Assembly: GCA_020137815.1 (NCBI GenBank)
Contig: CM035357.1
Span: 5,146,001 to 5,210,000 of the forward strand
Length of the DNA: 64,000 nucleotides
Source: Hormiphora californensis
Taxonomy: Eukaryota > Animalia > Ctenophora
Direction of reading: 5' to 3'
Of this stretch, positions 1 to 64,000 are shown piece after piece. The translations under genes and the position numbers were made by a program. How positions within the stretch are numbered: the first letter of the stretch is position 1; each line of letters opens with the position of its first letter. The notes beneath the pieces are model-generated. The model was not told the DNA's origin and did not search any database. It saw nothing but the letters and a program-made list of their open reading frames with translations.

Positions 1-39
1 AGTGTACCCCTCACTTCCTCCTTTATTTCCTTCAAAAAA

Positions 40-99
<60 letters not shown>

Positions 100-407
100 T
101 GAGGTGTGTCTCCTTATGTACCCGGGATATACACTAAGCTAAGGATACTTAGTGTTTTAATAACCTGAGACCCCTGCATCTTTCCTACGCGCCAATACTT
201 GATCTTTAGCTAATGTCTAGGCTACCCTACCAACTCCTTGCCTTGCTCGACCCCCTCTCGAGTCTCGGCCTTTCAGCTTTCTGTCTCTCTCTCAACTCTC
301 TATCCACGGGCAAAACACCCACTCCTTCACCTTCTTCGCTCTTAATCAAAAATCCTACTTAATTTGTTAGTTCCTTCTCTAAGGTAATTACTAATTAATT
401 CCCCCAG

Positions 408-6627
<6,220 letters not shown>

Positions 6628-6713
6628 TTTCACTAATTATTCAATCAAACAATTGTATCATGAAAGAATGAATTCTACGGGTGAAACTTTGTGTACAGTG
6701 ACTAATTTATCAT

Positions 6714-9700
6714 TTAATTAATTAAGTAAAGATTTTCTACTTGAACTGATTTTGAAATAAGCGTATTAAGTTTGTACGCCAGGAAACTTGGTTTCTCCTC
6801 GTTGTTCAGGGAGCTAGCCAGAGCCCGTATTTCGCTGCACAACACGGGCTATGACACGTTACCATGGCAACCACGTTACCATGGCAACCACGTTACCAGG
6901 GGCAACCACGTTACCAGGGGCAACCACACATACCTGATCTCCTGGATCCCGGTCAATAGCGTTCCTATGTAGAACCTCCAGTAACACTTTAATATCATTC
7001 GTATAGAAGACCTCCGCTGCCCCTCGATTCAAAAACACATCCCGGGTTAACTTTTTAACGGAGTTAACTTGTGTTTTGTAGGATTGGGCCGCTGGATCCG
7101 CTGATAAGGAGATGGAAGTAGGATTCAGGAGGGGGGAAGATTAAAGATAGGATTTAATGAGAGGGGGAATACTTCATACAAATAAGATACTATCGAGAGA
7201 GAATTTATTAATTACACCGCTAGGTGAGCTGACACACATGTCATGCAACGATCAACAACACAGTGACTGTCAGAGAATCATGTCCTGACCCTGTTCTCTT
7301 TTCTTTCTAGAGAACAAAGGTCAGAGCTTGACAGCAAAGTTACGTACTTCCCCTGTTAAATGCAACAAGTAGGTTTTCTGAGAATGCAGTTGCACTTCCC
7401 CTGCTTTGCAACTTTGCACACACCGTGTTCTCCGAATCTGCAGCAGGGAGAGATGTTTTCACTATAAGAGATATAATAACAACAATGAAAAGTAAGAATC
7501 ACGATAATATGACGAATAAAGATCGCAATAAATAGTTATTTTATCGGAATACTGAATAGTGAAGGAATCATGGTTGTCTTCTCACCCGAATAATGAAGGT
7601 TCAGGGCGAGTATAACGTTGAGGAAGAGGTGTGGTATTGAAGCCTCGGGATCCCACGGCTCACTACGCTCCATAGCAGCCAGGAGGAACTCAATGAACTC
7701 TTCATCAAGGAGATCTGAACAAGAATTGGGTGTTCAGAGAGGGTGTGTGTGTGTGTTCGGAGATCTTTGGGGAAGGAGATCTGATAGGATCAAGCAAGGG
7801 AGGTTGGGACTTATAAAATCTGGTTAAGATTGAGGGGGTAAGGAGATTTGTGGGGAAGTTTGGTGAGTGAGAGAGCTTCCGTCTCTTCTGTAGACGAACC
7901 CATCCCCATATGGCAGGCAAGAGATTTAGTAGAACTTAAAAAGAATATTATTGACCATATTACATCGTACTGAGGAGGGCGGGGTGGTAATGGTATCGTA
8001 CCGTGATGGTTGCGAGGCATGGTGTTGGGGTAAACGAGCACAGCCACGAACACCTCAACTTGCCGCTCCAGGAGAGTTAACACTTTCGTTGCCTGGTGAT
8101 AAGTTAGCTAGAATTCTTGTTAGGAAATAGTATATTCTACAAAATGATCCTACCCTTTCAACATGTAATATGTATATATAAAATACAGTCAGACCCCTAT
8201 TTACTGACCTCCGATTTACCGGGGTCAGACTATTTCATCACATGTACCTGCAGGTCCGTTGCCAGCTGAATGGGAAGGTGGGAAGAAAGGTAGATGGAAC
8301 ACGAGGGATCAGGTTTAACTGCTATTGTCTCCAGTATTACCTCCAGAGTTAGCCTCTTCAGCGCCGTTCTCTTTTCCTGGATGAGGGATGTTACAGGTTA
8401 CAGGAGACATTGGTGATGACATCCCCTATTATATTATAACGCAGTCACCCCTACAGCGCGGCTAGTGTAGGGGTGACTGCGTCACCAACAGGAGACAAAG
8501 TGTTACTTGTTTTGTTCAATCCCTGTGAGACAGGGTCGAGCAAGACAAGGTGTTACTTGTAGTTAGAGGAAGGGGCGGTAGTTGAGCTATCAACGGTGTT
8601 ACTCAGTTTGATAGTTTAAAAGTAAGTTACTCAGTTTGATAGTTACTCAGTTTGATAGTTTAAAAGTAAGTTTCTCAGTTTGATAGTTTAAAAGTAAGTT
8701 TATTTAGTGAGTTTGGAGGGTTTAGTTGTAAAGAGGGTTAGGACAGTAAAACGAGGGTTAAAGAATCATTCTAAGCTGTGTATCTTACCAGCATGTAATA
8801 CTGAACGAGAGTTAGCAGAGGTTCATATTTATGTTCCTCCAGTACCCGGATCACAACCCTGGGATTTGAATTGCGGAGTAGAGAGTGGATATCCGTTAGA
8901 ATCGTGTGGATCTCCTCTGTATCATCCCTACATATCCAACCTGATCAAGTGGGGGCACATTTAGCTGTGAGGCCGGAGGGGTGCAAATGCCATGGACTTC
9001 ATGGCGTGAACTTCTGTAAACATATATTCTGGGTGGCGGAGACTCATTTCAATTATTGAGGAAGATGAAAGGTTTCTATTTATAAGACAGGGTAACAAGA
9101 GCTCTTAAGAGCTAGATGTGGTCCTCGTGACCTATAATTCCGGGGAAAAACGGATCATGTTGAGATATTAAACGTTTTATCTGTTAATACCTCTCTGCTG
9201 CTCATCCTCAGTATGAGCGGTGAACAGCTGCAACAATTGTTCCAGTTTCAAGCTATCCACACTGTTACACTGCAGACTCCCCTCATTGTCAAGTGCTGCA
9301 CTCAGCTCACCCACCCTCCCACTCCACTCTCCCATCTCTTCAGAGAGTTTTCCCAGCAGATCGCGGACTATCTCCTTACTGACCTATAGATAGGATTTAG
9401 ACTTTAGAGGATGGAAACAGAATTACTATAAAGATCGGAGGAAAGAGTAAACAGACCGGACAGAACCCTTTCCCCGAGGATCTCAATAAATCAAGAATAC
9501 AAATTCAAATGTACCTGATAACTAACGCCCCTTTTCCTCACACACTCCACCAACCCACTGGCTATCCGGACATCGCCCCGGTCCTCTGTTGTCTTGTACG
9601 TTGACCGGGAGATTGTGGAGGATCGAGGGAGGTTAGGGGGTTCCTGGCGAGGTACCTGGAGAGAAGGGAACAATTAGAAGGTGGAACAGTTTGGAACAGA

Positions 9701-12700
9701 GCATCATACAAATGGAACAGTTAGGAATAATATGATTCATTCCAAGGAACCAATGAAGATTGAAGGTCCTTGCAAGGAATAACTTGCTGAGAAGAATGCC
9801 AAGGGTGGACTAACTTCCGGGAGACTTCATGCGATGACGTCATTACTTCGTGACGTCATCACCTGAAGTTTCTAGGAAGTTAGCCCGTAATTACCACCAT
9901 TCCTGGAAACTTACCACCAGGAACCGACCGAATCAGGAAATACTGGTCACTGATTGGCTGATAACCAGTCACGTGACCCAAATAACGAGTTCTGATTGGT
10001 TGTTTACTTGTTTCGGTCGGTTCCTGCTTACCACCATGGGGTTGGCACTCTGAGTTCGGGCAAGTTTTGAAATGACAATGTCAGGGCTTTCACGGGGTGT
10101 GTGGACCATCACATCAGCTCCCTCATTTACCACTTTGAGTAGTTTAGCTGGAACCTGGCCCCATCTGGAGGAAAGATAAGGGGTATAGAGGGGTGGAGAG
10201 GGGGGAGGAACTGGAGGACCAGGGGGGACTCCTTTGAGGGGGTAGAGGGAGTAAACTACCTGCCGCTGTCACTTCTCACAGTCCACCACTGGAGATCCAT
10301 TTTAGTTAGTAGCGTGACGACCTGCCCCTCGTATACACGGAGTTGACCAGTTACCCCGCCCTCAAAATCCTGTCGTACCACCATCCGGGCACACTTTTCT
10401 ATCTGAAAAAGGGGGGGGGGATGGATGCAATTCTCTAACTGGGGGGGGGGGGTGGTTGGGTGCAATTCTCTATCTGAAGGGGGGGGGGGGTGGTTGGGTG
10501 CAATTCTCTATCTGAATGGGGAGGGAACTTCTAGAATATAATCGGAGCGGGAACTGGGGAGGATTAGGAACAATTCTAGAACTAGGGGAGCAGAGGGGGT
10601 GTGATTTGACACACTTCTCTATCTGTGGATTGGGAAATTCGGGAATAGGGGCGGGGGAGGATTCGAGACAAATCTATAGAATAGGGGCGGGGAGATTTGA
10701 GACATGTAGAACTGTGGGAATCGGGTAAGGGGGAACACTTTTAGGGTAATAATGAATGAAGTCACACACCAACAGCCCCAAAATCACCATATTAACGTCA
10801 TCTTTTGTGTCACCAACCTCAATAAAACTACAAACAAACGGGTATGTATTGTTGGAGGGGGGGGAATTGTTACCTCGATTTTCTTGAGATATCCATTAGA
10901 TGGTACAAAGCCAGCCTTCCCATTGATCTTACCCCTGTGCCAACTGTTACTGGAGCTGGATTTGGTGACCTGGGTAGTAATGAATTGTAATGAACCGATA
11001 GAGATTTGTGGCAGATTTTAAACTAAAACAAAAACTGATCCAACCGGAAGTTAGAGATTAAAGATGTTTCAGTTAATTAGTACCTCTACGACTTGTCCCT
11101 TTTTGAAGCTGAGAACGTGTTGTTGAGAGAGTGAGAAGTCGTGGAGGGCAACGTACAGTCCCGCCATCCCATCAGCCTCTAAGGATGGAGTTATAGCAAT
11201 TAGGGAATTGGGTGAGTTATTAGGCACTAGGCAGTAATTAGGGAATGGGGTTAGTTATTAGGCCATAATTATTAGGAACATATCGAATTTAGGACAACAG
11301 TTTAGGTGATCTCAGTAGAGAATTGCCAATTGGATTAGGGGAAGCCTGCAGTTTCTGGTAAATATATCTGTCAGTGGAATAACTTGTGTTGATAAAGTCT
11401 AGGCTTGCTGTATGTAAGGAATTGTAGCTCAAAAAGCCTGGGCAACAAATCTACATGTTGTTAGAAGAGAGAGAGTAAAAATAGAGACAATACTGCTGGG
11501 CTTGTTGTACAACACAACTGATGAGACACAAACAAGAATTGTTGCAGAATCAGGAAAAAAAGGCAACCGGATGAGACAACAAGAACATTGTGACGCCTTG
11601 CGGTCTGTGATGAAACAGCAAATTCCAGTGAACACGGGGAAGAGGATATAAGGAATTTGAAATAATTTCCAATTTTAGAGAAATATGTATTAATTCGAGG
11701 TGAACTATAATTTACTATGTTCATGAAGCAAACCGCGGATAGAATGTAGAACTGAACAGTGCCTATGTCAAATTTAGCATTGAAGCAGTCCTGAATTTCA
11801 GTAATTTTCAATGTGTGTGTGTGTGTGCAGTAGTACCAAGGGAACTATCTAGAAACTTTGGTAACGAAGTTACCCCTCCCTTGCCGGCGCGCAAAGCGCA
11901 TCAAACGAAGGCCGCGATGCAGAAACAGAGTGTGAGGTGTCTTCGATACCAACTAGAAACTGGAGAATTGTGAAACAAGAACTAATTACTTCAGTGGAAA
12001 AATTATAATTATCAGAGAGAGAAAGGAAGAGACGTAAAGAGAGAGAGAGATAGAGAAAATAAGAAAGAGATGAGGAAAAGATGGAGAGAAAGAGATGGAA
12101 AGACACTCTGATTCTACACACTTATGATGGCTTACACACATACTACTCGTATCGTGGCTGTTAGCTAATAAACAAACAACTCAGGCGAGTTATGAATGTG
12201 ATGATATGTGTGTCACACTCATTAATGATACCAGTAACAATAACATCATGTTACTAACATGTGTCTGTAACAATAACATGTGTAACATGGAGGAAGGGGT
12301 CCAGCCCTAAAAAGGCCATACCATCAGCCAAAATCAGGGTACCGATAGCCTTTTTAGGGCTGGACCCCCCTTACATTATATACGTGGTGCATGGCTACTA
12401 AAAACATATATTGCAAGCTTCTACTTTAAGATATATAGGAAGGAGAAAGGCAGGTGAGTAGAACTTCGCTCCTAATAAAAGGCTGCAATAAAAGGCTGCA
12501 TTAAAAGGCTGCAATAAAAGGCTGCAATAAAAGGCTGCATTAAAAGGCTGCAATAAAAGGCTGCAATAAAAGGCTGCAATGGATCACGTATCCAACTGGA
12601 CTAAAGCAGGAGAGACCGAAGCAGGAGAGACCGAATCGTCCTCCCCTAACAGTGTTTCGTTTCACTTATCGGTCTCTACCATAAGCGGTAGAGAGACCGA

Positions 12701-13120
12701 ATCACCCGCCCCTAATTAAAATGATTCATGCCATGTATCCAACTAAACCATAGGCGGTAGATAGACGGAGATAGAGAGTTAGAGAGGTGAGAGTGAGAGA
12801 TTCGAATCATGGACGACTAATCAAGTATTGTATCACGTTTCATGATATCCTCTAATTAATTAAATGAAAGGGGGTTACCTATAATTTGACTTAACCAGTG
12901 CCAATACGTGATTACTGATTTTCTACCGTTATTCGCCAATAGTCTTTATATTATGTATTAAGCCAAAAACTAATTGAATTAGTTGGCGGGAAAGGTGGCC
13001 CACTTACACCTTTTGCTACTGCCGGGTATCACCATGAACTCTCATTTTCTCTCTCCAGCTCGGTATCTCAATCTCCTATTTTTCAAGGGTAACTTATTCC
13101 TGTTCGTTCTATCCCTCTCT

Positions 13121-13198
<78 letters not shown>

Positions 13199-13233
13199 TA
13201 TCCATCTCTCTATCTCTCTCTCTCTCTCTCTCT

Positions 13234-13316
<83 letters not shown>

Positions 13317-15227
13317 ACTCACACTCTATCACTCTATCACGCTCTCTTTCACTATCTTATTCCATTGTATTCACCTCTTATATCTCTGATCCCGGCAGCA
13401 GGCAAAGGTGTAAGTGGGCCACCTTTCCCGCCAACTAATTCAATTAGTTTTTGGCTTAATTTAGGTCCCTTTTTGGTTTTTAATCGCAGCAAGACATTAT
13501 TTCATAATGTAATATTGTCGAAATAATGCGATATATGAGAAACGAGACGAATTTCTGTGAAAATCGTATTTTTGACGTCATTATGACGTCATTTGACGTA
13601 ATTAGTGACGTCGTAACGACGTAATTGCATCACAATATATTTTGAATATATACCCCAAAGGAGCTTGTAAAGTTTTATTGACCACAGTGGTCAGGAAAGG
13701 TTTTTGCTCGAAAAACGTTCATTTTACTGAATTTTTCGTCAAATTTTTGACTTCCGACGCGATTTAAGGGCTCAAAATGATGAGCTACGAAAATTCGCAA
13801 TATAGTAACTGAAAGTTCAGACAATTTGCCGGTAACGATTTTTCGTCAAATCAGAAATCGGAACACGTCTTCAGGGTGCTAGAGGCGTTTGAAAAAAGTT
13901 AGTCGATCTCGCGCAATGACGTCACTCGTGACGTCATTGCGCGCGTCATAGGTAAGATTGAGAGTCGCCACCCAAATGGGTACATGCACGAGACAATTAT
14001 CTGTCGAATGCCGCTTGGTTTAAGGTCGTACGATGTCTGGTTCGTCTCAAACTGGGACCAAACGGAAGGTAATAAAGCGTCTATACATGTATATATGTAT
14101 CAACCTAGTTATCCCCACACTGAATTTTCTGTTTTGGGGGTGGTGTTATAACTTTTGAACAAAATGAGCTAGCCACTTGAAATTTTTACCATCGATAGAT
14201 GTCTACAAGAAGCTTCTGAGTACAAAATTTCAGCTTCCTAGCTCATCCGGTTCCGGAGTTATGGCGTGTCAAAAAGTGCCAAAATGGGCTAAAAGTATGA
14301 AATAACTATATATACGCTGTGAGCAAGCGGGCCGTTTTTTGGGGGATTTTTTTTCGGGGGATTGGATGGGGCCACCTTTGCGCTTGCCAGCGCAGTGACA
14401 CAATTCAGTAGAGCGGAATCACACATAATACTATGATAGGTGAACCAAGTGGTTGGGTGGTTCACCTGTCATTATGCTACACGCTCAATCAATAGATCTA
14501 CCCTACCTCATTAGACCAACACTCTCAGTAGTTACTGACTACCTCTACTGAATCGTGAAGCGATACGGAAAGACTAATGGTCCATTAGTAATGGAGAATA
14601 CATAGCGGTAGAGAATCACGTATCGGGACCGATGAGGTCTCATTGTCAATTGGTAACCGCTTTTCATTAGAGGATACTATGGTACGTGTGATACCATACC
14701 ATGATTCTGATTTTTCACTCTCTCAGTTCTCACTCGTACTCGCTCTCTATCTCGATCTCTCTATCGCCTATGGTCTAGTTGGATACGTGACACGAGTCAC
14801 TATAATTAGGGGAAGGTGATTCGGTCTCTCTACAGCCGATACGTGATACGAAACACTATTAGGGGAGGACGATTCGGTCTATCCCCCGCTTTAGTCTGGT
14901 TAGATACGTGATCTCTTGCAGCCTTTTATTGCAGCCTTTTATTGCAGCCTTTTATTGCAGCCTTTTTCTGCAGCCTTTTATTGCAGCCTTTTTCTGCAGC
15001 CTTTTATTGCAGCCTTTTATTAGGAGCGAAGTTCTACTCACCTGCCGAATTGAGGATTTGTAGTCACAGGTAATTTTCAAGTGATTCAACTTACCATGAT
15101 CACGTCCCCCTCCCCCGCCAGGGTGAAGAAGACTCAGAGAGGAAGGAGTTGTAATTGTGTTGGCCCTACCCCTACTGGGGACAGGCGGTGGATGGTTGGC
15201 GGCAGGAGAGGCTGGTTTTGTGGACAT
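6714..15227 (-). CDS. NCKIPSD: NCKIPSD/SPIN90 (WISH/DIP1/Ldb17 family) Arp2/3 activator with two N-terminal SH3 domains, ~14 exons
   Basis: Spliced translation: LYVALHDF..SFKKGQVVE/..WHRGKINGKAGFVPSN (SH3), QDFEG..WWTVRSDSGRWGQVPA (SH3), QQRGWICRDDTEEI..LVQYYML, LPIQLATDLQ, VILALNLH, FSENLLVAFNRG, FYTNDIKVL; these match SPIN90/Ldb17 motifs. First exon 15095-15227 joins in phase to 11178. Last exon is less certain. Confidence 0.88.
9918..10026 (-). mobile_element. 109-bp hAT-type MITE, same family as 3706 (duplicate copy ~41603-41708)
   Basis: Same TIRs; 8-bp TSD CTTACCAC (9910-9917, 10027-10034). Confidence 0.9.
12449..15046. mobile_element. Foldback-like non-autonomous DNA element with long TIRs and 13-bp subterminal repeats (AATAAAAGGCTGC)
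   Basis: GGCAGGTGAGTAGAACTTCGCTCCTAATAAAAGGCTGC at both ends in inverted orientation; absent from the duplicate copy (~44000); no clear TSD. Confidence 0.8.
12957..13460. mobile_element. MITE with ~70-bp TIRs and (CT)n interior, nested in the foldback element
   Basis: TTAAGCCAAAAACTAATTGAATTAGTTGGCGGGAAAGG... inverted at 13390-13460; TTAA at both ends. Confidence 0.8.
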
Positions 15228-15402
15228 TCCTTCTCCACATTCCTCCCTTGTCTATCTTTCTATCTTTTTCTATCTTTTTTAATTAAAATCCCGCAAATAC
15301 AACATTTTGCTAGCTAGAGAGAGGGGGTGTTAGTGTAATTGGGTTAATGGTACAGACGCGGGGTACTACTCAGTGCGACACGCAGTGTACACAAGCAACT
15401 GT

Positions 15403-15483
<81 letters not shown>

Positions 15484-16231
15484 TAGAGAGAGTGGGGAGC
15501 CGGGAGAGACAGTTATGTTATAAAGTCGACAGTTTAAAAAACACCACACTGGAAAATGTGGGGAAATTAAACAAAAATTAATATATGGTAGGTTCAACAC
15601 GTACAAAACAGGGAAACATATCTTCCAACCCAAACTGAAAATTGGAACAAAACCCAAGAATATCTTGTTTAGTAAGGGGTCTTACTCGACAAAGAACATC
15701 AAGCTTCAAAACGAAAATTCTCTATCAGGCTCCGGTATAAAAACTTGGGAAAATTGGGGACCAAAATGTAATCGAAAAATACAAGCAAGTTCTAGAATAG
15801 GGATCTGTGTTTGATTTCTGAAGCATAGATGGAGAGAATGGGAGAGAAAGAGAGAGAGTGTGTGTGTGTGTGAGAGTCTAACCTAGTCTACTACCGGAGC
15901 TGGAGGGGACATATGATGGGGTACAAGAAGCAAATACAATGCTAGGAAACGCTTAGCACTTGCATTGTCTTGGTTTGCAGTACACAAAGTGTCTCTCTCA
16001 CACTCTCTCTTTCACTCTCTCTTTCACTCTCTCTTTCACTTCCTCCCTCTCTCCCTTTCAAACTTCACAGCATTAGACGTTATGTGGCAGCCTGCAGCGC
16101 ACGAAAATCTATTAGTAGCGGTACAATAGGTGCACTGGAGGTACAAGCAGAAAATGCAAATCAGATAATAATTAATAAATCGGCAAATCATAGATCTAGT
16201 AGAAGAAAGCTGAGAAGGGAGATGCCCGCTC

Positions 16232-19200
16232 TCACAGTAACAACCCATTTTTCTTCTTATTTTTCCCCAGTTTCTTCTTCTTGCTGTTCTGTGCAGGAGC
16301 CCACGTGAAATCAGCGGTGAGGGAACTGTCGGAACAGTGTTCTGAACCTATAAACAGTAGAATATGTTATTGTCAGAAATCAAGAAAATCGTTATCATTA
16401 TTTTAAAATATAATGCCCAACCCTAATAACACAAATCTTAATGAACTGGAAACTTAAAAACCTAAAAATAAATCACGTACCAGTTTCCTCGTTGTTCTGT
16501 AGATGATGAAGGAGAAGAAGGGAGCGAGCTGTAGCTCTCTGTTCATCTGTATGTTGGGGACAACGCAGTGACCTACAGGAAACAAACAGTGAATCCAAGC
16601 ATTTGGTAGTTGTACATATTTGACTCGTGATGCTTCTGGTCCCAAAATGTATTTCCTTGGGGACCTGAATTCGATCCAGATTTCTACCGCTGATTGATTT
16701 ACCTTGTGCAGAGTTTTTTAGTGTACCCTGAAACCACTCCGCACATGTTTGTTAGGAATCGTTCCTTGCTGCTCGGGCTCAGTGCTTCAAAACTCTCCCG
16801 ATCACTCCCATCTGTCCCGTCCGGCGGAGAGCAGTCCAACTTGCTGGTACCCGTTTTGAATAACTTTCGTACTGTTTTGGGAGACCTGCATTGGGGAAAG
16901 GATTCTATTCAGGAAATTGAGAAACAAAGATAATTCCGTTCAAAATTGACTGAAAAATGATTCATTCACTGTTCCGAAGATGTATCTCAAATAGAACAAA
17001 CGCTAGAGCTGCTAGAAAAATGTGTAGATTTCCCGTACTACATCTATTTGTGGGGCAAGAGGAAATGATGCGATATCGCGATAAAAATTAACTTTTTAGT
17101 CTTTGCCGATATATTATTCTGATTCAAAATTGTCCTATCACTCTCTCCAAGCTGTATCTCGAACGGGGCCGGCGCTAGAGCTCACAGGAAAATGTCAAGA
17201 GTTTTAGTTGTCAACCTGTATTCTCGTGAGATAAAGAGATGTAGCACACAAGGCTTCGTTCCCAACTCTAATTGACAGTCACGGAGAATTATTCACGTCC
17301 CTCACGTTATAATGTTTTTGTTTTTCCAAACCATCTGTGCAACACAAACTTGACAAGACTAAGTTAGCACTTTGCCATGCTACGCAGTTTGTCGTTCGCG
17401 TAAGCTCACACCGGGCTGAAGAGCCGACACACTGGGAACATGTCAATTAGCACTATGCTTATCTAATTTTCACTACCTCCAGTCATCCTTCCATTGTTCT
17501 TACTCTACTACTTAATAACAGCCCACAAGAAGGACCCATAACTTCAACATGATGTTGTTTCTAGTTCTCTGTGCTCTAACAGCACAAACAGCCGCGGTAG
17601 ACCTCGCATTGGATGCCCTTAGCAGCCCCCAAAAGCTCCTGTCCCTATACCGGGATTATGCCACAAAGTACCACCGAACACCTACCCCTGAGCGGGTCCT
17701 GATCTTCCGGGAAAACCTGAAGAAGATCGTGGAAGGAAACAAACTGGCTACAACGTGGACACTCGGAGTGAACAAGTTTGCTGACATGACCCGGGAGGAG
17801 CGACAGAGTTATCTTGGACTCAACATGACACGGCGAGGATCTCCCAGTAGTGTTGCAGGGATCAGATTAGAGGAGCCTGTCAGCTTGGTGGGCGTTCCTG
17901 CGGAGAAAGACTGGAGGAAGGAAGGAAAGGTAACTGGAGTTAAAGATCAGGCCGCTTGTGGATCCTGTTATACCTTCGGAGCCGTCGGAGTCCTGGAGAT
18001 AAACTATGCCATCAGGACTGGAAAAAGGAAGGACTTTGCGGAGAAGGAGTATTTGGATTGTGTCTACCAGAGAGATGGTTGTGATGGAGGTTGGTCTGAG
18101 CACTGCTGGGACTACTCCGCAAGAGAGGGTCGACTAGCGCTGACAAGGGACCAGAAGTACAGCCCCTTCGATGGGAGGTGCGGAAGCAAGTACAAGAGAA
18201 TGCACAATGGCCTTATTGCATCCAAAATCACTGGTTATACCGAGATATACGGGCGAGGAAAGGAGAGCGCTTTCATTAAAGCCCTATCCCAGGGCTCTGT
18301 TGTTGTTGCCTTTCAGGTGACCGACTACTTTGGCTTCTACCAGAAGGGGGTTATAGCTGACAAAACATGTAACGACATGGGTGACAGCACTGCCAACCAC
18401 GCCGTCACCGGTGTCGGCTACACCCGGACCTCCATGATAATCAAAAACAGCTGGGGATCCGACTGGGGTATGTCTGGGTACTTTGAAACAGCGAGAGGAA
18501 CGGATGACTGTGAGTATTTCAGGTGGGGTTCATGGCCTAACTGGCAGGATACCGGGGTTGTTGACAATGACCCTGATTACCAACCTACTGATGATGATGA
18601 TTGTGTGGATGTCAACCCTGATGGATGTCCCTGTGGCACTGTGAGGTGTGGCGATGGAAACTGCAGGCATGTCCACATGTGCTAAACCCGCCGCAAAGTT
18701 ATTCGCAAGTTTTTTTTTCTTTCTTGAGTGATTCTTGTCTCTGTCTGACTTTGAGTAACAAAACTAAGATATCAGTTACCACAGTTAACCGTTACCACCA
18801 ATACACTCACCACTCATATCTATCCTCCACTTTTTTTCCTTACCAATAGTCAATACCCTACCCACTATTATAAATACTAACTGACTAAATTGATTATGGG
18901 CATAACACATAAAACTGCGTATATGTGGTGTTAGACAAGTCTGTGTAAAATATCAGAATTACCCATTTCGTCGGATGCGGGCCCGTTTTGATTTTCCAGT
19001 CTCCTCGTCATCCTCAAAGGGGTCATCCTCAGCCAGGGAGGCGTGATTAACATTAGCTATCCTCCGTCTAGCTACCCTGCTACTGTTTCTCCCCATTCCT
19101 AACATGGGATCAGGGAGGTTAGTGGAGGGTGGGTTGCTATGGTGACATTTATCAGCATTTTCACCATGATGACCCCCCCCCCCCTCGGATACCGATTATG

Positions 19201-19843
19201 ATATGTTTGTGTGATCTGGTTGTAAAATTGGGAACTAAATATATTGAATTTGGTTGGGATGTATTAAACACTTACCCATGCATTTTTCAAGATGAGGAGC
19301 AAATCTTGTCGCTGCTACAGATCTCGAACACTCGGGACAATCAATGTCTACTGACTTGACCTGAAAATACAGAAGGTTTTAGTTCTACAACTGCAAACAC
19401 ACAGTTCCCTTGCAGGGGAGGGGGTATATAAATATCTTACAGGAGATTAGGTTGAATAGTTTTGACTGCTATAGGTAAAATAATGTACCTCTTTGGGCTG
19501 CCCAAATATGTCCCTTCCCTCTAGTTTCACTATCGGACTCTCATCCTCCGATTCTTCCAACTCATTGAAATACCCCAACACTTTGGCCCTGCAGATAAAC
19601 AGAGAGTTAGCTGGCTCTAGGTTTGGTCCAATTATAATAAACCCTACTAAACAAAGGCTGATCCAAAAAGAAAAAGAAAACAAGGGCTACTGGCTAGCTA
19701 CAAATTGGAGTGTCTGGTTGACAGTAACCCCATATTGTGTGTTAAAAACACACGGTGTACCTGTTAAACTGCAGTAGAAGACCGGTCGTCAGCTCATCAA
19801 TCAAACTATCGATAGTTTTAGTAAGTATTTCATCACTTATCAT
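16232..19843 (-). CDS. ATXN7L3: Ataxin-7-like 3 / SGF11, SAGA deubiquitination module subunit, 7 exons
   Basis: Spliced translation: [54 protein letters not shown] (Sgf11 zinc finger), [26 protein letters not shown] (SCA7 domain). Confidence 0.93.
17549..18685 (+). CDS. Intronless papain-family (C1A, cathepsin L-like) cysteine protease: signal peptide, I29 propeptide, Cys-rich C-terminal tail
   Basis: ERFNIN-like [24 protein letters not shown], catalytic [17 protein letters not shown]. Confidence 0.93.
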   Translation: MMLFLVLCALTAQTAAVDLALDALSSPQKLLSLYRDYATKYHRTPTPERVLIFRENLKKIVEGNKLATTWTLGVNKFADMTREERQSYLGLNMTRRGSPSSVAGIRLEEPVSLVGVPAEKDWRKEGKVTGVKDQAACGSCYTFGAVGVLEINYAIRTGKRKDFAEKEYLDCVYQRDGCDGGWSEHCWDYSAREGRLALTRDQKYSPFDGRCGSKYKRMHNGLIASKITGYTEIYGRGKESAFIKALSQGSVVVAFQVTDYFGFYQKGVIADKTCNDMGDSTANHAVTGVGYTRTSMIIKNSWGSDWGMSGYFETARGTDDCEYFRWGSWPNWQDTGVVDNDPDYQPTDDDDCVDVNPDGCPCGTVRCGDGNCRHVHMC

Positions 19844-21211
19844 GCTAGAAGAGGAAGGATTTAAATTGATGACTTTAGATCTTAAAATTGGGGAAATGGT
19901 CAATAAGCTACATCACAAATCAATTATCAACGATGGAGATAAAATTCAATTCACTGCAAATCGAGAGAGTTAGCCATAAAGAATAAGGTATCGGCTCGAC
20001 AACACTTTCGCAGCTACCTAAAATTCATTTACGAGTGACCCAAACAAGTGAGGCAGGGATAATATATGTGAGTGACCCCAGAGTATGCCATGCACCAAAC
20101 ATAGTCTAATCGAGCAACGTATTATTCAACAATTGTATACATAAATATGTTTTAAAAGCTACAAATTGAATATACACGACACACTCATGCTAATGCGTTT
20201 GAGTAACTATAATAATGCATGGTAGCGGTAATAAAATGTTATCAACTGTCAGACCAATACACAATCATTCCAACAAAGCTATTCTCTAACTCAAAGGTCT
20301 AACAACTCGTCTCTTCTCACCACTTATCCATGCCTTCAAGGAATAGAACACGTTTGACATTTATCGCTTTATCTATCGCTTCCAGTTCTAAACCTATCAT
20401 CTAATATCTATCCCTTTCTCTCTCTCTCTCTCTCCAATATCTCAAATAGAATGGACGGTATAATGGCTAAAGACAAAGTACCCGTGCAAGCACAGAGAGA
20501 GAAACAGGAGAGCAGTGGTAATGGCAATGTATGCAGCAGCAAGCAGCAGAAACAGTATCTCAGACAGCCAGAAGCCCCAAAATCCCCTGACCCGCGCGCA
20601 GAGGATTGAGAGTGAGTATTCGCGCGTTCCGTACATCACTTCATGATGTCAGATTTCCGATCAGTTTCTGTTTACTGGTTCGTATTCAAAATTCAAAGTT
20701 TAGTAGGGACTAAGATAACATGTTTCATTAATCAAATAATATATGAGTAACTACAAATATTCTACCCAGATATTTGAAGAGCGTGCAACAAGAAAAATAC
20801 TGTATCAGTATGAACAGTAAAAACTGCGAAGAACTCTGTCAAGAACCGCAAAATTGGTTTGGCGCCACCCGCCACCGTATGACGTCAGATAAATTAAAAG
20901 GGAAGGCCAACATGCGGAACAAAGTGTAAAAACATAGCTTGCACTAAAATTATTAAAACGGGCGGGGCAAGACTACCCGCACATTAATTAGGGAGAGGGG
21001 TGTCATCAGTGAAAATAGTAGCTGACACGAAGTTTTCATCTCGTTGATGCAGAGTTCAACGCTATCTACGTATTGCTAATTAATATACAATGAGCTTGGG
21101 AGCAGGTAAGACATGGTAAATCTTTAGAGCAGGATATACAATAAAAGACAAAAGTGAAATACTTTTGCCTTGCTGGACCCACCGCCTCAACAAGGCAACA
21201 TGTATGAATTA

Positions 21212-21309
21212 CAGTCGGACCCCCATTTACCGGGATGCCCGGGGGAAAGGGCTTTACCCGGTAAATCAGGATTTCCGGTAAATCGGGGTCGGTAAATCGG
21301 GGTCCGATG
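21212..21309. mobile_element. Tc1/mariner (pogo-like) MITE; relatives at ~8183-8230, ~39830-39911, ~53893-53992
   Basis: TA-CAGTCGGACCCC..TTTACCGG...CGGTAAATCGGGGTCCGA(C)TG-TA. Confidence 0.8.
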
Positions 21310-21440
21310 TAGTAGTACAAGTATAACAGTAGTACATGTACTTCGTATCATGTACTTCGCAGCAAAGAAGGTTCAATAAAAAGGGCGAAAAAGTTAATTA
21401 TGGAGGCTAATTTTTGAAACTGAAAAGGGAAAGAGGGAGT

Positions 21441-21478
<38 letters not shown>

Positions 21479-21534
21479 GAAGGAGAGAGAGAGAGTGAGA
21501 GAGGGATGAGAGGAGAGAGGAGAGAGAGAGAGTT

Positions 21535-21675
<141 letters not shown>

Positions 21676-22404
21676 TGAAATAACAAACACTACAAGGAAC
21701 AATTTTAATTAGCACTTACCTAATGGGGAGATACATGGAGAGGAAAAAGAATGAGAGATGGTGATTGCATTTAGGTCGGTAATATTTTCATTTTTAGGGT
21801 TCAGAGAATGTACACTCACTCTATTCTCATTCATTAGCTGTGAGTTGCAAATCGATGGCTACATCATTGATCTCATCCCAATTTCGTGGGCATGTAGGGC
21901 ATTAGACCCCTATATCCCGCCCTCCCTGTCGACCCGTCGGCAGGGAGGGGGTGACTTCACTAAAATACACTCACTCAATTCTCATTACGTCATCCTTGCA
22001 TTAGATGAGAGTTTTTTCGCAACTTCTCCGTGCCCCTGGTTTCACTGGGGCGGAGTGTTCTTGTGAGACTAAGAATTCTCCCGATGCTGTGAGTTGCAGA
22101 TCGATGAAACACTACAAAGGTAACAAAGGTCATCAGAAATTAGATGCATGTAAGAACATGTTACTTGAGCTGTTGGGCTTGATGAGGCTGTAATAGGGGT
22201 TGTAACATGGTTTAGTTACTAAAGTCCATACTACTACCAACTAAGAACACTACCAATTAGCATCTACATGATCTGAAAGGCCCCATCTGAAATCAGAAAC
22301 GGTTTCACGAAAACAGTCTACCTATTTAACAGAAAGTATAAACATCAACTAACAACGTCCACCATCAATTTACTATAACAATTTTGATAAATCCTTTTTA
22401 ATAA

Positions 22405-23512
22405 ATGCCGCTTGCCTGGAAAACCTTTGTTTTAGCAAAGCCACTCGACCCAGCCGCATCTTCAATAACATTTGCTGACGTTGTCGGACACTATCTCCAC
22501 ATCACTCGGTCTGTTGCAAACCAAAACAAATCTAGTTTTGTTCCACAAGTGGTGGATGATTTGCTGAGATTGTACGACCCAGATGTTTTTTCATGGCCAG
22601 CCAAAGCTCAGGGAGCAAGACGGAGCTTCTTCTTCGGGTATGCTCAATCAAAGATCGATCTGCAAGTCTGCGATTTCAATGAAATCTTTTCATGGCTATT
22701 ATATTATGTAGTCCTTATTGTAGATGTTATTGTTTTGTATAATTAATTCGTTTTCGTTTCAGAAAGATTAAGGATATTCTAGAGAAGACAAAGAAAATAA
22801 CACCATCGACCAAAGTAACTGTAATAGCCAGTTTTAAAGAGAAGCTATGTTCTAATTTTCCCATGCGTCCTGCGACAAAAACATCATTACAAAAGATTTC
22901 CATTGATCAGGTTTGTGTATTAATTAATTATCAATTGTCTCCAGTTTTATACTAGAAATAGAATAACTAGATTTTACCAGATACTTACTTACTTGCTTCT
23001 TATTTCTGGCAATAGTGAAGATCATTTATGAACCTTGTCTAATAACATGTTATCCCAGCAGATTAATATTGATGTCGATACTGATAGTTTACCGTCGGAA
23101 ATCTCTGGTTTTGTTGAACCCATGCGACCGAGAGAAAGGCCTAGCTACATTCCTCAAGAGGTAGTAATCCATAATTCATCTTTTTTGACCATTATTGTTT
23201 CTGCTTAGCTTGTTTAAACTTCTTTGAACTGTAACCCTGTTTCAGGACGATTCTCAATCTCAAGCATCTCTTGTTGACTCGGAATCTCGTGACGCCACCT
23301 TTCAACCCGATTCTCGAGACGCAGATTCCTCGCAGGAATCCTTAGTGGACGGTCTGATAGAAGCAAGGGAAACAATCGTTGTCAGTGATTTCCTAAAACT
23401 CGATTTTGCTGGGCTGGGGAGTGGAGATGTAGAGTGGTGGCCACTCCGAGAGAGCAAGCCATTAAAAACAACTCTTCACGTTGCAAAGAAAAGAAAAAAG
23501 GAGACGCAGTAA
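22405..23512 (+). CDS. Orphan 4-exon gene, ~250 aa, C-terminal basic KKRKK
   Basis: Exons ~22405-22637, 22763-22910, 23062-23160, 23247-23512 join in phase without stops; same structure in the duplicate copy. Confidence 0.72.
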
Positions 23513-23797
23513 GACTGTTCAGTATTAACGCTATATTATGATGTTTTTTAGATAAATGAGAAATGTGTCTGAAAATAAAACCATCTCTGTTTATGTGACT
23601 GGCAGCTATTTAAATCATTATCATTTGTTCCCTTACAAGTTACACACGTACATTCTTTTTCTTTTATTAAGGACACATTTGAAATATGGATTCATTGGAA
23701 TGTTTTTCTTGGTCAGCTTAAACAGCGTCCTCTTGATTAAAGCAAGCTAAAGCGCTTGATTTCAGGGGAAAAACTATAGGACACACGTCATCGTAAT

Positions 23798-26167
23798 GAT
23801 ACATTTGCAGTTTCATATTTGTTTCATTTTGAATGCTCTGTTACACTGACATACACCCGTCTAAGTCTCTCTTTAATCCTAAATCTATCAATTTACAACC
23901 GCATCGCCTAGTCTGGTTCAGTCATTCTGTCAAATAGTGCTCCTTTCCTGTATCTTTCAACACAGTACCTCTAATATCTGATCTCTAACGCACTCAATAC
24001 CTGCTCGTTTTCTTGTACTCAGGTCACGTCCATAATATTGCTCTGTCTCAAAACATACTCCTTGTGCCAATGCTCCTCTATATCCCTAATGATTCCCAAA
24101 ATTTCAAGTTTCTATCTTCAAAACTGTGGTCTCAGTAGCATTAAAACTGTCAAATACATCATTCTGCATTCTGGATACAGAATAACTTTGCGGATGTGTG
24201 ATATAAACGAATTGCCGGGATTCTCCAGACTCTCTCACAATCAGTTCATACATTTGCAGTTTCATATTTGTTTCATTTTGAATGCTCTGTTACACTGACA
24301 TACACCCGTCTAAGTCTCTCTTTAATCCTAAATCTATCAATTTACAACCGCATCGCCTAGTCTGGTTCAGTCATTCTGTCAAATAGTGCTCCTTTCCTGT
24401 ATCTTTCAACACAGTACCTCTAATATCTGATCTCTAACGCACTCAATACCTGCTCGTTTTCTTGTACTCAGGTCACGTCCATAATATTGCTCTGTCTCAA
24501 AACATACTCTTTGTGCCAATGCTCCTCTATATCCCCTAATGATTCCCAAAATTTCAAGTTTCTATCTTCAAAACTGTGGTCTCAGTAGCATTAAAACTGT
24601 CAAATACATCATTCTGCATTCTGGATACAGAATAACTTTGCGGATGTGTGACATAAACGAATTGCCGGGATTCTCCAGACTCTCTCACAATCAGTTCATA
24701 CATTTGCAGTTTCATATTTGTTTCATTTTGAATGCTCTGTTACACTGACATACACCCGTCTAAGTCTCTCTTTAATCCTAAATCTATCAATTTACAACCG
24801 CATCGCCTAGTCTGGTTCAGTCATTCTGTCAAATAGTGCTCCTTTCCTGTATCTTTCAACACAGTACCTCTAATATCTGATCTCTAACGCACTCAATACC
24901 TGCTCGTTTTCTTGTACTCAGGTCACGTCCATAATATTGCTCTGTCTCAAAACATACTCCTTGTGCCAATGCTCCTCTATATCCCCTAATGATTCCCAAA
25001 ATTTCAAGTTTCTATCTTCAAAACTGTGGTCTCAGTAGCATTAAAACTGTCAAATACATCATTCTGCATTCTGGATACAGAATAACTTTGCGGATGTGTG
25101 ACATAAACGAATTGCCGGGATTCTCCAGACTCTCTCACAATCAGTTCATACATTTGCAGTTTCATATTTGTTTCATTTTGAATGCTCTGTTACACTGACA
25201 TACACCCGTCTAAGTCTCTCTTTAATCCTAAATCTATCAATTTACAACCGCATCGCCTAGTCTGGTTCAGTCATTCTGTCAAATAGTGCTCCTTTCCTGT
25301 ATCTTTCAACACAGTACCTCTAATATCTGATCTCTAACGCACTCAATACCTGCTCGTTTTCTTGTACTAGCCACCACCCACCCCTCCACCCCACCCACCT
25401 CCCCCACCCTGGCCCTTGCCAATTTAGAGGACTTTGTGAAACACGCCAGTACAGGGACAATCCTTGTGTTTTGGTGCACTAAGTCGCTTATCGCGTGTAA
25501 CAACTCACAATTGTTCTTATCTGTCCCACCCGTCTTGTCCTATAGAACATCGTACACATTCTAGGGACGCTACAATCTGTCCCACCTCTTATTTGTATTT
25601 GATCATTTTTGTTCATCTTGATCTCTACTGGAAGTGGAAATGGTACACCTCTCATCTGATCACCAACAACATCACGGTACCAATCATACATCAAAAAGCT
25701 GTAAGTTCATTTGTCTGTATTGTCTGTTCATCTATTGTGTACCATTGATAATGATTCCGGAGTAAACCTTACCAATCAATAATTTAATTAGAGCTACTAT
25801 AGACAGACTACCCCAGACCCAAGCTTGAGAAGTGTCCACTCGACGGACCGTCGTCGTAACAAACAAACGAACAGGCCTACCTGCACAGCCACCCAAGCTT
25901 GAAAATGTGCCCCCTAACTTGTCTTTTTGCTTATTCGCAAGATAACTGCAATGTCCTCACGGGGCGGAGATGCGAAGAGTGCAACCGACCTTTAACCGTG
26001 GGGGCTGCGTAAGTGTCTTGCAAGTACAATGACTGACTGACAATATGAAAGCAATGATTTCAACTGACCACAACACGATGACAGACGCTATGACGAGGTT
26101 GCAATGTCGTTCTGCCCTAACGGGCAGAGTTTGGCACGCTATAACCTATCTGTACCACCACCACCAC
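23798..26167 (+). mobile_element. Non-coding retro-insertion A: 5' tandem array, conserved core, (CCA)n tail
   Basis: 14-bp TSD CACGTCATCGTAAT (23784-23797, 26168-26181); empty site at ~56562 in the duplicate. Confidence 0.82.
23800..25367. repeat. Tandem array, ~450-bp unit x3.5
   Basis: CATTTGCAGTTTCATATTTG recurs at 23802, 24251, 24701, 25151; units nearly identical. Confidence 0.95.
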
Positions 26168-26795
26168 CACGTCATCGTAATCATCACTGCGCTGGCAAGC
26201 GCAAAAGTCACCATCCCCCTCCTGGCTCCTTCAGCCGTTTATACCATTGAAAACTCATTAACAATCGAAAAATCGGCAGCAAATGGCATTTTTACGCCTT
26301 TATAGGTTGATACTCCATTCTTAAACCCACACATCAGACAAAACAAGCATCCACGATTAGGCACAAAAAGTTTTTCACTTTTTTTTGGCATACGTTGCAG
26401 GCCCCTTATAATATAATATAAGGGGCCTGGAGGGAATACCGCGCTGGGGGGGAATACATAAACAATCATATCTCCGGTTCCAGATAAGGTACAGAAATCG
26501 TTTTGGTAGCGTTGGAAAGAGGAAGATAACAGCTTTAAAATGCAACCGGTTTCAGGTCTCTATCTTATCAGGAACAGGAGATATGAACCAAACTCCGCAA
26601 AATCGAGTGCGGTAAAATGAAAAAATTCGAGATTTTAATTCAAATTTGAAACAAAGTGTCCCTGCAGGGATCTGTGACGTCACTTTTTGAAAACAACCCA
26701 TCTTTGAACGGTTATTGCTCAGCCTCCTGAAGTCCAATTTACTTCTCTCAAAAACAGCAAGGTAGATAATTGTCAGATCTAACAGCTAGTGAAAG

Positions 26796-26829
26796 CTTTT
26801 CAACACTACTTTAAACAAATTAATTTGAG
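26796..26829 (+). other. Spliced-leader-like sequence at the LINE 5' end
   Basis: CTTTTCAACACTACTTTAAACAAATTAATTTGAG, 45 nt before the ORF1 ATG; its last 25 nt recur exactly at 62865-62889. Matches my recollection of ctenophore SL exons ending AATTTGAG; needs checking. Confidence 0.78.
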
Positions 26830-26874
26830 GCGCGCGCCCGTGCGTTTTCGAATATCCCTCTGTAGGCTCTAGCC

Positions 26875-28278
26875 ATGCCAGATATGACAAATATGGCTAC
26901 ACCTACTGATGACAAAAGTGATGGCAATACCCTTGCCGTTGGAAATCTTGTAAACGCAGCAGATCCTCTCACCAAAAAGGTCCTGTCTGCCTACCGCCAT
27001 GATGTGGATTACACCAAGAATCTGGACATCATCCGCACATTCAATTGTGCCCACCTGGAAGCCGCTGCATCATTTTTCGGTGCATCCCCCGGCTCACATG
27101 CAGACAAAACTAAGCGGTACCAGAACCGCACTACACTAGCTGACTACATCATCATTCAGCTGGAAAGTCATTTTCCCTGTGATTGTGAGGGCTGCGGAGA
27201 AGGATATGCAGTTAAACTAGGTGAATCTCCTCGTGTCCGCTGTTTTCTTTGTCAGCAGGGGTCTCATGATTGCGAGGCTATGGATGGCACCCTTGGGTCC
27301 TTGACGGGGTCGGTCTGGTTATGTCTGCCGTGCAAGGACAAAAACAACAAAATTGAAACCTTCATGTGCAACCGAAGTGCTGAAGATCCAGAATCAGTGC
27401 TATCTGATGAGGAATACGAGTTCAAAATCAGTCCGAAGGCAGGCCGTAGTGGTAAGAAGAAGAGGAAGAAGAAACAAGCTCCTGTCAAGAAAGATCCTGA
27501 TGATCTGGTAACTCCTGTTGGTGGAGTGACAGTTCTAAAAGATGTGGATCTTGGAGACGTATCTTCTGATGGAGAGGTGCAACAGCAAGGTGTTCCCAAA
27601 TTCAGCAATGTTTGTGAACGTTATCTACTGAGAGACTGTCCTCATGGCCCAAATGGTGACAAGTTGATTAGTGGTAAGCCTTGCAGCAAGGAACATCCCC
27701 AGAAATGCCTCCGTTATTGTCAGTACGGAACGGCAACTCGTTCTGGGTGTAACTTTGGTGATAAGTGTCAGAATTTTCACCCACCTCTCTGCCATAATTC
27801 TGAGATCTCCCGAGTCTGTACCGACAAAGAATGTAAAGACACACATTTAAAGAACACTCGGAGAAGTGAAGTAGCCCCTGCTAAGGGTAATTCATTGAAG
27901 AGTACTGGTAACAAAACCAGTGATCTCTCTCAGAAAGTGGAGCAGAAAGAGCCCCGTCGTTCAGCTCCTCCAAACCCAAAGAAGAAGAAGAAGAAGATTA
28001 ACAAAACTGAGACCGATCCCCGTGCCGCGACCAATGACATCCGTTCACAAGAGGATTTTCTCATGGCATTGATGGCCTCAGTGAGGGACGAGATTCTTCG
28101 AGAAGTAAAGACGTCACTGAACTCATCTCTACAGTCCTTCAGGGAAGAGATGACGAGGGAACACACACCCCGGCCCAAACATCTGACACTCACACAACCA
28201 GGCCTGAACACCCCGACCAACTACCAAGGGGTTCTGGAACGGTTTCGGAATTACTCCTCATCAACGCCCGCAGTTTAA
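26875..28278 (+). CDS. LINE ORF1 with PHD-like finger and CCCH-type zinc fingers
   Basis: CEGC..CFLCQQGSHDC..WLCLPC (PHD-like); C-x7-C-xn-C-x3-H repeats; basic tracts. Confidence 0.85.
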   Translation: MPDMTNMATPTDDKSDGNTLAVGNLVNAADPLTKKVLSAYRHDVDYTKNLDIIRTFNCAHLEAAASFFGASPGSHADKTKRYQNRTTLADYIIIQLESHFPCDCEGCGEGYAVKLGESPRVRCFLCQQGSHDCEAMDGTLGSLTGSVWLCLPCKDKNNKIETFMCNRSAEDPESVLSDEEYEFKISPKAGRSGKKKRKKKQAPVKKDPDDLVTPVGGVTVLKDVDLGDVSSDGEVQQQGVPKFSNVCERYLLRDCPHGPNGDKLISGKPCSKEHPQKCLRYCQYGTATRSGCNFGDKCQNFHPPLCHNSEISRVCTDKECKDTHLKNTRRSEVAPAKGNSLKSTGNKTSDLSQKVEQKEPRRSAPPNPKKKKKKINKTETDPRAATNDIRSQEDFLMALMASVRDEILREVKTSLNSSLQSFREEMTREHTPRPKHLTLTQPGLNTPTNYQGVLERFRNYSSSTPAV

Positions 28279-31187
28279 CGCCTTCCGCGGCTAGTGACTG
28301 TCGGTGGAAGTTTTCTTTTATCAAGGACTCATTGGAGAATCCGTCAATACCCATCCTTTGCACCGGTATTACGGAGACCTGGTGGCATGATGATTTCTCT
28401 GATGCCCAATTGGAGATTGAAGGCTTTCACCTAACTCGTTGTGACAGAGCGGGTAGAAGAGGTGGCGGTTGTGCACTCTACATTAACAATCAACTGACCC
28501 CTTCCTCTGAGTTCAGATTCTCAGACACGTCCAATAGTGCGGCTGCTGTATACATCAAGGAGACCCACTCGGTTTTCTGTGTTGTGTACAGGGCGCCATC
28601 TTCCCCTGCGAATGACCTTTTTGATGATCTATCCCGTTTCATTGATCAGTGCGAACTCGACAAGGGTTGTCCTGACATCTATGTTATGGGCGACTTCAAT
28701 ATGCCAGACATAGACTGGGGAACACTCACTGGAGGACCTAACCCTTGCTCACAGATGCTACTAAAATTTGTGAACTCATATTTTCTCACTCAGCTTGTTG
28801 ACTCCCCAACACGGGGCTTGAATATTCTAGACCTCGTTCTCACCAACCGGCCAGACTATGTCTTCAAAACTGAGGTATCGGAGTCGTGTATTTCTGACCA
28901 TAATATGATCAGCTCTACACTTGGGTTTGGTATCTTACCCACTCGTCAATCAGACCATCGATTCACGGACTTTGATATTTACAACTTTCATGAGGCTAAC
29001 TTCCCTGAAATGTGTAGGGAGTTAGACCAGATCGACTGGCTAGCACTCGCCGACATCTGCGATGACGGTGATGGTTCTGATTTCGTTCAACTTTTCACCC
29101 TGACTGTTCTACAGGTCTTATCTCACCACTCTCGTAAGAAGAAGGCCCGTAAAAAAAGAAGGGACCCTGTTCTCAGGAAATTGAAAGTGAAACAGCGGAG
29201 TTTGAATAAACGGATTGCTCTTGCACGGCAGAATAAACCTCACCTTTTGCCACAGCTCGAGATTGGTGTTTCCAGAATTACTTGGGAAATTTTGTGCCAC
29301 ATTTCTCAGCGACTTGACAGTGATGAAAACGAGGCGCTGACAAAACTCAAAGCTAACCCAAAATTCTTCTGGTCATACGCCAACCGAAAGAGGAAGACCC
29401 GGTCACGTATACCTCCTTTACAGACAAGTGATGGTTCACTCACTGACGTTCCCGCTATGAAGGCAGAACTGTTTCAATCTCAATTCACATCTGTTTTCAG
29501 CACTCCTTCAAACTCTTCCTCAACAGCTGCAGACAACATCATTCCTTCTACATGCAGCCTTTCAGACATCGTTTTCTCCACCGCTGATATTGAAAAGGCA
29601 CTACATGACCTCAATCCCTATTCAGCCGGCCCTCCAGGAGATGTACCTGCCAGAATTTTACGTGACTGCCGATCATCGCTGTCCTACCCCCTATCCATCT
29701 TATGGGACAAATCGTTTGATTCTGGTATTGTACCACCCTGTCTGAAACTTCAGTACATTGCACCCCTCTACAAAAAGGGTCCTAAAATGAAAGCTGAAAA
29801 TTACCGCCCGATCTCCCTCACCAGTCACATTGCCAAGACATTTGAACGGGTTGTAAGATCTCAAATGGTGTCATACTTTGAATCAGAGAACTTGTTTAAC
29901 GAGTCTCAGCATGGGTTTAGAAGCAAGAGGAGCTGCTTATCCCAACTCACTCGTCACATTGACAATATTCTGAACAATCTCAACGACCTTCTTGAAGTGG
30001 ATGTAATCTACTTGGACTTCGAGAAGGCGTTTGATAAAGTTGACATCGGTATACTTCTCGAAAAGCTGCAGAGATATGGAGTTAAGGGCAAACTCCTTGA
30101 ATGGATCCGCAGCTTCCTACTAAACCGGAAACAAACGGTCTTAGTCGACGGCGTAGCGTCTTCTTTTGCAGAAGTCAGAAGTGGGGTCCCACAAGGGACT
30201 GTTCTCGGTCCACTTTTATTTCTGATCTATGTAATTGACCTGGAATCCGTAATCAAACACGGTTCTTCTTTGTCGTTCGCTGATGACACTAAAATCTTCT
30301 CTGCTATCCGTACTATGGTTGACAAATTGAACCTACAGGAGGATCTGAACAGTGTGATAACCTGGGCTGACGCTAACAATATGTCCTTGCACCAGTCAAA
30401 GTTCGAGGTCATGAATTTCACCCTGAATCACACCAGTTCGCTTAGAGAAGTACCGTTCAGTGCTGAGAACTATTCCTATCAACTCTCTGATGGGAGGTTC
30501 ATCGATCCAACAGACACTGTCCGAGACTTAGGTGTTCTACTCTCGAGTGATGGTCAATGGTCGGCCCAAATATCTCGAGTTGTTACCACGGCTAGTCGGG
30601 TTGCTGGATGGACATTAAGTGCATTTAGATCCAGAACTCGCCGCACCATGATGACTCTTTACAAGTCACTGGTGCGTCCCCATCTTGACTACTGTTGCAC
30701 ACTGTGGTCACCTTCCAAAAATGGGGATATTAGTCGTGTTGAGGATATTCAACGATCGTACACCCGTAAGATCGTTGGTCTCAAGGGGCTGAACTACTGG
30801 CAACGTCTTCAAACCCTGGGACTTTTGTCGCTTCAGCGCCGACGTGAGAGGTACACTATGATTCTTGTGTGGAAAGTGTACAACAATGAGATACCCAATA
30901 GTACTGACATGTGTTTCGTCGACAGGCACCGCTCTGGCCCTAGTGCTGTCGTCCCTCGATACTCGTACGAGGCTCAACGATCTAACCTGTCGCTATATGA
31001 ACAATCATTTGCGGTACTGGGGGCAAGGTTGTGGAACACTTTGCCTCGATCTGTAAAGGAGGCCCCAACTCTTTATCAGTTCAAATCTCAGCTAGGTAGT
31101 TTCCTCTCTACCATTCCGGATACACCCCCCATCAGCGGTTATCCTGCTCAAGCAAACAGTAACTCAATACTAGAGTGGTGTCCATGA
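28038..31187 (+). CDS. LINE ORF2, AP endonuclease plus reverse transcriptase (CR1/L2-group-like), intact; frame open from 28038
   Basis: INARSL, ITETW, GDFN, LDLVL, SDH (APE); NYRPISL, QHGF, DFEKAFD, GVPQGTVLGP, FADD, DLGV (RT). Confidence 0.93.
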   Translation, partial: HPFTRGFSHGIDGLSEGRDSSRSKDVTELISTVLQGRDDEGTHTPAQTSDTHTTRPEHPDQLPRGSGTVSELLLINARSLTPSAASDCRWKFSFIKDSLENPSIPILCTGITETWWHDDFSDAQLEIEGFHLTRCDRAGRRGGGCALYINNQLTPSSEFRFSDTSNSAAAVYIKETHSVFCVVYRAPSSPANDLFDDLSRFIDQCELDKGCPDIYVMGDFNMPDIDWGTLTGGPNPCSQMLLKFVNSYFLTQLVDSPTRGLNILDLVLTNRPDYVFKTEVSESCISDHNMISSTLGFGILPTRQSDHRFTDFDIYNFHEANFPEMCRELDQIDWLALADICDDGDGSDFVQLFTLTVLQVLSHHSRKKKARKKRRDPVLRKLKVKQRSLNKRIALARQNKPHLLPQLEIGVSRITWEILCHISQRLDSDENEALTKLKANPKFFWSYANRKRKTRSRIPPLQTSDGSLTDVPAMKAELFQSQFTSVFSTPSNSSSTAADNIIPSTCSLSDIVFSTADIEKALHDLNPYSAGPPGDVPARILRDCRSSLSYPLSILWDKSFDSGIVPPCLKLQYIAPLYKKGPKMKAENYRPISLTSHIAKTFERVVRSQMVSYFESENLFNESQHGFRSKRSCLSQLTRHIDNILNNLNDLLEVDVIYLDFEKAFDKVDIGILLEKLQRYGVKGKLLEWIRSFLLNRKQTVLVDGVASSFAEVRSGVPQGTVLGPLLFLIYVIDLESVIKHGSSLSFADDTKIFSAIRTMVDKLNLQEDLNSVITWADANNMSLHQSKFEVMNFTLNHTSSLREVPFSAENYSYQLSDGRFIDPTDTVRDLGVLLSSDGQWSAQISRVVTTASRVAGWTLSAFRSRTRRTMMTLYKSLVRPHLDYCCTLWSPSKNGDISRVEDIQRSYTRKIVGLKGLNYWQRLQTLGLLSLQRRRERYTMILVWKVYNNEIPNSTDMCFVDRHRSGPSAVVPRYSYEAQRSNLSLYEQSFAVLGARLWNTLPRSVKEAPTLYQFKSQLGSFLSTIPDTPPISGYPAQANSNSILEWCP

Positions 31188-31880
31188 TGCGTGTTAGTGT
31201 GTTATGTGTCGCTGTGCTGTGAGTGTACTGAGTATTGACTCTTTTTAGGAGGTTTATCTTTTTAAATATCCTGTGTGTTACGCAAATTTATGAATTTCAT
31301 TTCAATCAAGTCAAACGGACTTCAGGGGCCAAAGTTATAAGCACCGCCGTTTTTTCGCTCGCAAAGTTATCTTCGACCTAGCCGGGCCCGTCCTGAGCTC
31401 AGGCCAAACGCGCGCGCGGCATTCCCTTCAGTCCCCTCGTTGCGGGGGTGCGCGCATGAGGGGGCTGCAGCGCATTCCAACACTTTTTTCAGCCAAAAAT
31501 CGGGACTTAAAAAACGCGCCTGAGCTGCGAATTTTGGAAAGTAAGCCGCGCCGCGCGTAGTGTCGCAGCTTTAAAGCAAAAAGTACGCGTTCAACCAAAT
31601 TCTTCCACAAATAACTTCCCATAAAGCAAGCGACTCAAAGACCAAAGTATTACTTTGGTCTTTAAGTAATCACACATTTTCTTTTCGTCCGATTTTACCG
31701 TGTGAACCAAGTAACGATTGACTGATATAACGGGCTAACAAATAAATAATGAAAACAATACAAACATTAAAATAGGATAAAATAATTAAAAATGATCCAC
31801 CTTCATCAATGGTCGTCACTCAGTCCAATGATTTTTATTTTCAGTTGTCCTAAAGCTACCATACTCCATAACAATCGTAC

Positions 31881-32699
31881 GGGGGGGGGCCGGCTGAAGT
31901 TTTTGAAGTCAACTTCAAAAACTTCAAAGCGAAACTTAGGGTGGAAAACTTCAAAAACTTCAAAAACTTCAAAAACTCATATCTCCTAAACCGTTGGAGA
32001 TAGGCCCTATGTTGCTTCATAACTCTTATATAAACTTGCATATTCCGAACAAGATGCACCCCTTTAAAAAGCCTATAGTCACTCATAAACCATTAAAACT
32101 GGTCTAGCCCAAAAAAAGTCATGCGCACACACAAAATTATGAAAATATCCCATTATCCCTCGAATTAGATGAGGTGGAGACTTCATTTTGGCACGTACCC
32201 CCACTAACTCGAGGCCGCTGATGATTTTGGTGTCCATATTTTTTCACTACTCCCTTCATAAAAAATTTGCATTTTGTGAGACTGGCAAAAAGGGTGTGGC
32301 CCCAAAAAAATTTTTGAAAATTTACTTCATAACTTTTAAACACTTTCTTAGCATTTTCTAGGCAATTTTTTGAGTTATAGAATGAAAATAAAATCTGTTT
32401 TTACAAAAAATTTAAATCTTTTACACCAAATTGTGCCATGGATTTCATGGCTAGGAATCATTGTAAATATCCTAATTTGTGGTAGAAAAAGGGAAGACAA
32501 GGACGGATAACTTTGCCACAATATGTATTAAGCATGAAACTAACCTAAACAAGTGTAATAATAGTCACTGATAGCATATAAAAGTAGTTTAGAGTTTTTG
32601 AAGTTTTTGAAGTTTTTGAAGTCAACTTCAAAAACTTCAAAAACTCAAAAAGTAGGGTGGAAAACTTCAAACTTCAAAAACTTCAGCCGGCCCCCCCCC
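31881..32699. mobile_element. MULE-like non-autonomous element with G-run TIRs and 9-bp subterminal repeats
   Basis: G9-CCGGCTGAAGTTTTTGAAGT inverted ends; TSD (C)AATCGTAC; empty site ~57500. Confidence 0.85.
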
Positions 32700-32831
32700 C
32701 AATCGTACAATATTCTCAACTGTCCATCACTTTTCACAATACAACCATGGCACTTTTTTTAATTGCCAAGTTCATCAGTTCATATTGGTAACCAGGCCAC
32801 GGTAACACCTCTTGGTAACCATGGTAACCCA

Positions 32832-35800
32832 TCACCAATCCATCTTATTCTCCTTATTCTCTTCTTTGACCGCTCCACTTTTACTGTGGCACTCCTCCGC
32901 AAACTTTCTAAACAGGTCTACGCTGGATTTTAGGGATGTTTTAGCGTAGTCAGGGACCTTATTGCCTGACTCCTCCCCTTCCTTCCAGTTCCCCATCTCT
33001 TCTACCAACTGTTCCAAAGTCTGAACACGGGGGAGGAATGTAAATATTGGTGATAAAAAGGATTCATATCCACAAAAAAGGGGGAAAGATCGGTAGAACT
33101 TCGACATTTAGGGCAGTTCATTTTAGGGCATGTTGTCCAATTAGCATGAAGCGGGCACACGGAAATACTGCACTTACCGGGACAGTAAAGGGATCAAAAG
33201 TGTCCACGTCCTTCGCTAGGAACGGGATACAGACCCGCCCAGTTTTGGGATGAACAGAGAAGGGAGATTTGAGAAGATGGTTGAGGCCCTTTGTCACATT
33301 GACATCCAACCGGGGATAACACAGCTGAAATAGAGGGGATATTGGGAAACTCGATCGTTGTATGTATGAGATTGTGCTGTACACTGTAATGCAGGAGTCT
33401 CCCGTTTCACTTGTCTCATATATAAGACCGTCCTCTTCGCACCGGGCCGGGGTACAGTCAGTGCCTGACAACGTTTCACGTACTGTACAGTGTACAGTAT
33501 GTGAAACTAGAGACTCCTGTTATAGTACAGAGCTTTTCTTGTTCAATCACTTTAAATTTTGATATGAAGTTTCTAGCTGATCACCTGCAGAACAACTTCT
33601 TTGATCGCATTATTTTTCTGCTTCCTCGCTTTAGCATATTCAGCCCAGGCACTTTTTAACAGGCTCCATTTCTTCTTGCTATCACCTGGACTTGCAGCCC
33701 AGTCTGCCATGTCATTTTGAATGGTCTTGGCCGGGAACATGTTTAGCACCTGCAGAGGGGGAGTTTAGAGTTGGAATAATAGTAAATGCTGAACCCGGCC
33801 GACCCGATTTGAGTGCAAAACAGGGTCTAACGCCGCTGGACAGTGGACACTAGGGTGTGCTAAGTGAAAATTTTGTCGACTTGGCCAATAGTTTAAGGGT
33901 AGATATGAAACTATGGACAATTGTCTACTACATCCTGAAATCGGAATTGGGGTAGTGTATGTCAATTACGTGGGCCAGGCGATTAAAAAAGTTTAATTTT
34001 TTACCGAAAAAAGGAAAATATTTGTGTTTTACACCAGTGTTTGGCATGTTCTTGATATCAAATTTTTATGGTCAGGGTCGTGTTCAGCGGTTTGATACCG
34101 ATCAGAATGGATGTGTATCATGAAAGTTAGCCAAAGTTCATTTTTTACCTGAACATGTTCATTTTGGACCAAAAATGTTCATTTTTGACTAAAGATGGTC
34201 ATTTTGGTCATTTTCTTCAATTTTGAGAGCTTTTTCATGAACGGGATCGTGTTCAGCAGGTCAAAATTAGTCGGTTACAACCAGAATTTGCTTTCCGACA
34301 AATAAAATCTCAAAAAGTTAAAATTCGTCTCCACTAATACTGCAAAGTAGGAAAATGTGCAAGAAAAAAAGATGAAAAAAAAATGTTTTCATTATAAAAT
34401 GGAGTTCTGAAGGTACATACTGGAAATAATGGTTGTACTGGTTCTCATGAGGCGATTCATATGTGTGGTTTTTTCGAAATAACGCCCCAAAAAACATTTT
34501 TTGATATGAATATGCCCATATATGGGCATACATCGGCCCACGTAATTGGGCCAGGGTAGGACTAAAATTTTTTTACCAAATGTTTTAGAATGATCGTAGG
34601 AACTCATTCTAGGGGTAAACTTTGTGAAAATTGGATTTGATTTATGAGTTGGGAAAAATAGCACACCCTAGTGGACACTGATAATAGAGCACAGTGGTCT
34701 TTTGGTGGTCACTAAGAATTTTACGAAAAATTGTTTTTGAACCTATCTGGTAGCTTTTCGAGCGTAGAATCCAATGCACCCCTCACTCATGCCTTGAATT
34801 TTTGAGGAAAGTGGTGTTTTTCCAAAAAGAAGGGTAATTGAAAAATTTTCGAAAAATTTTTTATGAGCTTATCTGGTAGCTTTTTTTTGTTTTGTACAAA
34901 CTCTTTTATTTTATTTTATAAAAAAAGTCTAACCTGGCAAGCTTTTTTGACGTAGAATCAAATATACCCCTCACTCATGCCTTGATTTTTTGAGGAAAGT
35001 GGTGTTTTTTCAGTTTTTAGTCTTTTTAGGCTTCTTTGACAACCATACTTAAAATTTAGCTGGAGCAGGTGAAATGGGGATCCATAACAATTTAAATGTG
35101 GTTGATAGTAAGAAATCGAACAAATTTATATCTCATTCAAAAATTTTTTTTCAAACTTCATCCAGGGCGTTTTTATGGTCAAATAACGAAGAAAACTTGA
35201 TTTTTCGACCATAATATACAATAGTACGCGCTTGAAACCTTTTTTATCTGAAAGGCCAGACAATTTCCTATCTTTTGGTCTATAGGACATCGATGAGGTT
35301 CGATGAGGAGGCTGGGGAGAAAGCGTTAAAGAAGGCATGTATGGTTACTTTAAAAAAAAACGATCATTTAAAAGTTTGAGACCTAACTAAACACGTTTCC
35401 CGACCTTATTTTACACGTAGAATCGATTGCCGATAGAATTAGAACTCTAATATTGAAGGAAAACGGTGAAAACGCGTTTTTTCGTCTTATACATACACGC
35501 CTTCTTTAACGCGTTCTCCCCAGCCTCCTCATCGAACCTCATCGATGCCCCATAGACCAAAAGATAGGAAATTGTCTGGCCTTTCAGATAAAAAAGGTTT
35601 CAAGTGAGTACTATTGTATATTATGGTCGAAAAATCAAGTTTTCTTCGTTTTTTGACCATAAAAACGCCCTGGATGAAGTTTGAAGAAAAATTTTTGACT
35701 GAGATATAAATTTGTTCTATTTCTTACTATCAACCACATTTAAATTTTTGTGGGTCCCAATTTTAAGTATGGTTGTCAAAAAAAATTTTTTCCTTAATGA

Positions 35801-37114
35801 CCACCTACTCCCATGAAAAAGGCCACTGTGTAGAGGTTGATATAGTCTAAAGTCTTCCAAGACCTGAAATTCACAGAAAACAATTTGACGATATACCTGA
35901 TTCCTCTTCTCAGGGGTGGACAAGAAATCCTGGTTACGAATCATCAGCTCGTCAAAATACCCCGCTGTAATCTCTACGGCTCTCTCAATAGCAGGGTGGA
36001 GGGCTCCAGGGAGGAGAACCTTCTTCGACTGGTTATCTCCCCCAACCACCACAGACATGTAGTCAGCTATTGCTCCCCTTCCTGACAACAATTGGGGGAA
36101 GATATAGGTAACGATATAAAACAAGGGAGTGAGTGATGGGAATTGTGTAGCTCACACGCTCTGTGAGGGTTCGGGAGGAAGAATACCAAACATTGGCTCA
36201 GTATCCAACTTGTCTGCTTACCAGAGTTGTTTAGCTTCCTGGCCGTTTCATCAGCAATCCAACAATGAATACCCCTCCTTCCCGAGTAGACCCATAGGAT
36301 TTGGGAAAACCCGAAATCTGTCCTCAGCGCCTCATCTAGGACTTTAACTGCAATCTTCATAAAGACCCAACAGCTTGGACAAATATTGGCCTCCTGGCAA
36401 CACGACCTGCAGTGGGTGATTATTAGGGACCAACTTGCAAAAAGCACCAGGGTATATAGCAGTATGTGTAATGTGATTGTAGGAGTGAAGCTAAACGGGA
36501 AAATTAGGAAACATTGGGGCTGATGAAAGAGAGGTCTTTGTTACACCCACCTCACATCATCGTAATCTGTCATGTCAATATCAAACACAACCTCTCTCTC
36601 CATCGCTGTGAATGCCCCACTTTTAAATGCCTTGTGGTCCTTAGGTTTGGCATTGTAAACCGCACCAACGTCAATCTTAAACGGGTTCACTGCACGAAGC
36701 TCCTTCTTGAATTCGTCCTGGTTCGAAAAGGACTTGTACCTGGAGGAGGGGGTTTAGGAGGTGATAACCAAAGGTGATAACCAAATCTTGGTTGATTTCC
36801 AGGAATGTTATGTAGGGGAGAGAAGGACAATGAGGGGGTAGATTTTGTCTAGCTCAACCCACTTTCCGTACGCTCCTCTTTACAAATGTAAAGGAGGGTT
36901 AGAAAAGGGTAGAGTAAGGACCCCTTACTCAACAAATAACGAGGGGTAGATTAAGATCTCACCGTAGGTATATATCCCCGTTTAGGGTGAAAGAGAACTC
37001 CCGTTTAGCAAGGTAGTCTGGTGAGCCATAGGATAACCATTTGATATAGGGGCTATACGGGAACAACTTGGAGTAGTAGATCTTCAGATGTTCCTCTATG
37101 TCGGCAACCGGCAT
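32832..37114 (-). CDS. PRIM1: DNA primase small (catalytic) subunit, ~7 exons
   Basis: KREFSFTL..DIYLRY, FDIDMTDYDDVR, VYSGRRGIHCW, YPRLDVNVTKGLNHLLKSPFSVHPKTGRVCIP. Confidence 0.96.
33851..34670. mobile_element. hAT-type non-autonomous element in a PRIM1 intron
   Basis: TAGGGTGTGCTA...TAGCACACCCTA; 8-bp TSD GTGGACAC. Confidence 0.88.
34690..35830. mobile_element. Transib/RAG-like non-autonomous element
   Basis: Ends CACAGTGG...CCACTGTG; 5-bp TSD TAGAG (34685-34689, 35831-35835); single TAGAG at the empty site ~58685; internal ~300-bp inverted repeat. Confidence 0.85.
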
Positions 37115-37920
37115 GGTATCTGATATTTGAGATATTTGGGTAGAATCGTGGTGTTTATAATTGGGGTAGAGATGTTTCGGGATCAGCTGATTTAGCGAGT
37201 TGGTAGTTGAAAAAAGTAAACACTGTGATCTAAGAGATCGATCTAAAAATAATCTTACTCAGAGAGGTACACAAAACTAAGAGAGCAAAGCTAATACAAC
37301 GATATATTACCATGAGAAATCCTCTTCAATACATATTCGATTTTCATGTGAAATTTCATTTTTGGACAATATTTCGTTCATACATCTCTTCCCAAAAAAA
37401 CAAACTATGCCTGCACATGTGTCTACAACCTCTCTCTCTCTCTCCAGTACCCTAAGATCTCTCTTCATCTACGTATTTTACAACTAACTACAACGTACTA
37501 GAAACTGTGGTGAATATGATGAGACATGTGTGGGGACTAGATCTAGATGTGTGAACTAGATGTGTGAGGTTTTATCTTGCCTTGTTTTGAACAAAACGAC
37601 TTTTATCATGGAGAGATGGGAGCAGTAATATATATAATAGAAAGCATAGATCATGGAGACTCAAAACCTGTCAGGACAATGCTGTGACAGTTCAAAACTA
37701 GTATTGTTTTGGCGAGAGAAACTCCACACAAATACACACACACACACACACAGACAAACAAAACCGATCTCTCTCTCTTCTCCAAAGCAGGAGTTGTTAT
37801 GTTCAATGCCCCTCCTTTAGGGGCCGAACAAGGCAAAACAGGTGATGGGCTGTAAAAGTAGCATTTAATCCTAGGGCCAGCCGCGGACCGTGATGATGAA
37901 AAAGGCTCCAGTGAGTTGGT

Positions 37921-39064
37921 TTAGGCTGATGGCATGGGGATGGCAGTATCTCCGTTGTTTGTAGGCTGTTCTGTTACTGTTTCTCCCATTGTCCTCTCTT
38001 CTGTCTCTTCTAGATCTTCCGGCCTGTTAAGAAGTTGGGTCAGACTCATGGGAGAGAATGTGTACATATGCATACCTCTGTTATGTGTGAGTGTGAATGT
38101 GCTATGGGAATATGCGGGTGATTGTATTGTGTTTCCTACGGCTTTCTCTCTCCCTCCCCCTCTCTCTCTCTCCCTCCCCCTCCCCCTCCCGCCTCTCTCT
38201 CCCTCCCTCGCTCTCTCCCCTACATACCTGACATCTGTGTAGTCCTCCTGTTCTCGGTCCAGTTTCCCACAGCAGTTGCAGCAACAGAAGCAGCAACAGC
38301 AACAGAAGCAACAACAGGTCAGGATAAAGATTATCGTTCCTACCACCTGGAGAGAAGGGGTGGTTAAATCTCAAATACGCCAAACTCATCCGTTCAAATG
38401 CCAAACAGCTTAATTTCACCATTCAATTTCGTCATCCATGTCAAATTTCAGAAATTCAGTCCGTGTGAGAGAAAGAGCCGTGCGCCAAATGCTGACAATA
38501 CATACTGCGCGCGGCTATCACGAACTCCTGCTAGTCGCAAAAGATGTCCTGCAAATATTGTCCCACATTGCGCTGTGTGTGCTACCAGCAGAGCGCAAGA
38601 GAGAAAGAAGTAGAGACGACAGCAGGACGATTTTAAATCCAACGATTTCCGGCACAATCAGATACGTCACAGAATACTAGAGATAGTTAACGGACCGAAA
38701 CATCTGATTTATTGCAGTTTCTAGAGAAATGCATTTCTCTTGAAATCTGTCAGACCTTACACACACGAACATGACGTATGATACACACAGCAATCTAGTG
38801 GCCGCGGACTAATGATTGTTAATTGGCCTAATTAGGTCTGACACGATCTCTCACACGTACACACTGTGGCGGTTGTTAAGATTTCCTAGTATTTCCGATT
38901 CTAGGAAAGTTTAGCATCGCTTACTTGTATTTCAAATTTGAAGTTCAAGACATCAATTTTACAAATTCTTAGTGATAAAATTTTCAATTTGAAATTTGAA
39001 ATTTCCAAGATCTGCTACTTACTCTGCAGAAGGTGCTGTTCATACAGTAGTAGATACCGACGTT
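37921..39064 (-). CDS. DNAJC5: Cysteine string protein (DnaJC5), last three exons only; J-domain exons absent
   Basis: NVGIYYCMNSTFCR/VVGTIIFILTCCCFCCCCCFCCCNCCGK.../..TVTEQP..AIPMPSA*. Confidence 0.85.
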
Positions 39065-39267
39065 CTGAAAAGAAAATTGCGTTAGATTTCGAAACAAAAT
39101 GTTTGTGTTGGAATTTTCAAGAAATTTCTAGCTGACATGTTCCGGGGAAAAAAGGGGAGAGATGTGCGGGGAAAGGTAAATTGCATTTCTCGGTACACCA
39201 CATTCAGTCTACGTCACATGGAGAGATGTGAAAACAGAAAACACAGCGTGTCATGTAACACTCTGGT

Positions 39268-39334
<67 letters not shown>

Positions 39335-39630
39335 ATGAGTGGTAGAGCTAAAAAGCTCTTCTCGTTCCCCTTTTTCCTTTTTTCCCCCCCTTTTTTCCCC
39401 CCCTAATAGATCAGGTAGAGAGGGCGGTAGAGTGGGGGATTGGGAGTTGGAAAATCTGGTCAAGATTGAGGGGGTAAGGATATTTTTGGGGATGTTTGGT
39501 GAGTGAGAGAGCTTCGTCGTCCGGTAGACGGTTGTATTCCCATATATGGCAGGCAAGAGATTTAGTGGAACTTAAAAAGAATATTATTGACCATTATATC
39601 GTACTGAGGAGGGCGGGTGGTGTTATCGTA

Positions 39631-42600
39631 CCGTGGTGGTTGCGAGGCATGGTGTTGGGGTAAACGAGCACAGCCACGAACACCTCAACTTGCCGCTCCA
39701 GGAGAGTTAACACTTTCGTTGCCTGGTGATAAGTTAGCTAGAATTCTTGTTAGGGACAGTTTCATTGCCTGTCTTGTCCTACAATCTACAGAATCGTGCA
39801 TTGTGTTTCTCCACGAAGGTCAGCATCAACTACAGTCGACTATCCAACTGAAGTTGGACCCTGATTCTTGAGGGAAAGGGGGTTCGCCCGGTAAATCGAG
39901 GTCCGACTGTACCTGCAGGTCCGTTGCCAGCTGAATGGGAAGGTGGGAAGAAAGGTAGATGGAACACGAGGGGATCAGGTTTAACTGCTCATTGTCTCCA
40001 GTATTACCTCCAGAGTTAGCCTCTTCAGCGCCGTTCTTCATTTTCCTGGATGAGGATGTGTAGGTGTTACAGGAGACATTGGTGATGACATCCCCTATTA
40101 TATTATTAACGCAGTCACCCTACAGCGGGTCTAGTGTAGGGTGGACTGCGTCACCAACACAGGAGGACAAAGTGTTACTTGTTTGTTCAATCTGTGAGAC
40201 AGGGTCGAGCAAGACAAGGTGTTACTTGTAGTTAGAGGAAGGGGCGGTAGGGTAGTGAGCTATCAACGGAGTTTACTCAGTTTGATAGTTTAAAAGTAAG
40301 TAGTCAGTTGATAGTACTCAGTTTGTGTTTAAAAGTAAGTTTCTCAGTTTGATAGTTTAAAAGTAAGTTATTTAGTGAGTTTGGCGGGTTTAGTTGTAAA
40401 GAGGGTTACGGACGTAAAACGAGGGTTAGAGAATCATTCTGAAGACTGTGTATCTGTACCAGCATGTAATACTGAACGAGAGAGTTAGCAGAGGTTCATA
40501 GTTATGTTCCTCCAGTACCGGATCACAACCCTGGGATTGTGAATGCGGAAGTAGAGAGTGGGTATTCCGTTAGAATCGTGTGGATCTCCTCTGTATCATC
40601 CCTACATATCCAACCTGATTAAGGGGGGCACATTAGTGGGGGGCCACATTGCTGTAGAGGCCGGGGGTGCAAATGCCATGGACTTCATGGCGTGAACTTC
40701 TGTAAACATATATTCGGGTGGCGGAGACTCATTTCAATTATGAGGAAGATGAAAGGTTTTATTATAAGACAGGGTAACAAGAGCTCTTAAGAGCTAGATG
40801 TGGTCCTCGTGACCTATAATTCCGGGGGAAAAACGGATCATGTTGAGATATTAAACGTTTTTATCTGTTAATACCTTCTGCTGCTCATCCTCAGTATGAG
40901 CGGTGAACAGTTGCAACAATTGTTCCAGTTCAAGCTATCCACCACTGTTACACTGCAGACTCCCCTCATTGTCAAGTGCTGCACTCAGCTCACCCCCCTC
41001 CCACTCCACTCTCCCATCTCTTCAGAGAGTTTTCCCAGCCAGATCGGGACTATCTCCTTACTGACCTATAGATAGGATTTAGACTTTGAGGATGGAAACA
41101 GAATACTATAAAGATCGGAGGAAAGAGGGTAAACAGACCGGACAGAACCCTTTCCCGAGGATCTCAATAAATCAAGAATACAAATTCCAATGTACCTGAT
41201 AACTAACGCCCCTTTCCTCACACACTCCACCAACCCACTGGCTATCGGACATCCGCCCGGTCCTCTGTTGTCTTGTACGTCGACCGGGAGGATTGTGGAG
41301 ATCGAGGGAGGTTAGGGGGTTCCTGGCGAGCGGTACCTGGAGAGAAGGAACAATTAGAAGGGGAAACAGTTTGGAACAGAGCATCATACAAATGGAACGT
41401 TAGGAATAATATGTTCATTCCAAGGAACCAATGAAGATTGAAGGTCCTTGCAAGGAATTAATTGTGCTGAGAAGAATGCCAAGGGTGTGGACTACACTTC
41501 CGGGGGAGACTCATGCGATGACGTCATTACTTCGTGACGTCATCACCTGAAAAGTTTTAGGAAGTTTTCCCGTTAATTACCACCATTCTGGAAACTTACC
41601 ACCAGGAACCGACCGAATCAGGAAATACTGGTCACTGATTGGCTGATAACCAGTCACGTGACCCAAATAACGAGTTCTGATGGTTGTTACTTGTTTCGGT
41701 CGGCTTTCCTACCACCATGGGGTTGGCACTCTGAGTTCGGGCAAGTTTTGAAATGACAATGTCAGGGCTTTCACGGGGTGTGTGGACCATCAATCAGCTC
41801 CCTCATTTACACTTTGAGTAGTTTAGCTGGAACCTGGCCCCATTGGAGGAAAGATAAGGGGTATAGAGGGGTGGAGAGGGGGGAGGAACTGGAGGACCAG
41901 GGGGGACTCTTTGAGGGGGTAGAGGGAGTAAACTACTGGCGCTGTCACTTCTCACAGTCCACCATGGAGATCCATTTTAGTAGTAGCGTGACGGACCTGC
42001 CCCTCGGATACACGGAGTTAGTTGACCAGTTACCCGCCCTCAAAAATCCTGTCGTACCACCATCCGGGCACACTTTTCGATCTGAAAAAGGGGGGGGGGA
42101 TGGATGCAATTTCTAAATGGGGGGGGGGGGGTGGTTGGGTGCATGCAATTCCTCTTCTGAAGGGGGGGGGGGGGGGGGTGGTTGGGTGCAATTCTCTATC
42201 TGAATGGGGAGGGAACTTCTAGAATATAATCGGAGCGGGGAACTGGGGAGGGGATTAGGAACAATTCTAGAACTAGGGGAGCAGAGGGGGTGTGATTGAC
42301 ACACTTCTCTATCTGTGGATTGGGAAATTCGGGAATAGGGGAGGGGGAGGATTCGAGACAATCTATAGAATAGGGGCGGGGAGATTTGAGACATGTAGAA
42401 ACTGTGGGAATCGGGTAAGGGGGAACACTTTTTTAGGGTAATAATGAATGAAGTTAACCACCAACAGCCCCAAAATCACCATATTAACGTCACTTTGTGT
42501 CACCAACCTCCAATAAAACTTACAAACAACGGGTATGTATTGTTGGAGGGGGGGGGAAGTGTTACCTCGATTTTCTTGAGATATCCATTAGATGGTACAA

Positions 42601-44277
42601 AGCCAGCCTTCCCCTTGATCTTACCCCTTGGCCAACTGTTTATGGAGCTGGATTGGTGACCTGGGTATAGTAATGAATTGTAATGAACGATAGAGATTGT
42701 GGCAGATTTAAACTAAAACACAAAATGATCACGGAAGTTAGAGATTAAAGTGGTTCAGTAATTAGTACCTCTACGACTTGCCCTTTTTGAAGCTGAGAAA
42801 CGTGTTGTGAGAGAGTGAAGAAGTGTGGAGGGCAACGTACAGTCCCGCCATCCCATCAGCCTCTAAGGATGGAGTTATAGCAATAGGGAATTGGGTGTGT
42901 ATAGGCACTAGGCAGTTAATTAGGAATGGGGTTAGTATTGGCCATAATTATTAGGAAATATCGAATTTAGGAACAACAGTTTAGGTGATAATCTCAGAGA
43001 GAATTTGCCAATGGATTAGGGGAAGCCTGCGGTTTCTGTAAAATATATCTGTCAGTGGGAATAAAGTTCAAGCTTGCTGGATTGTTACAATACAGCAAGC
43101 TTGACTTTATTCCAATACTATTGTAGCTCAAAAAGCCTGGGCAACAAATCTACATGTTGTTAAAGAGAGAGTAAAAATAGCGGACCAATACTGATGGGTT
43201 GGTTGCACAACTGATGAGCACAAAACAGTTGTTGTTAGAATCAGGGGGGGAAAAACGGCAAACCGGAGAGGACAACAAGAACATTGGGACGCCGTGCCGG
43301 TCTGTGATGAAACAGCAATCCAGTGAACACGGGGAAGAGGTATAAGGATTTGAAATAATTCCAATTGTAGAGAATCATGCTATTAATCGAGGAGTGAACT
43401 TAATTTACTATGTTCAGACGAGCAAAAACTGCGGATAGAATGTAGACGAACAGTACTATGTCAAATTTAGCATGACCAGCCACTGAATTAGTAATTTTCA
43501 ATATGGGGTGTGTGTGTGTGGTGTGAAGTAGTACAAGAGGAAACATATCTAGAAAACTGGGGAATTGTGAAATGAAACAAAGAAACTAATTAATTATGTG
43601 GAAAAATTATAGTATCTAGAGCAGAGGAAAGGAAGAAAGCGACGTATAAAGAGAGAGAGATAGAGAAAATAAAAAAGAGAGTGAGGATAAAGATGGAGAG
43701 AAAGAGATGGAAAGGCACTGATCTACAACTTATGATGGCTTACACAATTACTAATCGTATCGTAAACTGTTAAGCTAATAAACAAAAACTCAGGCGGGTT
43801 ATGATGTGGAGTGATATGATATGTGTAACACTCATTACTGTAACAATAACATCATGTTACTAACATGTGTATGTAACAATAACATGTGTAACATGTACTT
43901 GGCCACGTACATGGACCACATGAGGTACATGAAAAAGTGCATGACTACAAAAAGCATCGTATATTGCAAGCTCCTACTTTTAGATATAGGAAGGAGAAAT
44001 AGGGGCCCGAGAAATAATATAGTATGCCAAGAACTGCAGTTTGCCGGTCTATTACTCCCAGGAAAGTGCTTCTAGAATTGATGATTTATACCTACCCCAG
44101 ACCCCTATAATTATAATAGTCACAGATGATTTTCAAGTGATTCAACTTACCATGATCACGTCCCCCTCCAGGGTGAAGAAGGCTCAGAGATGAAGGAGTT
44201 GTAATTGTGTTGGCCCTACCCCTACTGGGGACAGGTGGTGGATGGTTGGAAGCTGGGGAGGCTGGTTTTGTGGACAT
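39631..44277 (-). other. NCKIPSD: Second, 3'-truncated copy of the NCKIPSD-like gene with frameshifts (probably sequencing error)
   Basis: Same exons as 8001-15227; indels in exons and introns alike. Confidence 0.7.
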
Positions 44278-45637
44278 TCTCCTCACATTCCTCCCTTGTA
44301 TATTTCTATCTTCTAATCTTTCTATCGTTTTCTATCGTTTTTAATTAAAATCCCGCACAAAACAACATTTGCTAGCTAGAGAGAGAAGAGGGGGGTGTTA
44401 GTGTAATTGGGTAATGGTACAAGGGACCGGGGGTACTACTCAGTGCGACACGCAGTGTACACAAGCAACTGTGTAGAGAGAGGGAGATAGAGAGAGGGGG
44501 AGCCGGGAGAGACGGTTATGTAATAAAGTCGACCGTTAAAAAACACCACACTGGAAAGTGTGGGGAAATTAAACAAAAATTAATATATGGTAGGTTCAAC
44601 ACGTACAAAACAGGAAACATATCGTCCAACCCATACCCGAAAAAATACAAGCAAGAGTAGGGATCTGTGTTTGATTTCTGAAGCATAGATGGAGAGAATG
44701 AGAGAGAAAGAATGTGTGAGAGTCTAACCTAGTCTACTACCGGAGAGGACATATGATGGGGTACAAGAAGCAAATACAATGCTAGGAAACGCTTAGCACT
44801 TGCATTGTCTTGGTTTGCAGTACACAAAGTGTGTGTCTCTCTCACACTTTCTCTTTCACTTTCTCTTTCTCTCTCTCTCTCTCTCTTTCAGTCTCTTTCT
44901 CTTTTTCTCTCTCTCCCTTTCAAACTTCACAGCATTAGACGTTAGGTGGCAGCCCGCAGCTCACATAAATCTATCAATAGAGGTATAAACTACAATAGCA
45001 GTGGAGAGACAAGTAGAAAATGCAAATTAGTTGTCGATAAATCGGCAAATAATAGATCTAGTAGAAGAAAGCTGAGAAGGCCGAAGGGAGATGCCCGCTC
45101 TCACAGTAACAACCCATTTTTCTTCTTATTTTTCCCCAGTTCTTCTTCGGTGTCTGTGCAGCGAGCCCACGTGAAGTCAGCGGTGAGGGAGCTGTCGGAA
45201 CAGTGCTCTGAACCTATAAACAGTAGAGTATGTTATTGTCATGATATAATCGATATTTAAAATACAATGTTAACTCTAAAATAAAAAACTAGCAGTAGTA
45301 ATTTAACTATTTGGCGCCACCAGACCCATTTTTACAGTGCGCTCAGTTTTGAAAGTGCGCTCAGGTTTGAAAGTGTGCACAGAACGGGTCGGCGCCGCCA
45401 GACAGACATTTAGCAACCTAGAAGTTAAATAATCACGTACCAGTACCTAGAATTAGAAACCAAACACATTTTCGAAATCACATACCAGTTTCCTCGTTAT
45501 TCTGTAGATGGTGAAGGAGAAGAAGAGATCGAGCTGTAGCTCTCTGTTCATCTGTATGTTGGGGACAACGCAGTGACCTGCAAAGTGCAAGAAACAAACA
45601 GTGAATCCAAGCATTTGGTAGTTGTACATACATATTT

Positions 45638-48469
45638 TGGCACTCTGATCGTTTCTCGTTTCCTGTGCTTCTAGTTCAGTACAAACACCACATTTTGTCA
45701 CCGTTTCTTCCTTTAACATTCAAAAAATCACCCCACAGCCCTCCTCTACTCCCCAGTGGTCTCTACACAGCTTAGATAATGCCCAATGTGGTCCTGATAA
45801 GCTTAGAAATGGCTCATTTTCACTGAAAAAGATTCCCGAAAATTTCGAAACAAAGTCATTTTTGAAGTTTGCGATGCATTTATTTCCATTTTATTAAAAG
45901 TCCACTTTAAGTTGCTTGCGGAGGCCCGTACACATGGTTACCACTTCGTGACATACTTCCCGGAAGTCTCATTGCACTCTGATCGTTTCTCGTTTCATGT
46001 TGCTCTCGTTTCCTCAGTAACAAACACCACATTTTGTCACATGTTCTTCCTTTAACATTCAAAAATCACCCACAGCCCTCCTCCTACTCCCCAGTGGTCT
46101 CTACACAGCTTAGATAATGCCCAATGTGTCCCTGATAAGCTTAGAAATGGCTCATTTCACTGAAAAGAGTTCCCGAAAATTTCGAAAAAAAAAAAGCATT
46201 TTTTGAAGTTGCGATGCATTTTATTTCATTTTATTAAAAAGTCCACTTTTAAAGTTGCTTGCGGAGGCCCGTACACATGGTTACCACTTCGTGACATACT
46301 TCCCGGAAGTCTCATTGCACTCTGATCGTTTCTCGTTTCTGTTGCTCTCGTTTTCTCTCAGTACAAACACCACATTTTGTCACCTGTTTCTTCCTTTAAC
46401 ATTCAAAAATCACCCACAGCCCTCCTCTACTCCCAGTGGTCTCTACACAGCTTGATAATGCCCAATGTGTCCCTGATAAGCTTAGAAATGGCTCATTTTC
46501 ACTGAAAAAGATTCCCGAGAAATTTCGAAAAAAGTCATTTTTGAAGTTTGCGATGCTTTTATTCCATTTTTTTATTTAAAAGTCCATTTTAAAGTTGCTT
46601 GCGGAGGCCCGTACACATGGTTACCACTTCGTGACATACTTCCCGGAAGTCTCATTGCACTCTGATCGTTTTTCGTTTCCTGTTGCTCTCGTTTCTCTCA
46701 GTACAAACACCACATTTTGTCACCTGTTCTTCCTTTAACATTCAAAAATCACCACAGCCCTCCTTACTCCCAGTGGTCTCTACACAGTTAGATAATGCCC
46801 AATGTGTCCCTGATAAGCTTAGAAATGGTCATTTCACTGAAAAAGATTCCCGAAAATTTCGAAAAAAGTCATTTTTGAAGTTTGCGATGCATTTTTATTT
46901 CCATTTATTTAAAAGTCCACTTTAAAGTTGCTGCGGAGGCCCCCGTACACATGGTTACCACTTCGTGACATACTTCCCGGAAGGTTCTCATTGCACTCTG
47001 ATCGTTTCTCGTTTCCTGGTGCTCTCGTTCTCTCAGTACAAACACCACATTTTGTCACTGTTCTTCCTTTAACATTCAAAAACTCACCCACAGCCCTCCT
47101 CCTACTCCCCAGTGGTCTCTACACAGCTTAGATAATGCCCAATGTGCCCTGATAAGCTTAGAAATGGCTCATTTCACTGAAAAAGATTCCGAAAAATTTC
47201 GAAAAAGTCATTTTTTGAAGTTTGCGATGCATTTTATTTCCATTTTATTTAAAGTCCACTTTTAAAGTTGCTTGCGGAGGCCCGTACACATGGTTACCCT
47301 TCGTGACATACTTCCCGGAAGTCTCATTGCACTCTGATCGTTTCTCGTTTCCTGTTGCTCTCGTTCTCTCAGTACAAACACCACATTTTGTCACCTGTTT
47401 CTTCCTTTAACATTCAAAAATCACCCACAGCCCTCCTCCATCCCCAGTGGTCTCTACACAGCTTAGATAATGCCCAATGGTGTCCCTGATAAGCTTAGAA
47501 ATGGCCCATTTTCTACTGAAAAGGTAACCGAAAAATCCCACCCGCCCCCCCCCAGCCACCCCCTAAAATAGAGGCGTTTACTAAACAGCCCACTACAGCG
47601 ACAATCCTGTGTTTTGGTGCACTAAGGTCGCTTATCGCTGTAACAATTATCAATGATCCTATCTATGTTATCCGATTGTCTCTAGAACATATCACACTCT
47701 ACATTGTACTGTCCTATGCCTTATTTGTGTTTGATGTCTTTTAATCTTAATCTCTACTGAAAATGGACACACTTCACATCTCATCACCAATTACGTCACG
47801 GTACCCATCAATCCATCAAGGTCGTAAGTTTGTCAGTCCGTTGTTATGTACAGTTGTATCCAAATTATGATCGTAGCCATTGAGAGATTTCTATTCTTAT
47901 TCAGTTAGATCTTTAGCTAGCGCTGTTGACAGACCGTACTCACAATGGAAAACGTTACCTTGATCCAGACCAAGTCCAAGACTTGCTACCTTGTTCCAAA
48001 ATCATTCAAGACTACCACAAAGGCAAAACGTTACCTTGTTCCAGACAACAAAACTCAAGACACTCAAGGCAAATCGTTACCTCTGTTCCAGGACTAAACT
48101 AAACTCAAGACACTCTAAGGCAAAACGTTACCCGTGTCCAGACCTAAAACTAAAATCAAGACATCTCAAGGCAACAACAATGTACCAGCTCCAGCTAATA
48201 TAAACCTTAGGAATTTGATTTAGGCCAGGAGTAGTGTGATACCCCTGTCGACGTCGTGGCGGCTCACGCCGCTCGGGCGTCGACAGTGGTTGACCACGGT
48301 CTTCCTGGAGGTCTGAAGTAAACATGCTTCGCATAAAACTGATTGGTGGGTGGCCTTGCACGGCGGAGGGGTGGACGTGCTGGGGCGCCTAATAAGCGTG
48401 CTCGGTGCGGCCGCCGCTACTTTCGGGCAGGTCACTCGCCAGACGCAGCAAGTACAAACAAACAAACAA
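45638..48469 (+). mobile_element. Non-coding retro-insertion B: ~340-bp tandem array x5.6, conserved core, short repeats, GC-rich 3' region, (CAAA)n tail
   Basis: 12-bp TSD ACATACATATTT (45626-45637, 48470-48481); absent at ~16615; unit starts at 45640, 45974, 46317, 46657, 46993, 47329. Confidence 0.82.
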
Positions 48470-49476
48470 ACATACATATTTGTCGCAGGGTGCGCAAAAC
48501 ACAGTCTAGCTAGGCAACATATTTGACTCGTGATGCTTCTGGTCCCAAAATCTCCTTTGGGACCTGAATTCGATCCAGATTTTTACCGCTGTATTGATTT
48601 ACCTTGTGCAGAGTTTTTTAGTGTACCCTGAAACCACTCCACACATGTTGGTTAGGAATCGTTCCTTGCTGCTCCGACCTCAGTGTTCAAAACTTCCCGA
48701 TCACTTCCATCAGTCCCGTCCGGCGGGGAGCAGTCCAACTTGCTGGTACCCGTTTTGAATAACCTTTCGTACTGTTGTTGGGAGACCTGCATACGGGGGG
48801 GGAAAGGAGTCTTATTCAGGAAAATTGAGAAAACAAAGTTAATTCCGTTCAAAATTGACTGAAAAATGATCTATCACTGTTCCGAAGTGATCTCAAATAG
48901 AAAAAACGCTAGAGCTGCTAGAAAAATGTGTTGATTTCCACGCTATGTAACATCTATTTGTGGGGCAAAGAGGAAATGTGCGATTTCGACGATGAAATTA
49001 ACTTTATGTCTTGCCGTTCATATATCTGATTCAATCAATTGCTCCTTATCATCTCTCCAGCTGTTAATGTCCGAAACGGGTGGGGGACGCGCGCTAGAGC
49101 TCACAGGAAAATGTCAAGGTTTTAGTTGATCACCATTTTTCTCGTGTGAGATAAAAGATGAGTGTAACACACAGGCTCGTTCCCAACTTTAATGTACAGT
49201 CACGGAGAATTATTCACGTTCCCTCACGTTTATAATGTTTTTGTTGTTCCAAACCATTATGTGCAACACAAACTGACAGGAATCTAAGTTAGCACTTTGC
49301 CATGTTACGCCAGTTTGTCGTTCGCTGATAGCTTCACACATCGGGCGGAAGAGTCCGACACATGGGAATCATTGTCAATTGCACTATTGCTTTTAAAGAT
49401 CTAATTTCACTACATCCTCTATGTTTCTTATCTACTACTTAATAACAGCCACACAAGAGGGACCCATATTTCAACA

Positions 49477-50634
49477 TTGATTTTTGTTGTTTTATTCTCT
49501 GTCTCTCACAGCACAAACAGCCGCAGGGATCACTCGCATACGGGATGCCCTCAGCAGTCCCCCAAAAGCTCTTCGTCCCTTTACCGGAGTATTCATAAAG
49601 TACCATGCGACAACACCTACCCCAGAAAGTCTGATCTTCCGGGAAAAACCTGAAGGAAGATAGTGGGAGGGAAAACAAAGTGTAATACGTGGACCACTCG
49701 GATGCGTGAACATATTTGGACATGGACAGGGAGAGGCGCACAAAGTATCTTGGATCTTCAACATGACCACGGCGAGGATCTCACAGTGGTGCAGGAACAA
49801 GTGAGGAGCCTGTCAGCTTGGTGGGCGTTTCCTAGCGGGAAGAAGATGGGGAAGGAAGGCAAGTGGAACTGGAGTTAAATGATTCAGGACGCTTGTGAAT
49901 CCTGTTATACTTCCGGAGCCGTCGGAGGTCACTGGAGATTAAAGATGCCATCAGGGACTGGAAAAAGGAAGGACGTTTGCGGAGAAGAGATTGGATGTGT
50001 CTACAGAGGGATGGTTTGTGGAGGGTTGGTCTGAGCATGTGGACTACATCCGCAAAGAGAGGGTCGACTAGCGCCGAGAGGGACCAGAAAGTACAGGCCC
50101 ATTCGTTGGGCAGTGCGGAAGCAAGTACACGAGAATGCACCAATGGCCTATTGCATCCAAAATCAACTGGTATACCGGATATACGGGCTCAGAGCGAAAG
50201 GAAGGGCGATTTAACGCCCTATCCCAAGGCTCTGTGGTTGTTGCGTTTTCATGGTGACGTGACTGACTACTTGCGCTTCTACCAAAGGGGAGATAGCTGA
50301 CAAAACATTAACACATGGGGGACAGCACTGCCAAACCCGCGTACACGCTGTGTCGGCTATCACCCGGACCCCATGATAATCAAAAACAGCTGGGGATCCG
50401 ACATGGGGTATGTCTGGGATACTTTGAAAACGCGAGAGGAACGGATGGACTCGTGTGAGTATTTCAGGTGGGGGTCATGGCTAACTGGAAGAGCATACGG
50501 GGTTGTGAATAGGACCACTGATTACCCAAACCTACTGATGGATGGATTGGGTGTGGGATGAACACGATGGATGTCCCTGTGGCCACTGTGAGGGTGGCGT
50601 GGAAACTGCAGGCGATGTCCCACATGTGCCGTAA
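49477..50634 (+). other. Second copy of the nested C1A protease, heavily frameshifted (probably raw-read error)
   Basis: Colinear with 17549-18685; fragment [10 protein letters not shown]. Confidence 0.75.
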
Positions 50635-52933
50635 AATCCCGCCGCAAATATAGGAGTCTGACAAGGTTTGTCTGTGCTTGGAGGATGCTTGCCTGTGCTG
50701 ACTGAGGCGGAACAAACGTAAGGATGACCAGTTACCACAGGAAACTGGACCAACCAAGACCCACACGCAGAGCTAGCCTGGCCACAGTGGGGTCCGTACC
50801 AAGGGCAGACCGACCAACGAAGAGCAAAAGAAGAAAATGAAGCAACCTCCCACACATACCACCTCAATACCACTCACACAACTTCATACTTACCCCCACC
50901 CCCCCCCCACCCATCGCCCACCATACCAACGCCTTCCACACCCCCACCACACCCACTTGTCCCCCACACCTCACTAGTTCTTCTATCTCCTAATAATACT
51001 AGCTCCCCAACTTTTATCACCTTCTATCACCCAACCAATACCCCAACGCTGCCCCCACCCTCCCCCCTACCCTAACCCCTCCCCCCCCCCTCCCCAACCC
51101 TTCTCCCCCCATCCCCTATCACCTCACCACACCCCCACCCCCCACCGTCCACTCTCTCCCCCCCACCCCCTCCCATCCCCCCAACTCCCTCCCACACACC
51201 CCTCTCCCACTAAACCATACACCCCTCTCCCCCCCCTCGCTCCATACCCCCATACCAACAATTAACCCTCCCCATAACCCCACACTCACCCCACTAATTG
51301 ATATGGGCATAACACATTAAAATGCGATATGTGGGTGTTAGACAAGTCTGTATAAAATATCAGAATTACCATTCGTCGGATGCGGGCCCAGTTTTGATTT
51401 TCAGTCTCCCGTCATCCTCAAAGGGGGTCTCCTCAGCCAGGAGGCGTGATTAACATTAGCTATCCTCCGTCTAGCTACCCTGCTACGGTTCTCACCCACT
51501 TCCTAACATTGGGATCAGGGAGGTAGTGGAGGGGGGTTTGCTAGGTGACTTTTATTCAGCATTTTCACCATTGATGACCCCCCCCCCCTAGGATAACGAT
51601 TATGATATGTGATGTGACTGGTTGTAAAAAAATTGGGAAACTAAATATATTGGGAATTTGTTGGGATGTATATTAAACACCTTGACCCATGCATTTTCAA
51701 GATGAGGAGCAAATCTGTCGATGCTACAGAAATCTCGACCACATCGGACATCAAGTCTCATGACTTGACCTGAAAATCAAGAAGGTTTTAGTTCTAACAA
51801 ACTGCAACACCACAGTTCCCTTGCAGGGGAGGGGCGTATATAAATCTCTTACAGGAGATTGATTGAATAGGTTTTGACTGCTATAGGTAAAATATTGCTA
51901 CCTCTTTGGCTGGCCAAAGATTGTCCATTCCCTGCTAGTTTCACTAGCGGACTCTCATCTCTCCGGTCTTCCAACTCATTGGAAATACCCCAACACTTGC
52001 CCTGCAGATAAACAGAGAGTTAGCTGGCTCTAGGTTGGTCCAATTATAATAACCCTACTTAAAAAAAACAAAGGCTGATCAAAAGAAAAGAAAAAAAGAA
52101 GGCTGACTGGCTAGCTACAAATGTGGAGTGTCTGGTTGCCAGTGACCCATATTGTGTGTTGAAAACACACAGTGGTCGTTAAACTGCGTAGAAGACCGGT
52201 CGTCAGCTCATCAATCAAAACTATCGTAGTTTTAGAAGTATTATATCACTTATCCATGCAGAAGAGGAAGGATTTTGATTGACTGTAGATCTTAATATAA
52301 TTGGGGAAATGGTCAAAGCTTAAGCATAAAATCAATATCAACGATGGAGATAAAATTTCAATCACTGCAAAGTCGAGAGAGTAGCCACAAAAGAATAGGT
52401 ATCGGAGCTGCTCACAAACATTTTCGCAGCTACCAAAATTCATTTACGAGTGACCCAAACAAGTGAGGCGGGCAATAATGTGAGTGACCCCAGAGAATGC
52501 CAACACCAAACATTAGTCAATCGAGAACGTATTATTCAACATTGTATACTTAATATGTTTTAAAAAGCATAATTTGAATATACGGACACACTCATCATGC
52601 TAATGATTTGAGTAGTTAACTATTAATTAATGCATGGTAGGATTGACGGTAATACAATGTTATCAACTGTCAAACCAATACATGCCACAATCATTCCTTC
52701 AAAGCTATTCTCTAACTCAAAAGTCTAACAACTCGTCTCTTCTCACCACTTATACATGTCTTCAAGGAGTAGAACACGTTTGACATTTATCGCTTTATCT
52801 ATCGCTTCCAGTTCTAAACCTATCATCTAATATCTTATATATCTACCCCTTTCTCTCCCTTTCTTTCTCTCTCTCCAATATCTCAAATAGCACGGACGGT
52901 ATAATGGCTAAAGATAGAGTACCCGTGCAAGCA

Positions 52934-52973
<40 letters not shown>

Positions 52974-54099
52974 GGAGAGCAGTGGTAATGGCAATGTATG
53001 CAGCAGCAAGCAGAAACAGTATCTCAGACAGCCAGAAGCCCCAAAATTCCCTGACCCGCGCGCAGAGGATTGAGAGTGAGTATTCGCGCGTTCCGTACAT
53101 CACTTCATGATGTCAGATTTCCGATCAGTTTCTGTTTATTACTGGTTCGTATTCAAACTTCAAAGTTTATACTCTGATTTTAAATAACTGTCGTTTTTTA
53201 GAGTTTTCAAATTTCTTTAAATGACCATAAGTCCGGTTCCTGATGAGATAGAGACTTGAAATTTGGAGGTTACGAAGATCTTGCTAAGTTCTTCCGAACC
53301 TCCAAATTTCAAGTCGCTATCTTATCAGGAACCGGAGATATGACAAATTTTGTTATTTCAGGGGGGTGACAGTTTCAAAAAATCCGACTTTAGTTGGGAC
53401 TAAGATAACAGGTTTCTTTAATCAAATAATATATGAGTAACTACAAATATTCTACCCAGATATTTGAAGAGCGTGCAACAAGAAAAAAACTGTATCAGTA
53501 TGAACAGTAAAAACTGCGACGAACTCTGTCAAGAACCGCAAAATTGGTTTGGCGCCACCGTATGACGTCAGATAAATTAAAAGGGAGGGCCAACATGCGG
53601 AACAAAGTGTAAAAACATAGCTTGCACTAAAATTATTAAAACGGGCGGGGCAAGACTACCCGCACATTAATTAGGGAGAGGGGTGTCATCAGTGAAAATA
53701 GTAGCTGACACGAAGTTTTCAGCTCGCTGATGCAGAGTTCAACCCTATCTCTGGCCTACACTAATTAATAAGATACAATGAGCTTGGGAGCAGGTAAGAC
53801 ATGATAAATCTTTAGAGCAGGATATACAAGACAAAAGTGAAATACTTTTGCCTTGCTGGACCCACCGCCTCAACAAGGCAGCATGTATGAATTACAGTCG
53901 GACCCCCATTTACCGGGATGCTCGGGGGAAAGGGTTTTACCGGGAAAACAGGATTCCCGGTATATCGGGGCCGGTAAATCGGGGTCCGATGTAGTAGTAC
54001 AAGTATAACAGTAGTACATATGTACTTCGTAGCAAAGAAGGTTCAATAAAAAGGGCGAAAAAGTTAATTACTGGAGGCTAATTTCTTGGAAACCTGAAA

Positions 54100-54192
<93 letters not shown>

Positions 54193-54928
54193 ATGTGAAA
54201 TAACAAACACGACAAGGAACAATTTTAATTAGCACTTACCAAATGGGGAGATACATGGAGAGGAAAAAGAAAGAGGGATGGTGATTGCATTTAGGTCGGT
54301 AATATTTTCATTTTTAGGGTTCAGGGAATGTACACTCGCTCTATTCTCATTCATTAGTTGTGAGTTGCAGATCGATGACTACATCATCGATCTCATCCCA
54401 ATTTCGTCGGCATATACAGGGCATTACTCATTAGACCCCTATTATACCCCGCCCTCCCCGTCGGCAGGGAGGGGGGTGACTCTACTAAGATACACTCGCT
54501 CAATTCTTATTCCGTCACCCGCATTAGATGAGAGTTTTTTCGCAACTTCTCCGTGCCCCTGGTTTCACTGGGGCGGAGTGTTCTTGTAAGACTAAGAACT
54601 CCCGGTGCTTTGAGTTGCAGATCGATGAAACACTACAAAGGTAACAAAGGTCATCAGAAATTAGATGCATGTAAGTGTTGTAATAGGTTACTTGAGCTGT
54701 CGGGCTTGATGAGGCTGTAACAGGGGTTGTAACATTGTTTAGTTACTAAAGTCCTTACTACTACCAACTGAGAAGACTACCAATTAGCATCTACATGATC
54801 TGAAAGGCCCCATCTGAAATCAGAAACGGTTTCACGAAAACAGTCTACCTATTTAACAGAAAGTATAAACATCAACTACCAACGTCCAACATCAGTTTAC
54901 TACAATTTTGATAAATCCTTTTTGATAA

Positions 54929-56319
54929 ATGCCGCTTGCCTGGAAAGAATTTGTTTTAGCAAAGCCACTCGACCCAGCCGCATCTTCAGTAACATTTGCT
55001 GACGTTGTCGGACATTATCTCCACATCACTCGGTCTGTTGCAAACCAAAACAAGTCTAGTTTTGTTCCACAAGTGGTAGATGATTTGCTGAGATTGTACG
55101 ACCCAGATGTTCTTTCATGGCCAGCCAAAGCTCAGGGATCAAGGCGGAGCTTACTACTCGGGTATGCTCAATTAAAGATCTGCAAGTCTGCGATTTCGAT
55201 GAAATCTTTTCATGGCTATATTATGTAGTTCTTATTGTAGATATTATTGTTTTGTATAATTAATTCGTTTTCGTTTCAGAAAGATTAAGGATATTCTAGA
55301 GAAGATAAAGAAAATAACACCATCGACCAAAGTAACTGTAATAGCCAGTTTTAAAGAGAAGCTATGTTCTAATTTTCCCATGCGTCCTGCGACAAAAACA
55401 TCATTACAAAAGATTTCGATTGATCAGGTTTGTGTATTATATTCAAACTTTCATCAACTACAACGTAAAACTATTTATTGGGATGCTTATTGTATTGGGG
55501 AAATGAGCCATTCGAATTAAATTATTCTGTGGTGGTAATGCCACAGCCCATAAGCCACCGTGTTTAGCTTACTAAAATTAATTATCTCCGGTTTATACTA
55601 GAAATAGAATAACTAGATTTTACCAGATACTTACTTACTCGTTTCTTATTTCTGGCAATAGGTAGGATCATGTATGAACCTTGTCTAATAACATGTCATC
55701 CCAGCAGATTTGTATTGATGCCGATACTGATAGTTTACCGTTTACAAGCTCTGGTTTTGTTGAACCCATGCGACCGAGAGAAAGGCCTAGCTACATTCCA
55801 CAAGAGGTAATTCACTCCAGTGACAGTGTAATTCTCTCTATCCATATTTTTATCCATCTCTTTCTTTCTCTCTCTTTGTTTCACTGTCAGTCTTTCTTTC
55901 TCAACGTGTTGTCTTCGTTTTGTATGTCATGTTGAAGAGGGCTCGAGTGAGTAGCGGCACTGATATCCAGGTTTAGTTAGGAATGACCGATACTGTTTGT
56001 ATGACCATTCTTGTTTCCGTTTAGCTGAACTGTAACCCTGTTTCAGGACGATTCTCAATCTCAAGAATCTCAAGTTGACTCAGAATCTCGTGACGCCACC
56101 TTTCAACCCGATTCTCGAGACGCAGATTCCTCGCAGGAATCCTTAGTGGACGGATCTGATAGAAGCAAGGGAACAATCGTTGTCAGTGATTTCCTAAAAC
56201 TCGATTTTGCTGGGCTGGGAAGTGGAGATGTAGATGTGTGTAGCCACTCCGAGAGAGTCAAGAGACCATTAAAAACAACTCATCAAGTTGCAAAGAAAAG
56301 AAAAAGGGAGACGCAGTAA
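54929..56319 (+). CDS. Second copy of the orphan 4-exon gene
   Basis: MPLAWKEFVLAKPLDP...; same splice sites; a few indels in the last exon. Confidence 0.6.
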
Positions 56320-56750
56320 GACTGTTCAGTATTAACGCTATATTATGATGTTTTTTAGATAAATGAGAAATGTGTCTAAAAATAAAACCATCTCTGTTTA
56401 TATGACTGACAGCTATTTAAATCATTATCATTTGTTCCCTTACACACGTACATTCTTTTTCTTTTATTAAGGACACATTTGAACAATGGATTCATTGGAA
56501 TGAACAGCGTCCTCTCGATTAAAGCAAGCTACAGCGCTTGCGGGGTAAAAACTATAGGACACACGTCATCGTAATCATCACTGCGCTGGCAGGCGCAAAA
56601 GTCACCATCCCCCTGCTTGATGCTTCAGCCGTTCATACCATTGAAAACTCATTTACAATAGAAAAACCGGCAGCAAATGGCGTTTTCACGCCTTTAGAGG
56701 TTGATACTCCATTCTTAAACCCACAATCCACACATCAGATGCCAAAACAA

Positions 56751-57089
56751 TAGGGACTGACGGTGTATAAGGTCCAAATGAGGCACGGAGGTATTCTGAA
56801 TCAACTTTTCAAGACGAATCCAACGCAACCGGAATTAGCTTTCTATCTTATCGGGATCAGGAAGGTGTGGTTCATTTTTTTCATTTTTGTCCGCGAGAGC
56901 CAATCAGAGGGCTGGATTTCGAAATTCTGGCCTCTGATTGGCTCGCGTGGCAAAAATGACTAAAAATGAGTGTGAGTGAACCGAACCTTCCCGATAAGAT
57001 AGAAAGCTAATTCCGGTTGGATTTGTCTTGAAAAGCTGATTCAGAAAAGCTCCGTGCCTCATTTGGACCTTATACACCGTCAGACACTA
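56751..57089. mobile_element. hAT-type palindromic MITE
   Basis: TAGGGACTGACGGTGTATAAGGTCC / GGACCTTATACACCGTCAGACACTA; 8-bp TSD CAAAACAA. Confidence 0.85.
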
Positions 57090-57666
57090 CAAAACAAACG
57101 TCCACGATTACGGATTAGGCACAAAAAGTTTTTCACTTTTTTCAGCCAAAAATCGGGACTTAAAAAACGCGCCTGAGCTGCGAATTTTGGAAAATAAGCC
57201 GCGCCGCGCGTAGTGTTGCAGTTTTAAAGCAAAAAGTACGCGTGCAGCCAAATGCTTCCACAAATAACTTCCCATAAAGCAAGCGACTCAAAGTAATCAC
57301 ACATTTTCTTGTCGTCCGATTTTACCGTGTGAACCAAGTAACGATTGACTGATATAACGGGCTAACAAATAAATAATGAAAACAATACAAACATTAAAAT
57401 AGGATAAAATAATTAAAAATGATCCACCTTCATCAATGGTCGTCACTCAGTCCAATGATTTTTATTTTCAGTTGTCCTAAAGCTACCATACTCCATAACA
57501 ATCGTACAATATTCTCAACTGTCCATCACTTTTCACAAGACAACCATGGCACTTTTTTTAATTGCTAAGTTCATCAGTTCATATTGGTAACCAGGCCATG
57601 GTAGCACCCCTTGGTAACTATGGTAACCAGGCCATGGTAACACCTCTTGGTAACCATGGTAACCCA

Positions 57667-60600
57667 TCACCAATCCATCTTATTCTCCTTATTCTCTTCT
57701 TTGACCGCTCCACTTTTACTGTGACACTCCTCAGCAAACTTCCTAAACAGGTCCACGCTGGATTTTAGGGAGGTTTTAGCGTAGTCAGGGACCTTATTGC
57801 CTGACTCCTCCCCTTCCTTCCAGTTCCCCATCTCTTCTACCAACTGTTCCAGAGTCTGAACACGGGGGGAGGAATGTGAATATTGGTGATAAAAAGGATT
57901 CATCTCCACAAAACAAGGGGGAAAGGTCGGTAGAACTTCGACATTTAGGGCAGTTCATTTTAGGGCATGTTGTCCAACTAGCATGAAGCGGGCACACGGA
58001 AATACTGCACTTACCGGGACAGTAAAGGGATCGAAAGTGTCCACGTCCTTAGCCAGGAACGGGATACAGACCCGCCCAGTTTTGGGATGAACCGAGAAGG
58101 GAGATTTAAGAAGATGATTGAGGCCCTTTGTCACATTGACATCCAACCGGGGATAACACAGCTGAAATAGAGGGATATTCGAGGCAAAGTTTGCCTTGCT
58201 CGACTCTCTTTCCGTAAAGGAGGGTTCGAACAAGGTTCGAACAAGGTTCGAACAAGGAAAGCTCGATCGTTGTATATGAGAATATCGTTGCTGTACAGTT
58301 CGTAAAACAAGGGAGTGAAACGAGAGACTCCTGTACAGAGCTTTTCTTGTTCGAATTTTAATATGAAGTTCATAGCTAAATACCTGCAGAACAACTTCTT
58401 TGATCGCATTGTTTTTCTGCTTCCTCGCTTTAGCATATTCAGCCCAAGCACTTTTTAACAGGCTCCATTTCTTCTTGCTATCACCTGGACTTGCAGCCCA
58501 GTCTGCCATGTCATTTTGAATGGTCTTGGCCGGGAACATGTTTAGCACCTGCAGAGTTGAGCGTTTAGAGTTGGAATAAAAGTAAATACTGAACCCGGCC
58601 GACCCGATCTGAGCGCAAAAAAGGGTCTGGCGGGGGGGGAGGGGGGATCTAGCGCCCCTTGACACTGATAACACTGGATACTATTAGAGCTTGATATACT
58701 CTACCAAGACCTGAAATTCACAGAAAACAATTTGACGATTATATGTACCTGATTCCTCTTCTCAGGTGTAGACAAGAAATCCTGGTTACGAATCATCAGC
58801 TCATCAAAATATCCTGCTGTAATCTCCACAGCTCTCTCAATAGCAGGGTGGAGGGCTCCAGGGAGGAGAACCTTCTTCGATTGGTTATCTCCCCCAACCA
58901 CTACAGACATGTAGTCAGCTATTGCTCCCCTTCCTGACAACAATTGGGAGAAGATATAGGGAACGATATAAAAGAACTAAAACAAGGAAGTGAGTGATGG
59001 GGCGTATCGGTAGAGAAAGAATTGTGTAGCTCATACTGAACGCTCTGTGAGGGTTCGGAACGAAGAATACCAAAAATTGGCATTTGGCCAAGTATCCAAC
59101 TTGTCTGCTTACCCGAGTTGTTTAGCTTCCTGGCCGTTTCATCAGCAATCCAACAGTGAATACCCCTCCTTCCCGAGTAGACCCAAAGGATTTGGGAAAA
59201 CCCGAAATCTGTCCTCAGCGCCTCATCTAGGACTTTAACTGCAATCTTCATAAAGACCCAACAGCTTGGACAAATATTGGCCTCCTGGCAACACGACCTG
59301 CAGTGGGTTATTATTATTATTAGGGACCAACTTGCAAAAAGCATCAGGGTATATAGCAGTATGTGTAATGTGATTGTAGGAATGAAGCTAAACAGGAATT
59401 AGGAAACATTGGGGCTGATGAAAGAGAGGTCTTTGTTACACCAGGAACCGACCGAATCAGGAAATACTGGTCCCTGATTGGCTGATAACCAGTGACGATA
59501 ACAGGTTCTGAGGGGGGGGTGACACGTAACACTTTGTAACACTTTGTAACATGTGCAGAAAACTTTTTGTGCACGTTACATGTTACAAAGTGTTACATAG
59601 TGTTACATAGTGTTACATAGTGTTACAAAGTGTTACATAGTGTTACAAAGTGTTACATAGTGTTACAAAGTGTTACATAGTGTTACATAGTGTTACATAG
59701 TGTTACAAAGTGTTACATAGTGTTACATAGTGTTACAAAGTGTTACATAGTGTTACAAAGTGTCACAAAGTGTTACATAGTGTCACAAAGTGTTACAAAT
59801 TGTTACAAAGTGTTACAAATTGTTACAAAATATTTACAAACACACAAGGATTTGTAGCGAAGCAAATTTTCAATCTTTGACCAAAAAATTGATTTTGGAA
59901 AAATTTCATTTCTTTTTCCAACAGAAACGTTGTATATCATCTTATTAAGTACAAAGAATCGATTACCAATGAAAAAAAGTCGATTGGGTCACAACTCACA
60001 GGTGACTCAGCACATTGGGGGCCTCTGAGAGGCACAATACTTTTAATATCACTCTAAAAACTTTACCGTTGTCTAAAGTTCATATTTTTCTTTACCAAAT
60101 GGACTATTTCAGCCCTGATTTCCACAGTCGATGACATCGGAGGCTCAAAATATCCGCAAATTAGTAAAAAAGTGTATGTTTTAATAGTAGAGTCGATAAC
60201 TACATCGACCTCTCCCAATTGTTCCAGTTTTTGTCACATCTGTTTGGAGCCTCGACACGACCTCTAAACAGGTGTTACTTTTTCACAAACTGTTTTCATC
60301 TTGGTGTAATCAGCAGTTGAAATGTTGCTAATCATAACAAAAACCTGACTAAATTTTTTCAACTTGGGGTAAAACCATGGGTGTCAAAAGTTAGCTCTAG
60401 GTCCCCTGAGTAACCATCCGGAGACTCTAAGAGATATTTCAAGCCGTTCTCCCGTAATCATTAATCCCGGTGGAGAAAAAAAATACAATGCGGACGTACG
60501 TGAGCGCTGGCAGGCTGTTTACATGTTATTGTATGTCTCTCACTCTCTCTGGAAAAACCGCACGTGCGGTTGCGCCGCGCGAGATAACTCTTTCTCAAGG

Positions 60601-61907
60601 GGGAGAAAAGAGAGAGACGCACATTAACGTTATACATTAAAGTTGAGGTTGTAGGCAATTGCACGTACGTCCATACTCAAATATGTGCTCTACCGGGATA
60701 AATGATTACAGGAGAACGGCTTGAAATATGTCTTGGAGTCTCCGGATGGTTACTCAGGGGACCTAGAGCTAACTTTTGACACCCATGGTTTTACCCCAAG
60801 TTGAAAAAATTTAGTCAGGTTTTTGTTATGATTAGCAACATTTCAACTGCTGATTACACCAAGATGAAAACAGTTTGTGAAAAAGTAACACCTGTTTAGA
60901 GGTCGTGTCGAGGCTCCAAACAGATGTGACAAAAACTGGAACAATTGGGAGAGGTCGATGTAGTTATCGACTCTACTATAACCCTAGAAATGATTTATAA
61001 CTTTTAGATGTGTTCTAGAAAGACACCAAAGTCGTTCAAATTACTTATTCACCAACCGTCTTATATATTTTGTAAATATTTTGTAACAATTTGTAACACT
61101 TTGTAACAATTTGTAACACTTTGTGACACTATGTAACACTTTGTGACACTTTGTAACACTATGTAACACTTTGTAACACTATGTAACACTTTGTAACACT
61201 TTGTAACACTATGTAACACTTTGTAACACTATGTAACACTTTGTAACACTATGTAACACTATGTAACACTATGTAACACTATGTAACACTTTGTAACACT
61301 TTGTAACACTATGTAACACTTTGTAACACTATGTAACACTTTGTAACATGTGCAGAAAACTTTTTGTGCGCGTTACATGTTACAAAGTGTTACAAAGTGT
61401 TACGTGTCACCCCCCCCCTTCTGATTGGCTGTTTACTTGTTTTGGTTCCTTTGTTACACCCACCTCACATCATCGTAATCTGTCATGTCAATATCAAACA
61501 CAACCTCCCTCTCCATCGCGGTGAATGCCCCACTTTTAAATGCCTTGTGGTCCTTCGGTTTGGCATTGTACACCGCCCCAACGTCAATCTTGAAGGGGTT
61601 CACTGCACGAAGCTCCTTCTTGAATTCGTCCTGGTTCGAAAAGGACTTGTACCTGGGGGAGGGGGTTAGTTTAGGAGGTGATAACCGAATCTTGGTTGAT
61701 CTCCAGGAAAGCTATGCAGGGGAGAGAAGGACAATGAGGGGGGGGGGTGTCGTACCGTAGGTATATATCCCCATTTAGGGTGAAAGAGAACTCCCGTTTA
61801 GCAAGGTAGTCTGGTGAGCCATAGGATAACCATTTGATATAGGGGCTATACGGGAACAACTTGGAGTAGTAGATCTTCAGGTGTTCCTCTATATCGGCAA
61901 CCGGCAT
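57667..61907 (-). CDS. PRIM1: DNA primase small subunit, second copy/allele
   Basis: Near-identical protein, with synonymous changes and different intronic TEs. Confidence 0.9.
59442..61451 (-). mobile_element. hAT MITE (3706 family) split by a nested foldback element
   Basis: MITE halves 59442-59511 and 61419-61451; TSD TGTTACAC; empty site ~36540. Confidence 0.82.
59512..61418. mobile_element. Foldback element with G-run termini and 10-bp tandem arms (TGTTACAWAG)
   Basis: GGGGGGGGTGACACGTAACAC inverted ends; arrays ~59575-59830 and ~61080-61350; inner inverted repeat ~60186-60460 vs ~60700-60978; apparent TSD TTCTGA. Confidence 0.87.
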
Positions 61908-62511
61908 GGTATCTGATATTTGAGATATTCGGATGAAATCGTGGTGTTCATTATTGAGGTAGAGATGTTTCGGGATCAGCTGATTTAGCGAGTTGGAAGT
62001 TGTAAAATGGAAACACGGTGATCTAAGAGATCGATCTAAAAATAATCTTACTCAGAGAGGTACACAAAACTAAGAGAGCAAAGCTAATACAATGATATAT
62101 TACCATGAGAAATCCTCTTCAATACATATTCGATTTTCATGTGAAATTTCATTTTTGGACAATCTTTCGTTCATACATCTCTTCCCAAAAAAACTATGTC
62201 TGCATGTGTCTACAATCTCTCTCTCTCTCTCTCTCCAGTACCCTATGATCTCTCTTCATCTACGTATTTTACAACTAACTACAACGTACTAGAAACTGTG
62301 GTGAATATGGTGAGACATGTGTGGGAGCTAGATGTGAACTAGATGTGTGAGGTTTTATCTTGCCTTGTTTTGAACAAAACGACTTTTATCATGGAGAGAT
62401 GGGAGCAGTAATATATAATAGAAAGCATAGATCATGGAGACGCAAACCTGTCAGGACAATGCTCTGACAGTTCAAAACTAGTATTGTTTTGGTGAGAGAA
62501 ACTCCACACAA

Positions 62512-62552
<41 letters not shown>

Positions 62553-62708
62553 AAACCGATCTCTCTCTCTTCTCCAAAGCAGGAGTTGTTATGTTCAATC
62601 CCCCCTCCTTTAGGGGCCGAACAAGGCAAAACAGGTGATGGGCTGTAAAAGTAGCATTTAATCCTAGGGCCAGCCGCGGACCGTGATGATGAAAAAGGCT
62701 CCAGTGAT

Positions 62709-62811
62709 TTAGGCTGATGGCATGGGGATGGCAGAGTCGCCGTTGTTTGTAGGTTGTTCTGTCACTGTTTCTCCCATTGTCCTCTCTTCTGTCTCTTCTA
62801 GATCTTCCGGC
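62709..62811 (-). CDS. DNAJC5: DNAJC5 last exon, second copy
   Basis: PEDLEETEERTMGETVTEQPTNNGDSAIPMPSA*. Confidence 0.75.
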
Positions 62812-62864
62812 CTGTAAAGAAGTTGGGTCACACTCAGGGGAGAGAATTTGTACATTATATGCAT

Positions 62865-64000
62865 ACTACTTTAAACAAATTAATTTGAGGTGTACGTATG
62901 TAAAGAGCGCCGTACACCACCCACAGTAAGCTCTCTCAAGAAGAAGATCATCAACTACGTGAGTTAGTCACTCTGAAGTTCGGACCACGCCACCCTCAGC
63001 CACATCATCATCATGGGCCCTAACACCGTCAGTCCGGCAGGACGTGTTTTAGGTGGATTGTTAGCTGTGGCAGAGAAGCTGAAAGACAAGAAGCAAGCTG
63101 ATGCAGTGAAGTCAGTGATAACGCTTTTCAACCAGGGAAGACTGCGGCAGAGAATGCCAACAAAGTGACTACAGTAGGGAAACCAAACAAACGATGAATC
63201 ATTCTTGGAATAGACGCATTTCTCAAAGGGCAACAAAGGTTTTCAAAAAAGGATAAACTGCGAAGAGGAAGAAGGGAACAAAAATATTGAAGGAGCATCA
63301 AATGCCTAAATGGGGGGAAAAAAAAATTCACCTCCAGCGGGGGAGGAGAGAGCTACAAATTTTTTCCTATGCAGCCAGCCTCTATACTGTGAAAAGTTGT
63401 GGGGGGATGGGGTCTAGGGATAGGATGGAGGGCTTTCCTGACCCGACGCTGGTAGCACGCTTTTAAACCCAAGGGGTGGAGCATGAGACCACTTCATACG
63501 AACACCCCAGCCCGGGTAAAAGGAATCCAAAATCCCGGGGGGGTTTCCCCCCGAAGCCCCCAAGGCCATCGACGGAAATGAGGGATACCATGACAATTCC
63601 CATGCAATTTCCGGGGCCGCGGATCTGGTGTGACCAAAGCAACTTCAGGGGGGCTGAGGAGGGGGAAAACCGCGTTAAAGACGTAAAAAGGGAAAGCAAC
63701 AAAAAAACAGGAAGAAGAGGAAGAAAAACGGAAAAGGAAAAAAAAGCAAAACATACGATGCCGGACTGATCAGAGGATTAACCCAGCGTTTGCAGGAAGT
63801 TGAACGTAGCGAAAGAGGGGGAGAAGTTTCCAAAAACCCGGTTTAAACAACATGCCCCCGTATGAAGACGGGGGGCCTGCCCCGCAGGTTTGGGGGGAAG
63901 AAGGCCAGAGGGGATACCAAACTGCCCAAAACTTTCACCCTAAAATAAAGAAGTTTTCTAGGAGGGCCCTGGAAAAGATGGATGTACCGGGGAGAAAGTG
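62865..64000 (+). mobile_element. Insertion beginning with spliced-leader-like sequence; probable 5' end/ORF1 of a second LINE family, degraded toward the window end
   Basis: ACTACTTTAAACAAATTAATTTGAG exactly where homology with 38075 stops; ATG at 63013 (MGPNTVSPAGRVLGGLLAVAEKLKD...). Confidence 0.55.

Follow-up and report, generated by a model that had tools for sequence, protein, structure and literature searches.

LINEs must rebuild a complete 5' end in every cycle, and their solutions include internal promoters, tandem monomers and self-cleavage from a host transcript. A locus of the ctenophore Hormiphora californensis, contained in the 64-kb stretch of DNA analysed here (the window), raises the question of how an element whose genomic copy begins with a spliced leader (SL) meets this need: whether it was copied from trans-spliced RNA, and whether the leader is supplied afresh each time or inherited as DNA.

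The leader, its boundary and the insertion site

The first 34 nt of the element (26796..26829, + strand) are an SL relic: of the 43 nt in the ctenophore SL exon they retain the last 34 and lack the first 9, matching the SL-RNA gene of locus L068 over the retained part. They agree at all 34 positions with the 3' end of the leader consensus given for Hormiphora californensis in PMC8527503, and the identity of the motif, which an earlier note on this DNA had proposed, thus holds. The 34-mer has a single match in the window with up to 3 mismatches allowed, and shuffled sequences gave none (0/100). Elsewhere the sequence behaves as a leader: it opens most of the 95 loci found in RNA-like assemblies, 11 of the 15 non-LINE SL loci tested match ordinary host Pfam families, and in run X22, whose RNA nature is a guess, it stands ahead of diverse sequences.

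The boundary of the insertion can be read from an empty site. Contigs from all three DNA runs among the four runs checked (X1, X5 and X7) join 26795 to 31304 with 0 shared letters, placing the start of the insertion at the first retained SL base, exactly where it had been proposed, and its end at 31303, beyond the 31187 given in the earlier note. The empty site itself lacks the SL, and the sequence upstream of the element is an unrelated MITE-like repeat, not an SL gene. The LINE sits within nested MITE-like host repeats (26385..31480), which are delimited by an empty paralogous site near 57134 and by joints in the DNA runs and whose depth in those runs is very high. The outer repeat ends in imperfect inverted sequences and is flanked by a 9-bp duplication (26376-26384 / 31481-31489); the middle one (about 26411-31437) is defined by joints from 26404-26418 to 31433-31456. 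A search of the LINE's own flanks for a target-site duplication gave longest matches of 6 nt, at chance level, and the duplication at the joint is 0 bp.

The window SL was also considered as an SL-RNA gene and rejected, as the exon is followed by LINE UTR and not by a GT donor and intron. The real SL-RNA gene, in L068, is a 778-bp repeated unit with a linked 5S rRNA gene; a GTAAG donor lies 3' of its SL exon, and its upstream spacer differs from that of the LINE heads. The viral and prokaryote collections searched with the SL pattern contained 0 matches.

A second SL relic of 25 nt (62865..62889, + strand), missed by the 3-mismatch search because it is too short, heads a separate insertion in a segmental duplicate whose paralogue at 38075 is continuous and lacks the relic. 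The sequence 3' of it matches neither the window element nor any of 106 collected SL loci; its likeness to the ORF1 of locus L063 is weak (E 0.02), with a profile score below that of shuffles.

An intact CR1-type element

The element is an intact LINE, as first described, with ORF1 and an ORF2 in which APE and RT domains are both present. The 5' UTR is indeed 45 nt (26830..26874, + strand); RNA folding predicts that it opens with a GC hairpin, and an acceptor-like TAG in pyrimidine-rich context lies within it at 26863-26865. ORF1 (26875..28278, 467 aa) has seven homologues (49-82%). Its N-terminal region is Cys/His-rich and PHD-like by eye and its centre appears CCCH-like on the alignment; these names are our own reading of the alignment, because ORF1 matched no Pfam family at E 0.1. 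Among metagenome contigs, the ORF1 alignment pattern gave 120 pattern matches, 0 of them confirmed.

The open frame of ORF2 (28038..31187, + strand, 1049 codons), identified by Pfam and the RT tree, has its first ATG only in mid-APE. Entry is predicted to occur by -1 frameshifting at an in-phase slippery heptamer, G GAT TTT (28053..28059), identical in the relative L063; in each of the seven SL-headed LINEs with two ORFs that were examined, ORF2 lies in the -1 frame and an in-phase heptamer is present. Exo_endo_phos and Exo_endo_phos_2 (about 28365-28910) and RVT_1 (about 29784-30431) score above the Pfam cut-off. The 3' UTR (31188..31303) ends in two ATTTC units, with no poly(A) tail at the element's 3' end. 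No RNA spanning the element turned up, and run X22, if RNA, gave no cover of its body; neither result says anything on expression.

With its intact ORF1 and APE-RT ORF2, the element is an APE-type LINE. In a 34-row RT tree, its RT groups with Mnemiopsis proteins (support 99), and this group is sister to two bird LINE proteins (SH-aLRT 86; 97/90 for this grouping in a tree lacking the window row) which we take to be CR1. The tree omits two long-branch beetle rows and others and is built from rows other than Repbase references; the label "CR1-type" denotes placement by the bird proteins, together with motif signatures that we take to be those of CR1/L2. The 3' end, with its short tandem repeat and 0-bp duplication, fits CR1, whose target-site duplications are short (3-5 bp) or lacking (PMC4245944). 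Shared with CR1-clade LINEs are the two ORFs, APE and RT, the short-repeat 3' end and an RT near bird CR1-like sequences. The SL at the 5' end, the 45-nt UTR, the CCCH-like ORF1 motifs (compare the ORF1 types in PMC4120745) and an ORF2 without start codon behind a slippery site set the window element apart.

Leader-headed LINEs and the probable renewal of the leader

Loci were collected by an exact 25-nt SL match, and the set of 106 comprises 11 from two DNA-type assemblies and 95 from RNA-like ones, the type being inferred from assembly content. Classified by what follows, as the earlier note had suggested, 8 of the 11 DNA-type matches head LINE sequences, 2 probably do so on a UTR motif alone, and 1 is the SL-RNA/5S array; host-mRNA retrocopies were not recognised among the 11. 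The 8 are assigned by APE/RT evidence (5), UTR homology (2) and ORF1 likeness (1), the last because its ORF1 is akin to a protein whose fold resembles that of LINE-1 ORF1p. Contigs running from SL into element UTR occur in four of four DNA runs from two organisms, a diverged sister subfamily among them; record 12 of run X12 is the only one with at least 31 letters on each side. SL heads are thus supported as common among ctenophore LINE copies, in counts of loci picked through the SL itself, which give no share of SL-less full-length copies. Intact ORFs are kept in many diverged SL-headed families, and a third ORF1 type occurs among SL-headed elements; the L009-family ORF1, considered as a relative of that of L029, proved unrelated on comparison. 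A single clade of the four SL-headed RTs was rejected (p-AU 1e-71), and by RT sequence the SL-headed elements span at least two distant lineages.

Copying from SL-bearing RNA is likely because genomic copies of the window element and of distant ctenophore LINEs begin exactly with the SL. The simplest origin is the reverse transcription of an RNA that carried the SL, in agreement with what the earlier note proposed. We consider it reasonably probable that this CR1-type LINE was reverse-transcribed from trans-spliced RNA and then given a fresh leader in every cycle, like distant ctenophore LINEs. A transcript across the genomic relic would arise by host read-through or from a short internal promoter, and the SL snRNP would add a new capped leader at the relic's terminal AG, the first to occur behind 40 nt of AT-rich sequence that contain no AG. 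ORF1p would be made, and the APE-RT protein through the predicted frameshift. Target-primed reverse transcription would then enter the leader and halt 0-18 nt before its 5' end, as seen in the products, and the new copy would again be headed by the SL; trimmed leaders would therefore reset and never stack.

The cycle could begin in more than one way. LINE internal promoters can be as short as a few dozen bases, as in Drosophila jockey-group elements. The SL of dinoflagellate retrogenes has itself been proposed as a promoter (PMC5585692), and the earlier argument that 45 nt leave no room for one therefore does not follow. That several ctenophore LINE lineages are free of promoters of their own, that the SL relic is a trans-splice acceptor capping host read-through and that most genomic "leader" matches are LINE 5' ends is a wider proposal, which we put forward as possible and tentative.

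Renewal is supported indirectly, because the SL is identical on diverged families, tandem relics are absent and one contig suggests an alternative acceptor. Genomic copies retain 25-43 nt of identical SL sequence, a conservation that is partly circular, the exact 25-nt match having selected the loci and the first mismatch having been scored as truncation; 167 further SL positions, not covered by the search pattern, agree with the SL gene. Over the 150 nt that follow the SL, members of a family differ from one another at 9-67 positions. The SL is shortened at its 5' end by 1-18 nt in 12 of 13 genomic-type copies, 9 of which keep at least 38 of 43 nt, and the junction is the last base of the SL exon in 13/13. 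No second, tandem relic occurs in 108 sequences, and SL-internal variant letters at 5% or more are absent from four DNA runs. In one X12 contig the SL end is followed directly by 26866, just 3' of the internal TAG; being a single contig with 4 nt of microhomology, it could also reflect a deletion. An internally deleted SL variant in X1 and X5 (X1 depth 235, against 99 for an intact junction contig) indicates that a damaged SL can persist. On these patterns, a fresh SL per cycle is likely.

It is unlikely that a captured SL is passed on as DNA and conserved by selection with no new trans-splicing, forming all or part of an internal promoter or start site. In Ascaris, an SL exon may act as a promoter element, a point for which our literature search found no paper. 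Such a role has been proposed for dinoflagellate SL relics (PMC5585692). Inheritance would also account for the YAG sites kept just downstream of the SL (26863-26865 in the window; TTTCAG/TTTTAG in L054, L063 and L101): the relic's own acceptor would be GAG, which inheritance makes unnecessary, and the retention of better sites also fits an absence of re-splicing. However, under inheritance at least two distant RT lineages, and a third ORF1 type as well, must each have captured the leader separately and kept it identical to the present SL gene, while the 5' losses in 12 of 13 copies would erode the leader; the alternative-acceptor contig likewise counts against it.

Still less probable is that rare masters with an ordinary promoter and an outron before a normal acceptor produce SL-headed copies that are mostly dead ends. 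This agrees with standard trans-splicing logic and with the presence of the SL in about 30% of the TE Iso-Seq reads of Hydra (PMC12220107; 10.1101/2024.03.13.584568), and SL-based searches are blind to such masters. Yet no alternative 5' end at 26830 appears among the 24 of 68 loose ends listed for four DNA runs, and the many diverged families that combine an SL head with intact ORFs would be hard to sustain if daughters never became masters. Site-specific insertion into SL-RNA genes, known for SL-exon-targeting non-LTR elements such as NeSL and SLACS (PMC4640811), or a one-off template switch from SL RNA, is very improbable: insertion into an SL gene is refuted for the window locus by the SL-free empty site, upstream flanks vary between copies and differ from the SL/5S spacer, no SL intron follows the element's 3' end, the endonuclease is APE and not restriction-like (RLE), and in all 13 copies the junction falls on the final base of the exon.

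Known systems and significance

Trans-spliced transposon RNA, in Hydra, and SL relics on retrogenes, in dinoflagellates, are already in print. The Hydra work includes a full-length CR1 transcript with SL-B1 and concerns RNA; the SL as genomic 5' end of integrated copies is not described in its available parts. In dinoflagellates, too, reverse transcription of mature RNAs has made the SL part of the DNA, and both re-splicing and promoter roles have been proposed (PMC5585692; Slamovits and Keeling 2008 as cited there). Those relics mark host genes and stack, whereas the ctenophore ones are single (no second relic in the 108 sequences) and head autonomous LINEs, with no host retrocopy recognised among the DNA-type loci. 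In NeSL, SLACS, CRE and CZAR (RLE elements) an SL exon also abuts a non-LTR element on its 5' side, but it belongs to the target gene, while the ctenophore SL comes as part of an APE-type element that inserts into unrelated sites (PMC4640811); membership of NeSL/SLACS/CRE was rejected on the N-terminal APE and the SL-free empty site. Caenorhabditis elegans Cer1 RNA receives SL1, but Cer1 is an LTR element and only its spliced 2.4-kb RNA, not the 8-kb genomic RNA, is trans-spliced (PMC3315495). SL-headed LINEs in animal genomes were not found in the literature searched, including the available parts of PMC7986045, PMC9311404, PMC12460157 and PMC4824033; Derelle 2010, Malik and Eickbush 2000, the supplements of PMC8527503 and Repbase may mention some.

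A genomic SL match need not mean an SL-RNA gene, and SL-headed LINEs offer a testable explanation for the 718 leader matches in the Hormiphora genome and the 491 in Mnemiopsis (PMC8527503). The SL also provides a sequence tag for locating full-length ctenophore LINEs. If the favoured cycle is true, the regeneration of LINE 5' ends would have one more solution, a capped leader that the host supplies and trans-splicing renews, in use across distant LINE lineages of an animal.

The leader at the head of the element

The 34-mer at 26796-26829, which the earlier note had taken for a ctenophore spliced leader (SL), is indeed the 3' 34 nt of the Hormiphora californensis leader consensus in PMC8527503, where that leader is given on 56% of Iso-Seq reads and at 718 genomic occurrences (491 for the same leader in the Mnemiopsis genome). 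It is single-copy in the window and occurs in 0 of 100 shuffles. The SL-RNA gene is found on a metagenome contig (L068), as an exon followed by a GTAAG donor; by this gene the exon is 43 nt long, with AG at its two ends only. The gene unit is tandem and 778 bp long, including 5S rRNA, and Rfam has no match for this SL RNA.

The short UTR of the earlier note was likewise borne out: 45 nt lie between the SL and ORF1, which encodes 467 aa. The ORF2 frame is open throughout, with endonuclease (APE) and reverse transcriptase (RT) both over Pfam cut-offs and Mnemiopsis proteins as nearest named relatives (39-43%). Since empty-site contigs in DNA runs X1, X5 and X7 (table 5) join 26795 straight to 31304, with 0 shared letters, the insertion spans 26796-31303; its 5' boundary is the first retained SL base, its 3' end consists of two ATTTC units, and there is no target-site duplication at this element. 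The SL arrived together with the element, at a target site that had none.

Nested, high-copy MITE-like repeats surround the element, and the outermost, at 26385-31480 with a 9-bp duplication, has no counterpart in the segmental duplicate near 57134. This duplication (about 20000-38075 versus 52400-62866) retains about 90% identity, with different insertions in each copy; both copies, judged by eye, contain fragments of a primase-like gene. A second SL relic, at 62865-62889, begins at the point where the duplicate alignment ends; it heads another insertion (62865-64000), in which a hairpin directly follows the SL, as in the first element, and then gives way to noisy-looking sequence. Other features of the window include a minus-strand GIY-YIG-like ORF (4634-5416; by eye Penelope-like) within 3976-6114, flanked by 340-nt inverted repeats (99%); a 450-bp unit in about 3.5 near-identical tandem copies (23799-25368), missing from the paralogue; and a by-eye papain-like protease ORF of 388 codons without introns (17519-18685), possibly a retrogene.

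Leader-headed loci in other assemblies

When metagenome contigs were scanned with a 25-nt segment of the SL, 107 stretches matched, from which 106 loci were kept, 80 with complete flanks. Of these, 95 belong to assemblies in which most contigs start at the SL and continue into a host ORF, and are presumably RNA-type; the other 11, from two assemblies with genomic flanks, are presumably DNA-type. The latter comprise four with APE or APE-RT by Pfam (L029, L032, L049, L066), a relative of these (L020), two with a UTR common with L032 (L098, 92%; L105, 76%), one encoding a relative of L009 (L054), two having only the UTR hairpin motif in common with other SL-headed loci (L096, L101), and the SL gene. 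LINE-type loci make up 2/95 of the RNA-type set: L009, with the SL at the start of its contig and a family model (pLDDT 67) best matching human LINE-1 ORF1p (E 6e-6), and L063, with an ORF1 related at 31% to that of the window element and 369 nt of flank upstream of the SL, which is either a read-through transcript or DNA.

A small GC hairpin is common to the first 50 nt after the SL in L009, L054, L096 and L101. L054, L009 and records P0128-P0152 are SL-headed units of about 1.2 kb whose sole ORF is L1-ORF1p-like; the short tandem repeat that ends L054 shortly past its stop suggests that such units are non-autonomous, ORF1-only elements. Each of the 7 two-ORF SL-headed elements examined, from two lineages, has a slippery heptamer in phase (window 28053-28059; L020, L029, L032, L049, L063, L066) and an ORF2 that lies in the -1 frame and overlaps ORF1, and most have no usable ATG before the APE; a programmed -1 ribosomal frameshift is predicted from sequence. 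A quick tree of 34 rows groups the window RT with Mnemiopsis proteins, adjoining bird LINE proteins that we take to be CR1, and places the RTs of L029, L032 and L049, presumably L2-like by motifs, apart from it. On the same rows, a single clade for the four SL-headed RTs was rejected (p-AU 1e-71).

Inferred copying and proposed renewal of the leader

Contigs over 26785-26990 were surveyed in four DNA runs, which derive from organisms A and B (tables 4 and 8). Contigs continue from the SL into the window-element UTR in 4/4 runs, and into a diverged sister UTR across the four; the SL overlap is <31 letters in most of these, the complete bridge being X12 record 12. Unlike sequences follow the SL in 15-21 contigs per run, the consensus upstream of the retained SL is the remaining SL sequence, and no alternative 5' end (a loose end at 26830) appears among the 24 loose ends listed of 68 in the four runs. 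A copy with an internally deleted SL (X1, X5; window 26819) has a fixed upstream flank and rather high depth.

Across 13 SL-headed copies at unrelated insertion sites, the junction always falls at the last base of the SL exon and the 5' ends are ragged, with 25-43 nt of SL kept. We infer that such copies arose by reverse transcription of SL-bearing RNA. More tentatively, we propose that the SL is renewed every cycle: it agrees with the SL gene at 167 positions outside the search pattern (a partly circular test, the loci being chosen by SL match) while the next 150 nt differ at 9-67 positions inside one family; no variants at >=5% are listed within the SL in the four runs, the first listed variant falling at 26831; 0/108 sequences bear a second relic; and one X12 contig joins the SL directly 3' of an internal TAG (26863-26865). 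Against renewal, the relic would offer GAG as its acceptor even though more suitable YAG sites are kept just downstream, the X12 junction has 4 nt of microhomology, and the copy with the internal SL deletion has survived in X1 and X5.

SLs were already known on transposon RNA in Hydra (PMC12220107), on Cer1 retrotransposon RNA (PMC3315495) and as relics in dinoflagellate retrogenes (PMC5585692), as were SL-gene-targeting elements (PMC4640811). The literature searched contains no report of LINEs in ctenophores or other animals whose genomic copies begin with an SL. The SL-headed ctenophore LINE is a real observation and, as far as sampled, general in ctenophores. Its transcription could come from read-through or be driven by a short internal promoter; alternatively, the SL may act as the promoter, a role proposed for it in dinoflagellates (PMC5585692). 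Hypothetically, the cycle may be promoter-less.

What the first reader, a model, noticed from the sequence alone, without database searches (positions are those of the whole stretch)
34690..35830. RSS-like transposon ends with a one-helical-turn asymmetry (7 vs 18 bp spacer)
Seen: both ends begin with CACAGTG and the TSD is 5 bp. Left end: CACAGTG-GTCTTTT-GGTGGTCACTAAG. Right end (reverse complement): CACAGTG-GCCTTTTTCATGGGAGTA-GGTGGTCATTAAG. The shared second motif lies 7 and 18 bp from the heptamer, an 11-bp difference. Knowledge: CACAGTG is the V(D)J RSS heptamer, Transib/ProtoRAG make 5-bp TSDs, and 12/23 spacers also differ by 11. The second motif is not the ACAAAAACC nonamer. Inference: a recently active Transib/RAG-like family (empty site present) with asymmetric ends in an early-branching animal.
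Basis: partly seen in the sequence, partly recalled or inferred. Interest (0 to 1): 0.72.

Follow-up and report, generated by a model that had tools for sequence, protein, structure and literature searches.

The report
Comb-jelly Transib transposon with unequal ends
This is one copy of an abundant, gene-less jumping element in a comb jelly, whose two ends differ by 11 bases as antibody-gene recombination signals do; it likely belongs to a Transib subgroup already published with such unequal ends, so it is a neat new example rather than a new system.

Summary
A 1141-bp non-coding element (34690-35830) has CACAGTG ends, a 5-bp TAGAG duplication and precise empty sites. Its ends align as heptamer + 7 shared bases + an 11-base insert on one side only + a shared 13-bp block. 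The 11-base difference is not private: both end types lie at high depth, with no listed variant in the tips, in 4 of 4 sequencing runs from two organisms. Those short contigs cannot link the two ends of one copy. The host is a ctenophore, and the element sits in an inferred intron of a primase gene. The idea is already in print: Tao et al. 2022 report asymmetric bipartite ends for all Subgroup I Transibs, ctenophores included. By my count three published ctenophore elements are offset by 10 bases, and one has a second block matching this one at 17 of 20 positions. New here: an offset of exactly 11, and an abundant young non-autonomous family. The transposase was not found, and no call tests whether the offset is required. 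An 8-base insert on the other end nearly cancels the offset further in. Verdict: new member of a known kind.

The parts
34685..34689 (+). Left target-site duplication TAGAG
   Evidence: single copy at empty sites
34690..35830 (-). Whole non-autonomous element, 1141 bp; minus orientation is inferred from published relatives, in which the long end is the 5' end
   Evidence: no ORF of 150 aa, no Pfam hit in the frames tested; orientation by analogy
34690..34696 (+). Heptamer CACAGTG of the short end
   Evidence: contigs of runs X3 and X9 start matching at 34690
34697..34703 (+). 7-bp stretch shared by both ends (6 of 7 identical)
34704..34716 (+). Second block of the short end, tip positions 15-27
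34717..34724 (+). About 8 bp present only on the short end; nearly cancels the 11-bp offset for everything further in
   Evidence: alignment; loose ends at 35779-35781
34739..35012 (+). Subterminal repeats (CCTATCTGGTAGC-type block; 70-bp unit twice, 34755-34824 and 34944-35012, 90%)
35032..35358 (+). Left arm of the internal inverted repeat
   Evidence: 287 nt core, 93%
35477..35783 (-). Right arm of the internal inverted repeat; in this copy it abuts the long end, whereas other copies carry the subterminal block there
   Evidence: depth dip at 35765-35779 and loose ends
35793..35805 (-). Second block of the long end, tip positions 26-38
35806..35816 (-). 11-bp insert unique to the long end (TCATGGGAGTA)
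   Evidence: no variant listed in 4 runs
35817..35830 (-). Shared 7 bp and heptamer CACAGTG of the long end
35831..35835 (+). Right target-site duplication TAGAG
33750..35896 (-). Inferred host intron (GT...AG, frame continues NQ|VLNMFP) of a DNA primase small subunit gene that holds the element
   Evidence: PF01896 on both sides; junctions read; no RNA evidence
58685..58689 (+). Empty site (single TAGAG) in the duplicated segment

Best explanation
This is a gene-less cut-and-paste transposon copy with RSS-type heptamer ends, a 5-bp target duplication and a family-wide 11-base length difference between its ends, likely moved in trans by a ctenophore Subgroup I Transib transposase. Shown: boundaries, TSD, empty sites, no coding capacity, high abundance of both end types in two organisms, ctenophore host. 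Inferred mechanism: a RAG1-like transposase dimer without RAG2 would cut at the CAC tips, with the core reading the heptamer and the next ~7 shared bases, and a distal NBD-like arm reading the 13-bp block. Because the block lies one helical turn further out on the long end, it would face the same side of the DNA on both ends, favouring a short-long pair as in the 12/23 complex. In RSS terms, the 9 bases after a 12-bp spacer on the short end and after a 23-bp spacer on the long end fall on the same block (7 of 9 identical). The complex then inserts with a 5-bp stagger. Confidence 0.85 for the identity; about 0.55 that the one-turn offset is functionally selected; about 0.3 that it is obligatory.
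For: TSD, tips and empty sites. Depth at the short end 8,650-15,335 and at the long end 2,250-18,472 in 4 of 4 runs, against 0-534 on the right flank (summed contig depth, not a copy number). No substitution row in 34690-34727 (18 rows, all shown, 3% threshold) and no indel row there among 12 shown of 14; no substitution, indel or joint row in 35704-35830 (complete tables, 2% threshold). Host: cathepsin P0001 is 91% identical to a Pleurobrachia bachei protein and 57-58% to Bolinopsis and Mnemiopsis clusters. Tao 2022: all Subgroup I Transibs have asymmetric TIRs. Their supplement prints five ctenophore elements, all with CACAGTGG ends; 3 of 3 with both ends annotated show a 10-base offset with different inserts (my hand count). 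The second block plus A-tract of PbaTransib_8175 matches the long end at 17 of 20 (hand count); that of MleTransib_2823 ends in CATTAAG. Offsets of 9 (AanRAGL), 10 (PflRAGL-A) and 11 (RSS, some insect Transibs) recur in unrelated families.
Against: No transposase with these ends was found: none in 127 window frames against Pfam (10, 117), no genome held, and 0 relatives in three collection scans. Contigs are about 60 nt and cannot link two ends, so 7/7 or 18/18 copies are not excluded; an end with another spacer might be clipped rather than listed, and 181 + 31 loose ends were not shown. In X5 the short end is 3-4 times deeper than the long end. Invariance across copies is also what descent from one founder gives. 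An 8-bp insert on the short end brings the next shared block (G + A tract) to tip position 36 versus 39, a 3-base offset. The block is not a nonamer (4 of 9). The target TAGAG is not GC-rich.
Confidence: 0.85

Rival explanations
1. Same Transib family, but the 11-base offset is a frozen accident. The enzyme needs only the first ~14-17 bp (and perhaps the second block at any distance); the founder's indel was simply copied into all descendants.
For: MITE families descend from one founder (established knowledge). [quoted passage not shown] Subgroup II Transibs have both symmetric and asymmetric ends. The compensating 8-bp insert restores near symmetry. The tips show 0 listed differences between organisms A and B against about 5 in 159 interior bases, which is too few to prove constraint.
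Against: Three divergent ctenophore families have a 10-base offset with different inserted letters, and this one has 11; none of the four is symmetric or half a turn off. ProtoRAG prefers its asymmetric pair and is sensitive to spacer length (PMC8289069 passages).
Confidence: 0.35
2. The distal contact is not the 13-bp block but the third block (G + A tract + subterminal repeat) at tip positions 36 and 39. The element then works like ProtoRAG (27/31 spacers), not like a one-turn 12/23 pair.
For: Third block offset by 3 bases (loose ends before 35779-35781 in X1, X3 and X9). ProtoRAG TR1-TR5 spacers are 27/31.
Against: The A/T tracts vary in length among copies, and minor X9 contigs lack 8 bases in this stretch (records 25, 26). 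In the published ctenophore elements the conserved part is the second block, and what follows it differs.
Confidence: 0.1
3. The element is mobilised by a two-gene RAGL transposon (RAG1L + RAG2L), which would be the first in a ctenophore.
For: Heptamer + conserved 7 bp + ~10-bp asymmetric spacer + second block is also the layout of PflRAGL-A and AanRAGL; the 5-bp TSD fits both groups.
Against: Positions 8-14 are T-rich, whereas RAGL TR2 is A-rich. The ctenophore entries I saw in Tao 2022 are all Transibs, and their ends are the closest match.
Confidence: 0.05
4. The element belongs to another superfamily (CMC/Chapaev, P-like) or is an inner Kolobok-like element, bounded by the 13-bp block, nested in a tiny remnant.
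For: Two unrelated metagenome loci (L010, L016) carry GGGGTGGTCACTAAG at what look like the tips of other small repeats.
Against: No duplication flanks the inner block. The empty sites lack the whole unit from heptamer to heptamer. A 5-bp TSD with CAC ends is the Transib hallmark.
Confidence: 0.05

Closest known systems
Subgroup I Transibs of ctenophores: MleTransib_2823, MleTransib_3931, PbaTransib_0868, PbaTransib_8175 (Tao et al. 2022, PMC9435367)
   Same: Host phylum; CACAGTGG tips; shared first 5-7 spacer bases; one short and one long end; a non-nonamer second block, 17 of 20 like PbaTransib_8175 and ending CAYTAAG like MleTransib_2823; 5-bp TSD.
   Different: Offset 11 rather than 10 (hand count). 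No transposase gene. The exact block and insert were not found in the supplement text (its sequences are printed in blocks of ten, which can hide a match).
Transib5, Transib2_AG, TransibN1-N3_AG (Kapitonov and Jurka 2005, PMC1131882)
   Same: Non-autonomous families with RSS12-like and RSS23-like ends; 5-bp TSD.
   Different: Those have an A-rich nonamer-like block; here the block is GGTGGTCAYTAAG.
PflRAGL-A (PMC10462144) and AanRAGL (PMC9435367)
   Same: Heptamer, conserved proximal stretch, 9-10 base asymmetric spacer, second block, 5-bp TSD.
   Different: They encode RAG1L and RAG2L; PflRAGL-A has an A-rich TR2 and an AT-rich nonamer-like block.
V(D)J 12/23 recombination signals
   Same: Identical consensus heptamer; 11-base difference; the 12/23 register lands on the shared block at both ends (7 of 9 identical).
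   Different: No nonamer (4 of 9); a mobile element, not a host recombination signal; no coupled-cleavage rule shown.

Membership tests
Transib superfamily (non-autonomous) | 5-bp target-site duplication | tested here: met
   TAGAG twice at the filled site, once at two empty sites
Transib superfamily (non-autonomous) | Inverted ends starting with CAC, RSS-like heptamer | tested here: met
   CACAGTG on both ends, 13 of first 14 bases identical
Transib superfamily (non-autonomous) | Multi-copy family with sharp boundaries | tested here: met
   High depth and differing flanks at 34690 and 35830 in laid runs
Transib superfamily (non-autonomous) | A-rich nonamer-like block with AA at tip positions 34-35 (consensus of 21 mostly insect families) | tested here: not met
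   Long end has TT there; best nonamer match 4 of 9 in the 12/23 register. The published ctenophore Transibs lack it too, so it does not define the whole superfamily.
Transib superfamily (non-autonomous) | GC-rich target | tested here: inconclusive
   One site only, TAGAG, 2 of 5 G+C
Transib superfamily (non-autonomous) | RAG1-core-like DDE transposase in an autonomous partner | not testable with these tools
   No genome; no transposase in the window; no relatives in three scans
Subgroup I Transib (Tao 2022) | Asymmetric bipartite TIRs | tested here: met
   7/18 layout, beyond chance, in 4 of 4 runs
Subgroup I Transib (Tao 2022) | End sequence akin to published ctenophore members | tested here: met
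   17 of 20 to PbaTransib_8175; offsets 10 versus 11 (hand comparison)
Subgroup I Transib (Tao 2022) | Transposase phylogeny, alpha11-alpha12 region, CTT1 | not testable with these tools
   No protein of this family was obtained
RAGL transposon | RAG1L and RAG2L genes between the TIRs | tested here: not met
   This copy is non-coding; the autonomous partner is unknown
RAGL transposon | A-rich TR2 at positions 8-10 | tested here: not met
   GTC / GCC followed by TTTT against the consensus
12/23 RSS system | Heptamer and 11-base spacer difference | tested here: met
12/23 RSS system | Nonamer ACAAAAACC | tested here: not met
   4 of 9 on both ends in the 12/23 register
12/23 RSS system | Obligatory short-long pairing for cleavage | not testable with these tools
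   Needs biochemistry

The most novel reading that the evidence does not exclude
A recently active, RAG2-less Transib in a ctenophore obeys a true 12/23-type rule on a GC-rich block that is not the nonamer. One-turn asymmetric synapsis would then be an ancestral property of the RAG1-like core and its distal arm, older than RAG2 and the nonamer, and this family would be the one with the exact 11-base geometry in which to show it.
Probability: 0.3. Interest if true: 0.72.

Novelty: new member of a known kind. Interest (0 to 1): 0.4.

Why it matters
The origin of the 12/23 rule is debated: inherited from a RAGL-A transposon or from a Transib. Asymmetric ends are already known in Subgroup I Transibs, but I found no test of the rule on one of them (listings of searches; two key structural papers were not held). 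An abundant young family implies a recently working transposase and, in a genome assembly, many natural end pairs. Counting 7/18 against 7/7 and 18/18 copies, and assaying the enzyme, would test whether the rule predates RAG2 and the nonamer. Published autonomous ctenophore elements already allow much the same assay, which limits the gain.

Tried and rejected
No whole genome is held, so copies could not be counted or paired. Pattern scans: viral contigs 0; genome contigs 0 with a family-specific pattern; metagenome contigs 16 loci, of which 0 of 16 are homologous to the element and 0 of 16 have an inverted second block; 3 of 16 have a GTG plus matching 5-mer downstream, but those partner ends are unlike; all treated as chance. 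Rfam on 33000-37500: 0. Pfam: no transposase in 10 long frames or 117 frames of about 80 aa or more (127 were selected, 9 of them had been scanned, and 1 was a copy within a tandem repeat; low-complexity frames were dropped first). Folding only shows the known internal hairpin and gives no shuffle control. A nested Kolobok-like element and a private indel were considered and rejected (see rivals). PMC6872938 and PMC6494689 are not held. Repbase cannot be searched here, so the family may already be catalogued there. Figure 1g and the TIR alignments of Tao 2022 are pictures that I could not see; they may already show this end type.

Full report
Observation. The element runs from 34690 to 35830 and is flanked by TAGAG on both sides. 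Its ends are CACAGTG-7-GGTGGTCACTAAG and CACAGTG-18-GGTGGTCATTAAG; the pattern occurs twice in the window and never in 100 shuffles. Aligned, the ends share the heptamer and the next 7 bases (6 of 7); then the right end alone has 11 bases, then both have the 13-bp block, 12 of 13 identical. No other of 30 offsets gives more than 6 of 13. Six of 5000 shuffles and 2 of about 5000 random window pairs reach the block's score.

It is an insertion. The window holds two diverged copies of a 25-30 kb segment. The second copy has one TAGAG at 58685-58689, beside an unrelated small indel. A contig of run X5 joins the left flank directly to a single TAGAG and the right flank, with neither this element nor the neighbouring hAT-like element. 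Its flank resembles the filled locus more than the window's other copy does, which suggests, but does not show, an insertion polymorphism. The element has no ORF of 150 aa, only short frames, no Pfam hit in the frames tested and no Rfam hit. Inside are subterminal repeats and a 287-nt inverted repeat. It lies in an inferred intron (33750-35896) of a primase small-subunit gene.

Host. The cathepsin at 17519-18685 is 91% identical to a Pleurobrachia bachei protein and 57-58% to clusters with Bolinopsis and Mnemiopsis proteins. The host is a ctenophore.

Is 7/18 private? No genome is held, so I laid 4 of the 22 runs on each end: three labelled organism A, one organism B. Summed contig depth was 13,713, 8,650, 10,463 and 15,335 at 34696-34711, and 7,832, 11,620, 3,750 and 18,472 at 35810-35824, against 0-534 on the right flank. 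The tool warns that this is no copy number. No substitution is listed in 34690-34727 (18 rows, all shown) and no indel among 12 rows shown of 14. Nothing is listed in 35704-35830, with complete tables. Interior sites do differ between the organisms. The window's copy differs from the majority of the organism A runs at 5 listed sites in about 730 laid bases, which fits a young family. So both end types are abundant and stable, and the private-indel refutation fails. Limits: contigs of about 60 nt do not link two ends; an end with another spacer could be clipped; 181 and 31 loose ends were not shown; X5 has 3-4 times more short ends than long ends; and founder descent also gives invariance.

A complication. 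Other copies continue inward from the long end into the same subterminal block that follows the short end (loose ends at 35779-35781 in X1, X3, X9). The short end has about 8 extra bases after the 13-bp block. So only the 13-bp block is offset by 11; the next shared block starts at tip position 36 versus 39.

What is known. Tao et al. 2022 (PMC9435367; whole main text; supplement searches; parts 9, 10 and 24 of 24; figures not visible) found 6 Transibs in ctenophores and state that all Subgroup I Transibs have asymmetric TIRs. From the printed sequences I count, by hand, a 10-base offset in 3 of 3 ctenophore elements with both ends annotated: MleTransib_2823 (7/17), MleTransib_3931 and PbaTransib_0868 (6/16); the short end is the 3' end each time. 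The block plus A-tract of PbaTransib_8175 matches the long end here at 17 of 20. In that supplement 7 of 7 'GRP' hits lie in non-ctenophore entries (line breaks could hide one), which would fit ends without a nonamer. Kapitonov and Jurka 2005 (PMC1131882; passages) define Transib by 5-bp TSDs and report RSS12/RSS23-like end pairs in five insect families, three of them non-autonomous. PflRAGL-A has a 10-base asymmetry (PMC10462144; passages and section 14). ProtoRAG has 27/31 spacers and prefers the asymmetric pair (PMC8289069; passages). PMC7204232 (passages) argues that invertebrate RAGLs rely on the terminal 15-17 bp. PMC8355894 (passages) proposes a functional role for Transib asymmetry. 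Four searches (listings only) showed no biochemical test on a Subgroup I Transib and no description of this family; two structural papers were not held and Repbase could not be searched.

How it likely works. By analogy with RAG and ProtoRAG (inference): a single-gene Transib transposase acts in trans. Its core binds the heptamer and the 7 shared bases and cuts at the CAC; a distal NBD-like arm binds the 13-bp block. One extra helical turn keeps that block on the same face. Nine bases after a 12-bp spacer on the short end and after a 23-bp spacer on the long end fall on the same block, 7 of 9 identical, with only 4 of 9 matching the nonamer. That register follows from the 11-base offset and is not independent evidence. 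The best argument for function is recurrence: offsets of 10, 10, 10 and 11 in four ctenophore families with different inserts. The best argument against is founder descent and the compensating 8 bases.

What failed. No relative or autonomous partner turned up in viral, metagenome or prokaryote collections. Earlier notes of this scan held nothing on this sequence or genome; 21 notes on other genomes match the words, and the 8 shown mostly file similar ends as ordinary Transib-type copies.

Verdict. Real, family-wide and well placed: a new non-autonomous family likely of the ctenophore Subgroup I Transibs, with an offset of 11 instead of the 10 I count in published members. Interest 0.4; 0.72 if an obligatory one-turn rule is shown (probability about 0.3).

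Noticed in passing
window 33851-34670: 820-bp hAT-like MITE (TAGGG...CCCTA ends, 8-bp TSD GTGGACAC at 33843-33850 and 34671-34678), 6 bp from the element's TSD in the same intron; very high depth in organism A runs, absent from X9. My notebook gives slightly wrong coordinates; these are the checked ones.
   Followed up: partly
window about 7800-38100 and 39400-62900: Two diverged tandem copies (mostly 82-93%) of a segment with an SH3 gene, a cathepsin and a primase small-subunit gene; most transposon insertions differ between the copies. Segmental duplication or two haplotypes.
   Followed up: partly
window 17519-18685 (+): Intronless papain-family cathepsin with I29 propeptide and a short Cys-rich tail; 18 homologues at E<=1e-60, the named ones all ctenophore. 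The counterpart near 49400-50800 has only short frames.
   Followed up: partly
window 26866-31187 (+): Apparently intact LINE: 470-aa ORF1 and 1049-aa endonuclease-RT ORF2, absent from the other copy.
   Followed up: no
window 3976-6114: Element with ~710-bp inverted arms that contain CT/AG microsatellites, around a GIY-YIG frame (4637-5416, minus); Penelope-like by recall.
   Followed up: no
window 31881-32699: 819-bp insertion with G-run/CCGGCTGAAG inverted ends, 9-bp subterminal repeats and an ~8-9 bp duplication (CAATCGTAC); possibly MULE-like.
   Followed up: no
window 12449-15046, 59443-61448: Further insertions with long inverted ends and microsatellite-like arrays; the first holds a nested ~1-kb element at 13387-14400.
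   Followed up: no
window 23799-25368 and 45640-47522: Tandem arrays with 450-bp (99%) and 340-bp (91%) units.
   Followed up: no
L010 minus strand near 358-100; L016 minus strand near 547: Two contigs of one assembly carry GGGGTGGTCACTAAG...CAAAA.CTGCCCA at the tip of small repeats, Kolobok-like by recall; the same core as this element's second block, probably by coincidence.
   Followed up: partly

Follow-up and report, generated by a model that had tools for sequence, protein, structure and literature searches.

Two array-headed retroposon-type insertions with a common non-coding core in the ctenophore Hormiphora californensis

Introduction

In the available parts of the published accounts, the 5′-UTR of rodent L1 consists of an array of monomers joined to ORF1 by a tether of ~250 bp, and in mouse it was exchanged on at least 11 occasions (PMC5381506; PMC9022269). 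The LP-SINEs of molluscs are described, in the accessible portion of the source, as joining a conserved SINE domain to a LINE-derived head for which Pol II transcription is proposed (PMC4758252). Bipartite LINEs without ORFs are probably transcribed by Pol II and have been put forward as the source of SINE middle bodies, and exchange of tails is also described in the available text on these elements (PMC5786205).

What conserved SINE cores do and where they come from, and how non-autonomous elements persist without a Pol III promoter, are long-open questions. Here, we compare these systems with two elements, A and B, in which a core is kept without a small-RNA head, beside arrays that resemble stacked promoters. 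Both lie in a single window, by which we mean the whole stretch of 64,000 nucleotides that was analyzed (contig CM035357.1 of assembly GCA_020137815.1, positions 5,146,001 to 5,210,000). Coordinates are those of the window, and features are on the plus strand unless stated otherwise.

Results

A tandem duplication takes up most of the window (~7800–38075 against ~39434–62866, 82–93% identity) and supplies an empty site for each of the two elements. Element A (23798–26167) is flanked by 14-bp target-site duplications (TSDs) at 23784–23797 and 26168–26181, and its empty site in the duplicated copy of the region is clean, with one copy of the 14-bp direct repeat at 56562–56575. Element B (45638–48469) has a TSD of 12 bp, or of 13 bp should one T be an error in a homopolymer, at 45626–45637; this is the longest match between the flanks and is identical to 48470–48481. 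The empty site of B lies near 16614, where 47 bp present beside B (48470–48516) are also missing. Read on the minus strand, this 47-bp piece looks like the truncated end of a (TATG)n-tailed retroposon, and it bears a motif resembling the TGTGTTTTG..GCAC of the core block described below. Because the piece is deep in contigs from sequencing runs and fragment-like in this way, B probably landed in its end.

With TSDs, empty sites, 3′ hairpins, and microsatellite tails, A and B are insertions of the retroposon type, real elements with good boundaries, although only two whole elements are at hand. They measure 2.4–2.8 kb and share one layout: a tandem array, a C-rich tract, a core, and a tail. Like SINEs, both are non-coding and have a TSD of variable length and a simple-repeat tail at the 3′-end. 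Helentron/DINE-1-like elements with internal tandem repeats have no long TSD and carry subterminal inverted repeats; the 12- to 14-bp TSDs of A and B set them apart from that class.

Other features of the window bear on its history and quality. The second copy of the duplication, which is in part full of one-base indels, could represent a second haplotype or a segmental duplicate that was left unpolished; the region copy around B is poorly polished, and its alignment to an intact cathepsin ORF shows 103 gaps over 1201 columns. An intronless papain-family protease with an I29 propeptide (17519–18685) has a frameshift-laden copy within 49300–50700. A very C/A-rich low-complexity stretch (50766–51296) is absent from the other copy and may be a sequencing artefact, and a fold-back element with long inverted arms of 10-bp repeats (59512–61417) is also present in one copy only. 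An intact-looking LINE (26866–31187), absent from the duplicated copy and without homology to A or B, encodes a 470-aa Cys/His-rich ORF1 without a Pfam match and a 1049-aa ORF2 with endonuclease and reverse transcriptase. At 3981–6109, a GIY-YIG fragment (4634–5416, minus strand) lies between 714-bp inverted repeats of 97% identity, the remnant of a Penelope-like element in inverted arrangement.

The array that heads B (45638–47534) comprises 5.6 copies of a G-poor, non-coding monomer of ~340 bp, the first of which begins at 45640; tandem-repeat detection places it at 45640–47522, with a period of 340 and 5.6 copies. The array of A (23799–25368) holds 3.5 copies of a 450-bp monomer (period 450), so that across the two elements array length is 1.6–1.9 kb. 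Monomers of A are 99% identical to one another; the corresponding value for B, 91%, is probably an underestimate because the region copy around B is indel-laden. A reading made earlier from the sequence alone had described B's monomer as ~340 bp long and different from that of A, and the comparison agrees: the likeness between the monomers (score 82 against 82 ± 12 in shuffles) is at shuffle level, and they are thus unrelated. The same sequence-only reading had pointed to a pyrimidine tract ending in CTCAG in both monomers. The tract is there in each, but dinucleotide shuffling of the monomers produced an equally good acceptor-like site 67 times in 100 for A and 64 times in 100 for B, and we rejected it as a meaningful acceptor.

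No Pol III head was found, as had been claimed. Box A and box B motifs are absent from both strands of A and B, as are tRNAs, and the 31 Rfam rows returned for the window at E ≤ 5 all lie outside both elements. A Pol III head for A and B was accordingly rejected, and neither element has the tRNA, 7SL, 5S, or snRNA head with Pol III boxes by which SINEs are strictly defined. Runs of four or more T residues occur in the monomers and cores of both elements and are evidence against Pol III transcription.

In both elements, a C-rich tract connects the last partial monomer directly to the core, at 25371–25409 in A and at 47537–47563 in B, where it consists of four C-runs and is G4-like on the minus strand. 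The core follows at 25390–25707 in A and 47537–47830 in B and ends in both at GTAAGT (25701 and 47824). Its homology between the elements, proposed on sight along with a set of motifs that are all present, is strongly borne out: BLAST within the window aligns 25390–25694 of A with 47537–47819 of B at 72.4% identity over 308 columns (E = 1.7e-33), and the local alignment score of 302 compares with 53.7 ± 9.4 (maximum 86) in 100 shuffles. In each element, the core stands between array and tail, again as described. A central domain common to families that differ in heads and tails, the mark of conserved-core SINEs, is thus present here with n = 2. Conservation is highest in a block of ~50 bp (47594–47646 in B), which is 90–93% identical to A and includes the near-palindrome TTGGTGCACTAA at 47614; outside it, identity is 47–83%. 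No third copy of the block occurs in the 64-kb window at up to four edits, and a metagenome scan for a 19-base block of the core returned one locus, L001, without homology in its flanks, a chance match. One-base insertions had also been read into the block from the difference between A and B. The motifs themselves are present, but at least one of these one-base indels is an assembly error in B, since most contig depth has one more T behind 47607, just like A.

A coding role for the core, which the sequence-only reading had marked for checking, is ruled out: mismatches are spread evenly over codon positions (16/87, 16/94, and 21/92), most gaps are not multiples of three and break the frame, and the 13 ORFs from cores, tails, and monomers returned only two Pfam rows, both far under the cut-off. 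A structured RNA was likewise rejected. The cores fold no better than their shuffles (z of +2.1 for B and +0.8 for A), and covariation, for which a search had also been proposed, was not observed, the consensus of the two cores having nine pairs, none compensatory, and a covariation term of 0, with the little power that two sequences afford. The block folds with a z of −2.9 in B but only −1.0 in A, and into a different structure. The ~50-bp block more likely acts at the level of DNA or binds protein than folds as a structured RNA.

The 3′ regions differ, as the earlier description of B stated. The tails of B (47836–48469) and A (25713–26167) score 34 against each other and 40.6 ± 7.1 in shuffles; at this shuffle level, they are unrelated. 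The tail of B contains a variable 51-bp repeat (48020–48174), a hairpin (48241–48290), a long 3′ hairpin (48345–48440), and a terminal (CAAA)n (48455–48469). That of A has internal tail-like remnants, (CAAA)n near 25858 and GCAAGTACAA followed by (TGAC)n at 26020–26042, and ends in a hairpin and (ACC)n. A hairpin followed by a microsatellite is the layout of LINE-type 3′-ends, and the hairpins ahead of the microsatellite tails have z values of −3.2 (B) and −2.0 (A) over 60 shuffles. The internal GCAAGTACAA and tetranucleotide run at 26020 in A matches the terminus of B, with a surrounding alignment that is not significant (24 against 21.6 ± 4.3); this resemblance suggests that tails may be built up in layers. 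The trinucleotide GTA stands directly ahead of all four tail or tail-like microsatellites in the two elements (~25855, 26024, 26151, and 48452), a possible mark of a single partner LINE clade. Neither tail matches the one intact LINE in the window, its 3′-end included, and A and B have neither AATAAA on the plus strand nor poly(A).

Part of B's stretch was present in eight of the ten sequencing runs listed, from four studies and with no RNA run listed among them; two of the eight (X7 and X8, marine metagenome) hold small shares of it, and another run, X9, from a different organism, yielded only five 31-letter C-rich pieces, which are chance matches. Contigs of four runs were placed on 47170–48570; for one of these, X10, presumably RNA, the number of records was 0, a result that does not bear on expression. 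Two of them, X1 and X5, carry the same organism label in two studies, and X1 is possibly the source sample. In each of the 28 bins inside B, summed contig depth reaches at least 1,377 (X1) and 1,227 (X5), compared with 206 and 147 for the outer bin of the flank. These sums are not copy numbers and are lowered unevenly by B's own errors; B is repetitive along the whole covered part. Depth rises to 11,124 (X1) and 15,911 (X5) in the bin at 47593–47639, within the conserved block, from 2,869 and 4,282 in the bin before it, and falls to 1,798 and 1,828 after it. That the block is deeper than the adjoining core hints that further families share it. The monomer region is also deeper than the core. 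Some contigs lack 48037–48195 of the tail, the region of the 51-bp repeat, and others lack 48242–48370 (129 nt). One X1 contig tracks the core to 47841 and continues in 84 unlike letters, and one X5 contig joins at 47848 after 43 unlike letters, which hints at further combinations of core and tail. Among the contig pieces listed, none bridges array and core or core and tail with 31 letters on each side, and no joint among those listed starts at GTAAGT.

At the 5′-end of A, an extra G (23798) stands between the TSD and the first monomer, where monomer and target both have C, and is a candidate for a cap-derived nucleotide. According to the available text of one study, full-length L1-type insertions typically carry such a cap-derived G (PMC11702581). 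B begins with a G too, but it can be read as part of a 13-bp TSD with a homopolymer error. Because B's G is ambiguous and the junction of A shows TCAT microhomology with one mismatch, the extra G amounts to one clean case of two. No spliced leader-like addition was found at either 5′-end.

When positions are counted from the phase of each element's observed 5′-end in the monomer, both monomers end in motifs that resemble a promoter. In B (45947–45973 in the first monomer), GTGACATA lies at −26, CGGAAGT at −13, and an initiator-like TCATT at −5, in every full monomer; each full monomer of A has CGGATGT at −57, GTGACATA at −50, and TCAGT, likewise initiator-like, at −7. The motif CGGA[AT]GT, which we take to be ETS-like, occurs exactly once per monomer on the plus strand, and the 60.5 kb beyond the arrays contain it ten times. 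It fell within the last 70 nt in 0 of 400 and 1 of 400 monomer shuffles, figures that overstate the significance of its position because the pattern was found by eye, composed after both monomers had been seen, and fitted to both. In both monomers, the G content of the 70 nt upstream of the 5′-ends is among the highest 9% of phases, with a weak enrichment of CpG (top 17–22%), and the two monomers share five 8-mers against 4.4 ± 2.3 expected, which is chance level. Since the pattern is post hoc and 8-mer sharing is at chance, we treat the motifs as a lead rather than proof. The repeat heads are nevertheless likely to work as stacked promoters, and A and B would then be SINE-like parasites with a promoter of mouse L1 design in place of a tRNA gene.

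Discussion

The account that we favor, with modest confidence, is that A and B are LINE-mobilized non-autonomous retroposons made from Pol II transcripts that would start inside their own array, driven by a monomer promoter of the mouse L1 type. Each monomer would carry a predicted Pol II promoter at its 3′-end and fire transcription at the next monomer, and the RNA would then pass through the remaining monomers, the C-tract, the core, and the tail. A LINE enzyme acting in trans may recognize the 3′ hairpin and microsatellite, prime at the target, and insert a copy with a TSD. A full-length copy would begin at the start site of a monomer, and the extra G of A would come from the cap. Because each full-length jump would shed at least one outermost promoter unit, arrays would have to re-expand, as with the monomers of rodent L1. 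The core would descend from a common ancestor, with heads and tails exchanged around it, the heads as captured promoters that were then amplified in tandem and the tails as new or added 3′-ends; this turnover probably proceeded through template switching in which the C-tract formed the junction. Transcription, promoter activity, the partner, and the swapping are all inferred. Tandem promoter modules have a parallel in TRE5-A, the A module of which occurs in tandem copies. Promoter activity of that module is reported in the available part of the source (PMC5911963).

More tentatively, A and B could belong to a Pol II SINE superfamily without a single parent LINE, in which one core was repeatedly fitted with captured promoters that were amplified into consumable arrays and with new LINE tails, in convergence on rodent L1. 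If this were true, a monomer-array promoter like that of rodent L1 would have evolved again in non-autonomous elements, and the monomer number and 5′ phase of each copy would provide a countable ratchet and a direct test of SINE cores as LINE tethers.

The core may be a LINE tether, because an array followed by a ~250-bp tether, with arrays replaced, is the design of the rodent L1 5′-UTR. A and B would then have arisen independently by internal deletion, as bipartite non-autonomous LINEs, from two related LINE families in which array and tether form the 5′-UTR, and parts would not have been swapped within a SINE lineage. We consider this less likely than the account that we favor. In its support, the ~300-bp unique piece behind the array agrees with the layout published for rodent L1, bipartite Pol II elements have been described, and the core is non-coding with divergence even over codon positions. 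Against it, no ORF1 remnant follows the core, the intact endonuclease-reverse transcriptase LINE of the window has neither array nor core, and the layered look of A's tail fits tail exchange; moreover, ORF-less bipartite elements are reported only from RTE, Ingi, Vingi, and R2 in the available part of the relevant survey (Kojima 2018). The mode of transcription and mobilization would be the same as in the account that we favor, and the case would shrink to a new clade that produces bipartite derivatives, a modest result.

The arrays could also be passengers rather than promoters, acquired when the reverse transcriptase switched from a core-and-tail retroposon onto satellite or read-through transcripts, with 5′-ends that are random truncations. 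The ambiguity of B's G and the microhomology at A's junction would agree with this, as would the post hoc nature of the promoter motifs and the depth of the monomer region, which exceeds that of the core as expected if monomers exist apart from it. But two unrelated arrays meet the same C-tract, each 5′-end follows closely on the same rare set of motifs, and no alternative promoter, in the form of Pol III boxes, is at hand to account for the high copy number, and we regard passenger arrays as improbable. Least credible of the alternatives is that the arrays stem from circular monomer RNAs reverse-transcribed by a rolling-circle mechanism, the route of non-LTR retrozymes mobilized by Penelope-like elements: near-identical head-to-tail monomers of 340–450 bp within a TSD-flanked insertion, and a GIY-YIG fragment that places Penelope-like elements in this genome, would suit it, but no hammerhead core occurs on the plus strand of either monomer, core, or tail, the one loose match to the pattern, on the minus strand of A, is without the C of the core, the Rfam search returned no ribozyme, and A and B have a unique core and LINE-type hairpin and microsatellite ends.

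Returning to A and B as LINE-mobilized retroposons with promoter arrays, each of their ingredients has precedent, both Pol II-type heads on core SINEs and 5′-UTRs of monomers and a tether. The analogy with core SINEs that lack a Pol III head, which the sequence-only reading had drawn without recognizing a described counterpart, holds insofar as A and B are non-coding insertions of the retroposon type that have no Pol III head and keep the core in one place. The LINE-derived tails and swappable modules of that reading stand as proposals, with no match to the one intact LINE of the window and with hints of further combinations from contigs; the design is not unprecedented, however, given the LP-SINEs in the accessible text of PMC4758252. 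In the titles and abstract openings of the open literature that we searched, we did not find the combination seen here, non-autonomous retroposons that are headed by an array and share a core, and the available text of PMC12859917 had nothing that bears on it; it is quite possible that a repeat library such as Repbase or Dfam holds an undescribed entry.

The following comparisons refer to the available parts of the sources cited. Non-LTR retrozymes are also mobile tandem monomers of a few hundred bases (PMC7229834; 10.64898/2026.07.22.740005), but A and B have a unique core and tail and are without their hammerhead ribozyme. SVA and LAVA are likewise kilobase-size non-autonomous composites with internal tandem repeats, mobilized in trans (PMC3287187, PMC5174737); their VNTR is shared and central and their 3′ part varies, whereas the array of A and B is 5′-terminal and replaced, with no Alu-like part or poly(A). 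As in the CORE-, V-, Deu-, Nin-, and MESC-domain SINE superfamilies, a central domain is common to families that differ in heads and tails (PMC4758252, PMC5786205), but those domains are 45–150 bp long, follow small-RNA heads, and span taxa, whereas the core of A and B is ~300 bp long, headless in that sense, and found in one organism so far.

Bipartite derivatives such as RIME, NARTc, Bov-A, WALLSI3, and those of Vingi resemble A and B in being ORF-less, probably transcribed by Pol II, and mobilized by LINEs (PMC5786205); arrays go unmentioned in the available text on them, and the LINE of our window matches neither part of A or B. With the LP-SINEs, A and B share TSDs, a conserved central domain (MESC or a partial Nin-DC in theirs), microsatellite tails, and a head that is not of the Pol III type, but the LP-SINE head is a single LINE-derived piece of ~70 bp (Nimb/RTE-type) common to the families, in place of the family-specific array of 1.6–1.9 kb (PMC4758252). 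The mouse and rat L1 elements, finally, have ORF1 and ORF2 behind the array and tether, which are absent from A and B; they end in poly(A) as opposed to a hairpin and microsatellite, and the monomers of A and B are G- and CpG-poor. What the rodent L1s and the ctenophore elements have in common is an array of tandem monomers, each hundreds of bases long, with a unique piece of ~250–300 bp behind it, and unrelated monomer types on related elements, with a Pol II promoter role that is shown for L1 and predicted for A and B (PMC5381506, PMC9022269).

What the first reader, a model, noticed from the sequence alone, without database searches (positions are those of the whole stretch)
62865..64000. 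Second, unrelated insertion also starts exactly with the SL-like 25-mer
Seen: in a DNAJC5 intron, homology to the first copy (~38075) ends precisely at an exact 25-nt match to 26805-26829, and what follows differs from the first LINE. Inference: an independent SL-led retro-insertion. Its short ORF start and degraded downstream sequence loosely resemble a LINE ORF1. Two cases in 64 kb suggest the phenomenon is common. An SL RNA gene is less likely: the next bases GTGTAC are a weak donor and the SL is 5'-clipped.
Basis: partly seen in the sequence, partly recalled or inferred. Interest (0 to 1): 0.7.

Follow-up and report, generated by a model that had tools for sequence, protein, structure and literature searches.

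The report
Comb-jelly LINE headed by spliced leader
A jumping gene (LINE) in a comb-jelly-type genome begins with a DNA copy of the short leader that these animals splice onto their messenger RNAs, as do other copies and other LINE lineages, which likely means they were copied from leader-spliced RNA and would explain many of the stray leader copies in such genomes.

Summary
Real, not an SL RNA gene. 62865-62889 is the last 25 nt of the published 44-nt ctenophore spliced leader (SL). Homology to the duplicate block stops there; a short-read contig bridges flank, SL and downstream DNA with no mismatch, and a second sample has the empty site. What follows is a 123-nt 5' UTR and a LINE ORF1, a distant relative of the first LINE's ORF1 (49.8 bits; shuffles at most 30), so not 'unrelated'. 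The 'short ORF' and 'decay' are assembly errors. The same SL+UTR head occurs at another site in the second sample. In metagenome contigs, 8 of 13 SL copies with non-SL flank head LINEs of two distant lineages; one contig shows the true SL gene (5S-linked tandem array, GTAAG donor), which shares nothing with this locus beyond the exon. Best reading: retroposition of a trans-spliced LINE RNA (0.85). ORF2, tail and TSD lie beyond the window. The idea is already in print for flatworms and dinoflagellates. Open twist: no outron-headed copy and no stacked leaders were seen, so the leader remnant may serve as its own splice acceptor.

The parts
62865..62889 (+). 3' 25 nt of the 44-nt ctenophore spliced leader, ending in AG
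   Evidence: (published SL)
62890..63012 (+). 5' UTR of the LINE (123 nt; one ATG-stop at 62898; small hairpin 62889-62918, no better than shuffles)
   Evidence: shared by several copies in three runs
63013..64000 (+). LINE ORF1, running off the window: helical N-terminal domain (63046-63188), PHD-like Cys motifs (~63310-63400, visible mainly in short-read contigs), acidic/basic linker, CCCH fingers (63793-63997)
   Evidence: loose ends read by eye as CxxC and SHDC
63124..63125 (+). one base missing in the assembly; causes the false early stop at 63166-63168
   Evidence: table 4, runs X1 and X5
63146..64000 (.). unpolished, indel-rich assembly sequence
62812..62864 (-). 3' end of the host intron (DNAJC5-like gene), acceptor AG at 62813-62812; LINE is antisense to the gene
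38024..38227 (-). same intron in the other copy, empty site at 38073-38075
26796..26829 (+). comparison: 34-nt SL remnant heading the first LINE
26875..31187 (+). comparison: first LINE, ORF1 (26875-28278) and APE-RT ORF2 (28038-31187)

Best explanation
This is the 5' end of a LINE whose first 25 bases are the host spliced leader, inserted antisense into an intron and absent from a second sample, and it was most likely copied from a LINE RNA that had received the leader by trans-splicing. Shown: SL identity, exact join of the SL's last base to a family-wide 5' UTR, ORF1 homology, filled and empty alleles. Inferred: a full-length LINE RNA was trans-spliced, reverse-transcribed to within 19 nt of its cap (target-primed, by an APE-RT ORF2 as in the first LINE) and joined at a 2-nt microhomology. 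How the leader is renewed is open; my odds: re-splicing of read-through RNA onto the AG that ends the genomic SL remnant 0.4, unseen source copies with their own outron 0.35, leader inherited in cis from an internal promoter 0.25.
For: Junction bridged by a 621-nt contig, 62560-63145, 0 mismatches, 1 gap (X1) and by 62790-62892 in X3. Empty site in X5 and X6 (one sample) and, as a second allele or copy, in X3. A different flank + 24-nt SL + 44 nt of the same UTR in X5 (record 12). SL+UTR contigs unbroken over 62865-63012 (X3) and 62865-62995 (X6), depth 132 against 15-20 for the flank contigs in X3 (rough hint of several copies). ORF1 profile from 155 homologues: 49.8 bits, 0 of 40 local shuffles reach it (max 30.0), 106 other window stretches max 32.0; N-terminal and CCCH parts significant separately and in order; error-free first 38 aa score 51 against best-of-166 null max 43 in 30 shuffles. 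This ORF1 family precedes APE-RT in the first LINE and APE in L063. 8 of 13 flanked SL copies among 106 metagenome loci head LINEs, keeping 28-43 nt of exact SL while four related 5' UTRs are only 77-94% alike. Two lineages, ORF2s 23-27% identical. A possibly-RNA contig of 2443 nt joins SL to a related ORF start (X18).
Against: No ORF2, tail or TSD seen for this copy. The PHD part alone was not detected in the noisy assembly (14.6 bits, 23 of 40 shuffles reach it); Pfam found nothing in six frames; an 8-sequence profile was not significant; plain BLASTP of the 38 aa against L063 found nothing. No RNA contig of this exact subfamily was seen. X1-X4 may be the animal the window came from. The metagenome scan demanded an exact 25-mer, so it cannot find mutated leaders, and two of the eight LINE contigs have only 5-6 nt of flank. 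No tail or TSD was found for the first LINE either.
Confidence: 0.85

Rival explanations
1. The LINE head is real but the junction is a later rearrangement or the edge of the duplicated block, not the insertion point.
For: The duplicate block ends exactly here; no TSD can be seen; the SL is clipped more than in most copies.
Against: A second sample has the same flank running straight into the empty intron sequence; other copies are clipped at the same or next base (X3 record 4, X5 record 12).
Confidence: 0.05
2. The SL was added during reverse transcription by template switching or RNA ligation (as in U6-L1 chimeras, recalled), not by splicing.
For: Such chimeras are known for LINEs (own knowledge).
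Against: The join is always at the SL exon's last base and at a fixed family 5' position; no SL-intron bases follow.
Confidence: 0.04
3. An SL-gene-targeting element (NeSL/CRE-like) that sits behind the SL exon and is co-transcribed from the SL promoter.
For: SL exons are known targets of non-LTR elements (PMC4640811, passages).
Against: Those clades use a restriction-like endonuclease; these elements have APE and two ORFs. Flanks differ at every copy and none is the 5S-SL spacer of L068. Two distant lineages would need the same habit.
Confidence: 0.03
4. Chimeric assembly join.
For: The sequence turns error-rich 250 nt downstream.
Against: Contigs from two read sets cross the join without mismatch; 31-mers are longer than the 25-nt SL.
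Confidence: 0.02
5. An SL RNA gene or pseudogene.
For: GT follows the SL.
Against: GT follows the SL in 12 of 106 loci, most of them mRNA-like. No Sm-like U run (longest T run 2 in 130 nt), fold z 0.56, no Rfam hit at threshold. The real gene (L068) has full SL, GTAAG, long hairpin, a T4 motif and 5S rRNA neighbours and shares only a 7-nt chance match with this locus.
Confidence: 0.01

Closest known systems
Partial-SL loci beside LTR/LINE elements in parasitic flatworms (PMC12582326; passages read)
   Same: Partial leader next to LINEs in animal genomes; the authors propose integration of trans-spliced retrotransposon RNA (597 loci).
   Different: There a side remark by proximity (within 500 bp), loci discarded; here the base-exact join, family-wide heads, a polymorphic insertion and two lineages, in a ctenophore.
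DinoSL-relict retrogenes of dinoflagellates (PMC5585692; passages read)
   Same: SL in DNA marks retroposed trans-spliced RNA; often 5'-clipped.
   Different: Host genes rather than LINEs; relicts stack and are cut at an internal AG. The ctenophore SL has AG only at nt 2-3 and 43-44, and 0 of 12 copies tested show a second relict.
Trans-spliced TE transcripts in Hydra (PMC12220107; passages read)
   Same: About 30% of TE Iso-Seq reads carry an SL.
   Different: RNA-level only; the passages seen do not report genomic SL-headed copies.
Genomic leader copies in ctenophores (PMC8527503; passages read)
   Same: Same SL; 718 copies in Hormiphora, 491 in Mnemiopsis.
   Different: The passages seen treat them as leader loci and do not link them to LINEs.
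CR1/L2-lineage LINEs with PHD ORF1 (PMC4120745; passages and Table 1 seen)
   Same: Two ORFs, APE-RT, PHD-like ORF1 (best PDB hit MLL1 PHD3, E 0.003, the entry also listed in that table).
   Different: CCCH fingers are not mentioned there (0 occurrences); clade not assigned here.
NeSL / CRE / SLACS SL-targeting elements (PMC4640811; passages read)
   Same: SL sequence next to a non-LTR element.
   Different: They insert into SL genes with an RLE; here dispersed APE elements carry the exon only.

Membership tests
LINE (APE-type, CR1/L2-like) | ORF1 homologous to LINE ORF1s | tested here: met
   family tied to APE-RT
LINE (APE-type, CR1/L2-like) | ORF2 with APE and RT in this copy | not testable with these tools
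   window ends in ORF1; no genome held
LINE (APE-type, CR1/L2-like) | 3' simple-repeat tail and TSD | not testable with these tools
   beyond 64000; L032 and L049 of the other lineage end in (ATT)n
LINE (APE-type, CR1/L2-like) | dispersed multi-copy, polymorphic insertion | tested here: met
   other flanks, empty allele
CR1 versus L2 clade | RT phylogeny with reference elements | not tested
   no reference set at hand; label rests on ORF1 type and recall
PHD-type ORF1 | C4HC3-like finger | tested here: inconclusive
   family invariant C104 C123 C126 C133 C150 C153, PDB E 0.003, Foldseek no match at E<=0.001; in this copy only motifs in loose ends
SL-headed retrocopy | SL exon joined at its last base, no SL intron, 5' clipping allowed | tested here: met
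SL-headed retrocopy | trans-spliced RNA of this subfamily | tested here: inconclusive
   only a relative, in a run guessed to be RNA (X18)
SL RNA gene | complete SL exon and strong donor | tested here: not met
   25 of 44 nt; GTGTAC against GTAAGC in L068
SL RNA gene | Sm-like site and stem-loops | tested here: not met
SL RNA gene | tandem array, 5S linkage | tested here: not met
   single copy in an intron versus L068
NeSL/CRE SL-targeting elements | insertion in SL genes, RLE, single ORF | tested here: not met
   flanks are not SL-gene DNA; relatives have APE

The most novel reading that the evidence does not exclude
Ctenophore LINEs of at least two distant lineages propagate without a promoter or outron of their own: each insertion leaves an SL remnant whose terminal AG is the only usable acceptor, so any host read-through transcript is trans-spliced there, restoring a full capped leader with no stacking and no erosion. 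Most of the hundreds of genomic SL copies in comb jellies would then be LINE heads, a ready marker of 5'-complete elements.
Probability: 0.35. Interest if true: 0.8.

Novelty: new member of a known kind. Interest (0 to 1): 0.52.

Why it matters
It offers an explanation for the 718 and 491 genomic leader copies reported in ctenophore genomes, warns that SL matches are poor markers of SL genes and can create false shared first exons, and gives an exact tag for 5'-complete LINEs. If the remnant doubles as its own acceptor, trans-splicing would free LINEs from needing a 5' promoter, a directly testable idea in culturable comb jellies.

Tried and rejected
No whole genome. Pfam on six frames with X at stops: nothing. 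tblastn and a single-sequence frameshift alignment with the first ORF1: not significant; 8-sequence profile: right order, not significant. Search with the first 40 codons against longer proteins: 55 candidates, no hit. blastn/tblastx of 62890-64000 against 106 loci: no hit. SL in viral contigs: 0. Rfam near the SL: three matches far below gathering score. ESM Atlas for the first ORF1: leads only (0.88, zf-CCCH on 10% of members). AlphaFold model of the first ORF1 (pLDDT 74.7): Foldseek no match at E<=0.001, top rows CPSF30 CCCH. TSD/tail of the first LINE: none found. Two low-depth contigs entering the UTR at 62904 and 62966 (depth 26 and 5 against hundreds) were set aside as noise or rare truncations. 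63420-63663 had no contig cover: no conclusion drawn. Derelle et al. 2010 is not held. Marine RNA runs with small shares were not used for habitat. Earlier notes on this genome or this sequence: none.

Full report
Observation. The 25-mer occurs exactly at 26805-26829 and 62865-62889 and nowhere else with up to 3 mismatches; 100 shuffles gave none. It is the last 25 nt of the 44-nt leader printed for the ctenophore Hormiphora (PMC8527503, passages); the window is therefore taken to be from a comb jelly, species not determined. The first LINE keeps 34 nt. The window is two ~90% alike blocks, 7.8-38.1 kb and 39.4-62.9 kb. Their alignment ends at 38075/62866, two bases into the SL. The site lies 52 nt from the acceptor of a 204-nt intron of a minus-strand gene; an RNA contig matches 62411-62814 and then continues elsewhere. 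'DNAJC5' rests on my recall of the cysteine string; no J domain was found in the window stretches scanned.

Is the join real? One contig of run X1 covers 62560-63145 with 0 mismatches and 1 gap; X3 has 62790-62892 without mismatch, beside an empty-site contig of similar depth, 14.9 and 20.3. X1-X4 are one sample and may be the source animal. X5 and X6, one other sample, run from the flank into the sequence that follows 38073 in the first block, so the site is empty there. The insertion is thus polymorphic and probably young.

What follows the SL. A 123-nt UTR, then ATG at 63013. The early stop is an assembly error: X1 and X5 both have one more base behind 63124. Past ~63145 the long contigs need many gaps (8 in 114 nt, 14 in 175 nt) and homopolymer content is the highest in the window (0.42 against 0.28 +/- 0.03): unpolished reads, not decay. 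The first LINE's ORF1 has 2107 relatives at E<=0.001. A profile of 155 of these proteins, aligned with frameshifts allowed, scores 49.8 bits on the plus strand of 62865-64000; 0 of 40 local shuffles reach it (max 30.0), nor do 106 other window stretches (max 32.0). The N-terminal domain (24.1 bits, shuffles max 16.1) and the CCCH region (38.2, max 27.5) score alone and in family order; the PHD region alone does not (23 of 40 shuffles reach 14.6). Loose ends of X5 contigs at 63333 and 63380 read, by eye, as the family's CxxC and SHDC motifs. The error-free first 38 residues score 51 against the best of 166 family N-termini, null max 43 in 30 shuffles. Weaker tests failed. This ORF1 type precedes APE-RT in the first LINE and APE in L063; the family profile's best PDB hit is a PHD finger at E 0.003. 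So the element is a LINE and a distant relative of the first one, with no DNA similarity beyond the SL.

Not an SL gene. No U-rich Sm-like site, fold no better than shuffles, no Rfam hit. The metagenome scan supplied the true gene: L068, two units 778 bp apart, full SL, GTAAG donor, long hairpin, each unit with a 5S rRNA gene. Its intron shares 7 nt with this locus. GT after the SL is common anyway, 12 of 106 loci.

How common. Within this subfamily: X5 has another flank joined to a 24-nt SL and 44 nt of the same UTR; X3 has another flank joined to the same clipped SL (only 3 nt of downstream sequence in that contig); the SL+UTR contig is deeper than the flanks (132 against 15-20 in X3; depth is only a hint). 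Beyond it: the scan found 107 stretches, 106 loci were held, 80 with long flanks. 93 have the SL at or within 4 nt of the contig start and none of these hit the ORF1 profile or ORF2. Of the 13 with 5 or more non-SL bases upstream, 8 head LINEs (L029, L032, L049 with APE and RT; L063 with this ORF1 family and APE; L020, L066, L098, L105 by homology to them), 1 is the SL gene array, 2 are host-like genes with short flanks (L013, L069) and 2 head unidentified ORFs (L054, L101). L032 and L049 have only 6 and 5 nt of flank. The two lineages are 23-27% identical in ORF2.

Mechanism. Shown: the SL's last base joins a fixed family 5' end; the SL is variably clipped at its 5' side (28-43 nt in the eight loci, 34 and 25 in the window, 24 in X5); flanks differ. 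Inferred: LINE RNA is trans-spliced, then reverse-transcribed to near the cap and integrated. The leaders match exactly over their kept length while four related UTRs are 77-94% alike, which favours a fresh leader each cycle, although the scan required an exact 25-mer. In X3 and X6 the SL+UTR contig is unbroken across 62890 and none of the 10 loose ends listed for three runs lies before 62890, so no outron-headed copy was seen; contigs drop rare variants, so this is not proof. The SL has AG only at nt 2-3 and 43-44, and 0 of 12 copies tested carry a second relict within 200 nt. Re-splicing at the terminal AG would explain all of this. Against it: GAG is a rare acceptor in animals (own knowledge), this copy is antisense to its host gene, and no RNA of this exact subfamily was seen; only a relative joined to SL in a run guessed to be RNA.

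Known context. Passages of PMC12582326 report 597 partial-leader loci near LTR and LINE elements in flatworms and propose this origin. PMC5585692 covers SL-relict retrogenes in dinoflagellates; PMC12220107 reports SL on about 30% of Hydra TE reads; PMC3315495 shows an SL1-spliced LTR-element RNA; PMC11067881 passages mention SL genes but no LINE link; PMC7986045 passages gave SL-gene criteria. Ten searches showed no paper on SL-headed LINEs in ctenophores; Derelle et al. 2010 and Repbase could not be read. Earlier AI notes describe the same in dinoflagellate LINEs, unchecked.

Verdict. Real SL-headed LINE insertion, 0.85. New member of a known kind; interest 0.52. The self-renewing, promoter-independent reading has probability about 0.35 and would merit 0.8.

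Noticed in passing
L068 (263-381, 692-835, 1041-1159, 1470-1610): Tandem 778-bp unit with a 5S rRNA gene and a full ctenophore-type SL RNA gene (GTAAG donor, long hairpin, T4 motif); not matched by any Rfam SL model.
   Followed up: partly
window 7798-38075 vs 39434-62866: The two blocks (about 90% alike, 93% at the end) may be uncollapsed haplotypes rather than a true duplication: the first DNAJC5-like copy shows no J-domain exon before 39430, the join sits at a (GA)n tract, and the second sample mixes features of both.
   Followed up: partly
window 26385-31480: The first LINE lies inside another insertion absent from the second block, with imperfect inverted ends (about 26421-26444 and 31410-31433) and a repeated 9-mer at its borders; probably a non-autonomous DNA transposon.
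   Followed up: no
window 57955-62051 and 33118-36838, minus strand: DNA primase small subunit exons (Pfam hit) start a few hundred bases downstream of the DNAJC5-like gene in the same direction: operon-like spacing.
   Followed up: no
L054, L101, L009: SL followed by a shared short 5' motif and a coiled-coil ORF of no known family; possibly a third retroelement type.
   Followed up: partly
L020, L029, L032, L049, L066, L098, L105: A second SL-headed LINE lineage; L032 and L049 are near full length with (ATT)n tails.
   Followed up: yes
window 62863-62866 and records X3-4, X5-12: Three insertions are clipped at SL nt 20-21 and each flank ends in AT; may be a preferred stop or microhomology point.
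   Followed up: no
window 4634-5416 minus; 17519-18685 plus: GIY-YIG ORF (Penelope-like, recalled label) and a single-exon papain-family protease.
   Followed up: no
window 23799-25368, 45640-47536, 59439-61417: Tandem arrays of about 450 and 340 bp, and 59-60-bp repeats in inverted arrangement.
   Followed up: no
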